DNA from: Marsupella aquatica
Lineage: Eukaryota > Plantae > Marchantiophyta
Length of the DNA: 64,000 nt
Assembly: GCA_973895155.1 (NCBI GenBank)
Contig: OZ316899.1
Span: 1,635,573 to 1,699,572 of the forward strand
Reading direction: 5' to 3'
How positions within the stretch are numbered: the first letter of the stretch is position 1; each line of letters starts with the position of its first letter. Positions 1 through 64,000 of the stretch are shown here, piece after piece. A program made the position numbers and the translations under genes. Below the pieces are notes generated by a model. It did no database searches. It had not been told where the DNA came from and saw only the letters and a program-made list of their open reading frames with translations.

Positions 1-2124
1 TCTCTCTAAAGCCACCGCTTCTTCTAATTGGTGCTTCTCCAACTGCTCCCTATGGAAAAAGGGTCCTACCTCCAACTCCTCTCCAAAGATGCCGAGCGCA
101 AGTTCCCCACACATCTCACCATACTCCATGGCTCTATTCTTAGCGTAGGTGGAGTAAGTAGAAGTGATCGGCATCGCCCATCGCGGCCTCTGCTCCCAAG
201 CCGTCTTGCGGATCTCTTCAATCGTGGCTAGAGGTTTGCTTCCTTTTTCGGCTAGCCGCCTGATGTCCTCCGGCCAATCTCCTCCTGGTAAATCCTTTTC
301 CCTAGCCAGGGCTGCCTCCTCTTCTTGCCTGATTCGTTCCTGAAATTCCTGCGCCGTCTGTTTTATGCCGTCAAAGCTCGGGGGAGCAACATCTGGTGGG
401 GAAGACTCAGGGCTACTCTGCTGGTTGGGGTCCCCTCGTACTACCCTTGGAAGTGTGGGGACAAACCGGCCACAGGTCCTTACTCCTGGAACGTGATGGT
501 CCGACCCATAGTCGGAGTTATCATGGCTGCAGTCCTCCACTGCCTCCTCTACTTCTTGGACGTCTGGCTTCTCCCTCTCCTCTTCGTCGGTAGGAGCTTC
601 AGGCAATTCTGCCTCAGATTCAGAGCTTGAGACTCCCACATACATTCGAACACCTGGCTTGGATTCCGGCCTGATTCTCTCCTTGTCTCCAGCAAAGGGG
701 TTTCCTCTTGTGAGCCGGTGTAGGCCTACCTCTGGAGTAGTGTCCTGCATTGTTGCCGTTGCCGTTGTCGTTGCCGATGCCGATCTCTTTTCTTTCTCCA
801 GTAGTTTCAGCAGACTCTGCATGCCTGGTTGTTGCATCGGCAAGTCCTCCGTCCTTGGCCTAAACACCTGCTCGATCGTAGGGCTAACAGGTGGTTGAGG
901 CTTCTCTGCTAACGGCCTTGGTGCTGGAGCTTCCTTGGGTGCCCTTACCTGCAGGGGAAGTACTGGGGCAAAAGTCTGACCTCTGGCATACCGGCACAAC
1001 AGCGGCATGTGATAGCCAAGCCGCGACACGCTCCCCATGCCGATTACCTGCTGCTCCTCCTTTAAGATCTTCTTCAATTGGTTGAGAAGGTACCCATTGT
1101 AGTCCCGGCTTGGGTCTGGCCTCTCTGCCATATAGACCTGTGCCTTGCCGATCTCTGCCCTCGGCAAGTTACAATGCATGGTCACCCGCAAGAAGTCGAT
1201 CATCTCTCCTATGTGCGGGTTGGTGCAGGTGTTCCGGAAGAAGCCATTCTTCGTTGATGGCCCGGGAAACGACCGGAACTCCTTGTCAGGCAAGGTCTTC
1301 CTGGTATCAACTTTGGTCTCATTGCCTATCGGCAAGCCAAACACTTCGGTAATCACTTTGGGAGTAAGATAGAAATCCTTCCCATATATCCTCGTGCAAT
1401 TGGTCTCGGGTTCCCATGACCCCACGAATTCTAATAGGTCTGACTCCGGTACCTCCGGCTTCAGCCATGGTAATCTTACAAAGGCCTCTAAGCCGGATCC
1501 GGCCATGAAGCCTTGGTACTTCTTGGTCTGCATGGCCGTAAAGCATGCATCCTCCTCCCGTGCAAAATGTAGTTGCACCTCCACCAGTAGGGTTGCCGCC
1601 CAGCCCTTCCAGGTGTCATCCCTGGTTGGAATGGCCTTGATGGGATTGACCTCCTCCTCTTTGGCTTCTCCCTGCCTCCTGCTCTGCTGCTCGGCTGGCT
1701 TCTTTGGTGCCGCCGACCTCGTTCTTTTTGCCGGGGTGACTTCATCGTTGACGGCTCCCTTCCTCTTCATCTCTGCTGCCGTGGAGGTTTCTCCTAGCAC
1801 CGTTGCCTGGGTCCACCTTTCCGTGCTACCCTTTAATTCCCAGTGTATGTCGTTGCAGTTCTTGATGGCCTCTCGGATGCCGACGATGCTGTCTTTGCAA
1901 AACAGAAGATCGTCGAGTTGATTGGAAGTAGGAGTCCACAAGAACTCGTCCTTGATGAGTTCGCCTCCTAAGAAAGCCGTCTTCTGCAGCTCCCACAATC
2001 GAGTGAGCTCCTGCCGTTCTCGAGCTGCCCTTTCTGATTCCTCGTCCTCGTAAGTCTTGATGTACTCAGTTGCCCGTTCGAATAGGCATCCCCAGAAATG
2101 TGCCGCTTGATTGACGTTGCTCAT
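1..2124 (-). CDS. LTR-encoded accessory protein, apparently uninterrupted for >700 codons, truncated by the window edge
   Basis: ATG at 2124 (MSNVNQAAHFWGCLFE...). The same frame was checked by hand at 1920-1801 (QLDDLLFCKDSIVGIREAIK...WELKG), 1533 (FAREEDACFTAMQ) and 129 (NRAMEYGEMCG). It is absent from the ORF track, which is consistent with no stop before the edge. Homologous to track ORFs 29192..29662, 28884..29291, 44327..44998 and 27453..27731. Confidence 0.8.
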   Translation of the reverse strand, partial: MSNVNQAAHFWGCLFERATEYIKTYEDEESERAARERQELTRLWELQKTAFLGGELIKDEFLWTPTSNQLDDLLFCKDSIVGIREAIKNCNDIHWELKGSTERWTQATVLGETSTAAEMKRKGAVNDEVTPAKRTRSAAPKKPAEQQSRRQGEAKEEEVNPIKAIPTRDDTWKGWAATLLVEVQLHFAREEDACFTAMQTKKYQGFMAGSGLEAFVRLPWLKPEVPESDLLEFVGSWEPETNCTRIYGKDFYLTPKVITEVFGLPIGNETKVDTRKTLPDKEFRSFPGPSTKNGFFRNTCTNPHIGEMIDFLRVTMHCNLPRAEIGKAQVYMAERPDPSRDYNGYLLNQLKKILKEEQQVIGMGSVSRLGYHMPLLCRYARGQTFAPVLPLQVRAPKEAPAPRPLAEKPQPPVSPTIEQVFRPRTEDLPMQQPGMQSLLKLLEKEKRSASATTTATATMQDTTPEVGLHRLTRGNPFAGDKERIRPESKPGVRMYVGVSSSESEAELPEAPTDEEEREKPDVQEVEEAVEDCSHDNSDYGSDHHVPGVRTCGRFVPTLPRVVRGDPNQQSSPESSPPDVAPPSFDGIKQTAQEFQERIRQEEEAALAREKDLPGGDWPEDIRRLAEKGSKPLATIEEIRKTAWEQRPRWAMPITSTYSTYAKNRAMEYGEMCGELALGIFGEELEVGPFFHREQLEKHQLEEAVALER

Positions 2125-2400
2125 ACCCTCCTTAGGTCGATCGTCGGTATCTACTCTCTCCCCGAGTGCTTGCCTAAGCAGCTGACAGTAGTTGGCCTCC
2201 CGTAGTCGTCTGCCTAGTTCGTGCTCGCAAATGAGCCACCATCTCCTGCAAGCGCTCCTTACCCCTCTCCTCTTCAGGTCCTTCCTCCCGTTGATCCTTC
2301 CTAGCCGCCGACGCTTAACGCGCCCTAACCCTAATCAAGTTTTCACCCCCAGCGTCCTTACCTCCGGCCTCGGCCCGGGTTCCATGGTCGCCCCTAATTG

Positions 2401-2406
2401 TTTATA
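2401..2406 (-). promoter_or_regulatory. Candidate TATA box of LTR G
   Basis: TATAAA on the minus strand ~95 bp inside the LTR start and ~280 bp upstream of the ORF ATG; motif match only. Confidence 0.35.
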
Positions 2407-2515
2407 TTTTCCTTGTTTTGTCCCTATACTAAGGTGTTTCTAGGGTGTCTTCCTGCTTTACCCACTTAACTGGCCGAGTGATTCCTGTCTAGGCATCACA
2501 GCAGCCGCCCCACCA

Positions 2516-3517
2516 ATGGCCCGCGCTGCCCAAGCTCCCCCACAAATATCACAGCGGTTGCGGTTCCATTATCGACCTTTCAATGGACGTCATGGGGATG
2601 ATCCGGATGAATGGCTGGATGAGTTTGAAGCCACTGCTAAGGCCAATGGGGAAGACGCCATTAAGCTAACCGTCCTCCCCGGGGTGATGCAGGAAGAAGC
2701 TTGTCCATGGTACAACTCGTTGCAACCCAGGATTACATGGGCACAATTCCAAGCTACGCCATTGGATCAGAGCAGCGTTCTTTATTAAAGATCGGCCAGC
2801 TTTGCATGGGAAAGAAGGAGTCCTCCAAAAGTTCATTCAGAAGTTTCAAAAATTGGCTGCCAAAATCCGGCCTAGGCCGGGTGATGCTCTCTAGCTTACG
2901 TGGTTCCTCCATGGTTTGCCCATGAATATGCAATTCTGGGTGCGCCAGAATAACCCAATTTCAATGCAAGCGGCCATAGCGTGCACCGAGACTTATCGGG
3001 AGTCCACCTATAACTCCTGGCGAAGCCAGTGGGCACGCCGCAGGAAGGGCAAGTACGAGACCTTCAGTGACAGTGACTCCAAATCGGACAACGAGAAGAA
3101 GAAGAAACTCAAGAAGAAGAAATATTGTTTGACCTCATCCAGTTCGGAGGCAGAATCTAGTTTGGATTTGACTTCGACCAGCGGATCCTCCACTTCTAGC
3201 TCATCAGGAAGTGATTCGGAGAGCAAGAGCCGGGGCAAAAAGAAGAAGAGGCGGGTTAAGAAGGAGGGAAAAATCAAGCCCCGTGTTTGAAGAACGATAC
3301 CCGATCCAAAGGCCGCCAAAATAGACAAGCTTAACAAAATCACGAATCGTCTCAAAGCACTGTCAGTACATCTCACGGAAAAACCTGTGGAGAAGAAGAA
3401 GCCACCCGAGACCCAAGCACATGCGTGGTGTTCAAAGTGCTTCCAATCTGGGCATGTCGTGCAGGAATGCCCAAGATGGAAGAACCGAGTCCACCAGGTG
3501 GAATTAGATGATGTTGA
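2516..3517 (+). pseudogene. gag: Element A gag, N-terminal part (frameshifted), with a CCHC knuckle
   Basis: Gag-like FNGRHGDDPDEWLDEFE...PWYNSL; CSKCFQSGHVVQEC at 3429-3470; split at 3517 by insertion H. Confidence 0.85.
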
Positions 3518-6500
3518 TGTGATATAGCAGTTATTCAGAATTTCTGTGAAAACTTTAAAATTTTCAACTTTTTGAGATAAGTAGTGATTCGCCTCAGGTT
3601 ATCTATATTAATTAGGAGCACTAGAGTAGTTAAGCCATCCTCAAGTACATCCCTGTAGTCTCCTAAAACTAGTTCCTTTTATAGCCATGTCAAACCGGAG
3701 TCACAGTAGCAGCTTATACGCTTACGCGCTGAGACGCATAGGCGCTGATGCGCCCAGACGCTTATGCGCAGCCCACCCTGCCGGTAACCAAAAGTAACCG
3801 TTGACGATGAGGAGGGAGTGACAGAGTGACTTACTGGACCACCTGCTTGCGATGAATATTTCCACTTCCCTGTTTGCTACCAAAGGCCTTGACGATCATA
3901 CGCCCATACGCAGAGACGCTTGAGCGCTGTGGCATTTATACGCTCATGCGCGATCACGCCAATACGTCCAACGTTTTGCAACTTAGATTTCTGTGGCAAT
4001 AGTGAATCAAATTCCAAGAACCGTGGCTACAACTTGCCATGGCGGGCGTGGAGGAGATGAGTGGCGATTCCCCTGTTCCGAAAGTTGTACCTGTGAAGTA
4101 CCCCGCACTGGAGAGGGATTTGATGTTATTGACCGATGCTCTAGAAGTTATGCACCTGGGAAAACTTCTATCCATTCCGTGGTCTTCTGTGTGTCCTACC
4201 TACTTGCGCAAGTTTGTTGATGAGTCTCAGATTCCAAAAGCTTTTTAGGAGACTATTCGAGCAGATCCCGAAAAATGGGACTTGGAATTTGTGGCCGACG
4301 CTTTTAGTTGTCCATCAGAAGGCTGTGGTTTACAATCTGGAAAGAGTACTCTATCTGATCCAATGTTTGTTGGGACGAGAAATACGAAGGCTGGATGGAA
4401 GCTAAATCAATGTATTGATTATACCTTCAAAATTATCCTTGAGTTTTTAGTGCCAATTTTCCATCCCACTCGACCTTACATGGTACCTGTATCTTTGGCG
4501 AACACATTTGTTACTTCATGGAAGGGACTTGCTGAAGTTAATTGGGGATTGTTATTGAGACACACCATCCTCAGTCAAATCAATGCTGTACAGAATGAAA
4601 AACCTACATACCTCCCAGCTTACCTCAGTCAGCTTTACTGGTATGGAGACTGTCTACTCCCACAGGAGAAGCTTGAAAGGATTGCACTATTGGAGGAATT
4701 AGATGTGGAACATTCGGAGGCTGATTCGAGACTCGATGATCTGAGAATGGAGGAAACATCAGAAGCCAGTCATCAAGAAATTATACCACCTGCTCTGGAA
4801 CTTATGGATGAGAATATTAATCCTCACGTTGAGATTACACCTTACCATACTAATAGTAGTCCAACCGACCACTCTCCTCTCCTTGTTATCCCTGCCAGTG
4901 AACACAATCATCCAGAGAAATTGATTGATGATGGGAAGGCTATTTTTAATCAGGATATAGTAGACAGTTTGTCCAGAATGCTGACCTGTGATCCAGAAGA
5001 AATCCTCCCTATTGTAGATAGATTAAGGACTGCTTCTGTTACTCAACCCTCACCAGCCTATAACTGTATTACTCATACAGTCCCACTTCCATTTATTCAC
5101 CCACCCAGAGTCCTATCCAATCAAAACATCCATTCACCAAAGGACAATCAGAAGCCCCTAGGACTACACATCACCTCTCTCTGACAGACATCAAGAATCC
5201 CGACACTATCATGGGATCCCCAATGGATGAGAGATTACCACCACTGAGAACAGATCTTCAACAAATTGTGACTACTTCACCCCGACATCCAACTGAGTAC
5301 TATTTTAATCTTGTGGGTGAGATTTGCAAGATGTTGGAATGTGATCCCGGTCATTTGATTGAAGTATTAGATGAGGTTATGTATAGATTATCACGTATTT
5401 CAAGCCACGACCAGCACTTGGAATACTGTGAAGATCTCGTCCACAGATTCACTCAGATGTTTGGCTACAACACCAAGCAAGTTTATTCTGCAGTTCGCTA
5501 TCATACCTCAGCATCAGGCTCTCCCATTTCTTATTCTAGTTCTCCTTCTAGCCATTCACCTACTTCTCCTTATAGTCCTTCAAACCAACCAAACCAACTT
5601 TTCCCTAGTTTTCCAGAACCTGAGATCACTCCTACAGATGCACATCTTGCCATTTCTTTCCCTGACACTCTTCCACCCAGTCAAGACAAGTCATGCAAAG
5701 TCAATTTTATCCCTACTCTGCATATTGATCCAAAAACCCCTCAGGAGAGTATTAAACAGTTTGCTGAGTTTGTTAGAGTCTCAGACCTTAGATCCCCTCC
5801 TATTTTGGAGTTTTGGAAATATTACCATAAGAAGAGAGTTGAATGCCTTTATATCTTGAAACTTCATCTGCTAGAGGTCACTCGCTTGGAGATAGCAGAG
5901 ATGGATGAGATCTGGACAGAAGCTGAGCATTTTTGCCCTGTACTCGCTGTCATGATCCTCGTTGGACACCTTGTATTGGAGAATGGAGATCTGGCTCTAG
6001 CTTATTTCGGGAATCTACCTGCTTATGTCCTGGAGTTCATCATTGTCTTCTTAAGACAAACCAAGAGGAGATTTCAGATGAATCATGAAGCTTCTCCAAT
6101 CCAGCCTGTTGTCCTCCAACGATTTGTTACTCTAGTATCTGATAAGCAGAGGATTTGGAATAACATCACTTCTCAGCGATTAACAGAGTATACTCTGAAG
6201 TGGCGTGAACTCCTACCTAGAGTTACTTCATTCCTACCATTTGCCAGAGACTCCGAGGTATTCATGGCCAAGTTTCCTCAAAACTACCATGCTACTTGCT
6301 GCACTTACAACTTCATTGGTATTTACATGCAAGCTAGCAAGGTAAATACCATGCTACATTGGAGGCTTCTTCCTGTACTTGATCTTGAACGACAGCGAAA
6401 GTCCTTACCTTTCTATCGGCATCACACTCAAGATATGGATGCAATTCAAGAAGCTATGCAGACCAACACCTACACCAAAGCTCAGCAACCAGATTTGACG

Positions 6501-7983
6501 GCACTACTCCAACAAGATTAGCTCTACTACGACCATAGTTAAGTTATATAGATCCACGCAATTTTAGTTAAATAGTTAAAATAGTCAGAAAAGTTTCATA
6601 CTTTTCCAGGAGATAGCCCTTACGTAGTAGAACCTACCCTGAAAATCTCAACTCAAACCGACATGATTTTTGAAAGTTAAAAATATTTTAGTTTTGTTGT
6701 TTTCTACTTGGACGCGAAAGCGCTAATGCGCTTATGCGCCTATGAGCTTATGCGCCCAGCATTTAGAAAAATTTTCGGTTTTCGTTTTCTGTAACATTTT
6801 AAACACTTTTACCTATTTTATTGAGACACTTAGGCACCTCAGAAAAGTCTCATATTTTACAAGCATGAAGAATATACATCAGAGACCACTTCAGCAAAGT
6901 CTCACCTTTTTATGACTTTTAGTTTAGAAATTAAAATTTGGATAAAACCCCTATTCATTAGTTTTACCAAAAATTCCCTTTTACAATAGTTAACCCTTGA
7001 GATATCTTTTAGTTAGTTTTTCATTCCAGGAACATTCCACTGAACCTTAGGTACTCCTATAGTCCACTTTTATTACTTTACTTTACCCATGACCCTTGAG
7101 ATAAGAAAATGCATGTCCTTTCATTAACTCTTTTCCCTTTTGTTCCTGCTAGCATATAAGTAGTAGTTCTCATGTCATTTCTTGTGTGAAGAAATTTCAT
7201 GAGCGCTCAGTTGCAAGTCAGCAACTTTGTTACCCCCATTTGTAGCAAACACTCTATGTTATTGATGAGTACTTAATACAAAGAATTTCTTCCCCTTCCT
7301 TGTGTTTGAATGTTGAGATTTCAGACCAGAGAAGTAAAACTTTATGATTGATGAATCTTTTGAATGTGTGGAGATAGATTCCTTAATTGGTGAAGGCTAT
7401 ACATTCTTGAGTTCTTGATGCATATGTTTTTGGCATAACATTGCTTGTGCACGAAGTGCAAAAAATGTTATCACCCAATTACCTATGACTTTAAGTTGTT
7501 GATGATGGTGCTTGATATTCATGACTCAAAGTACCGATTGGATGCTGAAGTGATTGGTTGTTAATCCTAACTTAGTACCTCGGAAGGAAAGGTTGAGATG
7601 TGTAGACGGCACCCTAACAACCATCCCAGTAAAGTATTCCATTCCAGAAATGTCCTTACAAGTTCAATACCTTAAATCATCTCAAATTAAGATATGTTGA
7701 GAAGTTACCTTGGTATTTTCCAGACTCCCTCACCATACCTCAAGATTTTATTGTGTTTTGTTAATTGTTTCCATTTTGTTATTTTATTTACAATGTTAAG
7801 CAAACATTCAAAACTATGCCTTGTTGAGAAATCATAGTAAAAGACTCACCTTTGTGTTTTTGTTACTTAAGTCATTCAAAAGTGCTAAATCATAGAAAAT
7901 AATTTCTTATATGTTCTTCCATGGGAACAAATACCGAGTTTTGGATCTTAAATGTTTATTTATGTCCCTAGTGTGATACTACA
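3518..7983 (+). mobile_element. Solo LTR H (4466 bp) carrying a long ORF
   Basis: Begins TGTGATATAG and ends GTGATACTACA. Perfect 5-bp TSD GTTGA at 3513-3517 and 7984-7988. No gag/pol and no internal LTR pair seen. Confidence 0.85.
4039..6521 (+). pseudogene. LTR H accessory ORF, probably one ~820-codon ORF with one in-frame stop (4246-4248) and one frameshift (~5100-5210)
   Basis: Track ORFs 4039..4248 and 4282..5184 share a frame; 5211..6521 follows in another frame that is open upstream. The N-terminal domain LSIPW...WDLEFVADAF...LEFLVPIFHPTRP...VNWG...YLSQLY resembles plant retroelement accessory ORFs (recalled, not searched). Confidence 0.65.
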
Positions 7984-7988
7984 GTTGA

Positions 7989-10900
7989 CAACCCGGACCT
8001 GAATTAGAGTCCACGGAGTATTTCTTTGAAGATCCCCCTGATTCGGTGTATCAAATTTCAACGGTAGGTCCGTGTAACTTAGCAGGTAGAATTGCATACC
8101 CCTGCCCAAACAATGGCAGAAGTTTCCAAGTTATCAGTAACCCGAGCATTCCTCCTAAGCCAGGGATTTGGCGATCCCCGATTTGTTACAACTGTGAGAA
8201 GCCAGGCCACTTTGCGAGGGAATGCACCAAACCAAGACGGCAGGGGGATGGCCGAGGCACACCACTATGTCAAGTTTGCAAAATGGAAGCTCACTCCACG
8301 GCCAACTGTCCATTGGTAATAGCCGCTCGAACAAATGCAGCAAGACCGGCCCAGGGCTGACCGGCCACGAGCGATGCAGTCGTCCAAATGATTGTTGTCG
8401 AATGGCAGGATGACAACACCAAGTGGGTAACTCTGGTGGACGTGGCGGAGCACCCTAATCCATCGGACGAGGCTGAGTGCTACCGAGTGTCAACAAGAGC
8501 CGAGCGGAAGGAAGAGAAACAGGAAGAAAAATGCAGGAAAAAGCAAGATACTACTCCAGTGCAGCCAGCGATAGATATACCCCCAGAGAAGGACGATGAC
8601 TACCTTTGGGATGACCCAAAGCTATTTTTCCCCCGCATTGAAGAATTGGTAAAGAAACAGTTGGAGGCCTACGAAGCTCGGGAATACCAGAAGGCAATCG
8701 ATAACGACATCAAAGCAGCCGAGGCTGCCCGGCGACAGGAGCAAGAAAAGCAGGAGGAGGAAGCCAAGCAGCAGCCAAAGGAAGAAAAGAAGGAGGACTA
8801 TGATATTAAGGAAGATGTGAAGAGTTGCCCGGTTACGGCAACGGTAGGGCAACTGCTGCAGAACAATCCATAGTACCGACGGCAACTGAGGGAGTTGCTT
8901 ACGGGTCGGCGACGGAGGCGACTACCCAGAGTGGGGATCGCAGACTGCAACATGATATGCGAGGACCTTGGAGCGCCGGACATCTCGATTGAGATCAATA
9001 ATTGTACCATCAAGATGGTTCTCGTAGACGGAGGAGCGGGAGTCAACATCATGACTGAGGAAACATCAGTTAAGTTAGGATACCTCACGTGTCAACCCAC
9101 AGCCCGAGCGATCAAATTAGCCAACGGGGCAAGGGTCTTTCCATTGGGCATGCTCACGCGGGTGCTCACCCTTGTAGGAGGGGTGGAGTTCTATCTCAAC
9201 TTCCTAGTCATGAAGCCGGTTCGGCCCTCCTGTTATCCCGTCCTTCTAGGCAGGCCGTGGCTGTATGGTGGCCGTGTAGTCACGGATTGGGGAAAGAAGG
9301 AGCTACGGTTCGGGACACCCACAGTACGAGTATCATGGGCAATGGATGATTATCAGGGTGAAATGCCACAGGGACCCGAGGAATATGATTCGGAGACCTC
9401 GGAGGAAGAGGAGCTCAATATGATTGAACTCATTTCGTCCCTGTCCAAGGAAGATGTCTTCGGAGTAGAGGCAACCCGGGAAACGCATCTCTGGAATTAC
9501 CTGAAAGTTGCTATTGAGTCCACCCCAAGCACCTCTACCGCCCGAGCCAAAGAAACGCAAAAACGTCCCATCAATACGGAGGACACGGCTCCAACTAAGC
9601 AGGGAGCCGATGTTGCTTTTACCAGTACAGAGCCTAGTGACCACGCCACGGCCAAACAACTGCCGAGGCCGAAAACCCAAAACCGAGGCATAAGAAACAA
9701 AACTCCTGGGACCCGTCCATCCTGTAATTGGAGGTAGTAACTCCAATTCCAAAACCAATCCTGGTTCCACCCATGTACGGAGGAGTTCGGTTAGCGGAGT
9801 TGGATGCAAGCTTGGACCCGAGCTTGCGGAACCAGGTGGAAGTCATAAGGAGGGAGCACTACCGGAAGTACACCATTGGGATGGATAAGTCTTTTAACCT
9901 GGGACACGCTCTGACGGGGGAGGCAGAAAAATCTATCCAAGCCCTGCTCAAGGAATATGAAGATGTGTTCGCATGGAGCCATCACGATTTGAGGGGAGTC
10001 TCCCCCGAGTTGGGAGAACACACAATCAATTTGAACCTCGGGGCCCATGCAGTACGACAGTGACAACGTTGCATGAACCCAAGGTACTCCATCTTAGTGA
10101 AGGAGGAAATCGATTGCCTCCTCATCGGAGATATCATCTACCCGGTAATGGCCAGCAACTGGGTTTCTCCCATTGTCATTGTACCAAAGAAGGGAGGTAC
10201 GGACGGAAAACCTAAAATCCGAATCTGTCAGGACTATTGTAAGCTAAACGACGCAACCCGGAAAGACCATTACCCGTTACCATTCACGGATATGGTTCTC
10301 GATATGGTAGCCCGAAACAAAATTTATACATTCCTTGATGGGTATTCGGGTTATAATCAAATTTGGATCCGCCTCTCGGATCAACTCAAAACAACGTTCA
10401 CTACGGAATGGGGGACGTTCACATTTTGGAGAATGCCGTTTGGGCTGTGTAATGCCCCGACCATGTTTCAACGACTCATGATGAATATCTTCCATGATTT
10501 CCTACGGGAATTTCTGGAAATATTTATCGATGACTTTGCCATCTTTGGAACTGTCGCCATGCACCCCGAACATCTACGGCGTACGCTACAACGATGCCGA
10601 GAGGTTAACCTCAAGCTACATCCCGCCAAATGTTTTTTGGGGGTAGAGGAAGGAGTGTTACTCGGGCATCGTGTGTCCAAACAGGGTATTGAGGTGGACC
10701 AAGAGAAGGTCACGGCTTGGATGGCAGTGGTGTTTCCCGTAGATCAAAAAGCGGTATGATCCTTTTGGGGTTGTGTAGGGTATTATCGTTGGTTCATTAA
10801 AGATTTTGCTAAAATTGCGTTACCCTTAACTGAGATGATGAAGAAGGACGCGGTGATCAAGGAGACACCCAGGAGACGGATTGCTTTCGAAGAACTCCGT

Positions 10901-12687
10901 AAATGACTCACCACCACACCTATCATGGTCACCCCGGACTGGAATAAGGAGTGCCATGTGTACGTCGATGTGTCAGGGTTCTGTATCGGGTCTGTACTCA
11001 ATCAGCTTGATGAGGACGGACGTGACCACCCGATCTACTTTGCTAGCCGTCAACTATTCACAGCCAAAAAAAATATTCTCCCACTGATCAAGAAGCTCTG
11101 GGAATAATCTACTCGTGTAAAAAGTTCCAACACTACCTGCTCAGATACAAGGTCATATTCCACACGAATCATGATAGCCTGAAGTACATGGTCAACAAAG
11201 CGGATGTGACAGGACGGATAGCCCGGTGGGTGCTACTTCTCCAGGAATTTAACTATGAAGTTTGGGTTCGGCCAGGAAAAGCATATCTCAACGCCGACTT
11301 CTTTTCAAGGCTGGACGGTGTACCAGTCGATCAGCCAATTAATGATACTTTTCCGTACGAGGAGTTGTTCCACGTAGGGGCGGGAGGGCCTACATGGTAC
11401 GGCTCAATAATCACCTTCCTCTTAACAGGCCGCATCCCCGACGGCATCAATCAGGAGGCTGCCGCTGTGTTTTTACGGAAGGCCGGGCCGTACGCTATGA
11501 TACAGGGTCACTTACATAAGGAAGGCGTTAATGGGAAGCTATGACGCTGCTTAGAGTATAAGGAGACGCTCATCGTTATGCGGGCCTTGCATGAAGAAGA
11601 AGCTGGAGGCCATTTTGCGGCTATCACGACAGCCCGAAAGATTATGGATTCAGGGTATTGGTGGCCTACGTTGCATTGGGATATACAACGTTTCATCAAG
11701 GGCTGTGACCTGTGTCCGCGGGCTGGGGCCCCACGATGATCTCATCATCACCCTCTCACGTCCGTGCTCCCCTTGGCACCTTTCAAAAAGTGGGGTATCG
11801 ATTATATTGGACCGTTCACTCTCGTTACCCGACGACAAAGATGCAGGTACATCCTGCTAGCTATAGATTACTCCACCAAGTGGGTCAAAGCACGGGCTAT
11901 GGTAAAGGACGACGCTGCAACCACCGCCAGGTTCTTATACGAGCAAATCTTCACCCGGTTCGGGCCGCCCTTGGAGTTAGTAAGCGACCGTGAAACACAC
12001 TTCCTCAATGATACCGTAGCCCAACTTACGGAGCGTTACCTAGTCAAGCACCGCAAGACTACCCCGTATCATCCTAAAGCCAACGGGCTGACAGAAAGAG
12101 CTAATGGTATCATCGGGAAGATCCTCAACAAGACAGTAGCCGCGCACAAAACGGATTGGGATGACAAGTTGTACGCAGCGGTGTATTCGTATAATGGCTT
12201 ACAAGACTACTACGAGTCACAGCCCGTACTTTCTTGTGTTTGGCCAATATTCGTTGGTGCCCATTGAGTTTGAAGTCCACACTCCCCGGGTAGCTTACCC
12301 AAAGCTAAAAGTTCGTCGGACAGAGCTTATCAGATTGAAGCATTAGAAGAAGCACGGCTACTGGCAGCTCGACACGTTGTCAAGCAGCAAGTAGCTTCCA
12401 AGAAGCAGCACGACAAAGGACTACGGAAGGTTGACGTCATGACAGGCGATCTAGTCCTACTGTACGATAGTAGGTACATGCAGTTTCCAGGGAAGCTTCA
12501 TACCCGTTGGTTAGGGCCTTTCCTAGTCAATCAGATCTACCCTAACGGATCTTTGGAACTCGCAACGTACGCCGGCGATTTACTACCCACGCGAGTCAAT
12601 TACGATTGTGTGAAGAAGTACCACCATCAAGACGGCGACGCCCAGAGTGATGTTCGCCAGGACGCTTCACAATTAAGCAGGGAGCTA
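7989..12687 (+). pseudogene. pol: Element A gag C-terminus and pol (two more CCHC knuckles, protease, RT, RNase H, integrase) with several stops and frameshifts
   Basis: CYNCEKPGHFAREC and CQVCKMEAHSTANC; protease VLVDGGAGVNIM; RT WVSPIVIVPKK...MPFGLCNAP...IFIDD; RNase H YVDVSGFCIG...YFASRQL; integrase KWGIDYIGPF...VSDRETHF...NGLTERAN. Confidence 0.92.
12675..12684 (+). other. Polypurine tract of element A
   Basis: AAGCAGGGAG, 3 nt before the LTR start TGTGAC; the equivalent context GGGGGAGCTA-TGTGA occurs in element D. Confidence 0.6.
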
Positions 12688-13054
12688 TGTGACACCGCTG
12701 GTATGGCGGGTAATGAGTAATTTGGTCTAACCACGCTTAGCACGCGTGTTAGGGGTATCTTAGGCCATTATTATTAGCATAACGACAGTATTTAGGTAGC
12801 CATTATGAGTAGGAAATCATTAGTCAATAAGGAGAATTCATGTTTGGGCTGGCGGTGGGTCGTCATTTGCACGCCCGGGTTGCGAGCATGGAATGGTCCC
12901 TTTTTCCCCTCCCTCGGGTCCGTATAACGAACTTCGAGAGGCGGCCACTGACACGAGCTGACCCGGACTAGAGAGGGGGCCGGTACACTGCGAGCGTGAA
13001 AGGATCGACCTATAAGCGACGAGGAGGCATTGGGCGATCGACAAGCTCTCAGGG

Positions 13055-13062
13055 TATAAAAG
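13055..13062 (+). promoter_or_regulatory. TATA box of LTR A
   Basis: TATAAAAG followed by a CT-rich tract and an ATG at 13161; conserved in LTR I (19496-19503). Confidence 0.6.
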
Positions 13063-13160
13063 GGGGGCCGATCCTTTGTAGTGCACCAGCTCTCCAGCCC
13101 ACACGCCAACTTTGATCCCAGCTCTCTCGCTTTTCCTTAGTCACCTGCTATCTCCTCTGA

Positions 13161-15716
13161 ATGTTGCACACAATCCTTTCTAGTTTGGCCATACGATTCT
13201 GGACTCAGTGGCCGACTCATTGAAACACGCCAACCCGCGCCGATACGAGATCGAATGCAAATACGAGAGAGCCATCCGCCTAGCAGGATGACACCACTAT
13301 CTCCTTAACTTTGATTACCTGTCCTAGAGCAAGCTTTACCGACCCGAAGAAGTATCAGGGTACTTCTTCGACGGAGGCAAATACATCGGCTTCTGGGAGG
13401 CACTGCTTCGGCTTCCGGATGAGGTCTTCAATATTCCGGGCACGATCGACTTACAAAGGCACCACTTCGACCACATCCCCGCTCGGGTCCGGGCTATCAT
13501 CAAGGGCAAGTTCAACACTACCCGGTCGATAGGACCATCTTCACTTGCGTCGGAAAACCTCCACCGGCACTTGTAGAACTTCATGGCAACTCTACCATCA
13601 ACGACCAGTGCCGGCCAACCCGTGCCCGTACCTACACCTCCTCGGCCTCACCCAAGCCGGTCCCCGCCACCGGTTCCACCACCTCTCCAAGTACAATCCA
13701 TGGTGAATGCGGTACATATCAGCTCCAAAGACAAGGAGGCTCACCCTCCTCTGAATCGACGACCGCGGGGTATGAACAACCCCACACCACCCCAACAAGC
13801 CCGAGGGGACAACACGGTAACGCTAGCGGCCCCGACACCAATACTCACGGCAATCGCGCTACCACCACCTGACCGAGAGGATGGAGAGATGTCCCCTTCT
13901 TCTAGTCACCCCAGGAATCAGTCTCGGGGTAGGAAGAGGAAGGAGCCCGCAGCCGTATCCAGGTTGCCTTTGGCCATGGTTGCGGTAGCCAAGTTGACCA
14001 TGCATCGCATGGGGGACAACGTTCACAAGAACATCCTCCACCCCAACCATGCATGCTATCTGAAGACCCAGGGGTTTGAGCACCTCGCCTCTCTCCCTTG
14101 GAACGGGAGCAGGTATTACGGGCAGGATATGACGGAGTTCATTCAGAACTTCGACGAGGCCCATCAACAAACCCGAGCGCACGGGAGAGTGATGTGTCTC
14201 AATGAGGCACGTCTGAAGATGATTTTCGGCTTACCCGAGGGGATAAACCGGGTAGAGTCGCGGGCTCCCTAGGGGCAAGGGAGCTAAATACCAGTCATCT
14301 AGCTTCCCAGCCAAAGGGGTAGTGGACAATGGGTTCTTAATGAGGACGTGCCTCATCTCGGAGGTAGCAGAACGCCTAGAGTTCCAACGGTATGCCCTCC
14401 ACATGATGGAACCTAGAGGAGAAATATCGGCCGCTCAGGTCATCCAGGTGGAGAACTATCGGCCCAGGAAGTGGGCGTCCTTCTTTGTCAAGAAGTTCCA
14501 CGAGGAGATGGAGCAAAGAAGGAAGACTTTGTACCTTGGTGGAAGGGCGTACTTCGCTAGCCACGTCAAAATCATCCTCGAGTGGTACGCTCATTTCGAC
14601 CGCCGGAGCCTCTCGCGTCTCAATGAGCCCAAGCTGACCCCGCCAAAATGGGTGTTCCCAGCCCAGGTGAGGCGACCGCAGCCCAAGGCCCCAAGTCTGG
14701 CAGCTGCAAGTCCTGCGACCCCGGCCTCGCAACCCGCCGCTACCGCCCTGCCATGCATACCCATTGACGTTATCGCGACCTTAAACGCCATCAATCGGGA
14801 CAATGCCATCAAAGCCGGGCCGGATGAAGCCGTACCCAAAGTAGATGCCACGGTAGCCAGGGAGATTCCTCCACCCCCTGAGGTTGTGCAGGAGAACCAT
14901 CCACCTCCAGTGGAACCATCCCCTTCGACCAACTTACCTCAAGGGCTGGATGTGTCCACTCCTACTCCCGCACGGGTTGGAGTCTGCCCGTGCCCGAATC
15001 CCAAAGGACACAGTCTAGACCATCCGGAACTCTTTGCGCCGGGCACATTTCTGAATGGGTTGTTGGGAGATTTCTCGCAACAGATTTCTCGGGACACCGG
15101 GGAATACATGGCCCAGAGGGTGTCCTACTTCTTCAACCAGGAGTTGGTTGCGGCAATAAGGGCAGGACATACGCAGGCAGAGACCGCGCAGAGAATAGAG
15201 CGATATCGGGTTGAGTCTGCCTACCTGAAGGACAAAGTGGCAACTCTGGAGGCTGAACTCCAGCAACTACGGCCTCAGGTAATGGCCACAGAGGACCAGG
15301 TCGCCAAGGCTAGACCCCAAGCAGCGTTGGCAGTACAGGCCGGGCTTGGAAAGGACGCCGAGATTGCGCAGCTCCGTACCAAGATTGACGGTTTGCAGGG
15401 GCAAGCCGTCAGTTGGCAAAAGGATCTGGAGGAAGCTGACTCCAGGTCTCAGCGGGACACAGCCCTGAAGGTAGAGGTGGCACGGCTTCAAGGAGAAGCC
15501 ACAAAACAGGCCCAGTTGGTGAACAAGCTGACGAGCGACACCCAGCAACTGGAGGAGGCATGCCAGGAGGCCGCGGAAGAGGCAGATGCGGCAAAGCGAG
15601 AAAAAGAATCTCTGCTGGACCAGGTCCAGCTACTCAAGCAGGACGCCGACAGGCTCAGAAGGCAACGGGATAGCCGCTCCCACTCAGGCGGCTCTGGCAA
15701 ACGTGCCAGGCATTAG
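13161..15716 (+). pseudogene. LTR A accessory ORF (Pro-rich N-terminal region, conserved central domain, C-terminal coiled coil), disrupted
   Basis: ATG at 13161, then a small deletion relative to LTR I, several stops and a frameshift at ~14270. Track ORFs 13583..14272 and 14322..15716 match the LTR I ORF. Confidence 0.8.
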
Positions 15717-18177
15717 CGATGAAGTAGGATTAGAGTAGAGTTAGGAATAGCTCAATTAGGCTATAGGGACAAGCACCTGCCCTAGTTAGAGCAGCACTGC
15801 CATGCTGCACAACCTGCGTAGATTAGGATCTTCTAATAAGACAAGCCGTTTTCCGGCCTAACAGCAAGCTTAGTTAGGACCTTAGGTAAGCGAATCTTCA
15901 AGCGCAAGGGCACTCCGTTCCTGGGCCCTTAGTATTTAATGCACCCCTCGGTAGAGGCAGGGGGGTTTTTAGTCTCAGTGTTGGACATCCGCGGTATGTG
16001 CGGGGAGTCCCGACCTCTGGGAGTGAAAGAGTACCGAGGGGAGGGTGTGGGACTAAGCTCGCTGGGCAAGTGCGGAGCCGGGCTCTGTTGTAATGTACAC
16101 CCTCGGCCTTGGACCTGTTCATTCCAGAACTTTTGGGTCAACTAAGTGTACGCATATGTCTCCTATGTAGTAAAATCCTTTCCCATTATTTCCTTTGTGT
16201 AAATCGAGATTGTATGCTTGCACGTATGTGTATGTGTGAATCTCGTGTATAGGTGCCAACGCTTGGCCGAACGCACTACCCAAGTTGGGCACAGGGTGCA
16301 GTTTGCGGGTAGTGGTTGCGAGCCCGGGTTGAGTACCCATATCATCAAATCCGGATCGAAGGCGGACAACACAAAGGCTTAGAAGCCTGTAAGCCGGGGT
16401 CGATCCTGTTATCGACTAAGGTACGTTCCGGCGGCGGAACACAAACCATACCTAGGAGGTGTCCGTATATGACCATAGGCGCACTTAGCGCTAGTTTACG
16501 TGAGTTAGGTGCATTTCGTGCATCCCTCCCTGCCCGAACCCTCATTTTGACGAAGGATGTGCCTGTCTAAGCCAAAGCCCGGGTTAAGGCCTAGGGCTGA
16601 CGACATGACAATTCACGATCCACACTATGCTGGACCGATTCTTTCACTGGGCTTGCGAATTGTGTATTGCTAAGACGCCTAATTCTCAATTGACTTCGTC
16701 GGGTATGTTTGTATTCCGCCCCCGGAATGTACCTCTACGGCTTAATCTCTTAAGCCGGCTGAAGGTTTTTCTCAGACCGACTCAACCCACACTTTAACCA
16801 ACAAAAAACTCTCAATCCTCAGTTTTCTCTCAGAGTTTGGTTTGGCAGTCTCCAATCAAGACAATGCGATCGTATAGCTTTGCAATCGCTCTATCTGACT
16901 CAAATCGATCAAGCGACAAGTATCACAACACACAATGCCATGATTGCAAGAATCTGTGAACTAGGCAACGAGGCCAACTCAATTCAAACAATTGCATAGA
17001 AATGGAATTTGTGGTTTACTGATAATCCGCGGTCTAGATTTAGCCGAGAAGTTATGCTAGTAATACAGAATTTACACTAGAGTCTTGACTAAGAAAAAGC
17101 CCCCGAGCCACGCTGCCCAGGTTTTTATCCTTGCAGCGCATCCAAGGGAATTGGTGGAAATCCGAACCACAAATCACGGCCTTCCACCGTGATAATCCAG
17201 CCAAAAAAACTAACACCTAACACAATTTGACTAACCCGGAACCCTGCGGGAACCAAGCATCTAATGCTACCTAAGCCGACAGGGCGCTACTTGCCCTGTC
17301 CCATCCTACAATGGCCGTGCCCTTCTGGCCCAAGCCCTTCTCCTACCGCCACGTCCTCCTTCCAACCGATGACTGGCCCTCCTTAATTGTCAGATGACCG
17401 GCGGTAAGCCCAAATCTTTTGACTCTGCACCTTCTCCTGCCATCGGCTCCGGCTTGATCCCTTCGGCTTCGTCGACCTCGGGTTCTGATTTATCGGCCCT
17501 GGCATTGGCAGCAGCAGCGGCATCTTCCTAGGAAACGGCTTGGATAGCGTTGGCCTTTACTTCCTCAATCCAAGCCTACTCTCCGATCCGTTTGGTATCG
17601 ATCTTCCATGGCTTCACATTCTTGTAGTCCATGGTGGTTGTACCAGTGTCTGAACCTGTTACCGCAGCTCCAAGTTCATCGGCATTACTTATCTCTACCA
17701 CGGCTGCCTTTGTAGCAACAGTCCCACAAATGTGAGCGGCCATACTCTCAACCTCCTCTGGAGTGGCCTTGAGAGGTACCCTAGCAGTCATGGGGCTAGA
17801 GGTACCCCACCTGCTACCAAATGCATTGCCTTACCCCCAGTTACTCTTGACAATATAGATGTCGGCTTCGGCACTTCAGTATTTCCGGCTACCACGCCAC
17901 TAGCGGGAGACCGTCCAGTTGGTGATCCGTGCCCGGCTCTGGCATACTTCCATAATTTCTCTGTTTGATTATCTGCACGCCTCTGCAAGCCAATCATCTT
18001 GTCTTTGGCCTCCTCCAGCTCTTGGGATAAATCCTCAACTTCCTCATTGAGCCGATGCGCCTCCTCTTTGGCCGTCTTGAGCTCCTCGTTTAAGATCTGC
18101 ATGATCTCAAACTCCTACTTATCCAAAGTGGCTCTCTGGGAATCGTTGATGCTTTCCAGCTTTGTGACCTCATCCGT

Positions 18178-19026
18178 TGTCGTGCCGAAAGATTTTGGCT
18201 CAAGAATGGCTTTTATAGGGGATGATGGGCGAGGCCTCCCGGTTGGGTTGCGTGCATGCTGACTCAGAGGGGCTCCTTGGTTGGATGGATTGAGGTTTGG
18301 TGATTGGGTGACTCGTCGTCACCAGGTTTGGTGTTTGGGTGCGTCACCAGGCTTGGAGTTTGGCTGAGCCTCACTGATGGCAACTGGCTCAGGCTGGATG
18401 GTTGGGTTTTCGATGCTACTTAAGACTTGAGCCTCGGCTCATTGAGGTTGGCGGTTGTCTATTGAGATCGGTTGAGTTGCGTTCTGTGAGTTTCGCTCCA
18501 TTCTGTGGAACTCAACTGTTGTGCGGCGGTTTTGGAACTCTGAGCGAGTGTTGGATCCAGGTGTGGAGTTTTTGATCCAGGCGGGGAATTTCTTGAGTTT
18601 GGAGTCTTGTTGATCCAGGCGGGGATTTCTCAGGTTTGGAGTCTTGTCAATCCAGGCGAGGATTTCTCGAGTTTGGAGCCTCGTTGGTCCAGGCCCGAGT
18701 TCCGTGTGAGCTATTTTAGACTAGTGGAGTAGCTAGTCAACTTTTGGTTTTGTGAGCTAAGGAGGATAGTTTTTCCGTTAGATGTTGAGTAGTTAGTCAC
18801 TCGAGGAGTTCTACTTGACAAGTTAGAGGTAGCGGCCCGCCGTAGGGCCAGCTACCAGACTCTTGCGGGCAAGCTTACTCGAGGGCACCTGTTGTAACCT
18901 TTGTGAGAAAAGTAAAAAATATAAAGGAGTGAGAGTTTGCTCCAAAAAGTGCTTGTCGCCTGTCCCAATCGCAGCCAGAAACGCGCAGTTTGCCCAAGGA
19001 GCCCCTAACTTTAAGTCCTCGCAACA
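18178..19026 (+). repeat. 5' LTR of element B (849 bp)
   Basis: TGTCGTGCC...CCTCGCAACA, a direct repeat of 26268-27115. Confidence 0.95.
18573..18703 (+). repeat. ~37-bp tandem repeat (about 3.5 copies) inside LTR B; also at ~26662-26792
   Basis: Unit (T)GATCCAGGCGGGGATTTCTYRAGTTTGGAGTCTYGT. Confidence 0.85.
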
Positions 19027-19027
19027 T

Positions 19028-19045
19028 TGGTGACCATACTGGGGA
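19028..19045 (+). other. Primer-binding site of element B, probably tRNA-Arg type
   Basis: TGGTGACCATACTGGGGA, 1 nt after the LTR. It resembles TGGCGAC...CTGGGGA tRNA-Arg PBSs after C>T changes; the tRNA identity is inferred. Confidence 0.65.
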
Positions 19046-19495
19046 TTCCTTGGGGCAATTGGATGAGATGGGTGACTATGACAAAGTTGATCGGATCTCG
19101 AGCATCGTCATGTCGATGATGAGAACCATAAGGAAGTGTGACGCCGCCGGTACGGCGAGTAATGAGTAATTCAGTCTAAACCGTGCTTAGCACGCGCGTT
19201 AGGGGTATCTTAGGCCGCTATGATTAGCATAATGATAGTAATTAGGTAGCCATTATGAGTAGGAAATCATTAGTCAATAAAGGGAATTCATGTTTGGGCT
19301 GGCGGCGCGTCGCCATTCGCACGCCCGGGTTACAAGCATGGAGGGGCCCCTCCCTCGGGTCCGTATAACAAACTTTGGGAGGCATCCACTGACACGCGGT
19401 GACTCAGACCGGCGGAGTGGCCGGTACACTACAAGCGTGAACGGCTCAGCCTATAGGCAACAAGGAGATGTCGGGGGATCGACAAGCCCTCAAGG

Positions 19496-19503
19496 TATAA
19501 AAA
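19496..19503 (+). promoter_or_regulatory. TATA box of LTR I
   Basis: TATAAAAG, 108 bp upstream of the in-frame ATG at 19604, followed by a pyrimidine-rich tract. Confidence 0.6.
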
Positions 19504-19603
19504 GGGAGCCGACCCTTTGTAGTGCACCAGTCCATCAGTCCACGCGCCAGCTTCGACCCCAGCTCTCTCGTTCTCTCTTAGTCGCCACTACTATCTCCTC
19601 TGA

Positions 19604-22255
19604 ATGTCGTACACGATCCTCTCCAGTTCGGCCATTTGATTCTGGACGCAGTTCCTATCTACCGGAAGACATTTGGCCGACTCATTGAAACACGCCAACC
19701 CGCGCCGATACGAAATCGAACGCGAGTACGAGAGAGCCATCCGCCTAGCAGGACGACACCACTACATCCTTAACTTTGACTACCCATCTCAGAGCGAGCT
19801 TTACCGACCAGCAGAGGTATCTGGGTACTTCTTCAACGGAGACAAATACATCGGTTTCTGGGAAGCATTGCTTCGGCTTCCGGACGAGGTCTTCAATATC
19901 CCGGGTACGATCGACTTGCAACGACATCACTTTGACCACATCCCTGCTCAAGTTCGGGCTATCATCAACAGCGAGTCCAGCACTACACGTTTGACAAGGT
20001 CGTCCGCACTTGCTTCGGAGAACTTCTACCAGCACCTGCAGAGCTTCATGGGAACTAGACCCGCAACCGCCGGCACCAGCCCAGTGGACCCCATACCCGT
20101 ACCCACACCAACGCAGACTCAGGCTCAGGCTCAGCTTCAGCCTCAGTCTCAGCCTCAGCCTAGCCAACCCCCACCACCGATCGCCCCGCCAGTAGTACAA
20201 GTACGCTCCGTCATCAACGCTGTGGACCTTAGCGACGACGACAAGGCTACCCCACCCTTGCTCAGGCGGCCCAGAGGAGCAAACACTCAGGGTGCCGACA
20301 CTACATCGTCCCCTCCCCATGCTCGGACCCAAGGAGCGGCTCCAACAGACAACACGGTGACCGTGGCCACCCCGGGACCAATACTAACGGCGGTAGCACT
20401 ACCTATCCCCGATCGAGAGGATGGGGAGGTGTCACCTTCCCCGAGCCAGTCACGGGGGAAGAAGAGGAAGGAACCCGCCACTGCATCCGGGTTACCATTG
20501 GCCATGGTAGCCGTGGCCAAGGTGACAATGCACCGCATGGGGGAAAACGTGCATAAGAACATCCTCCATCCCAAGCATGCGGTGTACCTGAAGACTCAGG
20601 GATTTGAGCACCTCGCCTCTCTCCCCTGGAACACTTGCAGGTACTACGGGGAGGACATGACGGAGTTCGTCAAGAATTATGATGACGCACGTCAACATAC
20701 TCGGCTGCGGGGAAGGAATATGTCCCTCACGGAAGAACGGCTCAAGATGATCTTCGGATTACCCGAAGGTGACCATCGAGTCAAATCATGGGCTCCCGGG
20801 GGCAAGGGAGCCAAGTACCAATCCTCAAGTTTTCCCTCAGAGGGAGCAGTGGACAACGGGTTCGTGATGAGGACCTGCCTCATCCCCGAGATAGCTGAGC
20901 GACTGGAGTTCCAAAGGTACGCCCTCCACATGATGGAACCCCGGGGGGAGATCTCCGCCGCCCAGGTTATCCAGGTCGAGAACTATCGACCTAGGAAGTG
21001 GGCGTCGTACTTCGCTAAGAAATTCCATGAAGAGATGGAGCGGTGAAGGAAGACGTTGTACATTGGCGGGAAGGCGTATTTCGCTAGCCACATCGAGATC
21101 ATTCTTGAGTGGTACGCTCGGTTTGATCGACGAACCCTTCCTTGTGTCAACGTTACAAAGCTGGTCCCAGCTAGGTGGGTTTTTCTGGCCTTGGAGAGAC
21201 GGCCCCAACCCGAGGCCCAAAGTCCAGCGGACACACAAGCTTCACCTACCCTACCTCCACAAGTAGCTGTAGTCGTAACCAAGGAGGTACTGGATGGGTC
21301 GGCTATCACAACCATAGATGCGATCCAACAGGCCGGGCTAAGTACCGAAGTCGGTACAGCGGAGGTCTTACTCGAGCCTGGGTCTCCCAAAGACCCACCG
21401 GTGGCTATTCTGGAAAATCGGACATTGCTGCAGGAGGACACTCCAGCCCCTTCCAACATTACGTCCCCAGGGCGGGATGTCACTGCCCCGGCCCCCGCGC
21501 GTGTTGACGTCTGCCCGTGCCCAACTCCGGACAGGCACAACCTGGACCACCTGGAACTCTTCGTACCGGGTACATTTCTGAACGGGCTTCTGGGAGATTT
21601 CTCTTATCAAATTGCCTGGGATACCGGGGAGTTCATGGCCCGAAAGGTAGCCTGTTTCTTCAATCAGGAGTTAGTTGTCGCAATAAAGGCAGGTCGGGCC
21701 CAATCAGAGGCATTTCAGAGGATAGAGCGGTACCGGGTGGAGTCCGTATACTTAAAGAACGAAGTTGCAACTCAAGAGGCTGAGCTTCTGCAACTACGAC
21801 CCAAAGTTGCAGCCGCCGATGATTTGTTAGCAAAGGCGCACGCTCTTACCGCCCTAGCCGAGCAGGCCAAAGCTGGGAACGAGGCCAAGATTGCACGACT
21901 CCGGAACCAGATTGACAATTTGAAGAATCAAACTGTCATCTGGCAGAAGGACCTGGAGGAGGCCGAAGAACGGGCCCAGCGGGACACTGCGGAGATAGCC
22001 ATGCTACAGGCCGAAGTGGCACGGCTCCAAACCGAAGCCGAGAAGCAGGACTAGCTGGCGGGCAAGCTGACGAGCGACGCCCAGCAGTTGGAGGAGGCAT
22101 GCCAGGAGGCAGCGGAGGAGACAGACGGGGCGAAGCGAGAGAACGAATCTCTGCTGGACCAAGTCCAACTCCTCAAGGCAGACAACGACAGACTTCGTAA
22201 GCAGCGGGATGGCCGCTCCCACTCGGGTGGCTCTGGCAAGCGTGCCAGGCATTAG
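19604..22255 (+). pseudogene. LTR I accessory ORF, 883 codons in one frame with three premature stops
   Basis: ATG 19604 to TAG 22253-22255. Stops at ~19637 (CGA in copy A), 21044 and 22052 are each one C>T away from a sense codon. Confidence 0.85.
20114..20163 (+). repeat. 6-bp CAGNCT-type repeat encoding QTQAQAQLQPQSQPQPSQ
   Basis: cagact caggct caggct cagctt cagcct cagtct cagcct; absent from copy A. Confidence 0.75.
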
Positions 22256-25200
22256 CGGCGGAGCAGGAATAGAATAGGGTTAGGAATAGCTAAGTCAGGC
22301 TATTGGGACAGGCACCTGCCTTAGTTACCGCAGCACTGCCATGCTGTCCAGCTTGCGTAGATTAGGATCTTCTAATAAGACACAGCCGTTTTTCGGCCTG
22401 ACAGTCAGATTAGTTAGGACCTAAGTCAGCGAATCTTTGGGCGGGAGGACACTCCGTTCCCTGGCCCTTAGTATTTAGTGCACCCCTCGGTAGAGGCAGG
22501 GGGGGTTTTTAGTCTCAGAGTTGGACATCCGTGGTATGTGCGGGGAGTCCCGACCTCTAGGAGTGAACGAGTACCAAGGGGAGGGGGTAGGACTAAGCTC
22601 GTCGGGCGAGTGCGGAGCTGGACTCCATTGTAGTGTACTCCCTCGGCCTTGAACCTATTCATTCCGGAGCTGTCGGGTCAACCAAGTGTCCGCATATGTC
22701 CCCTATGTAGTAAAATCCTTTCCCATTATTTCCTTCGTGTAAATCAAGATTGTATGCTTGTGCGCGTGTATATGTGTGTGAATCTCGTGTATAGGTGACA
22801 ACGTCGGGCCGAACACACTACCCGAGTCGTGCACGGGGTGCAGCTTGCGGGTATGTGGTTGCGAGCACGGGTTGAGGACCTGTATCATTGAATCCAGATC
22901 GAAGGCGGACAATACAAAGGCTTAGAAGTCCTTAAGCCGGGGTCGATCCTGTTATCGACTAAGGTACGTTCTGGCGGCGGAACACAAACCATACCTAGGA
23001 GATGTCCGTTTCTAACAGTAGGCGCACTTAGCGCTAGTTTATGTGAATTAGGTGCATTATGTTCTTCCCTCCCTGCCCGAACCCTCATATTTACGAAGGA
23101 TGTGCCCGTTTAAAGCTGAAGCCCGAGTTAAGGTCAAGGCTAATGACGTGACAGGAAGGAAGAGCTTGAGTCGGAAAGGGTGAACAGGGAAGTGAATAGA
23201 ACTACTCGGTGTCTCCAAGAGGTTCTAAAGGAGAATGGGCAGTTCGAGGGGAGAAATGTGACAAGCTACCTTAAGTCTTACTTGATAGAAGCAGCTGTCT
23301 ACAAGTTGGACGAAGGGACGACGGTGAAAGAGTTCATGGTGCTGGTTGAGAAGGAGTTGAATTTGACGGTGCGGACCATCGTTGAGTCAACTGAGGGCTG
23401 GGATGACTTCGACCAGAAGATGAAAGAGGAGTTCCAAGCGGAGGATGCTGATCGGGTCACGCAGGCTACCTTCTTGGATTGGGTGAATGACAGGAACAAG
23501 AAGCTGAAAGGGCCGCAAGAGCTCCTAAGGGAGTTCAAGAAAAGGGTGTCTTAGTTACCGAAGCGGGATGTGGAAATCATCGAGTTGCAGCGCTCAACGC
23601 TCTTCTTGAGGGCAGCCGATGAGGACCTTCGAGAGGAGCTTGAGAACGCAATGGAGCTGCTGGAACCTTCGAGAGTTACCTTGCCTAACGACTGGAACCA
23701 AGTTGAGAAAGCGGTGTCAAAAGTGAGCAATCGACACTAGCGGCGAGAGCTAGATAAGGAGGCTACCACTCTCGACCTAAGGCCGCCGGAAACGATATTG
23801 AGGAAAGGGAAGCGAGAACCAGCAAAGGATGAGATCAAACCATTGGTGGATGATCTCGCGGAAATGATGCAGAACCTGAAGATCTTGGTGGCACATGCGG
23901 TCGAGAATCCAAAACTGAGGGTTGGGAGTGCTCCCGAGAGGAAGCAAGAGATGCAGAGTTGGCCATGCATGTGGTGCGATAGCAAAGAGCATGACAAACG
24001 GGAGTGCCTGGACCTGAGGGAAGCTACGGATAAAGGGCTGATCAAGTTCGTCGGTGAAGTTGGTCAGAAAAATATATCGTTTGCCGATACTAAAGAGCCA
24101 ATTCCATTCAACTCCAACAAGGGAGGCATGAAGGCTTTGGCTGAGAAGCGAGCTGGGAAGCGAGGCGAAGAGGCGTCCTCTTTGCACCTGGAAGCAAATG
24201 TTTACAATGTGGAGTTGGATGGACCCGTGACGGAAATGGACAAGTTTTACAAGCGCTTGGCGGATCTGGTGCGAGAGAGATCCGGATGGAGTGACCCGAT
24301 GCTGATCAATGCGATAACGGTTGAGGTTGGGGCTAGTTGGGATGCCTCGGTCGAGTCAAAAAGGAAGAAAACCGACGAGGATGACACTCCGTCTCAATCA
24401 GGGGAACGAGAGAGGCGGGATACTTGAGACAAGGAAAGAAGGGTTAGGTTCAAAGAAGAGGAAATGAGCGAGAAAGAGCCGGAGAAAGGGAAACCGGTCA
24501 GGAAGGACCCGGGCTGGGTGCTTGGCAGGGATGTGGACCAGGCCATGTACCCCGAGGTTGTAGCTGAGAAGTTCTGGAGCCAACAGGCTCAAGGGTTTAC
24601 GAATGCCGAGTTCTTTGGCAGTATGAGGCGGGAGATCCAGGAAGCAATCTTGGAGAGATCCAAGAGGAAACGGATTTACAAAGAGGGCCCTCACACCTTG
24701 ATGGGGGAGGCTGGCGAGACGGAAATTGGAAGTTTCCAAACTTACACTGCTGGGGTGTCCATGGGTTCAGGTAGTAAGCTTGCTGGCCCCGAAGAGTCAG
24801 ACTTGGGGAAACCAAAGAGGGTCAAGTCCCTTGAAGAGGAGTTCATGAACTTGGACGATGAGTTCTTTGATGCGGAAGAGGAGCTCATGGGAACCGGAAG
24901 CGAAGCTGAGTCTGTGGCAAACTAGGACCCGACTGAAGGGGAAGAACAAGAAAGCATTACCGCACAGTCGAGGACCATTCATGTCATGGGCTCAATGAAA
25001 GGAAACGGTTATGCTTACCGAGATGGATACTGGGCTCGAGCAAGTCCGGAGAGCAAGTGCCAATTAGAAGGAATGGAAGGCAAGGTGCGGGCGCTCATTG
25101 ATACTGGCTTGGAGATCAACTTGATGGATCCAAAGGTGTTTCAAAAGGGGAATTGGCCGGTGGATAATGAGTTGCTTTGGAGTGTGAACTCGGTGAGTTC

Positions 25201-26258
25201 AATGAAGGACTATCTTTGGGGCGGATGTCCAAATGTGATGGTGAAGTTCGGGAATGTCAAGCAGGCTTGTAACATTTTGGTTCATGAGCACTTGTCGTTT
25301 CCGGTGATACTGGGCATGCCGTTCATCACTTAATGGAGGATGGAGACAAAGGTTCTGGATGATACTACCTTCATGGTGAAGGTTTGGGGCAAAGATGATA
25401 AGGAGGTGGTTCAATTTCCGGCGGTTCTACTTGGAGATGAGAGGAACCGAAAGCAGCTGCAAGATCCAACAGCGACAGAAGTTGGCATTGCTATGGGGGA
25501 GAACCGAGATGCTAAGATGGATCTAAGTGCAAAGTTCAAAGGGGAGCCAATTGCGGACCAAAAGATGGGGAGTCTAGTGTTCAAGGAAGAGTGTTACTCA
25601 GGAGAGCTACTGGACATTGGGAAGTATCTCAGTGACTTTGGGAAGCGGCTGAAGCAGGATGGTAAAGAGTTCAAAGACATTCGAGTGAAATCAGATAAGT
25701 TCATTCTTAGAGAGGGCTACCTTTGGCGGAAACCTAAGGGCCCCATGCTAGTACCGAGGAGAGTTGTCGATTCTAAGGATGAGCAAAAGCGGATTTTGGA
25801 GGAAGTCTATGATGCTGAGGTCAAAGGTGGTTTGAAAGGAATAAGGGCGAAGGTCTGTGAGCAGATTTGAAAGGAGTATTGGTGGCCAGATTTATATTGG
25901 GATGTTCAGGAGTATGCTGACAATCGAGGGATCCATCACAACTTGAAGAGGCAGATTCAAGAGCTTGATCGGATTGACTATCGAGTTGTTGACATACGGG
26001 AGAGAGTGAAGGTTTGCAAGGTGCGAACTAGAGATGAAATGGACTCAAGTTCCGACTTGAGTGAATTTGAAGACGAGGCACTGGTCCAGGCGCATCAGTT
26101 GGACTTGAGTTTTGAAAGTGGCTTGACTGGTTCTGATTCGGATGACTTGGACTTTGAGTTTCTGGAAAGTGGAGTGCCTAAGGCCGAGTCTGAAGGCTTT
26201 GGGTTTGAGTTTCTTGAGGAGGAAGATTGGAGCAGACCGGAGGCTGCTCAGGTTTACT

Positions 26259-26267
26259 GGGGGAGAA
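26259..26267 (+). other. Polypurine tract of element B
   Basis: GGGGGAGAA directly before the 3' LTR TGT. Confidence 0.8.
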
Positions 26268-27115
26268 TGTCGTGCCGAAAGATTTTGGCTCAAGAATGGC
26301 TTTTATAGGGGATGATGGGCGAGGCCTCCCGGTTGGGTTGCGTGCATGCTGACTTGGAGGGGCTGCTTGGTTGGATGGATTGAGGTTTGGTGATTGGGTG
26401 ACTCGTCGTCACCAGGTTTGGTGTTTGGGTGAGTCACCAGGCTTGGAGTTGGCTGAGCCTCACTGATGGCAGTTGGCTCAGGCTGGATGGTTGGGTTTCC
26501 AATGCTACTTAAGACTTGAGCCTCGGCTCATTGAGGTTAGCGGTTGTCTATTGAGATCGGTTGAGTTGCATTCTATGAGTTTTGCTCCGTTCTGCAGAAC
26601 TCGACTGTTGTGCGGCGGTTTTGGAGTTCTGAGCAAGTGTTGGATCCAGGTGTGGAGTTTTTGATCCAGACGGGGAATTTCTCGAGTTTGGAGTCTCGTT
26701 GATCCAGGCGGGGATTTCTCAAGTTTGGAGTCTCGTCGATCCAGGCGAGGATTTCTTGAGTTTGGAGCCTCGTTGGTCCAGGCCCGAGTTCCATGTGAGC
26801 TATTTTAGACTAGTGGAGTAGCTAGTCGACTTTTGGTTTTGTGAGCTAAGGAGGATAGTTTTCCCGTCAGATTTTGAGTAGTTAGTCACTCGAGGAGTTC
26901 TACTCGACAAGTTAGAGGTAGCAGCCCGCCGTAGGGCCAACTACCAGACTCTTGCGGGCAAGCTTACTCAAGGGCACCTATTGTAACCTTTGTGAGAAAA
27001 GTAAAAAATATAAAGGAGTGAGAGTTCGCTCCGAAAAGTGCTTGTCGCCTGTCCCGATCGCAGCCAGAAACGCGCAGTTTGCCCAAGGAGCCGCTAACTT
27101 TAAGTCCTTGCGACA
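26268..27115 (+). repeat. 3' LTR of element B (848 bp)
   Basis: TGTCGTGCC...CCTTGCGACA. Confidence 0.95.
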
Positions 27116-30100
27116 CCGTCCATGCCTGCTTTGTCCTGGTTATCTCCTCTTGCAGCTCCTTGCATATATGTTGGACTCTGCTCAGATGATCATTGGCCGC
27201 AGTGCAAATGGCGTCCTCATGCTTCTCTCGCATGGCCTCCAACCGGTTGAGTAACTTGTCATACTTCCTTTGGGCTTCTGCCAAGGCCTTCTCGCGCTGG
27301 GTGGCCTGCTCCTTAGCCGTCTTTCTGAGCCTCTCAACTTGCCAATTTAGACCCTGTACCTCCGCTTTTGAATCGGCTAAGTCTAGCTCTACCTTCGTCA
27401 GATTTTCTTTGATCTGCTGGTTATCCAATTGGTTGTTCACCACCTCCAATTCCTATTGCTTAGCCAAGAGATCCTGTTGAGCTTGTTGATCAAACTTTGT
27501 CTTAGCAACTTCGGCTTCCATGGAGCAAAGCCGAGCGATTACCTCCTCCTTCTTTAGTCGCTCCAACGTCATTGCCTCCTCCAACCTTGTCTGGTCAGCC
27601 ATTTCCTTTCTAAGAAATGGTCTGGATTCTAACTCATTGCCAAAGATTTCTAAGGCTAGCAGTCCACACATGTCTCCATACTCCCTAGCCCGATCCGTCG
27701 CATATTTTGACCTGCCAGGTGATACTGGCATCTGCCAACGAGGCCGTTTCTCCCAAGCTTCTGCCCGTAACTAATCAAAGTCAGTGAGAGGCGCGGCCTG
27801 CTTCTCACTAAGCCATTTTATTTCCTCCGGCCAATCACCGCTTGGTAGCTGCCGTTCCTGTATGTCATTTTGGGCCCTCCACTCGTTGAGTTTCTCCTTG
27901 AAACCTGCCTCGGCTTCCTTCATTCAGTCAAATTCCAATGGTGTCATGTCCGGTGGCGGAGACTTTGGGGTTTTCAGATCCTCCGGCTTGCCATAAAAGA
28001 CTGAGGGAAGTCTTCTACAAAACCTTCCCAACGTTCTTACTCTTGGCACCGGTCTCTCCTCATGATCGACATAATCATCGTCGTAGTCATCCACATTAAC
28101 CTGACTACCGAGCATGCCGCCTTCTTCTGCAAAGCCCCCAATCTCCTCCACTGAGTATTGTTGGGCTGCCATAGGTTGATTTACCTCCACTGGTTCCTCC
28201 ACTCGGGCCCGGCTAGAATCTCTAAGGACTGGCCTCTCCTGACTAAGGCCTTGGCTTCCATCTTCTGACTCCGAACCCATTTGCTCATCTCGTTTCTTTC
28301 TTTCTTTGGCAGTCATTTTCCTCTCTACCAGTTGAATACCTGCATATGGGTTATTACGAGTAGGCCGTCGCAACGGATTTCTCACCACATCATATGTTAC
28401 CACCTTTGGTTCCTTGAGAGGGGAATTCTCCCGTCCCTAGACTGCCTATATTGTCGGCCTCTTCTCTTATCGTCGCTTGTTCAGGGGCAACTCGTCCCCC
28501 TCCTCCACTCATGCTGTAATCAGCATCCTCTCCTATAGTGGTAACACGGGTGCAAAAAACTGGCTTCTTGCATATTGGCAAAGTAATTGCAGATGGTACC
28601 CTAGTTTGGATAACGCTCCTTCCCCAATACTCTACTTCTCCTCATTCAATGCCTTCTTTAACTGCATTAAAAGATAGCCATTGTAGTCTCGGCTTGAATC
28701 GATATTCTCCACCAAAAATACCTGGGCTTTGCCGATCTCTGCTCTCGGCAATGTATAGTGTAGCGTGACTCGTAAGAAATCAATCAACTGCCCCACATGT
28801 GGATTAGTGCATTGATTTCTAAAGAACCCATTCTTAGTAGAGGGCCCTGGAAATGATCGGAATTGATTATTTTACAATGTCTTTTACTGCTCCACCTTAG
28901 TTTTATTCCCTTGTGGAAGAGCAAAGACAGCTTCAATTAGTGTTGGCGTTAATTCCACCACCTTCCCATACACCAATGTCGTGTTAGAAGAAGCCTCCCA
29001 ACATCCTACGAAGTCTAATAGATCTTTGTCTTGTATGTCAATTAACCGCCATGGTAACCGAATGAATCCCTCTAAGCCGGTGTCGTTCATGTATCCAGAA
29101 TACTTGTTATCCTGGATAGCACAGAAGACCTCATCTTCTTCTCGTGCAAACTGTAGTTGGAAGTCGGCAGGTAGCTTATCCGCCCAACCCGTCATAAACT
29201 TATCCTCCATTGCCCTATCACAAATTGGCACAGCTTCAGCCTTGGCCTGCCTCTCTGATCGATTCCACTTAGCTGGTGTTGCAGACGCCAACTACCTTTA
29301 CGCTTCTTCTCTTCAGTTCCTGAGAACTCTCCAAGAATGGCTTCTTTGGACCAAGCCGAAGTGTGACCCTTCAACTCCCACACCGGCTGTCCAGCATTCT
29401 TAATTGCCTCTCGAATTCCAACAACTTGATTCTCTCTGATCAGCAACTCATCAAGCTCGGCACTGGTGGGAATCCATATGAATTTCTCAAGTACCTCCTC
29501 CATTCCCACAAACGCCGTCTTATGAATTCCCCATAACCGCGCAAGCTCTACCCATTCCCTTGCTGCTCGTTCTGGCTTGACGTCTTCGTAGGTTGGTATG
29601 AGCTGTCGTGCTTCTTCAAGCAAACAGCCCCAGAACTTGGCCGCTTGATTCACCGTGGTCATTCCACCAAAAGAAAAAGGAGCTTGAACAATTCCCTAGC
29701 CACCTCCCTCGATTGATCGGCAGCTGCTTCCGCGGTCCTAGGTTGATCGAACAAGCAAATGAGCAAGTGTACAGAGTGTCGGTTCCCTCCCTGCGAAGCC
29801 GCCTCCTGATGGCTTGCCTGATCAAGCCCGAATTAGGTCATAACCCTAATCCTGCTCAATTGCGACCGTTGGATCTTACCTTATCGCAATCCTCCTTATA
29901 ACACATTGCAATCGGCTACAGTCTTTATTCCTACCTTATACTATTTAGCCATTATCTTTATTTAGCCATTATTTTAGGCTTAACTAATGTCAAACACTTG
30001 TCAAGGAGCTTAAGCGGCTTTCCTCCCCAAAAGACTACCAATACCTGCTCCATATCATACCAGGGTCACAAAGGATTGACAAAACTTCTGAAATGTGCCT

Positions 30101-30249
30101 ACAATGTCTAATCACTCCATACATAAGTAGTTTCAACTCTCCACTTCTAGAGAGGTAGTCCCCTTGACTACTTTTATACTCACACCCTTCCCCTCTCCTC
30201 TACTCCAAGGATCAGCAAGGGGGATCTCCGCTCCAAGCTGTCACCTTAG

Positions 30250-30610
30250 AGTAGATTCTCACATAAACACCCAAGAACCCAAAGTACTTTCCTCTTCAAG
30301 CTTAAGTCTCCTCAAGACCCTCAAAGTAGTGTTACTCCTCAACTTTGCCCCCTGGCCTTGGTTTGGGTCCACACATCCCCTTTGAGCTCTAGAGAAGGCT
30401 CCTCTATCTAAGGACTCTTCCTCTTGTACTTACGTTTTGTTAACACCACACACCAAATAAAGTACTTTCCACCCTCAAGCTATAATCCTCTCTAAGTCTC
30501 AAAGTAGTGCTCTACCTTAACCTTGCCTCCTTGGCCTTGGTTTTGTACTAGCACATCCCCTTCAAGCTTAGACCAAGATTACATCATAGCATGGACTCTT
30601 CTCTTGCTCT
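30250..30610. repeat. Two diverged tandem copies of a ~180-bp unit in unassigned non-coding segment F (30071-32904)
   Basis: AAAGTACTTTCC at 30281/30459, CTCAAAGTAGTG at 30320/30498, GGCCTTGGTTT at 30354/30533 and GGACTCTT at ~30412/30593 (period 178-181). Confidence 0.7.
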
Positions 30611-33158
30611 CATATATTCAAATGCACTCACACTTAATGGTCACAATGAAGATTGGCAAGTATCCTTTTATTGCATCAACTTTACAACAAAAGGTCACTA
30701 CACATTCTCCACACTAAGCATGGACTACCTCTCCCTTCTCAAGCTTAACCCTACCTTGGCAAGGTAGAGATTCCACTTAAGAGATGAGACTCCCGGTCCC
30801 TAACAAATGAAAACTTACTCCTTATATACTATTCTCCTTCCAAACCACACCAATCTTGACCTGGGGTCCAACTACTCCTCCCCCAAGTCCTCCTAACACA
30901 CAAAGTCCAACTCTATAGTTTGTAGCCCACCCTACAACCTATTGTTTGGACTCCTTCCAAGCCCTGGAATATGCCACACATGAGTTGCATGATTTGACCT
31001 CCAAAACTGCTCCCACTCATGGTCCTCCTCACCAGCTTCCCAACCCACTTGAAATCTTGTAAAAAGAGTGAGTGAGTCTCGAGTTGTGCCTAGTCAAAGA
31101 TGGCCTTATTTTACTTGTAACCCCTTTACTACCCTAAGTAAACTACCCCCTATACTTACTTTTCTTAACATGATGGCCTTACACCTTTGAACAAAGGTAA
31201 GTACCCTTCCCTAGAGCCTAACTAAAGTAGTATGGGTGCAAGAAAGGTCAGCCCCTAAATCTGGTAGTCATTCCCCTATGCCGACTTTGGTTTGCAAGCT
31301 ATCGGGACCCCCTCATGGCCTCGGCTAAAAATATATTTGAGTGATTATTTTTCTGGGTTTCCACCTTCACCAAGGGGTGCCTTACCTTCTCCTAACTCAG
31401 CACCAAAAAAATTTGGCCCCAACGGATACCCCTAGCCAAAGTTATGCCCATTCTCCCAAGGCCTGTTTTTGGTGTAAAGCGGGTGTAAGCGGCGACCCAA
31501 TTACACTTACCTTACACGCCCCTTATGGAGATTCCAGATGTCACCAGGGGAGAGTACTCTCATTATACTCATGTTTCTTATGAAGAATTTGATAAGGACA
31601 TCAATTTTTGCAGCCATTTTCCTCTCTCTTGAATTCAATCTGAAAGTGCATTATTCTCTGTTGGATTCGAATGGCAGCAGGTCAATCTACAGCTCAACCA
31701 GGTTTGCAACACCCTTCTCAGTCCACCTCCATAGGCATCCAGCCTTGCAAGTGATTCAAAATTGCAGCAAAATTTTGCAGCAGCCATAGCCCACCAATTT
31801 GCAGCTAGCCCTCTTAATTCCTTCCTTGCAGTTGGTCCATTTGCTACTACATTCAATCAATTTGCTAGCAGCCTAGCTCTATTCTCCAGCAGCCGACCAT
31901 AGCTCACCCTTCTCAACTTTGTAGCTAGCAGAGCAGCAACACTATTGAGCTTGCAGCATACTTACTAATCAGCCAACACTCAACATCTCGTGCTTGAAGC
32001 TAGCCCTTCTAATTCTGGTGCAGCAGTAAGTCTGATCAGCTGCCAGCCCTTCAATTTCATAGCCCACCATAGCTCACAGCCAGCCAACTATCTCTTGATC
32101 TTCAGCAGCCTATTTCTCCATAGCAAGCAGCTCTATTCCAATCAGCAACATCGAGGCAGCCAGCCAATTCTGATCAACATCCCATGCCTAAAGCTATAGC
32201 AGCTCAATTCAATTTTGTAGCTGCCTCTTGATCCCACTTCGAAGCAAGCATCTCATGTATTGACCCTTATGGTGTTCCTGACCTCGTGCTTGAGTCACCC
32301 CGGCCTCGTGCTTACGTCGTGGTCGCCGCCGACGCGGTTGACACTTAGAATTGTTTTTGATTTTTTTGTTGGGAAAACAGTATTTCCAGGCCATTTTGGA
32401 CCGCCCCCAAAAATCACACATGAGTCCAAAATGACTTCTGAGTATATATACATATTTTCTGGACATAGGCCTATGTCCTGGTTTACTAATATCTAGACAA
32501 AACCTTATCACTGATTTTCCAAAATTAGGTAAAGTGGGTTAATTATTATGTTTTCCAAAATTCTTCTCACCTTTGAGATGCTCCCAAAAAGTAACCAAAG
32601 ATACCCAACTTCTACCACAAGTTCCCAGGGATATAGTGGACCATATTTAACCCAGTTCCAAACTTGGAACTCCTAAATTTACTCATCAGCTATTTTTCCC
32701 GGGACCCGCTATTTTGTTAATTTAAGTCGCACCAAAACACAAGGAAACCCTAGGTTGAGACCCCACTTGACATCTAACTTTTTAATGGTGCTCTAGGGAC
32801 CTCCTAGCATCTATGGGAAAAATCTGAACCAAAACTAAGATTTCAAGTGTCGGGTTGTTTCTCCGGCTCAGAATAGTCGCCTAGTCTAAATAAGGACGGA
32901 ACGTTGTATGCCCCATCATAAAGACCTTTCTTCCTTACAACATTTTGTATATTTTTTAATATATTGGCCACAAAAACCCCATGGCAGAGGAAACACAGAA
33001 GACCATAAAAGATTCACCCAATCAGCAACCAGCACAGAAAGCCCACACACAGGCCCAGGACAGGTGGCCCAACCCCAAGGCAATTCAAGGTCACACAAAT
33101 GTCAACAGCCCTCCCGTCAATCAGTCATCATATTATAAATCCCTCTATTCCTGATTAT

Positions 33159-36100
33159 CTACCCTGAAGTGATCCACACATCTCTACGCTTCAGCCAAGC
33201 AATCCTCTCCCTGTTAATCATTTCTTTTGCTCTCAGTAATCGTGTTTTCCGGTTACAAGCAGGCAAAGCAGCCGAAACATGGTCTGCCGCCTTAGCCAAA
33301 ATGAATCGGAAATCAAGTTTCCTGCACCCAGCTACCTGGAACATGTGCTCATTACGCCCAAGCCACAATGCCCACAACATCTGGTACAACACTACCATCA
33401 TTACTATCTTGCCATGGTGTCTGCCTATCGCAGAGTCCAGCAGCCCAATCAGTCCACCAGCGTATCCCGCAAACATTCCTCCAAAACCCTGTGAGCATAG
33501 AGCCCAACACTTCTGTGCATGTGGGCAGTCCATGAACAGGTGCGCAATGGACTCAGTCCTTCCCGGACAAAGCTTACATTCCCCACTTCCTTTACCAATC
33601 TTAACAGCCCGCACCCCAGTGAACAGTCTCGATGCGATTACCCTCCACAGAAAGGTCTTTGCCCGCAAAGACATGCATGCCCCCCACAGACCGGCCCAGC
33701 ACCCCTTCCACTCCAGCTCAGACTTGTCGATGCCCCACGTCCTGTTCAAACTTTGCGCCTCCTCCAAAGCAGGTCTAAGTAGATGGTAGGCTCTCCGGTT
33801 GGGTAACTTAAAGCACTTCAAAGGGGCAGGGTTATCTGCCCAGCACCAGCAACCCGGTCCTGGTTCAAATCCCCAATCACATTGTGCAACTTCATATAAG
33901 GCATCCAAGAAGCACCGGCCAAGGGACAGGTGCTCAGGTGTGACTCCTCTCAAATGTTCCCATCTTCCTTCCATCCTTTTCCAATCCTGGCTGTCCTCCG
34001 ACCAAAGATCCTGTATACTTCTAATAACCAATCTCCCACAGAGCACCGTAGTAGCAGCCTTATCCTCATTGCTCCAAGATTGGAAACCTTTTAGACAGCG
34101 GAGTGCATCTCCAACAGACCACCTCCCCGGTAACCATCTCACAGGGCAAAAGATAAGATTAGATTGCATTCCTCCCAGGCCTTCCAAAGTCCCCCGGTGT
34201 AAACCAGTCCATGAAGCGCCCCCGGGTTGCAGAGCAGCGTCTTGTCCCGAAAAGAGTAATTGTTCCTTCGTAAACCCTTGTAGTTGTGCCACCCTATTAG
34301 CTTCAAATTTTCAGCAAATAAGCAGGCCCATTCAAACTCCGGGGAGTCAAGCGCTCCTGTAAACCATTTAGCTAGCAGCACATCAGAGTGGCACCTGAAG
34401 TCCTTGATCCCCAATCCCCCTTCCCCCAACGGGCGGGACAATCTGGCCCAAGAAACCAATGGCACCCGGCGACCCCCCTCCGCATTATAACCCATAAGAA
34501 ATCTCTGCACAATGCCGTCATTTTTCGTGCCAGCCCAGTGGAAGCTTTAAGAAACATGGAATGATAGATCGGTATGGCCTGTAAAATGTGTCTCACTAGC
34601 AGCGATCGTCCTGTGAATGTCAGGAGCTTGTTTGCCCATGAGGAAAGCCTCAGTCCAATTCTGTCCAGGACAAAACTGTGCAGCTGCTCCATCGATAGAT
34701 CCACCCCTAAGGGAGCCCCAAGATATTTCTACAGCTCCCCCCTCCCACTGATCACACATCCCGTGTCCCTGAGCCATCTCGGTACCACCCGCAGCACAAT
34801 CGGGATAATTATAGATTTCTTCAAGTTGAGTCGAGCCCCCGTGGCAGGTGTAAACATCCCCAAATCATCCGCAAAAAAACGGTAGCAGATTGTAAGTACC
34901 TCAGACACCTGAATCCCTGTCAGCCTACCCATTGCTATTTCTGCATCCATGAAATCCATAAGCGGCTACGTAGAAATTACGAATAGAAGCGGTGATAGGG
35001 GACATCCCTGTCTGACTCCCCTTTTCAGTCCTATCTCATTGGACAACATCCCATTTAAATATATCCTTGACGTTGCATTTGACAACAGTGCCCGAACTAG
35101 TTTAATAAAATGGCTACCAATGCCAAGTAGATGCATCGTCTCCCATATGTACTCCTGGTCTACTCTATCAAACGCCTTTTTGAAATCTAGCTTTAGGAAT
35201 AGCGCCTCCTGCTTCCTATTTTTCAGCCAATCAAAAGTTAGCCAGGCCAACGAAATATTTTCCAAAATATTTCGCCCGGGGATGAAGCCAGTCTGCTGCG
35301 GGCTAATAAGTTGTGGTAGAACCTTAATCAGTCGCAGAGCCAATATTTTTGCAATCAGCTTGTAAATGGTGTTCAGCATAGTTAAGGGTCTCCAATCCTT
35401 CAACATCCTCTTATCCGGCTTCTTTGGTATGAGCTTAATCGACCCCTCCTTAATACCGCATGCCAGCTTCCCAGTCAGCCAAAACTCCTGTATCATGGCG
35501 ATCAGATCCTCATTCATAAATTCCCAACACGCCTGGTAAACCTCCACCAAAAGTCCATCCGGGCCAGGGGCTTTATCTTTCGGGAGTGCCCAAAGTACTT
35601 CTTGGATTTCCTTAGCACTTGGCAGCCCTTCAAGCCTAGCATTCTCCGCAGTGGATAAAGAGGCCCAAGTGTGCTCCAGCAGTCTACTGTGCTCTCGTAG
35701 GATAATTCCCTTCTCATGCGTAGAGGGAGCCCCGGGGGAATAAAGCTCAAGGCACACCCTCTCAACTTCCCTCATTATCATCCCCGCATCAGTGATCACC
35801 GTCCCTCCCTCTAGCGTTAAGCTTTTCATAGCCTCCCGTGCACGTTTGGCCTTTACCGTTGCAAAGTAGAATCGGGAGGGCTCCTCACCCTCCCCCAGCC
35901 ATTTAATTCTTGCTAGTCGTCTTACTCGATGTGCCTCCTCTAATTCCACTACATGTAATATGTCTTTCGTTGCAATGTATTCCTGTAATTCACTATCTGA
36001 GCTTTCTTCCATTATTGCCACCTTAAGCAGCCGCAGCTGATTACAAAGAAGCAGCATCTCCACCTCCCGCTCCTTGGGTGATGCCTGTTTTGCCATGTAG

Positions 36101-37016
36101 GCTCGTCTCAAATTCCTACTAGCCTTGTCAAACGCCAATATTGGTTCATCGCCCTCGCCTTTCCCCTCATTCCAAGCCACTTTTAGAGTCTCCACGGTAC
36201 CTTCCACCAGCACAAGTGCCGGATTAGCCCTAAAGAGTCTAATCCAAACCCGATTGTTGTCTCCCCCAAGACCCCTCGCCAGTCGCACACCTACCACAAT
36301 AGGGTCATGGTCCGAAAGGGCTGAACCTTTGTCATGCTCAAGCTCCAGTAGTTGTTCGATCCACTCCCCATTATCACTGAAATAAAACCTGTCCAGTCAG
36401 GATTGTACCATTATCCCGTTTCTATTCCAACGCCAGGTAAAGCATGCTCCAGTTACTGCCCCCTTCATAAGGATTGCATCCAACAAATTAAATATCACCT
36501 TAAAGAATCGCCAAAACTCAGCTTCTCAGCCCCGGATAAAGGGCGAGCTCCCAGTGGAGTCAACTCGCCTCTTGGTCATATTGAAGTCCCCACAAACAAT
36601 CCAGTTTGCCTTGGCAACAGTATCTTTAGTTCATTCCATAGAATTGCTCTCCGTCAAGGAGAATTGGGAGCGTACATGCTCACAATTCCAAAATTGCACT
36701 GTTCATACTCCACGAGCGCCCATGCTGTGCATCCGAGATTGACCACTCCAGATGCTACCACTTTAATGTCAGGGTGTAACATAAGGGAAGTACCTCCCCG
36801 TCCCTCCTCCGGTATAGACGTGACACAACGATACGAAGGCAGGATTGCTCTCAACGCAATGTCCAGCCTGAACCAATCTACTTTAATTTCTTGCAGTGCT
36901 AGAATGTCCAGCCTGTCCTTCCTCGATTCAATCCAGTTTTTCACCGCAGTCTTTCTGTTGGGCTCACACAGCCCACACACATTCCAGGAGGCAGCCCTGA
37001 GCAGCATCCCACCCAT
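33159..37016 (-). pseudogene. LINE ORF2: APE endonuclease, reverse transcriptase and zf-RVT; several stops and frameshifts
   Basis: SWNVCGL...LALQE; KAPGPDG, WRPLTMLN, KLDFKKAFD, GVRQGCPLSP, FADD; FLWRV...CKLC...ESIAHLFMDC. Confidence 0.93.
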
Positions 37017-37048
37017 TTAAGTCGGTCCCCCCTCAATTCTCTTCGAGC

Positions 37049-38820
37049 TTACAGACGTACCCGCCCTCCCGATGGCATACCCAAATCGGTGCTGCCGCTG
37101 CTACGTCTTGGCGTTGCAATATCCATGTCCCTTGTCTCCTCCATCACTAAGTCCGCCAAGTGGGGAGAAGCCCGCTCCATTTCCCCCCCTTCATCAGTGC
37201 CGATTGGAGTAGCAATATCCACCGTTAGTTGATCCCGCACCGCCCCAAGTGCCCGCAACTTTCCGATCCCTACATCAGGCACAGATGACAATGAGAAAGT
37301 GAGGGAGCGTTGCTTTTTAGCCTCTTGAGGAGCACGATCCTTCTTAGTAATTGGAGGTGTCCTCTTGTCCAGCTTCCTGGCTCTCTCCTTTCCTTTACCA
37401 GATACATACTCTTCATATTCTGACATATCAGCATCCGTGTCCCCGTGATATGAATAGGCTTCTGGGTCCGCACCATCCCCCTCACTGGGTGATTCAATCA
37501 AATCAGTAATTGTAGAGACAGCCATCCTAGCAGGCGCAAAGCTTTGTACCCCCGCATCAAGCACCCCGGATGGTAGTGTAGTAAGCGCAACCAATTCCGC
37601 TGCCCCCCCGTCTCTGCAAGGTGGCAGCATCAGCAGGTCGCCTTCTCCCTGGTCTACTCCTTTAGAAATGCTTAATTGCCCGTTCCCAACACTAGTAACC
37701 TCTGGCACGGCAGCAGCTTCCTCTCGCATCAGTGATTCCACCGCTAGTATATCCGCAGTTACCGTATTATCCTCCCTGGTAGCCACCACCTCCGCACCCA
37801 ATCTCACCCGAAGATTCATTGCTAGTTGGCTCCTCAACACCTCCTCCGGGTCTCCTTCTACTGTCTCATCCAACTCCTCCGGGGTGTCATCCGCTGCCTC
37901 CCCCTTGTTCTCCTGATCAGCCTCCGCAACAACATTCCGACCTTCCCTGCATTCCCGGGCCAAATGCCCTTTCTTATTGCACTTAAAGCAATGGAAAGGA
38001 ATGTTCTTAAACAGGATGGGTTGCCAGATAATTATATCCTCCCTAATTTTGACTCGTGCACTTTGAGGTACTTCACGTTCAGTATCCCAGAGGATACAGG
38101 CCCTGTTGTGCGGGTAGGAACTATAATCATCGCCTCGGATGTAATGCAACAGCTTTCCCAGTGATTCTGCAATCTTTATCCTGCATCCTTCAAGTACTAG
38201 CGCTTGAAAAGGAAGCTCAATCCATACTGGTAACTTAGTAAATTTTGCAGACCTTATATCAAATGAAGGGTCCCAGGGGAAGGTAAATACTAATTTCCGC
38301 TCCATGAACCACGGTGCACACTCTAAATCCAAATCCCGATGCTCTACCTTTTCAAATACAATCATATAGAAAATTTTCCCAACGAATTTCACCTACATCA
38401 CCGGCCAGCCTTGCCTCTCTACCATCCAGTCTTCCACCCATGCCCGGAATGTTGGCAGCATCGGAGTCCAGTCAGTAAAATAGCACAGCATTGCACAGTT
38501 GTACAACTGCCTTACATTGCACGCTGCTTCCTCAAGACTCCAGTCCACCGTGGTGAATAGCTTAGAGCTCCAATCACCTTTTGTGTTGTCCGCGATCTCC
38601 TTTAAAATGTTAATACATTTATCCGAGACCCCTTCCCTTTCCCGTCCATCTGCTTTCTCCTGTATTTCACGCTCAGTCGGGGCCCTAATCTCGACCAGTT
38701 GAGGTCCAATGGCCTGAGGTCCTGCACCAGGGGTTCTGGCAGGTTTAGCATCGTGCTCAATAGCCCTACTCTTTGCCGGGCCCGGTGTGATCTCGCTGTC
38801 TCTCGCCTTCCTAGGCTCAT
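37049..38820 (-). pseudogene. LINE ORF1 (DUF4283-like region plus CCHC knuckle), disrupted upstream of 38392
   Basis: APWFMERKLVFTFPWDPSF...PVWIELP and CFKCNKKGHLAREC; homologous to 59286..61067. Confidence 0.88.
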
Positions 38821-40499
38821 TCCTGTTCTCTTGTGGCTCCTTTAAGTCCGATAGGCGCTTGCGCGCCTAATCCAAATTGGCATACAAGTCAAAGGGTTGT
38901 TGGGCCACAAAAAAAGGCCGGCGGCCAGGAGCATCCCGGGCCCCCCGGGCAAGGTGTGCAATCGAGCTACGTGAGTCCTGCCTGCTATATCTTGCATTAT
39001 CCTCCCCTATCGACTCCATAATTTAAGCAGTGATTTCAGATGGTACTTAGAGTAGAGGGTTCCTTCTCACCTCTCAATCCGCCCTTCCTTCCTGGTGTCA
39101 GCAAAGTCCCTCCACCCCTGTCCCGTAAGTTGCTACTTTGTAATCTCCCCATTAGTCAGCCTTTCATTCTTCCCTTCCTCGCGCCAATAGCAGGTCCCCA
39201 CAGTGAGTGCCTCCTGCCCACCGCTTCTACTTCCCCTTTTTTGCCTTGTGGGTCTTCCAATCTGCCCTTTAACTTTTCCTTTCCCAATCTATCCCTGTTA
39301 CTAAGTCAGATTCATGCCGCTGCGCTTGGCTTCTAAGGCCCACTGCCCTTGCTCTCCGCTATTTACTTCAGATTTTGATCTCTTACTTTGCCCTGTCTTA
39401 CCCTGTTGTCAGTGACAATGGTATTACCGTCAATTCCCTCAGGTCCTCAAAACTAATTCCCCCCAGCTCCCTATACGTGGGTCACCAGTCAGCAATCATG
39501 ATCTCAGTTGTCAGTCCCGTATCTTGTTGCGCCTCCGACCTTACAAATGAAGTCAAGATCCAGATCCCGTCACGGCCGTGCTTACCCCTTCCTAGTGTAA
39601 TTAGGTTCCACGACCCCTAATCCAAATCACTTGCTCAGCGATGGCTCTTGACTTCCTCTCTCTTAGTGTACGCAAAATCATAGGGAAAAGAGGCGGAACG
39701 AAGCAAAATCTCCATTACTTCCGCCACCCACCCTAAATCGCCAAAGCAACCCCCTGAAGAAAGGTAAACATCTCCAAATAACGCCCCGCAATTGCCAGCC
39801 AACTCTCAATGTGTAGAACCGAACAAAGTTCAGCAACCTTCCATCCGCCACCTTATACTTCCTCCGCCCTTGGAATAGCGCCGCCCCGCGTCCTTCCTGA
39901 TCGCTGCTAATCAATCTTACAAGCTGTAATCCGAATCCGCTTCCTAATGCCGCACCTCCCTAAGTAAGATTATCTCTTCAAATAGATGTAGTGGGTCATG
40001 CGCAAGGCTCCAGCGGTCACATCTACCAGCAGCACCGACCCTAAACCATGCCAGTCCTTCCTACTTTTTCATTTAGCTTTCTTCTCCAAGCATCCCTTCC
40101 ATCGCTTCCACCTGCATTCGCAAAAGTTACACCCCCCTAAACAGGAGTAAGCATCTTAGCACCCAGTCAACTATCAATCGTAACGCTCATCCACAAGACC
40201 AGATTTGAGTACACCCAGTACACCTTCAGCTCCGTCAGTTTCCCTTCAGTCAACTTTGCGTCCGTTCATAAAGACCTTTCTTATCCCTTGTCACTTGCTT
40301 ACAACTCAGTAATCTTCCATTCCACTATCTTTCCTATTCTACCTACTTAAGTTCCTAAAACCTAGTTACTCCGATAGCACTTAAAACATCTTTCTTACTA
40401 TTCCTTGTTCAAAAAGCAAAAAAATGACAAGTTTCTTACATAAACCTATATCGAGCCATTCCACAACTAAGTATTTCGTGATCCTGGCAAGGCATCACA

Positions 40500-43400
40500 T
40501 AGCTCCCCACTGAATTGTGAAGCGTCCTCGCGAACATCTTCAAATTCATACATGTAGTATTTTTTAAGCCTATCATAATGTACTCTTACAGGGTATATCT
40601 CACCTGTGATATTTGCTAATTGAACTGACCCATTAGAGAACATCATTTCCACCTTATAACCAACGAGTGTAAAGCTTCCCTGGAAATTTTGCGTACCTAT
40701 TGTCGTAAAGTAACACAAGATCTCCAGTTTGGATACAGATTGGCCTTAACTTTTATCATATTGCTGCTTCATTAGTGTTTGACGATACTTCAGTCTTTCT
40801 GATGCTATTAATCTGGCTTCCTCCAATCCCTCCAGTTGGTACAACCTTGCTTCCTACTCTCTACCTCATTTAGACGGTCTTGTATGGTAACACGATATGT
40901 GGGAACCTCCAATTCTATTGGCACCAAGGCCTCCTGCCCAAATGTTAGGAAATAAGGTGTGTGTCCTGTGGTTGTTTTGTAAGCCAAATTGTAAGCAAAA
41001 ATAGCAGCATACAGCTTATCATCCCAATCGTCCTTGTGCTCTGATACTGTCTTATTCAGTATCTTACCAATGATTCCATTTGCTCTTTCGGTAAGTCCAT
41101 TGGCCTTCGCATGGTAGGGAGTTGTAGGCCGATGCCGAACCAAGTATTGCTCATTAAGCCGTCCGACAACATCATTCAGAAAATGAGTCCCCCAATCACT
41201 GACTAGCTCTAGAGGTGCCCCATAATGAGTAAAGATCTGCTTGTATAAAAATCGAGCAGTTGTAACAGCATCATCCTTCATCGTCGGCCTAGCCTCTACC
41301 CATTTGGTCGCATAATCAATGGCCAGGATGATGTACTTATTCCTCCAAGGATAAGTTTATGGCTTCAGAGGCCCAATGTAATCAATGCCCCATTTTTCAA
41401 ATGTGGCAAGGGGTAAAACTAGATGCAATGGATTCTACTGGCAGCCCGTGGTCCCCCCGCCCTTTGGCAAGGATCACATTCCCTAATGAATTTATGGACA
41501 TCCTTGTGCAGAGTCGGCCACCAGTAACCGGCATCCAATACCTTGCGGGTAGTCACTACTGGTGCAAAATGCCCTCCTGCCTCCTCTCCATGCATTGCTT
41601 CCATTACTTTCCGGGCATCATCTTTCTCTAAACATTGCTGGAGCTTACCAAATGCTCCCATCCAATGCAACACCCCATGAATGGTCTGGTAGCGAGCTGC
41701 CTTCCGTAAGAAGACCGCCTGTTGTTCTCTGGTCCAAGCCCTATTCAACCTTGCTGTACCAAGTAGTCGAATCCTTGTCTTGAAATAACTCCTCATCCGG
41801 AAATCGGTCGTCAATGCAATCTGATGCCGGGTTACAGGGTATCCTGGAGAAGAAATCTGCATTTGCGAGTAACTTCCCAGGTTTAACCCTTAATTCATAA
41901 TCGAATTCCTCCAATAGCAATATCCATTGGGCCACTCGTCCTGTAAGATCCGGCTTGTTTACTAGGTACTTCAAACTTTCATGATCTGTATGAAAGATCA
42001 CCCGGTAACCTAATAAGTAGTGTCAAAAAAAATTACAGGAGTAGATGACCCCCAACGCTTCCCTCTCCGTTGTTGAGTAGTTTTGCTTGGCTACAGCTAA
42101 CTGTCGGCTTGCAAAATAGATGGGGTGATCCTTCCCCTTGTCATCTAACTGGCTTAAAATAGAGCCGATGCGGAATCTTGATACATCCACAAATACATGG
42201 AAATCCTTATTCCAATCAGGTGCCATCATGACAGGTGCTTCTACCAGTTTTTGCTTCAACTGTATCACAGCCATAACTCGTTCAGGTGTTGGTTTGAAGT
42301 CTGAACTTGTTTTGAGCATGTTGGTTAATGGCAGCGCTAGTTTTTCACAATCTTGGATAAACCTTCGATAGTAACCAATACAACCCAAGAAATATCTGAC
42401 ATCTTTTATATTCCTGGGTTGCATGATATCCAACCAAACTGCCAATTTTCCTTTATCAATTTCAATACCCTTCTTGGATACCTTGTGACCAAGCAAGACC
42501 CCTTGAGTTACTCCAAAGAAACATTTATCTAGATGTAGCTTCAATCCCACCTGTCTGCATCTTTCAAAGGTTCTTTGTAAGTACTTGGCATGTTTGGACG
42601 CCTTCCCAAACACAACAATATCATCGATGAATATCTCCAGAAACTTCCGGAGGTAATCATGAAACATGTTAACCATCAACCTTTGGAACATAGCTGGTGC
42701 ATTACATAATCCGAAAGGCATCCAGTTAAACACATAGATTCCCCACTCAATAATGAAAGCAGTTTTGATCTGATCCTCCTGCCTAATTCTGATTTGATTA
42801 TATCCAGAGTAGCCATCCATGAAAGAATACAACTCATGGCTGGCTACAGTGTCTAACACCATATCAGTAAAAGGTAAAGGAAAGTGATCCTTTAAAGTGG
42901 CATCGTTCAGCTTCCTGTAATCCTGGCAAACCCTTATCTTTGGTTTGCCATCCGGTCCTGCCTTCTTGGGTACAATGACAATAGGAGACACCCAGTCCGA
43001 ATGGAGAACTGGCGTAATGAAGCCGGCCTCCACCAACTTGTCAATTTCTGCTTTTACCAACAAAAAATACTTTGGATTCATCCTCCTCGTTGGTTGCCGA
43101 AACAATTGGCTCCCAACATAAGGTCAATCCGATGCTCCCCCAATTTTGGGTCCACTCCTTGTAAATCAAGGTGACTCCAAGCAAAAACATCCTGGTATTC
43201 CACAAGTAACTCACTGATCTCCTTTTCAATTTCGGGAGCAAGATTTACCTCCCGACCCTCACCCAACTTGAGCTTCCTGTATTGCTTTGATTGAATCATG
43301 TTGATTTGCTTCTTTAGATTTGGATCTAGGTCTGCTTCCAACCTGGCCAACCTCATTCCTCCATATAGTGGAATTTTGGGCTCCGTGGTTGTTTCTATCA

Positions 43401-44039
43401 CCTTCGCTGTTGTCTCCCCACTGGAAGAAGTAGCTTCTTCAATGATGGTGTTGATCTCCACTGGAGTAGATCCGTTTGGCTTCAGCTTCCCTTTTAGCCT
43501 TAGCATTTTCAACCTCATATTTTTGGTAGCCGGTCGACATCTTAGTCCGCTTGGAACAATTGACTCCAAACTCACCTTATTTATTGTGACAGCAGGTACT
43601 CCCTCTCAAATTGATTGCAACGCCTCTTGATTCGTCTGCGTAGCTGCCTGGTCTGCCGAGTGAGTCTTTGTAATTGGAGTGACCTTTTCATCAACCAGCG
43701 CTGCCGACTCCGGCCACTGTGCCACAGCGCTTGATGAAAGTCCACCATCTTGGCGTTGGGATCCTTTGATAGAACAAGTTCCTCCACTTGAACCTGTGAT
43801 TCGGTTTCTTTATCCATGATAATTGATTCCAAAAAGGCGGCCTCAATTGCAAAGCAGCTGTCAGCCGGGACTTCCTGAAATTCTGAATTGCCTTCCTCTA
43901 TGATGGGTTCCATCCAACTCTTCCTTGCTAACATTAGTGGAATTGAAATGGGCTCTTCCTCAATTTCTGGAACGATTGGCCGCATGGAATCTATGTCTCC
44001 CATCCAAAGTCCACTGGGGGGTGTATCAGGTCCAAACAC
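40500..44039 (-). pseudogene. pol: Element D pol (pre-RT linker, RT, RNase H, integrase), disrupted
   Basis: Track ORFs 43078..43575, 42023..43105, 41741..42001, 41419..41862, 40808..41281 and 40467..40718, all homologous to element A pol. Confidence 0.9.
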
Positions 44040-44058
44040 ACTTGCTTTTGTTACCCTT

Positions 44059-45647
44059 GTTTCTTTCTTTCTTTGGCAGTCATTTTCCTCTCTACCAGTT
44101 GAATACTTGCATATGGGTTATTACGAGTAGGCTGTCGCAACGGATTTCTCACCACATCATATGTTACCACCTCTGGTTCCTTGAGAGGGGAATTCTCTCG
44201 TCCCTGGACTGCTTGTATTGCCGGCCTCTTCTCTTGTCGTCGCTTGTTTAGGGGCAGCTTGTCCCCCTCCTCCACTCGTGCTGTAATTGGCATCCTCTTC
44301 TGTAGTGGTAACACGGGTGCAAAAAACTAGCTTCTTGCATATTGGCAAAGTAATTGCAGATGGTACCCTAGTCTGGATACCGCTCCTTCCCCAATACTCT
44401 GCTTCTCCTCATTCAATGCCTTCTTTAACTGCATTAAAAGATAGCCATTGTAGTCTCGGCTTGAATCGATATTCTCCACCAAAAATACCTGGGCTTTGCC
44501 GATCTCTGCTCTTGGCAATGTGCAGTGTAGTGTGACTTGTAAGAAATCAATCAACTGCCCCACATGTGGATTAGTGCATTGATTTCTAAAGAACCCATTC
44601 TTAGTAGAGGGCCCTGGAAATGATCGGAATTGATTATCCAGCAATGTCTTTCGCTGCTCCACCTTAGTTTTATTCCCTTGTGGAAGAGCAAAGACAGCTT
44701 CAATTAGTGCTGGCATTAATTCCACCACCTTCCCATACATCAGTGTTGTGTTAGAAGAAGCCTCCCACCATCCTATGAAGTCTAACAGATCTTTGTTTGG
44801 TATGTCAATTAACTGCCATGGTAACCGAATGAATCCCTCTAAGCCGGTGTCGTTCATGTATCCAAAATACTTGTTATCCTGGATAGCACAGAAGACCTCA
44901 TCTTCTTCTCGTGCAAACTGTAGTTGTAAGTCGGCAGGTAGCTTATCCGCCCAACCCGTCATAAACTTATCCTCCACTGCCCTATCACAAACTGGCACTG
45001 CTTCAGCCTTGGCCTGCCTCTCCGATCGATTCCGCTTAGCTGGTGTTGCAGACGCCGACTACCTTTACGCTTCATCTCTTCAGTTCCTGAGAACTCTCCA
45101 AGAATGGCTTCTTTGGACCAAGCCGAAGTGTGACCCTTCAACTCCCACACCAGCTGTCCAGCGTTCTTAATCGCCTCCCGAATTCCAACGACTTGATTCT
45201 CTCTGATCAGCAACTCGTCAAGCTCACTGGTGGGAATCCATACAAATTTCTCAAGTACCTCCTCCATTCCCACAAACGCTGTCTTATGAATTCCCCATAA
45301 CCACGCAAGCTCCGCCTGTTCCCTTGCTGCTCGTTCCGGCTTGACGTCTTCGTAGGTTGGTATGAGTTGCCGTGCTTCTTCAAGCAAACAGCCCCACAAC
45401 TCGGCCGCTTGATTCACCGTGGTCATTCCACCAAAAGAAAAAGGAGCTTGAATAATTCCCTAACCATCTCCCTCGATCGATCGGCAACTGCTTCCGCGGT
45501 CCTAGGTTGATCAAACAAGCAAATGAGCAAGTGTACAGAGTGTCGGTTCCCTCCCTACAAAGCCGCCTCTTGATAGCTTGCCTGATCAAGCCCGGATTAG
45601 GTCATAACCCTAATCTTGCTCAATCGTGACCGTTGGATCTTACCTTA
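44059..45647 (-). mobile_element. Fragment C' of a C-family coding LTR with part of the accessory ORF
   Basis: Near-identical to ~28298-29885. The left junction to D falls in a (TTTC)n tract; the right end is cut by element E. Confidence 0.85.
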
Positions 45648-47977
45648 TGTCGCGCCCCTAACCCGGGCCTTAAATCCCTTTAGTTCCATGGGGCGACCTT
45701 GACCACCAGTAGGGGTGAGGGTTCGGGCAAGGGGGTGTGTAGTGGCCTCGATTAGCCCTAAGTTGGGCTAAGTCAATATACTTACCGGTATAATACTTAC
45801 ACAACTCGTACTAGCCATAGTATGTTTGTTTTCCACCGCTGGAATATTCCCACAGTTAGTGACTCGGACTAACTCCCGGCTTGGGGCTTTCAAGCCATCA
45901 ACGCAATAGAACCTTGTAGTATGCAATGGGTGGCAATCCCTACCATTAGTCCGCACCCAGTACATCCCTTGAAATGGCGCCTTTGTCCAGACAAAACATA
46001 CACAACACCAGCTACCCGCGATAGAATCAGGGGGAAAAGACTACATTTACTCAGCGAAGAATCAGTTTACATAGTTGACTCGACTTCTAAGGGGTCAGCA
46101 GGCCTAACGGCAGTCAATGCCCAATCTCTCCGAGGCCCCGCCCCGTGCTTGCCCAGCAAGCTCGACTCTGGCTCTCACTCCTTAGTGCACTCTGACCCTG
46201 CTCAGGCCGGGACTCCCCGTGCCTCACCTTTTCTTGCGCTGAGATAACTAAGCCCTCTCCCCCCTCCCACAGCGGAAGGGGAAGCCTAAATACTACGGTT
46301 GCGGAAAGGAACTGGAAGATACTACCTTCCAGGGTAATGCCTACTGACTAACTACCTTTTGACAAACCGGCCGCACTCCTTTGACTGGTTGATCGTCGGT
46401 GGCAGGGGCGTTGACCGGGGTGGCAGCAGCTAAGTCTACTGACCAAAATCTAGTCCATTGATGGACTCTATCCTACGTTGGCTGATCCTAACTGGTCCTG
46501 TCCTAATTCTTTCTACTGTGTCGCTAATCGACGCCTAATGACAACCCTTCTATCGTTAAGCCTAATCAGACAGATGCTGTTGACTCAACTGCCCCGCACG
46601 GCGCCTACTCAGACCCTCCGATAACCACCCCTTACGTGCGTGCTATGGTTGGGCCAGGGTTTGTCCCCTTGTCGGGGCGAGACCTCGAGCCGCCTAGATC
46701 AGAGGTGGGCCCAGGTCTTTCCCGCTGGAGGACGAGCAGAGTAACACGGTCCTGCAAGGCCTTGTTATCCCGTACCGCCTCCTCTGCCTCGTTTGCTGCC
46801 TCATCGGCCTCTACTTGGAGCCGTGCTACCTCCAGGTTGAGCTGGTTAATGGAGTCACGCTAGGCCTGGTCCTGCGCCAACAATTTATCCCGTTTGGTGG
46901 AGAGACTAACCACCTGCTGAGCTGCCTGCAGGAATTGGTTGTTGAGGTCGGTCAGGCTGGTAACCCAAGCCAAGGATTCCGAGCGCAGTTGAAGCATGGT
47001 GTCGTCCAGCTTCTTGAGATCCATTTGCGCCCCACTCAACTCCTGGGTTAGTCCGTCCCGCTGTTCGACGGTGTGGGCTAACTCCTCACGGCGGGTAGTA
47101 GCCTCCTCCTCGAGGTGTTCTACCAGCATTTGGAGGCACCCGATCTTGGTCCCCTTCGCCATGAGTTCTTCCTCCAAGCGACTTACGATCCGTGGTTGGT
47201 GCTCTAACATGAAGAAGGTTGGTTGAAAGTACGCCGAGACTTATTGTCCGATGTACGTCGCCAGCTCCCCTGACAGAGTCTGACTAAACTTCTGGACCAG
47301 GTCGTAGGCCATGGTCCCCGAGGCTACTTGGTAGTTCTCCATCCTCTTGGGTACGGGCGGTTCCTCGGGTGGGGCAACGAGCTCCTCCGTAGTCTGCAAT
47401 GGGGAGGGGAAGGTTTCTTCAGGTGGTGGAGGGATTGGAGGTGGTTGTACCGGGGGTAGCGGAGGCTCGACGGAAGGGGGCGGCGGAATTTCAACCCGGG
47501 AGGTGACGGAGTATTAGTTGGGGCCTCTGGCTTGGGGTTTGCCCGAGGCGCGGTAGTCCGCTCACTTGGGGTAGTCTCCTCCGGAGTGGGGGTGACATTA
47601 GTCGGGGCTGAGGTGGCCATATTCTTTCCCCTGGCCTCCCGCTGTGCCTTGTACCAGGCAAGGATGTTGGTGATATGACTTCCTAGGTAAGTCTTCCCCC
47701 CGATAGCCATACCTCCCTGAGCCCGCTTAAGCTCCCCCGAGAACCTTTGGTAAAAGAATTGGGCCCAGTTTCGCCGTTTGTACTGTTCCACCTGTACGAT
47801 CGTGCAGAGGGAGATCTCGGATTGTGGCTCAATCATGTGTAGGGTAGTCTGTATGAAATTAAGCTGCTCCATACAAATTAAGTTGGTGCACGACCCCTGC
47901 TTGTATCCGTTGTCTATCTTACCCTTGGGTTTGAAGTGCCGAGGTGTATACTCCTTATCCCAAATTTGGAGTTCAAC
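45648..47977 (-). mobile_element. 3' part of coding LTR E (A-related), truncated by the DNMT element
   Basis: The terminus TGTCGCGCCCCTAACCCGGG at 45648 resembles the reverse complement of the LTR A end. It contains an ORF homologous to the A/I LTR ORF. Confidence 0.7.
46633..47977 (-). pseudogene. LTR E accessory ORF, central domain to coiled-coil C-terminus
   Basis: KGKIDNGYKQGSC...LHMIEPQSEIS...RNWAQFF...GGKTYLGSHITNILAWY aligns with A KGVVDNGFLMRTC...LHMMEPRGEIS...RKWASFF...GGRAYFASHVKIILEWY. Confidence 0.8.
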
Positions 47978-48585
47978 TGCCGTGCGCATACACATCGCTA
48001 CACAACATACATCGCTTGTCACATACATCCAAACATAGTCACACGTACTGCCACATCACAAACACAAGAGAATGGAATACAAGTGGAACTCATGTCCACA
48101 CATGTCCAAAACCCACAATAATCTCCTCAACAATCGGCACAACGATCCCGGTCAACAATACCCCATCGATCCCGCACCGATCTGATCACACACGTATGTC
48201 AAGCCAACGCACCTTGCACTACTCAAGGAATCCACGTTACACAAGTGGAGCTCACAGCCACCATAGCCACTCAAGCTCCTCTCTCTCCAAGGCTCAACAT
48301 TGAAAGATGACCTTTCAATGCCTCACAAGTGAGAAGTACCCTCTCACACAAACTTGACGGAACCTTATCGGCTCATATAGCACACATACCAAACATACGG
48401 ATCTAGATAGTACGATATACTCTAACACTACCTAGAATGGTGTGACAGCTGTCGTGCGCATACACATCGCTACACAACATACATCGCTTGTCACATACAT
48501 CCAAACATAGTCACACTGCCACATCACAAACACAAGAGAATGGAATACAAGTGAAACTCATGTCCGCACATGTCCAAAACCCACA
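47978..48585 (-). repeat. 3' LTR region of the DNMT element with a ~137-bp direct repeat at both ends
   Basis: 48450-48585 is repeated at 47978-48117. An internal ...CGACA-GC-TGTCAC... junction lies at 48447-48450 (minus strand). Confidence 0.75.
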
Positions 48586-48763
48586 ATCGCCCCCCTAGCT
48601 GGGAGTAAGGTCCCCTAACTCTAGCTAGCCATGAGTTCTACAAGGTTGATATACACCTTTTTAGGTGTGAAGATCAGTAGGCCGGGTGCAAGTGAGCCCC
48701 ATCGATCACCTACCTGCAATTCATATCTGCCAAGAGAACACAAATGATAACTAGTCGGCTTCA

Positions 48764-48901
48764 TCGACACTGAGGACACAACCATGATCCACTAGGAATC
48801 ACCTGCAATGGTGGTGTCAAACATGACATGTGCCATCCTCTAGAACACTTATCACAAATCAACATAGTAGCTGCTCCCTGAGTAGATCCACACAACATAC
48901 A
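48764..48901 (-). CDS. PHD finger (C4HC3) at the integrase C-terminus
   Basis: CMLCGSTQGAATMLICDKCSRGWHMSCLTPPLQVIPSGSWLCPQC, with all eight ligands and the conserved Trp. Confidence 0.92.
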
Positions 48902-50069
48902 TTTTAAGCCAGCACAAACATGTGCCAAGCTTGGATCTACTGTACCGTCAATGTTGGGAAGGTGACATGGTGCACAGTTGCGCACATGATCCTTCCAAAC
49001 CATACCATTGCATCCCTCCAACATCAGGACACCAGAAGGCAACACTTCACGCACACGTAAGATTGTCCGGCCTGCGGTCACATCAAGTGTTGTGGGTGCT
49101 GTCTGCTGCAAATAAACATAATCACCAGGATGAAATTGTCGAATGCTTGCACGGTAACCTCCTCCGCGAATAGTGGCATACCTCAAAGTGTCACGATGTT
49201 GGGCAATGGCAAGGTTGTCAAAAGCCATGGGCATCACTCTCTGAAATACCCGTGCTCTTTCTGAACACACCTTGACCCAAACATCAGGATCATCCAGTTC
49301 ACAACTGGTGCAGCATCACGATGAATAGCTGCTGGCAAATCTGGCTCTCTACCATAGAGCAAAAAGTAAAGTGAGAAGGATGCAAGTGATGCTTGCCGAC
49401 TGAAACGGTAGCCCATAGCTAACCAAGGTAGCTGGAGATCCCAATCTCCCAGATGACCAACCTGCAAGCCATACTTACGCAATCCTCTCTTCACAGTTTG
49501 CACAACTCTCTCAGCTAATCCATCTGCCTCAGGATGATCACGAGAGATAGTACGATGATCAATCATAGCTTGTTCACACAAACTCTCAAACTCTCCACGG
49601 AACTCAGTTTCCTGATCAGTCAACACCTCAACTGGTGCTCCAAAATGACTGAGTACACAATCCAAAAATGTAGTAGCAACTCTTCCATTGGCTTTATCTG
49701 GCAACGCCACTAGCTCAATCCACTTGGAGAAGTGCTCCACCATGACCAAAACATACTGATTATGACGTTGGGTAAGAGGTAATGGAGCAGAAAAATCCAA
49801 ACTCCAACGATATCCCAAACCCATGATCGGCAACGGGTGCAACTGGGGAGTGGGAGCATTAAATGATGCTCTCACTCACATACCACACACTTAGCTATCA
49901 ACTGCTGGACATGAGTGTGCATACCACGCCACCAATACTGTGTCTGCAACAAGCTATAAGTGCGCTTCACACCAAAGTGACCCAACTCCTCATGTGCATG
50001 TCGCACCAAATGTACTCGTTGTGATGGTTTTGGTACCACCAACACCCTACCATCATGCAGTACTCTCAA
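48902..50069 (-). pseudogene. Integrase (HHCC zinc finger, DDE core, GPY/F-like C-terminal region)
   Basis: HAHEELGHFG...CVVC; WSLDFSAP...LTDQETEF...DGLAERVVQT; GDYVYL. Confidence 0.92.
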
Positions 50070-50381
50070 AAGATGGTTTCCCTCCCATCAAAACCTCTTG
50101 GCTCTCTATAGAACCCTATCACGTTCTTTGGCATCAACACTGCCAACAATAGAACCACTGCGCAGATATTCCAACACTCTCACATCATTGTGAATATCTT
50201 GCTGTCCAGAAGTTACCTCACCAACATCCACATCTGAAGACTCATCATCCACTCCATCTAATGAGGTAGAGTCCACAGATCCACTGTATCCTGGCACCCA
50301 ACAAAGAAAGGCAGATGCATGCCATCCTAGCACCATCTCCTTATCTGACTCATCATGCCATTTGGCTCCAGTCTCATCCTG

Positions 50382-51810
50382 CTAACTGGTACATGGATTG
50401 TGGCTTAATCCATCTGCATCCAAGTTCACTTTTCCAGGCCTATGCACTACCTGGAAATCATACTCCTGTAACAACAATGCCCATCGTGCAAGTTTCCCTA
50501 TAAGCTTGTCAGACTCCATTAACCACTTAAGAGGCTGATGATCAGTGATCAAGGTGAAGGGGTTACCAAACAAGTAGCAACAAAAGTGTGTAACAGCCCA
50601 CATTGCTGCCAAACACTCTCCCTCATAAGAGCTATACTTAGCCTCTGCTAAATTGTTTGATCTACTGGCATAAGCCACAACAAACTCATTCCCCTCATCA
50701 TCCTTCTGAGTCAGCACTGCTCCAAGTCCTACTCCACTCCAATCAGTGTGTAGCTGAAATGGTCTGCCTAAAATGGGTCTTCTCAAAATAGGGGATGATG
50801 CCAACCTTTGCTTCAACTCCTGAAAGGCATGCTCCTGGTCATCACTCCAAATCCATTCCTGATCCAACTTAGTGAGTATGGTCAAAGGTTTAGCAAGCTG
50901 GCTAAATCCTTTAACATACCTCCTGTAGTAGCTCGCCAATCCCAAGAATGCACAAACTCTACTCACATCAGTAGGACAAGGAATCTGTGTAATGGCCTCC
51001 ACTTTAGTCTGCTGTACACCCAATCCCCCTGGGTATATAGTGTGGCCCAAATACTCAATCTGGTCTTGGAAGAACTTACACTTGCTAGGATGGAGCTTCA
51101 ACCCATGTGCTCTCAATCTCTCCAACACAATCTGCAAGTGCCGCTGATGTTCTTCCACAGTAGAAGAATAGACCAAAATATCATCAATATAACATCTGAC
51201 AAAATCCAAACCTGCAAGGATTCAATCCATGACTCTCTAGAACTCAGCTGGTGCATTCTTCAACCCAAATGGTAAGAATAACCACTGATACAAACGATCT
51301 TTGCCATAAGAATAACCACTGATACAAACGATCTTTGCCATAAGAATCAATCCCCCAGAATGTTGTCTTGGACCTGTCAGCATGTCTAATTGGAAGCTGA
51401 TGGTACCCTGCCCTCAGATCCAATGAACTAAAAACTTTTGCATGCCCCACAATATCAAAGATCTCCTCAGGTGTGGGCATGGCATATCTATCAGATTTTG
51501 TCTAGCAATTAATGGGTCTGTAATCACCACACATGCGCCTATCTATGTAATTGCCATGCACATCCTTCTTGGCTGGCATCACTGTGGCAGATGCATACTC
51601 CCCATATGAAATCTCCACCAATCTAGCCTCCAACAAATCTTGAGTTCTACTTTGAATCAGAGCTCTCTCCATGTCACTGTAATGGTATGGCCTACGAAAG
51701 ATTGACGCATCACTAGCCAATTCAATCTGAATACCAGGACCCTTTAATGTCCCCAAATCCTTCATGCTAAATGCAAAACAATTCCGGTAACTCTTCAGGA
51801 ATCGATGCAT
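50382..51810 (-). pseudogene. pol: Reverse transcriptase and RNase H, frameshifted by a 34-bp tandem duplication (51273-51340)
   Basis: RRMCGDYRPIN, SLDLRAGYHQ, PFGLKNAP, YIDD (51180-51191); LHTDWS...AYASR...TDHQPLKWL. Confidence 0.93.
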
Positions 51811-52079
51811 GCGATGTCTCTCCCCCTGTCAACTTAGGGCCAAGCTGTGGTTCCCAACTCTCCACCAAATCCCTAATATCTCTTTGTAGGGTAGAAGAGA
51901 TAGCCAATGATTGCTATTTAGCAGTAGATTGAGCAGTCCCTTCCTGCACAACAATCTGTCCAACCTTGGCCAATCCTGCCATAGGTCCATGGACTGTCTG
52001 CTCGCCCCCAATTGTGGTCAGTGTTGTCTCAGTGGACCGCAAGCTCACCAAGGGACAATCAGTAATTCCAGCAGAGTGC

Positions 52080-53060
52080 ATTCGTAACTATTCAGCTACT
52101 CCCAAGCTGATAATCCAAGTCAAACAATTCAAATCCATTGCTTAACCAAGAACCTGGCGCCGCAAACCCTCTGACACAGAGGCAACTACAGTAGTGTCAG
52201 TCAAAAATCCCATAGCACGCTCTCTCTCATCAGCAGTAGGTTCCACTAACTGCTGGAGAGCTGTGTCCCACACAAGTCCAAGGCCACCTGCTTGGAATGC
52301 ATATGAAGCAGAGTGGCTTACAAGAATGGGTAATGCACAACGTGGGCACCCAACTGCATTGACCACTGCCAATGGAGGTCTATCAGGTTGGGTCACACCC
52401 TGTGCACGACGCCCTGGATCCAAAATATCATCCACCACTAAGGCTGGTGAGCGTGGAATGTTGTCAAATGCGCGCTTCAGCACCTCACATGGGATCAAAT
52501 TAGTCCACCACAAGCGTGGACGATGTGCACAAGAACCCACACGTGCAGCATCCAATAACACAGCAGGTCCAATCCAAGACCTCACCTGGTGAACATTGGC
52601 AACAATCCAACTACGATCATCACCTAACAATGGCACATTCTCCAAAATGTATCCTGGAGACTGTGTCTGATGTAGCTGGAGATGACGCAGCACCCATAAC
52701 ATCTCCCAAAACAATGCAGAGCGTGGATCATGAAGTCCATGCCCAACGCCAGCTCTAGATTGGCCCTGACATGGCCAACCAGCAATCACCAATCAATGGG
52801 GCCAACACAATGCAGATGATCCGCCCCCAACAATGAAATATCAGCAGGTAGTGCATGCTGATAACCACGAACAACATCCATTGGCAGCAAGTGTGGATAT
52901 CTATCCACCAACATAGCCACATGTTGCAATGAGACCCTCCGTGCTGTCTCATCTGTCTCCACATACAAATAATGACGCACAGGAATTCCTTCCTGAAGAA
53001 CAACAGCCAATCCAATGCTAATCCCACCAAAAAGATCCAACAAACAAATACCCTCCGGTG
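52080..53060 (-). pseudogene. C5 cytosine DNA methyltransferase domain, DNMT3-like (canonical motif order), within the polyprotein; one 1-nt frameshift at ~52790 and stops near the end
   Basis: Motif I LLDLFGGISIG (LDLFGG at 53023-53040), II YVETD, III DI, IV VIAGWPCQGQS (PCQ at 52766-52774), VI YILENV (ENV at 52634-52642), VIII AHRPRLWWTN, IX ERERAMGF, X RRQVLG*AMD. Confidence 0.93.
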
Positions 53061-53469
53061 GATATTGCCAAGCAATAGGAGTGGTATCCAACGGTGAAAG
53101 AGTCATAGGTCCATCTGCAAGAGATTGCTCTGCTCCTGACTGTGGTGTAAAAGCATGACGCCATGCATCATGTACCAATCGTGTTGTTGCCTGTGGCAAG
53201 ACCTGTGCAGTGCCCCACACTGGTGGCACAACACTGCCAATAGGTAATCCTTGCATGATGTGCTCCTCATGAGACTCCTCCAATGGTGGAACATTTGCTG
53301 CATGCGCATTACCCTCAATCAAATCATCAGGTCCAACAATTAGACCACTGAATGCTGCCAAAGACAATGGTGTGGATTTAGAGCCTCCCACAGGTCCACT
53401 AAATCTCATTGGCAATTTGCTCAATCGAGCATCTCCTGACTGCCAATTAGGTCTATATGACATTGATTC

Positions 53470-53800
53470 CTCCCAAAAATCAAGAATAAATCCCATGGGG
53501 TAGAGCACTATACATCCCACCAACACATCATATGACTCTGCCTTAGTCAAAATAGCTCGCGCCTATATCTGTGAGCTATCTGTGGTATGACCTTCCTGAA
53601 TCCTCAATCAAGAGGTCTCCTGGTAATGTGTTGTGTAGGTGTAGGTCCCCCCAATGAAGTCTGAATGGGAAAGGGACAATTCTCCAAATCCTCTAGACGC
53701 AATCCCAATCCACATATGGCAGACTTTCCCAACATCAAGGGCTGAGCACCAGTATCCAGTAACACCCTCTCTGGCTGGTATACTGCTCCAAAAGGCCCAA
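53470..53800 (-). pseudogene. Aspartic protease
   Basis: VLLDTGAQPLML (DTG at 53748-53756) ... YDVLVG; boundaries approximate. Confidence 0.85.
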
Positions 53801-54619
53801 CTAATCGAAAGATGTCACTCCGATTATCCAATGATACAACACTAGGTTTAAACCTAGTCCTCTCAAATGCAGGGCGTGCTGGTAAATCCACCAACCTCGC
53901 TGCTGCTGCATGCCATGTCTCACTAGTAGTAGTAGGTGGCATGGTCTTCACTGCTTCAACACTACAAGCTGCTTCTGCATGGGAAGCAACCACTGGAGTG
54001 TTCTCACAGAGTGTAGCTGCCAATTTGAACACTTCTGCAGGACCAACTCCCAAGTTCAGCATGTCTGTCGTTGAAAATAATGGGGTGCGTACTATGGCAG
54101 TAGCTGCCCCCAGCAGGATACTTGTCATCCTTGCTGCATCACTACCTGATTTTGCCAACTTACCCACGTCAGGGTTTGTCCGAACCGGGTTCATAGAGGC
54201 AGTCTGAACTGTCTCTGATAATGTAAAAGATTGAGGAAGCTTTGTTTGCCGACATGCATCCCCCCTTTGTGGATCTAACTCCACTACTGCTCCTTGGGGC
54301 TCAAGAGCTTTGGCTACCCCACGTGTCAAAGCTGCTGATGCATCAATATATGCAGTGCCACACATGAATCCCATGGTGACAAGGTCTCCATTAGCTCCAT
54401 AAGATGTGAAAGGTCCATAGGATGTAGATGCCCCATCACCAGAAGTAGGTCTCACCTGGGAACTAGCCATGGCAGCTAGTTGTTGCTCCAATTGAGCAAT
54501 CTTAGCATCCTTTGGATCTATGGTTACAGCAGGGGCAACGTCACCTCCCTGTCTCCCTGCATGTGGCATGCCACGACCACGTCCACCACCTCTACCTCCT
54601 CCTCCTCTTCCCTGATCAT

Positions 54620-55869
54620 GTGTACGGGATCCTCCCCTCCGTAACTCACCTATCCTTGGTGTGTCCAAGAGCTCCACAGTGATCACACTGTCGTTGATCA
54701 GGCGCTGATGCTCCCCCTGATCCTCTATGATCTGGGAAATATCTCTGTGCATGATCCCCACCACAGGTCCAACATCCTAACTGCTGTCCAGTACAAGAGG
54801 GCACAGGTCTCTGGCTGGTAGACTCTAGTGCAGTAGGCTTCTCTATCTGGCTCTTTCGTGTAGTAGGCTGTGGTGTGGATGTAGATGCAGCCTTTGGTGC
54901 TTCCTTGGCAAATTTGGAAGTCACCGCCTTCTCATTCACCATATTGAGCTCAATGCGCTCAGAAACGGTAAAAACAACTGCTAATGTGGGATCTGCATCC
55001 CTAAGCAGAGTGACATCTCTCACTCTGCGTCGCAATTCTTTGTCCAAAATTGCATACCAAAATTGGACTGCCTGAGCCTCTATCACTCCCTTGGTGACAG
55101 TGATCAATCTACGCATACGAGTGTATGCCTCACGTAGACTCTCTCCAATCTTGCGCTAGAACTGATGGAGACCCTTCAACTTATCAATTCTCACACCCTG
55201 ATAGTTCTGCTTCAGTACCTCAAAGAATTCCACCACAGGGTTAAATGTTGGCGCAACTCCAGTTCCTGTCGCAATCACACCGGCAGGAGTAGTGGTGGAT
55301 GCTGCTAGAGTGCTGGTGGTGGATGGTGTGCCACTCTGGCTAGTGCTGCTAGAAGAAGCAACATCTATGGCAATGGGTTGGGCAGCCGCACTAGTGCCAT
55401 AGGTGATGGACACGAAATTAGGCGACCAATGCTGCCTCCATGCCTCAATCTCAACCAAATGAGCCTTCCAAAACTCATGGTAGTCATCCATGGGTGGCCC
55501 CTCCAAATGCTGAAATAATCCCTTCCATGCCATGAAAGGGGTAAACAATGTGGCATTATGCAATGTCTGCATATCGCACCACGTATCAAACTCCTGGATG
55601 AAGTCATCCAGATCAATTGTGCCAACTGCACCAGAGTATCATCGTGGGCCCTTCGTAGCCCCGTACATCTCTTCCATATCCCACAACAAAGGTGCAATCA
55701 CTTGATGACGAGGAGAACTGCTCATAGAGTCCTCGTCAGAATTACTGTTTGAAGTTGTGCTACTGACTGCTACCAATGTCGCTGGCCAAAACTGCACCCC
55801 ACTCCGAGTGAAACCGGTCCGTTGTCCATTGGGTAACCCAGCAGCACCAGAAGAATCCGTGGTGACCAA
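54620..55869 (-). pseudogene. gag: gag of the DNMT element with two degenerate zinc knuckles
   Basis: One frame over 55869-54646 with two stops; DLDDFIQEFDTWCD, ESLREAYTRMRRL, CWTCGGDH, CDHCGALGHTKDR. A small deletion in the second knuckle shifts the frame into pol. Confidence 0.8.
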
Positions 55870-56429
55870 CCTAACCTAATCTATATGCTAACCCTAAGGG
55901 CAATCTGTTCCTATCAGCAACACAAGCACTCACCATGGTGTGTTGGGCATCACTCCAACACCACCAGGAGAGAAATATGTAGCACAACTAGAATGTCCAG
56001 TTGCAAACCCGGATCACTCCTATAGAATCATGCGCCCACGCCAAACTAACATGGCGCATAAACAGGAAGCATGTGTGGAGAGGATCCAGAAACAAGAATG
56101 GATACCATTCAACTCTCCACACAAAAGCAAATGCAAATCAATATGACAATGTGCATAAGGTTCAAGGAAGAGCCTCCATAATAGGCTTCACAATGGCACT
56201 CCAATGTTGTAGATGAGAATCAAGGCAAAATTGGTTCAATCTGTGACTCTAGATGGATTCAAAAGTATCAAAAACCCTAAAATAGTCTTTTGATTTGGCC
56301 TAGAATAGACCTCTAAACAAATCGGGAAGTGTATAAAGCCCCCTGGCGCTTGAATCTAAATAACAAGTTGTGAATGCTTGTGTGTACACAAGGTGGGATG
56401 AGAACTTGCCAGTTAAGCGCTTGCGGATG

Positions 56430-56561
56430 GGAATAGCCTCGGGATGGATGACCTCGCGCTTTGCCTTGCGCTTGCAACTCGGAATAGTCCCGGGATGGGT
56501 GACCTTGCGCTTCGCCCTTGCGCTCGCAACTTGGAATAGTCCCAGGGTGGGTGACCTCACG
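56430..56561. repeat. ~51-52-bp tandem repeat, about 2.5 copies
   Basis: GGAATAGYCYCRGGRTGGRTGACCT... units start at 56430, 56481 and 56533. Confidence 0.8.
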
Positions 56562-56959
56562 GTTTGCCTTATGTGCGCACAGTTATGTGTGTACACAAAA
56601 CAGAATTTGTCGGGCTCAGATAGGCAACATTTGCCACTTGAAAGCAACGATTTCCTTCACAAAATGCCGTCCAACAGCATACACAATTTGGCAACATCGG
56701 CCCTCAATCCCTTCACAAAAAATGCAGCTTCAAAAGCGTCGACAGTTCACGATCGTTGACAGTTCACTTTTGCACCTGCGTCATTGGCGCCACTACAAAT
56801 CCAGCAACATTTGTGAATGTTTCTTCCTGAAAATAGCAGATCGATGCAGGAACACTCAAACATCTCCAACTGGGTTTCGTAGATCAACAACCTGCTATCA
56901 GATCTGGCAACATCTGAAATTGGAAGGAGCAATTTCCTTCATAAAAACAGCAGATCCAA

Positions 56960-57612
56960 CACTAGTGGAAAATAGTGTCCTTAATGACTAGAATGAGGAC
57001 TGAAAAACGAGTAATGTGTACCAATATATGACTAGAGCTTTTCTGTCATACCTGCCTCGTCTTTTAGGACAGTCAATTAAGACAAATGACTAAAACTCTC
57101 ACCAGTCATTTATGGTAGTCCTAAATGACACAATATTTCTGAAATGACATGTTATCCTAAATGACTGAATGAACGGCCGTCAGTCATTTAGGCATGTTTT
57201 TAATGACACATATTTAAACAAATCATATTACAACACGTGGCAACTATGCACGATTGTCACTATGTCACTATGTCATTATATGTCATTTCAGACATGTCAT
57301 AAATGACACAATAATAAATCATTTAAGGTGTCATTTAGTGTGTCATTGAAGGTGTCGTACATGATGTCATTAAAAATGTCATACAAGGTGTCATACAAGG
57401 TGTCATTAAGGGTGTCATACAGGGTGTCATTGTGAGTGTCATTGAGGGTGTCATACAGGGTATCATTGAGGGTATCATACATGGTGTCATTGAGGGTGTC
57501 ATACATGGTGTCATTGAGGGTGTCATTGAGGGTGTCATACAGGGTGTCATACAGGGTGTCATTGAGGGTGTCATTGAGGGTGTCATACAGGGTGTTTTTA
57601 AATAATGTCATT
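56960..57612 (+). mobile_element. Terminus of a CACTA (En/Spm) DNA transposon with subterminal repeats; the other end is not in the window
   Basis: TIR CACTAGTGGAAAA at 56960; dispersed AATGAC/GTCATT motifs in both orientations, then a 12-bp array. Confidence 0.78.
57326..57595. repeat. 12-bp tandem array (~22 units), variants GGGTGTCATACA and GGGTGTCATTGA
   Basis: Read directly. The reverse complement ATGACACCCTTA/CA resembles the maize En/Spm TnpA-binding 12-mer CCGACACTCTTA. Confidence 0.9.
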
Positions 57613-57799
57613 TGGGATGTATCTAAGAAGAGCTCATAGTTATTAATATTCAAAATCACATACAATGAATCCACTTAAAACCCTAAACAAAGACATCACT
57701 TTGCGCATCATCATTGTATTCAGAAATTCACACTCCAACATTCACAAGCTCTAATATAGAATAATTGAAAAAATAGAAGTCTGTTCAACATCACAATAA

Positions 57800-57922
57800 T
57801 GTAAACACTTTATTCATCTCCATCTATATACATAGTAGGTTGCTAAGGGAGTTGGTTGTGTAACCGCCTTAGTCCTAACCTTTGAGTAGACCTAACCTAA
57901 GGGGTTATAACACTCCCCCTTG
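57800..57922 (-). mobile_element. Possible PPT-LTR junction of a further (Copia-like) LTR element fragment
   Basis: Minus strand CAAGGGGGAG-TGTTATAAC at 57922-57904; the far LTR end could not be defined (left coordinate is a placeholder) and no coding sequence was found. Confidence 0.35.
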
Positions 57923-59285
57923 GATGCATCGTTTGTTGTGGTAAACATGCAGACATTGAAGGTCTAACATTGATAGGAAAATTAAGTGTTTCCTATGTTT
58001 GGTGATTGTTGAAGTGATTGTCTAGTAGGGTGATATAAGTTAGGGTGTAACCAACGTACATAGTACTTATTGAACTCAATGGTAACAACTTGCCAGTTTA
58101 GGTCTGAGGGAACTGAGGATCGAGAACTGAAACTGGCGCAAAAGCGGCACTGGCTTTTTGCTCCCCTTACGAGGTTATTGAAGGTTTTCGCTAAGGAATG
58201 ATAAGGGTCGTGTGGAGGAGGTAGATGAGTTGAAAGGGGAAGTCGATAGGCAGGTTTCTGTTCTATACCAAAGTTATGAGCTGCGATATGGTTGGGAGGA
58301 AAGGGAGATCCTGATTGAGGGGTTTGCGCAGTTGCTTAAGCTAGGTTGTAGTGCAAATATGATGAAGGAGACAAGATTGCCGCTGATGGATCCGCATGGA
58401 GGGAGCACATTACGTAGTTTGGTGTAGTGCTGCTTGCGGGAAAATCCGGTTGGACTCACTTGGATGACAGCATCGCGCGGAGGTGACTGAACGAAGGCTT
58501 AGGGTTAAGAAAGCAGAGAGGTGACAACAACATACGGAAGCACGGGGGGTAGTGTGGGAGATGATCACATCTACGTCTCTTTCTCTCTTATGTGCGAAGA
58601 CAGTGGAGATCGGGCACTACTAGGAGCAATTCAATAAAAACGTTGGTACTATCTTGGTGGCTTGCGCTGTGGGGTACCTCACTAGGATCCTTGAGGAGTA
58701 CATAGTGCTCCTCCCGGATCGTGGTGATGCATTACATAAGGGCTGGGACAGAGCAACGGAATTGGTTCGTGAGGGGTTCTTTGCGTAAGCAAGGCGTGTA
58801 TCTGGGATTACGCTGCTACTGAGTGACACAACTCGGAGTAAGTAAGTCGTGGGTCTGGGAGTGCGCTGCTACAGTGCTGCAACGGTTGGTGCCTGGGATC
58901 TGAGCAAGTAAGTCCTCCATATTACATGTGTGGTTCGGGAAGAATAGAACAACCGATACTCAGGTAAGGATTGGGACTGATTAAGTGTGAATTCCGTTAG
59001 GATTAGGAGTAATCGTGTTGAGAAATGGACTACTATGGACCTAGAGAAGGTGGGCAGCGTTATACAAATGATCGTGGCAGAATTGCTGGTGCACGGGGCT
59101 CGCGTTTTGGTTCTACGGGGGCGGATTGGCAGGGAGGTCGTGCTGGTGGTAGGGGCGGCCACACGTCGATGAGGGGTGGAGGGAGCGTTGATGCCAATAG
59201 ACAGTAGTATTCTCCCCAGGATGCACGCACTGGATACACTGCGGATGGCAATGGTATTGCTGAACCTCGACCTGAAACCTTTCAC

Positions 59286-61067
59286 TTGGCTCAGCGGCAA
59301 TGGGAAGCGGAGCAAAATTCACAGCAGCAAACTGCTCTGAATTCAAGACCAACAGATTTTGGAGCTGGCCGGAGCTTGAGCGAAAATTCTGGGAGGCTGA
59401 TCGGCACAAAGGGTGGAGTTGCTGAAGAGAGGCAACGACAGGGTGCGTCGGGTACCGGGAAGGTAAACGTAGATGCGGAGATGCTTGAGGAGGAAGAACC
59501 TGAGGAAACATCAGAGGAGTGCATTCGGATCCTTAAAGAAATTGGTGAGCATTCCAAAGATGATTGGCACGAGAAGCTATATACCACGGTTGAATGGAGC
59601 CTGGATGAAGCAGCTAGTAATGCTAGGAAGTTATACAACTGTATTCTATGCTTCTTCACGGACAGAACTCCTTTGCTCCCGGTTTTTCGAGAGTGGGTTG
59701 AGGAAACGATGGTGCAAGAGATGAATTGGCAGGTTCTGCAAGTTAAGTACGTAGGAAAGAATTTCTACTTGGTAGTATTTGCACAGCCTGATCATCGGGA
59801 CGCAGCGTTGGAGTATGCACCGTGGTTCATGGAACGCAGGTTTGTCTATACCTTTGCGTGGGATCCCTCGTTTGACATCAAGAATGAATCATACACTAAA
59901 TTGCCGGTCTGGATTGAGATTCCATACAGAGCATTAGTACTTGAAGGATACAGGAGGAAGATTGCGGAATCCTTTGGACAGTTGCTGTATTACATTCAGG
60001 GGGATGAGTTCAGCTCCTACCCGCATGATAGGGCCTGCATTCTATGGGACACTGAAAGGGAGATCCCGGCTAGCGCTCGGATTAGAATTAGAGATGACAT
60101 CATAATATGGCAGCCTGTTACATTCAGGAACATCCCGTATCATTGCTTTAAATGCAACCTTAAAGGTCATCTAGCTAGAGACTGTGTCATGGGAAGCACG
60201 GAAGTAGAGAATGAAGCTCCCGGATTATCTAAGAAGACTTTGGACCCGGCGGCTGCCCCTTATCGAGCGGCTGAAGTGGCAACAGATCCTCCTTCAGCGG
60301 CAGCTGAGGCACGTATTGATGGTCTTCAGTATAAGCCTGGTATGGTCCCAGTTGATACTGGAGTGGAAGCAGACATATTGCAGGTGGAAAATATTCTGTT
60401 GCAGGCTAGTGGTACACAAGGAGGAAATATTGGGGCTGCACCTGTGACTGTCGAAGATCAGAATGGTAGCAGGCCGTTTGGGGTTTTCAGGTTGGGGGTC
60501 GGACCCTCCTTTCCTGAGGACCCTGGGGATGCTGGTGTGCAGCTAGACACTTTGGGGCTTGACGAGAGGGGGACAAGGGCCAATGGTGAAGGAGTTGACG
60601 GGGGAAGGAGCCTGGGGGAATCTAGGCCGGACACTTTGCTGCAGTCGGGGACTGTTGGTGCTGATGACTACTCATTTCATGGGGATACTGACATGGAGCT
60701 CTCAGAGTACGAAGAATACATATCACGAAGTCAAACTAAACTTAGAGCAAGGAAACAAGAGCTGAGAACCCCCCCAAATCGCAAATTGGAAAAAGATAAG
60801 ATGGAAGGGAAAAAACAGCGCTCCTTAAGCTTCTCACATGAGCCGTTGTTGGTTGCAGAGGGAAGTGGACCGGGAGGTGTTGCTGCTGCCACTGAGGAGG
60901 CTGGGGAGATAGCGGAACATACGGGTGGGTCTGCCAAGCGCTTGACTCCACTGGTTGCTTCTTCTCCTGTGGGGACTCGGATCCTAGGTAACCCGGAACT
61001 GGGGGTCACTCCCCCGGCTGAAAGAATTGGCAGGGTGGCCTCACCTGGGGCTCGTCCTCGTATCTAG
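59286..61067 (+). CDS. LINE ORF1, nucleic-acid-binding protein with a CCHC knuckle (true start uncertain)
   Basis: Open 593-aa frame; APWFMERRFVYTFAWDPSF...PVWIEIP and CFKCNLKGHLARDC. Confidence 0.88.
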   Translation: MAQRQWEAEQNSQQQTALNSRPTDFGAGRSLSENSGRLIGTKGGVAEERQRQGASGTGKVNVDAEMLEEEEPEETSEECIRILKEIGEHSKDDWHEKLYTTVEWSLDEAASNARKLYNCILCFFTDRTPLLPVFREWVEETMVQEMNWQVLQVKYVGKNFYLVVFAQPDHRDAALEYAPWFMERRFVYTFAWDPSFDIKNESYTKLPVWIEIPYRALVLEGYRRKIAESFGQLLYYIQGDEFSSYPHDRACILWDTEREIPASARIRIRDDIIIWQPVTFRNIPYHCFKCNLKGHLARDCVMGSTEVENEAPGLSKKTLDPAAAPYRAAEVATDPPSAAAEARIDGLQYKPGMVPVDTGVEADILQVENILLQASGTQGGNIGAAPVTVEDQNGSRPFGVFRLGVGPSFPEDPGDAGVQLDTLGLDERGTRANGEGVDGGRSLGESRPDTLLQSGTVGADDYSFHGDTDMELSEYEEYISRSQTKLRARKQELRTPPNRKLEKDKMEGKKQRSLSFSHEPLLVAEGSGPGGVAAATEEAGEIAEHTGGSAKRLTPLVASSPVGTRILGNPELGVTPPAERIGRVASPGARPRI

Positions 61068-61116
61068 GTGTGGGGGATCGCTAGATCCTCGGGCTTACCT
61101 CTGTTGGATAGCCTGA

Positions 61117-64000
61117 ATGGATAGCCCGTGGAAAATCGCCTCTTGGAATGTGTGCGGGCTGTGTGAGCCCAATAGGAAACATGTGATCAAAAACTGGGCC
61201 GTGGCATTAAGGCCCCCTCTGGATATATTTGCATTACAAGAAGTAAAGTCAGAACAGTTCAGATTGGACATTGCCCTACGTACTATTCTACCACTGTATC
61301 AACACTTCTCTGCGGCCCCGGATGGGGGACGGGGGGGGGTCAGCCCTGCTCATACAACCCCTGCTTAAAGTGATTAGATCTGGTGCACTTGAGCTTGGGA
61401 GAGCGGTATGGGTGATTATAGAGCATACTAGTGGTATGATTGGAGTGGTAAGTGTGTATGCCCCCAACTCTGCAAGACAACGGGCTCTGTTATGGCATGA
61501 ACTCAAGGTAGAACTGCCACAAGCGAACTGGATTTTGTGCGGTGATTTCAACATGACTGAATCTAGGATGGATTCATCGAGCGGATCATCCTTACTGAAG
61601 GGACGGGAGGCAGAATTTTGGCGTTTTTTACAAGTGCGATTGGATCTTATTGATGTCTATAACCTGGGCTGCACAGTGATAGGATCCAGATACACGTGGA
61701 GACGTGTCCGGCATGCGAACCTCACACAATCTAGACTGGACAGGTTTTACCTTAGTGGTCTTGGAGGTTGGATTGCTGGCACAGTGGAGCTAACTCATGA
61801 TGGGGGCTCGTCACTGTCGGACCATGATCCCATTGTGGCTGTTTTGCGCTTTCAGATTGAGGAGAGGGATTCGGAAAGAGGTAAGTCCCACTTTTTTAAA
61901 GCTAACCCTTACGTACTCCGGGATCCGAAGAATATTGAGCAATTGGAGGTTGCTTGGCGGGCGGGGGGGGGTGGGTGAGGTGAACCCTCACTTGCGTTTC
62001 TCTCGTGCATGTCAGAGACTACGAAAAAAATATATGGAGTTGCAATCCGCACCGAGACAGTCTGAGGAGGAGTTGAACTTTCTGAGAGATAAAGTGAGAA
62101 TACTTAAGACTACTATTGTAGATGAATGCTCACTGGATGAACTGACAGAGTTTCTGCAATGGGAGGACATGCTTCACGTAGCTGAAGTTGAGACGGCGCA
62201 CCAGGCCAGACGGTTAGCCAGAACTCGGTGGCTGGGAGAAGGGGAGGAATCAACTAAATTTTACTTTGCCACAGTCAAGGCTAAAAGAGAGAGAGAAGCT
62301 ATGAGGATGCTAGTAAAGGAGGATGGATCGGTACTTACAGATTTCAAGGACATCATTGGGGAAGTAGAGCAGCAATGTGAGGCGCTTTACTCTCCTCGGC
62401 AACCATCTGAGGAGGAGCTACTAGAAAGCAGGTGCAATAGGGATAAGCTATTGCGGAGTACTAAATCAACATTCACGGCGGCAGAGATACACAAGATGGA
62501 GGCACTTCCTACGATCTCCGAGGTGCTGTGGCTTCTCCCGGAGGACAAGGCCCCTGGGACGGATGGGCTCACGGCTGAGGTTTACAGAGCCTGTTGGGAG
62601 TTCATGAAGGATGATATGGTGGCAATGATACAGGATTTCTGGCTCACAGGCGAGTTGGCTGCTGAGATCAAGGATGGCCTGATAAAGCTGATACCAAAAA
62701 AACCTGATAAAAGATACTTGAAGGACTGGCGCCCTCTGACGATGCTTAACACTAGCTACAAAATCCTGGCCAAAGTGATCGCTCTACGAATTAAGCACCT
62801 GCTATGTAACCTGATCAGTCCTCAGCAGACCGGGTTTATCCCGGGTAGACATATCTTAGAGAATATTTCGCTTGCTTGGCTTACAAGTGACTGGGTTCAG
62901 AATTGCAGGAAGGGAGCATTATTCCTAAAACTTGACTTTGAGAAAGCATTCGACAGGGTTAACCACGAGTATCTCTGGGAGTCTATGTTGCTGCTGGGAT
63001 TTAGTGGTAGGATTGTGAACATAGTTAAAGCCTTGTTCTCTAATGCCAGCTCTCGAGTACTAGTCAATGGCTTTCTTAGCAAATATTTTTTGATGTGCCG
63101 GGGGGTGAGGCAGGGATGTCCTCTCTCCCCTCTTCTATTTGTGATTTCTACCCAACCTCTCATGGATTTCTTGGATGTTGAGCTTGCGGCTGGTCGACTT
63201 GCTGGTATCCAGGTTTCAGATGTGCTTACAGTGTGCTACAGATTGTTTGCTGATGATGTGGGGATGTTCATCCCTGCAACAGAGGAAGCGTTTAGGGATG
63301 CTACTACGGCTTTGTCATGTTATGAAAGTGCATCTGGTGCTAGGCTGAACTTACGAAAATCTGTTATCATCCCACTTGCTTTGGACCTAATTCCAGACTG
63401 GCTCAAGGCTACAGGCTGCAAGATTAGTGAGCAAGGTGAAGTGCAGAAGTATCTGGGTGCTCCATTTGGTATTGGACTCTCAGTGGGTAATTTACATCGC
63501 TTCTCCCTGGATAAGGTTGCTGCACGCTTGTCCTCTTGGTCAAATAAATTGCTGTCCTTCACAGGTCGGACGTTGCTGGTGAAACATGTGCTCATGGCAA
63601 TACCAATATATCACGTAATGTATATGAAGGCCTCGAAGGGCTGGCAAAGAAACTGATTGCGCTGTGCAGGGATTTTCTATGGGGTTATAATCCTGCGGGC
63701 GGGAAGAAGATTCCGCTGGTGGCATGGGACAAGATGGCTCGCCCTAAGGTGGATGGCGGACTAGGGTTTCGTGACTTTAGAAGTCACTCTGATGCGTTAC
63801 TTACTCAGTGGTTTATGAAGGCCTTGGACTATCCCAACACGGAATGGGCTGGCATGCTTGCTGATAATCTGAGTCTTATTGGATGGCTGAATTTCAGGGT
63901 GATTAGGCGAAATCACTACACATTTGCAGATAAGCTGCTTTTATGTACTCCAAGATCTTGCTGCGGGCTGACATACACTTGGGAAATCTGGAAGGCCTGG
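61117..64000 (+). pseudogene. LINE ORF2 (APE endonuclease and RT), frameshifted at poly-G runs (~61330, ~61965) and near 63650
   Basis: SWNVCGL, LQE, GDFN, SRLDRF, SDHDP; KAPGTDG, KLDFEKAFD, GVRQGCPLSP, LFADD. Confidence 0.92.

Follow-up and report, generated by a model that had tools for sequence, protein, structure and literature searches.

Introduction

Solo-LTR formation is usually seen as the event that strips a retrotransposon of its genes. A 4-kb unit of the liverwort Marsupella aquatica (contig OZ316899.1) raises the question of whether a whole gene can instead stay behind in the repeat, together with a likely promoter and terminator, and of what such a gene would do. The unit, called B, lies in a stretch of 64,000 nucleotides, hereafter the window, to which all positions refer. 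The original prediction, made from the letters of this stretch only, described B as a solo LTR with an open reading frame downstream of the LTR promoter and guessed at anti-silencing, movement or structural functions for its product.

Athila, Ogre and Retand elements often have extra ORFs, which are sorted by their location 5′ or 3′ of the polyprotein (PMC6317226, excerpt), and the main text of a review describes them in the internal region only (PMC7264820). Diaspora, of the Athila lineage, has long LTRs and, in the available part of its description, no extra ORF after pol (PMC1142308), while Retrosat2 combines 3.2-kb LTRs with an ORF0, according to a source likewise available in part. A liverwort genome paper lists Athila and Phygy elements, with no gene-in-LTR detail in its accessible portion (PMC12885004). 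Our literature search, which covered main texts open without subscription, turned up no description of a plant LTR with a gene inside it; two text matches were a methods phrase (PMC6673714) and a mouse paper. Element and fold at this locus are each of a familiar kind; their arrangement is unusual and one that we did not find described. The explanation that we favour, and hold to be somewhat probable, is a solo LTR with a selected gene in an expanded U3, transcribed from its own promoter and encoding a likely nuclear, DNA-binding anti-silencing protein.

Results

A 4-kb LTR inserted in a gag gene

B begins with TGTGACG and ends with CGTGACA, and the reading phase of the gag of its host, element F, carries on across the insertion site, so that the predicted restoration of the gag frame upon removal of B is borne out. 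The empty site itself is found in public data. Four runs of unrecorded kind, with 5,262 to 13,449 contigs per run matched to the stretch, covered 30 of its 30 bins in each run, depth not being equal to copy number, and two of the four (X2 and X4) held contigs that lack B, with joints from 19129/19130 to 23152/23153. Together with the ends and the GGAAG duplication (Table 1), these joints confirm the solo LTR. Other contig joints lead from within the family to 19136/19137 and place the identical 5′ terminus at other sites; the loose contig ends behind 23153 are mixed in the four runs. The family of B is large and carries the gene regularly.

That B is an LTR and not an internal region, as had been proposed, is upheld by its end-to-end colinearity (62-96% identity per 100 columns) with 12688-16610, the copy directly 3′ of the PPT of element A. 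The segment 19137-23153 is thus almost certainly a true LTR that carries a gene. The window holds no intact two-LTR element of the family, and no PBS was seen in it. No internal direct repeat was detected between the two ends of B. Its 5′ and post-ORF non-coding parts show no homology, with scores at shuffle level, and a duplicated short LTR or TRIM was rejected for this reason.

Table 1. Features of B and of related copies in the window; promoter, RNA and binding-site features are putative.
Feature	Position	Strand	Remark
PPT of element A	12675..12687	+	overlaps last codons of pol
3′ LTR of element A	12688..16610	+	sister family, same gene (decayed)
Left target-site duplication GGAAG	19132..19136	+	within gag of host element F
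Solo LTR B	19137..23153	+	4017 bp, TG..CA; 5′ end 19137 recurs as joint in other contigs
First TTAG-rich cluster	19137..19290	+	YAGTATTTA-type word 19236-19245; candidate binding sites
TATA box TATAAAAAG of accessory gene	19496..19504	+	putative promoter 1; kept in A at 13055
Accessory gene	19604..22255	+	883 codons, three premature stops in B
Conserved N-terminal helical domain	19640..19981	+	no clear fold match; dN/dS 0.13
Central domain	20492..21121	+	predicted VANC21/DUF1985/PMD-like fold, NLS-like KKRK before it; dN/dS 0.06
Coiled coil and C-terminal NLS-like KRAR	21779..22252	+	
Second TTAG-rich cluster	22256..22515	+	TAGTATTTAG (22469-22478), TTAGTC; likely genomic-RNA promoter
CGGGGAGTCCCG stem-loop	22541..22552	+	common to A, B, C; likely start of R
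TGTA/AGTAAA/AATCAA and GU-rich tract	22706..22790	+	likely 3′-end signal
Conserved hairpins and ACAAAC box near LTR end	22919..22989	+	A, B, C, D-prime; stem changes on both sides
Right target-site duplication GGAAG	23154..23158	+	
Element C, 3′ part of related LTR	45647..47974	-	same gene (41% identity); ends CGACA at TAAGG
Element D gene copy upstream of pol	44056..45641	-	likely 5′ LTR remnant
D-prime gene copy downstream of D's pol	27116..29884	-	split by element F; likely part of D 3′ LTR
D-prime continued	16611..18177	-	coiled coil, TTAG cluster, GATAAAAA, common terminal hairpin box
Element G	1..2500	-	starts TGTGATGCCT as D's PPT-adjacent LTR; gene start within ~330 bp

The gene is under purifying selection

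The gene in B runs from an ATG at 19604 to a TAG at 22253-22255 and is interrupted by in-frame stops at codons 12, 481 and 817. In A, a sense codon stands at each of these three sites, and nearly all other contig depth lacks the third stop in four of four runs. The predicted succession of a TATA box at 19496, a downstream ATG and a single frame to 22255 broken by three stops is therefore confirmed. Copy A keeps this layout, with a TATA box at 13055 and an ATG at 13161, although its decay, amounting to at least two frameshifts and several stops, is greater than had been implied. The copy in B is a pseudogene, and what is said here of the gene concerns the family.

Between A and B, the 786 aligned codons give a dN/dS of 0.16 (bootstrap 0.12-0.20; dN 0.17, dS 1.05), with mismatches distributed 146/108/331 over the three codon positions and with most linker indels being multiples of three. 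The ratio is 0.13 in the N-terminal domain, 0.06 in the core, 0.13 in residues 631-725, 0.19 in the coiled coil and 0.23-0.44 in the linkers. Four of the five other frames give 1.0-2.0, and the remaining one, an antisense frame with shared third positions, gives 0.25. The check that had been proposed, dN/dS among LTR copies, thus yields values that are not near 1: the accessory gene is real and under purifying selection. The non-coding LTR parts of A and B differ at 0.14-0.18 per site, far under dS, which points to strong constraint or to exchange between families.

An intact homolog, P0045 (906 aa, no stop, 33% identity), is colinear with the gene product from end to end and shares its terminal KRAR and its start-codon context, which supports the ATG assigned in B. 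A search with the core against 1.84 billion representatives returned 42 matches at E <= 0.001; six of the 20 looked up belong to Calypogeia fissa, the rest carrying no organism label, and the named homologs of the gene come mostly from this leafy liverwort. A word-based homolog search with residues 295-530 among proteins of 485-1546 aa retained none of 601 candidates, and none of the pattern matches in metagenome contigs (62 and 74) was confirmed as a related locus.

Candidate promoters on both sides of the gene

The only canonical TATA box in B is the one at 19496. After the stop codon, a TTAG-rich tract is followed by TAGTATTTA(G/A) at 22469, by TTAGTC some 40 bases further and by the stem-loop at 22541. 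This second promoter-like module is present in A, B, C and D-prime; the segment 22456-22555 is 95% identical between A and B, and D-prime has GATAAAAA at the matching distance ahead of TTAGTC. The original prediction had placed the gene downstream of the LTR promoter. A TATA-like, TTAG-rich module after the stop codon, accompanied by 3′-end-like signals and hairpins, fits a gene inside U3 better, and the upstream TATA box becomes an accessory promoter because the genomic start is read as lying downstream of the gene. Judging from this layout, the 900 bp behind the stop codon are probably an ordinary LTR with promoter, R and U5, and the 3.1 kb ahead of them an added U3 with a promoter of its own.

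Promoter 1, at the TATA box, would produce an mRNA of ~3.2 kb ending at the LTR 3′-end signal near 22710-22790, and promoter 2 (~22470-22515) would start the genomic RNA, giving a U3 of ~3.4 kb, an R of ~250 nt and a U5 of ~400 nt. Since the second module follows the stop codon, gag-pol would be reached without special translation; among the routes that had been proposed for it, namely a downstream start, splicing or re-initiation, the first fits the post-stop module and the others would not be needed.

A single promoter, towards which the original prediction leaned, could also serve the whole element, with genomic RNA from ~19525, an R of ~3.2 kb that includes the gene, and gag-pol expressed by splicing, re-initiation or internal entry. 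The uniqueness of the canonical TATA box and the recurrence of the downstream TATA-like word at +100 speak for this arrangement, and a long R should be no bar to strand transfer. In Ogre elements, the PMD extra ORF lies upstream of gag on the same strand. Such an ORF is carried by 57% of Ogre elements (PMC6317226, excerpt). We nevertheless consider a single promoter unlikely, since it requires an R of 3.2 kb, a poly(A) signal that is suppressed at a long distance from the cap and an RNA that holds the gene twice, and leaves unexplained a post-ORF module that is conserved between A and B and also found in C.

With regard to the two-promoter layout that we prefer, some observations on the words themselves are in order. 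As a TATA box, TATTTA(G/A) departs from the canonical form. Because the word recurs at LTR position +100, a place where transcription is not suspected to begin, its role may be that of a binding site instead of a promoter. Of nine segments at LTR starts or ahead of the second module, seven show an excess of TTAG over dinucleotide shuffles (P 0.003-0.04), P values for TTAG and YAGTATTTA being optimistic because these motifs were chosen by eye; TTAG is not enriched at the LTR start of D or upstream of D-prime, and in C it is enriched downstream of the module. For YAGTAWTTA, also a post hoc choice, the window has six matches where 1.07 would be expected; five of the six are in gene-bearing LTRs, two each in A and B. 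VANC21, the anti-silencing protein of the transposon VANDAL21, has the target word YAGTATTAY in non-coding DNA (PMC5735166, excerpt). The likeness of YAGTATTTA to it may be due to chance, and it weakens the TATA-box reading of that word. No tandem array was found inside the LTR of B, and windowed folding z-scores in its 3′ part are mostly unremarkable.

A VANC21-like fold is predicted for the core

The core was modelled with AlphaFold2 from an alignment of 45 sequences (40 database proteins and five window pieces; P0037 and P0042 were left out, and P0045 replaces P0004), reaching a pLDDT of 89.3 and a pTM of 0.85. The top PDB match in Foldseek is DNA-bound VANC21 (probability 0.98, TM 0.52, E 0.013), the runner-up having a probability of 0.03. 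VIA-align superposes 207 of 234 residues on VANC21 (Z 8.1, rmsd 4.1, 11% identity), the sole chain of 48,161 at Z >= 5, with the next at 2.4. A Z of 8 is middling by itself, but it stands far over the next value and the match is domain-wide; its weak points are an identity of 9-11%, a Foldseek E above 0.001 and a Z near the level that the tool calls "common". Atlas embeddings, a single source, link B to DUF1985 and PMD clusters at 0.85 and P0045 to them at 0.90, with the DUF1985 set in 16 of 30 matches of the latter. DUF1985 is the VANC domain, and PMD has the same predicted fold (10.1101/2024.09.27.615353; PMC13547354; excerpts).

At the level of sequence, the B protein matched none of PF09331, PF10536, PF03078 and PF20167 in Pfam, which returned coiled-coil noise only, and the 45 alignment members gave one weak PF20167 match (E 0.059, among 25 of 51 families listed); kinship with PF20167, which had been named as a point to check, and equally membership of PF03078, is not shown at this level. 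The core is basic (35 K+R against 25 D+E) and flanked by NLS-like motifs. No transmembrane helix was found in B or P0045, where 19-residue hydropathy peaks at 1.3, and a movement or env role therefore finds no support. The N-terminal domain was modelled at a pLDDT of 80; Foldseek gave no PDB match for it, and its best Z, 4.7, was to generic helical bundles. A viral fold library yielded nothing at E <= 0.001 (best TM 0.22).

VANC is known both to bind short motifs in non-coding DNA and to remove methylation (PMC5735166, excerpt). VANC and the PMD of MAIN/MAIL have a common fold, and VANC is predicted to oligomerise by its coiled coil (PMC13547354; 10.1101/2024.09.27.615353; excerpts). The anti-silencing role, originally offered as a guess, gains real support from the fold match of the core model, the function itself staying a prediction that we rate a little above even. 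Function cannot be read from a common fold by itself, and PMD proteins of the host act to promote transposon silencing as well.

The same fold could belong to a structural or targeting factor without anti-silencing activity, such as an integration tether, a transcription activator or a particle scaffold. The 11% identity to VANC21, the additional N-terminal domain without a fold match, the long coiled coil and the varied roles of PMD proteins (PMC6317226; 10.1101/2024.09.27.615353; excerpts) would agree with such a factor, which we nonetheless regard as improbable: the two branches of the fold that have been characterised work at short DNA motifs and counter repressive chromatin, and a separate promoter and NLS-like motifs fit a trans-acting nuclear regulator.

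The carrier element and its relatives in the window

The LTR of element A starts directly 3′ of AAGCAGGGAGCTA at the integrase end and has no target duplication, as a 3′ LTR should. Element A has the domains PR-RT-RH-INT in gypsy order, with a short RH-INT linker (judged by eye) and an integrase that ends at the PPT; neither a chromodomain nor an additional RNase H was found in it. Its pol runs into the PPT, and the extra ORF lies beyond the PPT and not between pol and PPT, where the definition of Athila has it. The RTs of A and D cluster with Calypogeia RTs (99/97), apart from angiosperm matches, in a 33-row tree without lineage labels, and the named RT homologs are mostly from Calypogeia fissa, in keeping with a leafy liverwort as the likely host. 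An Athila-like Ty3/gypsy family as the carrier forms part of the overall explanation and shares its standing, slightly better than even.

Six copies of the core domain lie in the window, the gene copies of other families being at 24-41% identity. C holds the 3′ half of the gene followed by non-coding motifs common to A and B. G, at 28% identity, and the sequence behind the PPT of D at 40499 begin with the same ten bases. A 21-base terminal-box pattern built from A, B, C and D-prime matches those four alone in the window, and its stem pairing is kept despite changes on both sides; in viral contigs it has two matches, both unrelated. The alignment of B, G, D and D-prime in their 5′ parts does not extend past the terminus. 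Since other families pair the same gene with the same LTR terminal motifs, the gene-in-LTR layout appears from these comparisons to be old.

The two gene copies of D diverge by 5.4% (77 of 85 changes being transitions), with mismatches of 16/10/12 by codon position, which show no bias, and a dN/dS of 0.62 (CI 0.33-1.39), a ratio lowered by the omission of nine stop-bearing codon pairs. The LTR pair of element F diverges by 5.0%. This neutral decay, resembling that of the LTRs of one insertion, points to an earlier state of D in which both LTRs held the gene. The 5′ LTR-pol junction and PBS region of D are deleted, and insertions between 32900 and 29900 break up its 3′ LTR, through which no continuity was traced from 40499 to 29884.

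Ginger-like DNA transposons and TRIMs can likewise have TGT..ACA ends and a short target duplication. That B is such a non-autonomous element, landed after pol, would agree with the lack of a 5′ LTR of A in the window, but is highly improbable given that A starts exactly after the PPT without a target duplication, that D has the same PPT followed by the TGTGATGCCT start common to gene-bearing G, and that internal direct repeats and, by Pfam, a transposase domain are absent from B.

Discussion

The position of the gene follows from where the LTR begins. Because the LTR boundary sits at the PPT, the gene falls inside the repeat, and because the PPT directly adjoins the end of pol, the gene would be copied into both LTRs: located at the 3′ end of the genomic RNA, it would reach both by ordinary reverse transcription, and each full element would carry it twice. 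Such a layout may have originated when the plus-strand primer site moved upstream of an accessory ORF that, as in angiosperm Athila, lay 3′ of pol, and so brought this ORF into U3. The protein would oligomerise through its coiled coil, recognise short words next to the two promoters (TTAG-rich clusters or YAGTATTTA) and counteract the silencing of its own family by DNA methylation or Polycomb. The simplest function we can propose is that of a protector which acts in trans and sequence-specifically on the family promoters, with a chance that we put at even or slightly above. Each solo LTR would then unite gene, promoter, terminator and target sites, in agreement with the original view of it as a possible expression unit, the whole cassette being kept with a selected gene and an upstream TATA box.

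Among known systems, VANC21 of the MuDR element VANDAL21 comes closest in its product: it is likewise transposon-encoded, has a coiled coil and the predicted core fold, and is associated with short repeated non-coding words, of which YAGTATTAY resembles the YAGTATTTA of the LTR. Unlike VANC21, the liverwort gene sits inside the LTR of a gypsy retrotransposon and not in a VANDAL/MuDR element, has little identity to it, carries an additional N-terminal domain and lacks tandem arrays, and its anti-silencing activity is a prediction. MAIN, MAIL1 and MAIL2 PMD-C proteins belong to the same fold family by published structural comparison and act at short promoter motifs against Polycomb silencing; they are, however, host genes, with no sequence match to the LTR gene.

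With the extra ORFs of Athila, Ogre and Retand (PF03078, PF10536 PMD, PF04195), the gene shares its accessory nature, a non-chromovirus gypsy carrier, long LTRs and a PMD-type lead, but those ORFs are internal, whereas here the PPT adjoins pol and the gene is inside the LTR. The superantigen gene (sag) of MMTV is also a protein-coding gene in a long LTR, copied to both ends, and is expressed from spliced RNAs with starts at the 5′ LTR or in env (PMC3026287, excerpt). In contrast to the 2.65-kb liverwort gene with its TATA box within the LTR, sag lies in an LTR of 1.3 kb and its protein acts on immunity. Grande gene23 of maize is an accessory gene with its own promoter and a nuclear product (PMC7264820); unlike the gene described here, it is antisense and internal, and because it is internal it is lost when a solo LTR forms.

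The function of Athila-type accessory ORFs has long been open. The fold of the sole well-characterised plant transposon anti-silencing protein offers a testable answer, and the candidate target words beside the promoters make the anti-silencing idea itself testable. More tentatively, and with doubts that outweigh our confidence, a liverwort gypsy lineage may have moved a VANC-type anti-silencing gene into its LTR together with promoter, terminator and binding sites, making solo LTRs self-reinforcing units that de-silence the family in trans, and the VANC/PMD fold may have resided in bryophyte retrotransposons long before dicot MuDR elements. VANC is dicot-specific by description, and its origin has been ascribed to the capture of a MAIN-like host gene (PMC13547354, excerpt); an old retrotransposon pool of the fold in liverworts would call this origin into question. 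Annotation pipelines that search for extra ORFs in the internal region only, or that limit LTR length, would miss elements of this kind.

Junction, divergence and nesting of the gene-bearing LTRs

In both family A, the gypsy family whose 3' LTR holds a decayed copy of the gene in solo LTR B, and the related family D, GACGCTTCACAATT is followed by the PPT, the site at which the LTR begins after pol (12661-12687 in A; 40500-40526, minus strand, in D), and the pol frame runs through this common segment into the LTR. The two families share 65% RT identity. Between B and the A copy, the non-coding LTR parts (19137-19603 and 22256-23153 in B) diverge six to seven times less than the synonymous sites of the gene, which may reflect either strong constraint or exchange between families.

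Within the window, the gene-bearing families are nested in one another: C lies inside D, G at the start of the A gag, and A adjoins D-prime, likely part of the D 3' LTR. Contigs of public sequencing runs likewise contain B-type LTRs with family copies inside them. This mutual nesting may reflect targeting.

Other elements in the window

Features of the window
Feature	Position	Strand	Remarks
Insertion in gag of element A	3540-7970		Long frames 4249-5184 and 5064-6521
Element F, host of solo LTR B	18178-27115		LTRs of 849 bp
First LINE	32916-40282	minus	17-bp target duplication; inside the D 3' LTR
Element E	47975-55700	minus	Gypsy element
12-bp tandem array	57282-57643		Adjoins a terminus judged CACTA-like by eye
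Second LINE	59208-63656		Related to the first LINE

The two LTRs of element F differ by 5% and are flanked on both sides by CCGT, a 4-bp NCGN-like target of the kind that passages of PMC6317226 describe as a feature of Phygy elements. Gag and protease are present, RT is apparently absent from the element (18178-27115), and F is possibly a non-autonomous Phygy-like element.

A Pfam search of the two long frames in the insertion in the A gag returned no match. An LPW-like motif was seen by eye in the first; tblastn with the core domain, the conserved central part of the LTR gene's protein, gave no match to that frame.

In element E, protease is separated from RT by a domain of the C5 cytosine methyltransferase type (PF00145, E = 6.5e-7, 52142-52789), and the integrase ends in a PHD finger (PF00628, E = 2.3e-11).

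Follow-up and report, generated by a model that had tools for sequence, protein, structure and literature searches.

A decayed Gypsy retrotransposon from the liverwort Marsupella aquatica belongs to a family with a DNMT3-like cytosine methyltransferase upstream of a conserved in-frame stop

What a retrotransposon gains from a cytosine methyltransferase of its own has been a question since 2018, and it is raised again by a 64,000-nucleotide stretch of Marsupella aquatica DNA (contig OZ316899.1, positions 1,635,573 to 1,699,572; hereafter the window), in which C5-methyltransferase motifs lie inside a Gypsy element. That DNMT-bearing retrotransposons exist was already known, as the original prediction acknowledged. 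KnitGypsy-Dnmt3 of Klebsormidium nitens is a Gypsy element with an unpermuted, intronless DNMT3-like domain under purifying selection and DIRS-like split repeats, its DNMT sharing an ORF with RT and RNase H (PMC5890265; this and the other papers cited are drawn on for the portions of their text that were available). The Klebsormidium enzyme, the sole Gypsy example, showed no methylation in yeast, a result that its authors call inconclusive (PMC5890265). SymbioDIRS-Dnmt3 and SymbioLINE-Dnmt of Symbiodinium are also retroelements bearing DNMTs, and in yeast the enzymes of the DIRS elements carry out de novo CG methylation (PMC5890265); these are tyrosine-recombinase or LINE elements, whereas the family described here has a protease, a DDE integrase, a PHD finger and target duplications. 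This kind of element is known, and what is added here is a conserved stop of the leaky type, a second position for the methyltransferase domain and permuted ends that integrase may cut. Our reading of the locus as a whole, which we consider likely, is that it is a decayed copy of a bryophyte Gypsy family with Gag-PR-DNMT as its bulk product, a leaky stop and a probable capacity to methylate its own cDNA.

The coding part of the element spans 55677 to 48764 on the minus strand and comprises, in this order, gag, protease, C5-methyltransferase, RT, RNase H, integrase and a PHD finger. Its coding features are as follows.

54649..55677, minus strand: gag, the start of ORF1, interrupted by two stops, with zinc-knuckle-like motifs close to its end
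53435..53860, minus strand: aspartic protease, DTG at 53756-53748, limits approximate, frameshift near 53607, weak match to PF13650 (E 0.014)
52082..53079, minus strand: DNMT3-like C5 cytosine methyltransferase domain, motifs I-X unpermuted, PF00145, frameshift near 52790, stops at 52144 and 52090
51917..52081, minus strand: C-terminal linker of ORF1, spanned by the alignment with protein P0001, which has the same final codon, and seen in the tails of 10 stored proteins
51908..51916, minus strand: in-frame conserved amber stop followed by CAA TCA (CARYYA readthrough context), the same arrangement being found in relatives L034, L035, L081 and L039 and in the moss-type family
50394..51860, minus strand: RT (YIDD at 51191-51180) and RNase H, the start of ORF2, PF00078, PF17917 and PF17919
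49330..50040, minus strand: DDE integrase, limits approximate, PF00665 (E 1.8e-13), frameshifts near 49877 and 49320
48764..48901, minus strand: C-terminal PHD finger, PF00628 (E 2.3e-11)

Reading the three frames through the whole element gave about seven frameshifts and about 11 premature stops, mostly transitions, and the RT-RNase H part carries a frameshift near 51825 together with a 34-bp duplication at 51273-51347. This copy is dead, being unable to encode a working protein. The original prediction had described the lesions as small, which understates the decay of the element as a whole. The DNMT domain has three breaks, namely the two stops at 52144 and 52090 and the frameshift near 52790, and none of them is shared with other copies, because contigs from four runs differ at these places (among 40 of 344 difference rows). 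Elsewhere in the 64-kb window no methyltransferase match was found.

All of the methyltransferase motifs that had been placed between protease and RT were recovered on the minus strand in canonical order (I 53040-53011; IV, GWPCQGQS, 52780-52757; VI 52645-52634; VIII 52528-52499; IX 52228-52205; X 52162-52145), unpermuted and with the catalytic Cys, ENV and RxR. The C-terminal half of the domain matched PF00145 (E 3.4e-7) at 30.4 bits, above the cut-off of 22, while its N-terminal ORF, taken alone, matched no Pfam family. Structural work was carried out on the intact relative L034 and not on the window copy. A sequence search of the PDB with the L034 domain returned DNMT3A/B/C as the first 29 of 45 matches, followed by bacterial enzymes, and a model of the domain (pLDDT 95.1, built from a 65-row alignment) was predicted to resemble DNMT3A/B best (TM 0.70-0.71; Z 29.0, rmsd 2.6 A over 278 residues), with lower modelled matches to a bacterial CpG enzyme (Z 25.8) and M.HhaI (Z 24.8). 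The catalytic domains of mammalian DNMT3A/3B/3C are therefore the closest solved structures by sequence and by fold, although identity is about 25% and the retroelement enzyme has no PWWP or ADD domain. The motifs, the sequence matches and the fold of the relative together confirmed that the window domain is an unpermuted DNMT3-like C5-methyltransferase inside a Gypsy element, lacking the permutation of DRM enzymes, as had been proposed. The label DNMT3-like rests on these three lines because the DNMT trees contain retroelement domains and one long outgroup only, and no host DNMTs. At the catalytic motif, GWECQ in place of GWPCQ was the commonest form among the 150 representatives listed (60 of them), and it was also noted for L047 and L051.

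Purifying selection on the domain was assessed from dN/dS, which the prediction had named as a check. DNMT values were 0.085 for L034 against L081, 0.143 for L034 against L035 and 0.14-0.16 for the window against four moss-type loci; overall, six of seven unsaturated between-lineage pairs gave 0.085-0.16 and the seventh 0.22, between-family dS being 1.4-2.0 and near saturation in the deeper pairs. These between-lineage values are not near 1. The other domains of the L034-L081 pair gave 0.035 (RT) and 0.098 (protease), and decayed sister copies 0.61-0.76 for the DNMT. An RT value of 0.34 for L034 against L035 was left out because a frame change in L035 has probably distorted it.

The methyltransferase had been predicted to form part of a single ancestral polyprotein of about 2370 aa, with each in-frame stop a lesion. 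This proved correct for the stops at 52144 and 52090, where nearly all other depth differs, but not for the TAG at 51916-51914, which is a conserved feature of the family and at which the ORF of the window family ends, after the DNMT. CAA TCA comes directly after this TAG, which shares its frame with the RT start as far as the frameshift near 51825, and protein P0001 terminates at precisely this TAG codon. No variant at 1% or more was present at 51908-51923 in any of the four runs, with depth similar to that of neighbouring bins. The closest relatives, the moss-type family (43 loci at an identity of 55% or more), carried TAG at 22 junctions, TAA at nine and TAC at one; seven loci escaped the pattern, the stop being visible in two of these when read, and four were truncated. 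Stops thus occupied 31 of the 32 matched moss-type junctions and a Gln codon none, and in all 21 linkers of 378 nt the stop stood at codon 99. The intact relative L034 consists of two abutting in-frame ORFs, one of 1369 aa for gag-PR-DNMT and one of 1047 aa for RT-RH-IN-PHD, and L081, intact from the middle of ORF1 onward, has the same two-ORF in-frame arrangement. A related second family from moss metagenomes has spread without the stop, nine of 15 in-frame linkers being open and the others having scattered stops.

The hexamers that follow the TAG, CAATCA in the window and L081, CAGTTA in L034 and L035 and CAACCA in L039, all fit CARYYA, a context that would follow a random stop with a chance of about 1 in 512. 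CAR-YYA is the readthrough signal of TMV, and single in-frame stops also occur in MuLV gag-pol, SIRE1 pol-env and Tca2 (PMC2194720). Together, the conserved stop and its context suggest that Gag-PR-DNMT is the bulk product, and we consider it very probable, as a prediction from sequence, that low-frequency readthrough of the stop yields RT-RH-IN-PHD. In contrast to those systems, the stop here sits after Gag-PR-DNMT, so that the captured enzyme falls within the abundant product, and no stable structure was predicted 3' of it (z 0 to -1.6).

The lack of such a structure would also fit an alternative in which the stop is conserved and ORF2 is made by another route, such as splicing of the linker (as in Ogre elements), re-initiation or an internal promoter, with the DNMT still produced at the level of Gag. 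The moss-type junction lends this some weight, since its context, CAACCC, departs from CARYYA at +6 and an ATG mostly lies two codons downstream, and Tca2, for which no local readthrough was seen in yeast, is a precedent for such a stop acting otherwise (PMC2194720). In the window, L034 and L081, however, no ATG directly follows the stop; the frame is maintained across it in linkers of both 378 and 492 nt, and CAR follows it in five divergent junction types. We therefore regard this alternative as unlikely, and prefer readthrough. The linkers themselves gave dN/dS values of 0.2-0.6, a weak signal from 23-104 codons.

On the readthrough reading, ORF1 would encode Gag, protease and the DNMT3-like enzyme and terminate at the conserved amber stop, with low-frequency readthrough adding RT, RNase H, integrase and the PHD finger. 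The methyltransferase would then be made and packaged at the level of capsid, and the packaged enzyme would methylate the element's own new cDNA. These parts differ in strength: release by the protease and packaging seem fairly likely, cDNA as the substrate is only somewhat favoured, and a preference for CG is a suggestion to which we give slightly less than even credence. The conserved stop serves as a quantitative clue, in that it ties the enzyme to Gag and not to RT or integrase. A different role for the domain, either as a module that binds DNA or serves as a decoy, or as an enzyme that works together with the PHD finger on the host's chromatin at the site of insertion and not on cDNA in the particle, is less probable still than ORF2 made by another route. 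The inactivity of the Klebsormidium domain in yeast (PMC5890265), the variability of motif IV across the superfamily and the presence of a PHD finger alongside the DNMT in most long relatives are in keeping with such a role, but the 65-row alignment shows almost no variation at the catalytic Cys, at Glu-Asn and at Gly, dN/dS is about 0.1 across the entire domain, and in the window clade the stop links the DNMT to Gag and not to integrase-PHD. Methylation of particle cDNA thus remains our preferred reading. Low CpG in the element (observed/expected 0.30, against 0.48-0.90 in three other elements of the window) was considered as a sign of self-methylation and rejected, because another 2-kb bin of the window is equally low (0.18); the value for intact L034 was 0.55. 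Intact relatives (L034; L081) and the genetic model Marchantia, which has an open gag-PR-DNMT ORF, Mp_4g09160, in a cluster of 18 members, make activity, sequence context and role testable. Marchantia met1 material, moreover, already exists and has de-repressed transposons (10.1101/363937).

A single long polyprotein in which the 51916 TAG arose as a chance lesion does describe other branches than that of the window family, since P0068 and P0070-P0073 are single ORFs of 2318-2374 aa, and the prevalence of transitions among the window lesions would suit it, but for this element it is highly improbable given that the stop is invariant in four runs, is never replaced by Gln and is retained in intact relatives. 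Three layouts can be distinguished. In type I the DNMT precedes RT with a stop between them, a label that for the P-proteins reflects where the protein ends and not DNA. Type II, a single ORF with the DNMT before RT, comprises P0068, P0070-P0073, Closterium P0189 and the second moss-metagenome family, and in type III (P0075-P0082, Scenedesmus and Cymbomonas) the DNMT lies between RNase H and integrase. Among the best 150 representatives the DNMT came after RT or RNase H in 50 and before RT in six. All trees were quick trees with SH-aLRT support only. Monophyly of type III was supported at 85 in the DNMT tree and 99 in the RT-RH tree, and that of type I at 95 and 96 (the latter with five rows), whereas in another DNMT tree, with few outgroups, the type I sequences fell apart into two branches at a fork that is open, so that the stop may have arisen once or more than once. 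The simplest reading of these sequences is that one capture of a DNMT was followed by later relocation. As a separate observation, in the branch of P0241 of Klebsormidium, P0058, P0060 and P0062 the protein ends five to six residues past the DNMT, which, read from protein ends alone, hints at a second recoding site.

The Klebsormidium comparison is close in other respects. Like KnitGypsy-Dnmt3, the window family has the PR-RT-RH-IN order of Gypsy elements, an embedded, unpermuted and intronless DNMT3-like domain, split repeats and DNMT Ka/Ks mostly below 0.2, but in the window family a conserved stop divides the DNMT from RT-RNase H, and DNMT and RT in the same ORF, as described for KnitGypsy-Dnmt3, are found in other branches of relatives. 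The Klebsormidium protein GAQ93235.1 (P0241), a gag-protease-DNMT protein among the best 150 matches, ends 6 aa past the domain in a record marked partial. The window and Klebsormidium domains belong to one searchable family, in a tree with open deep forks and a single outgroup; the nearest relatives of the window element, however, are bryophyte elements, and the Klebsormidium protein lies on another branch. Gypsy-7a_cRei of Chlamydomonas also has a PHD finger in a Gypsy polyprotein (PMC9940879), but in the available text no methyltransferase is among its listed domains and it has two near-complete LTRs.

The family is broad. The C-terminal half of the domain retrieved 64 longer homologues, of which 19 came from named land plants (15 Marchantia, one Calypogeia and three Sphagnum), and P0001 was 84% identical to the window over this half. 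The window domain grouped with Marchantia, Calypogeia and moss-type sequences in one clade with support of 100, which, together with a nearby LINE ORF bearing DUF4283, points to a land-plant, probably bryophyte, host. Matches to gag numbered 20, with the window gag reaching 57% in alignment with residues 1-346 of Marchantia P0004; none of the 20 was seen to be a close relative without the DNMT, several being too short or gapped to tell and the loci having been selected through their DNMT. A metagenome scan of about half of the collection gave 301 confirmed stretches, the best 80 of which were taken as the L-labelled loci, selected by DNMT presence, and about 1200 stretches are estimated. A full HMMER scan yielded 465 clusters at E 1e-10 or better, the best 150 being listed; named hosts among 30 proteins looked up were Scenedesmus, Closterium (two), Klebsormidium, Calypogeia and Marchantia, and a related DNMT is also present in Cymbomonas. 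Viral contigs gave weak, unrelated methyltransferase matches or none. These results support the DNMT as a trait of the whole family under purifying selection and not a one-off insertion, and the extension of DNMT-bearing elements to land plants, which the prediction had raised, is solid, the full range being much wider than it had foreseen. That a retrocopy of a host DNMT3 was captured a single time, or that the assembly is at fault, is scarcely credible given these numbers of relatives, the thousands of contigs that map to the stretch in three of four runs and the grouping of the same architectures by RT-RH and DNMT trees.

In the literature, a 2025 survey gives the range as streptophytes and dinoflagellates, with no detail in the text available (PMC12344493). 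Titles and the openings of abstracts, with subscription journals mostly outside the scope, contained no description of such elements in land plants or chlorophytes, of readthrough or of target duplications, and neither did the available portions of PMC6317226, PMC11982613, PMC10952607, 10.1101/363937 and PMC9940879 describe such elements, readthrough or duplications. Retroelement DNMT ORFs can swell host DNMT counts in bryophyte annotations. Two eukaryotic retroelement sequences, L081 and protein P0023, are assigned to metagenome bins of bacteria, one a cyanobacterial MAG and one labelled Obscuribacterales; contamination is the likely cause, and such sequences could be mistaken for a bacterial DNMT.

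The ends of the element, which along with the readthrough context the original prediction had overlooked, are also unusual. They comprise the following features.

48588..48603, minus strand: polypurine-tract-like G run directly preceding repeat A, read by eye
48450..48587, minus strand: repeat A, copy 1, ending GACA, 94.5% to copy 2
48443..48453, minus strand: internal head-to-tail att junction GACA-NN-TGTCA between A and B
48120..48447, minus strand: repeat B, assigned by its position between the A copies
47974..48119, minus strand: repeat A, copy 2, the likely 3' end of the element, its terminal letters worn

Two complete flanking LTRs, as in canonical LTR retrotransposons, are absent, and the repeats are permuted. 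The window copy retains A-B-A only, and a sensitive blastn search of the window found no 5' twin of repeat B. Such twins are present in seven relatives (L002, L038, L048, L051, L052, L062 and L071), five of which have the full B-coding-A-B-A order (L038, L048, L051, L052 and L062), while L071 has a shortened last A and the seventh locus is cut off. A similar G run precedes the first A in seven relatives shown. The A|B junction, GACA-NN-T(G/A)TCA, was found in all 13 sequences (the window and 12 loci) and also in L081, and the relatives start with TGTCA and finish with GACA, that is, with TG..CA ends. A 4-bp target duplication was present in five of six relatives, three of them with two to four candidate ends. 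Visual inspection of the sequence following the 5' B revealed no tRNA primer-binding site.

The combination of permuted repeats and 4-bp duplications is a sign that integration follows an unusual route; with the TG..CA ends and the joined att site, it suggests that A and B together make up an LTR and that integrase opens a circular cDNA. DIRS and Ngaro elements, in contrast, use a tyrosine recombinase and make no target duplication; neither ORF of L034 matched a tyrosine recombinase, and an rve integrase was found. However, all seven relatives with a 5' repeat have one permutation only, where a two-LTR circle opened evenly would yield two, and most B|A joins are precise, which makes a templated route of the split-repeat, DIRS-like kind equally plausible. 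Each route requires a pre-joined att site. We lean slightly towards the first route, in which integrase would cut circular cDNA at the internal att junction before integrating it. The circular appearance of L081 (a terminal overlap of 127 bp) was set aside as evidence of a circle, as it may arise from assembly. A far more tentative and on balance doubtful extension is that these elements represent an old, green-plant-wide lineage of self-methylating Gypsy elements, from chlorophytes to liverworts and mosses, with readthrough that loads the enzyme into particles at capsid level in bryophytes, methylated circular cDNA and an att site inside the LTR opened by the DDE integrase; if true, this would be a replication route unlike that of canonical LTR elements, and testable in Marchantia. 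Structure-based LTR finders require two flanking LTRs (PMC6317226), and finders of this kind would overlook such permuted elements.

Several minor features were noted in the remainder of the window. A 12-bp unit arrayed 23 times fills 57319-57595, the expected place of the 5' repeat B, and at about 57700-57920 on the minus strand a purine tract and TG start, read by eye, resemble a Copia-type 3' LTR. A 52-bp unit is repeated 2.7 times upstream of gag (56430-56570). Two further Gypsy elements, at 9854-12231 (plus strand) and 40856-43153 (minus strand), served as an outgroup. A long direct duplication with a spacing of about 6.5 kb and 73-89% identity spans 12700-23200, and repeat pairs of 92-98% identity at 28280-29760/44047-45524 and 18178-18659/26268-26748 are possibly LTRs of other elements. 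An open LINE ORF1 of 619 aa with DUF4283 lies at 59208-61067 on the plus strand, with an inverted relative near 37950-38407.
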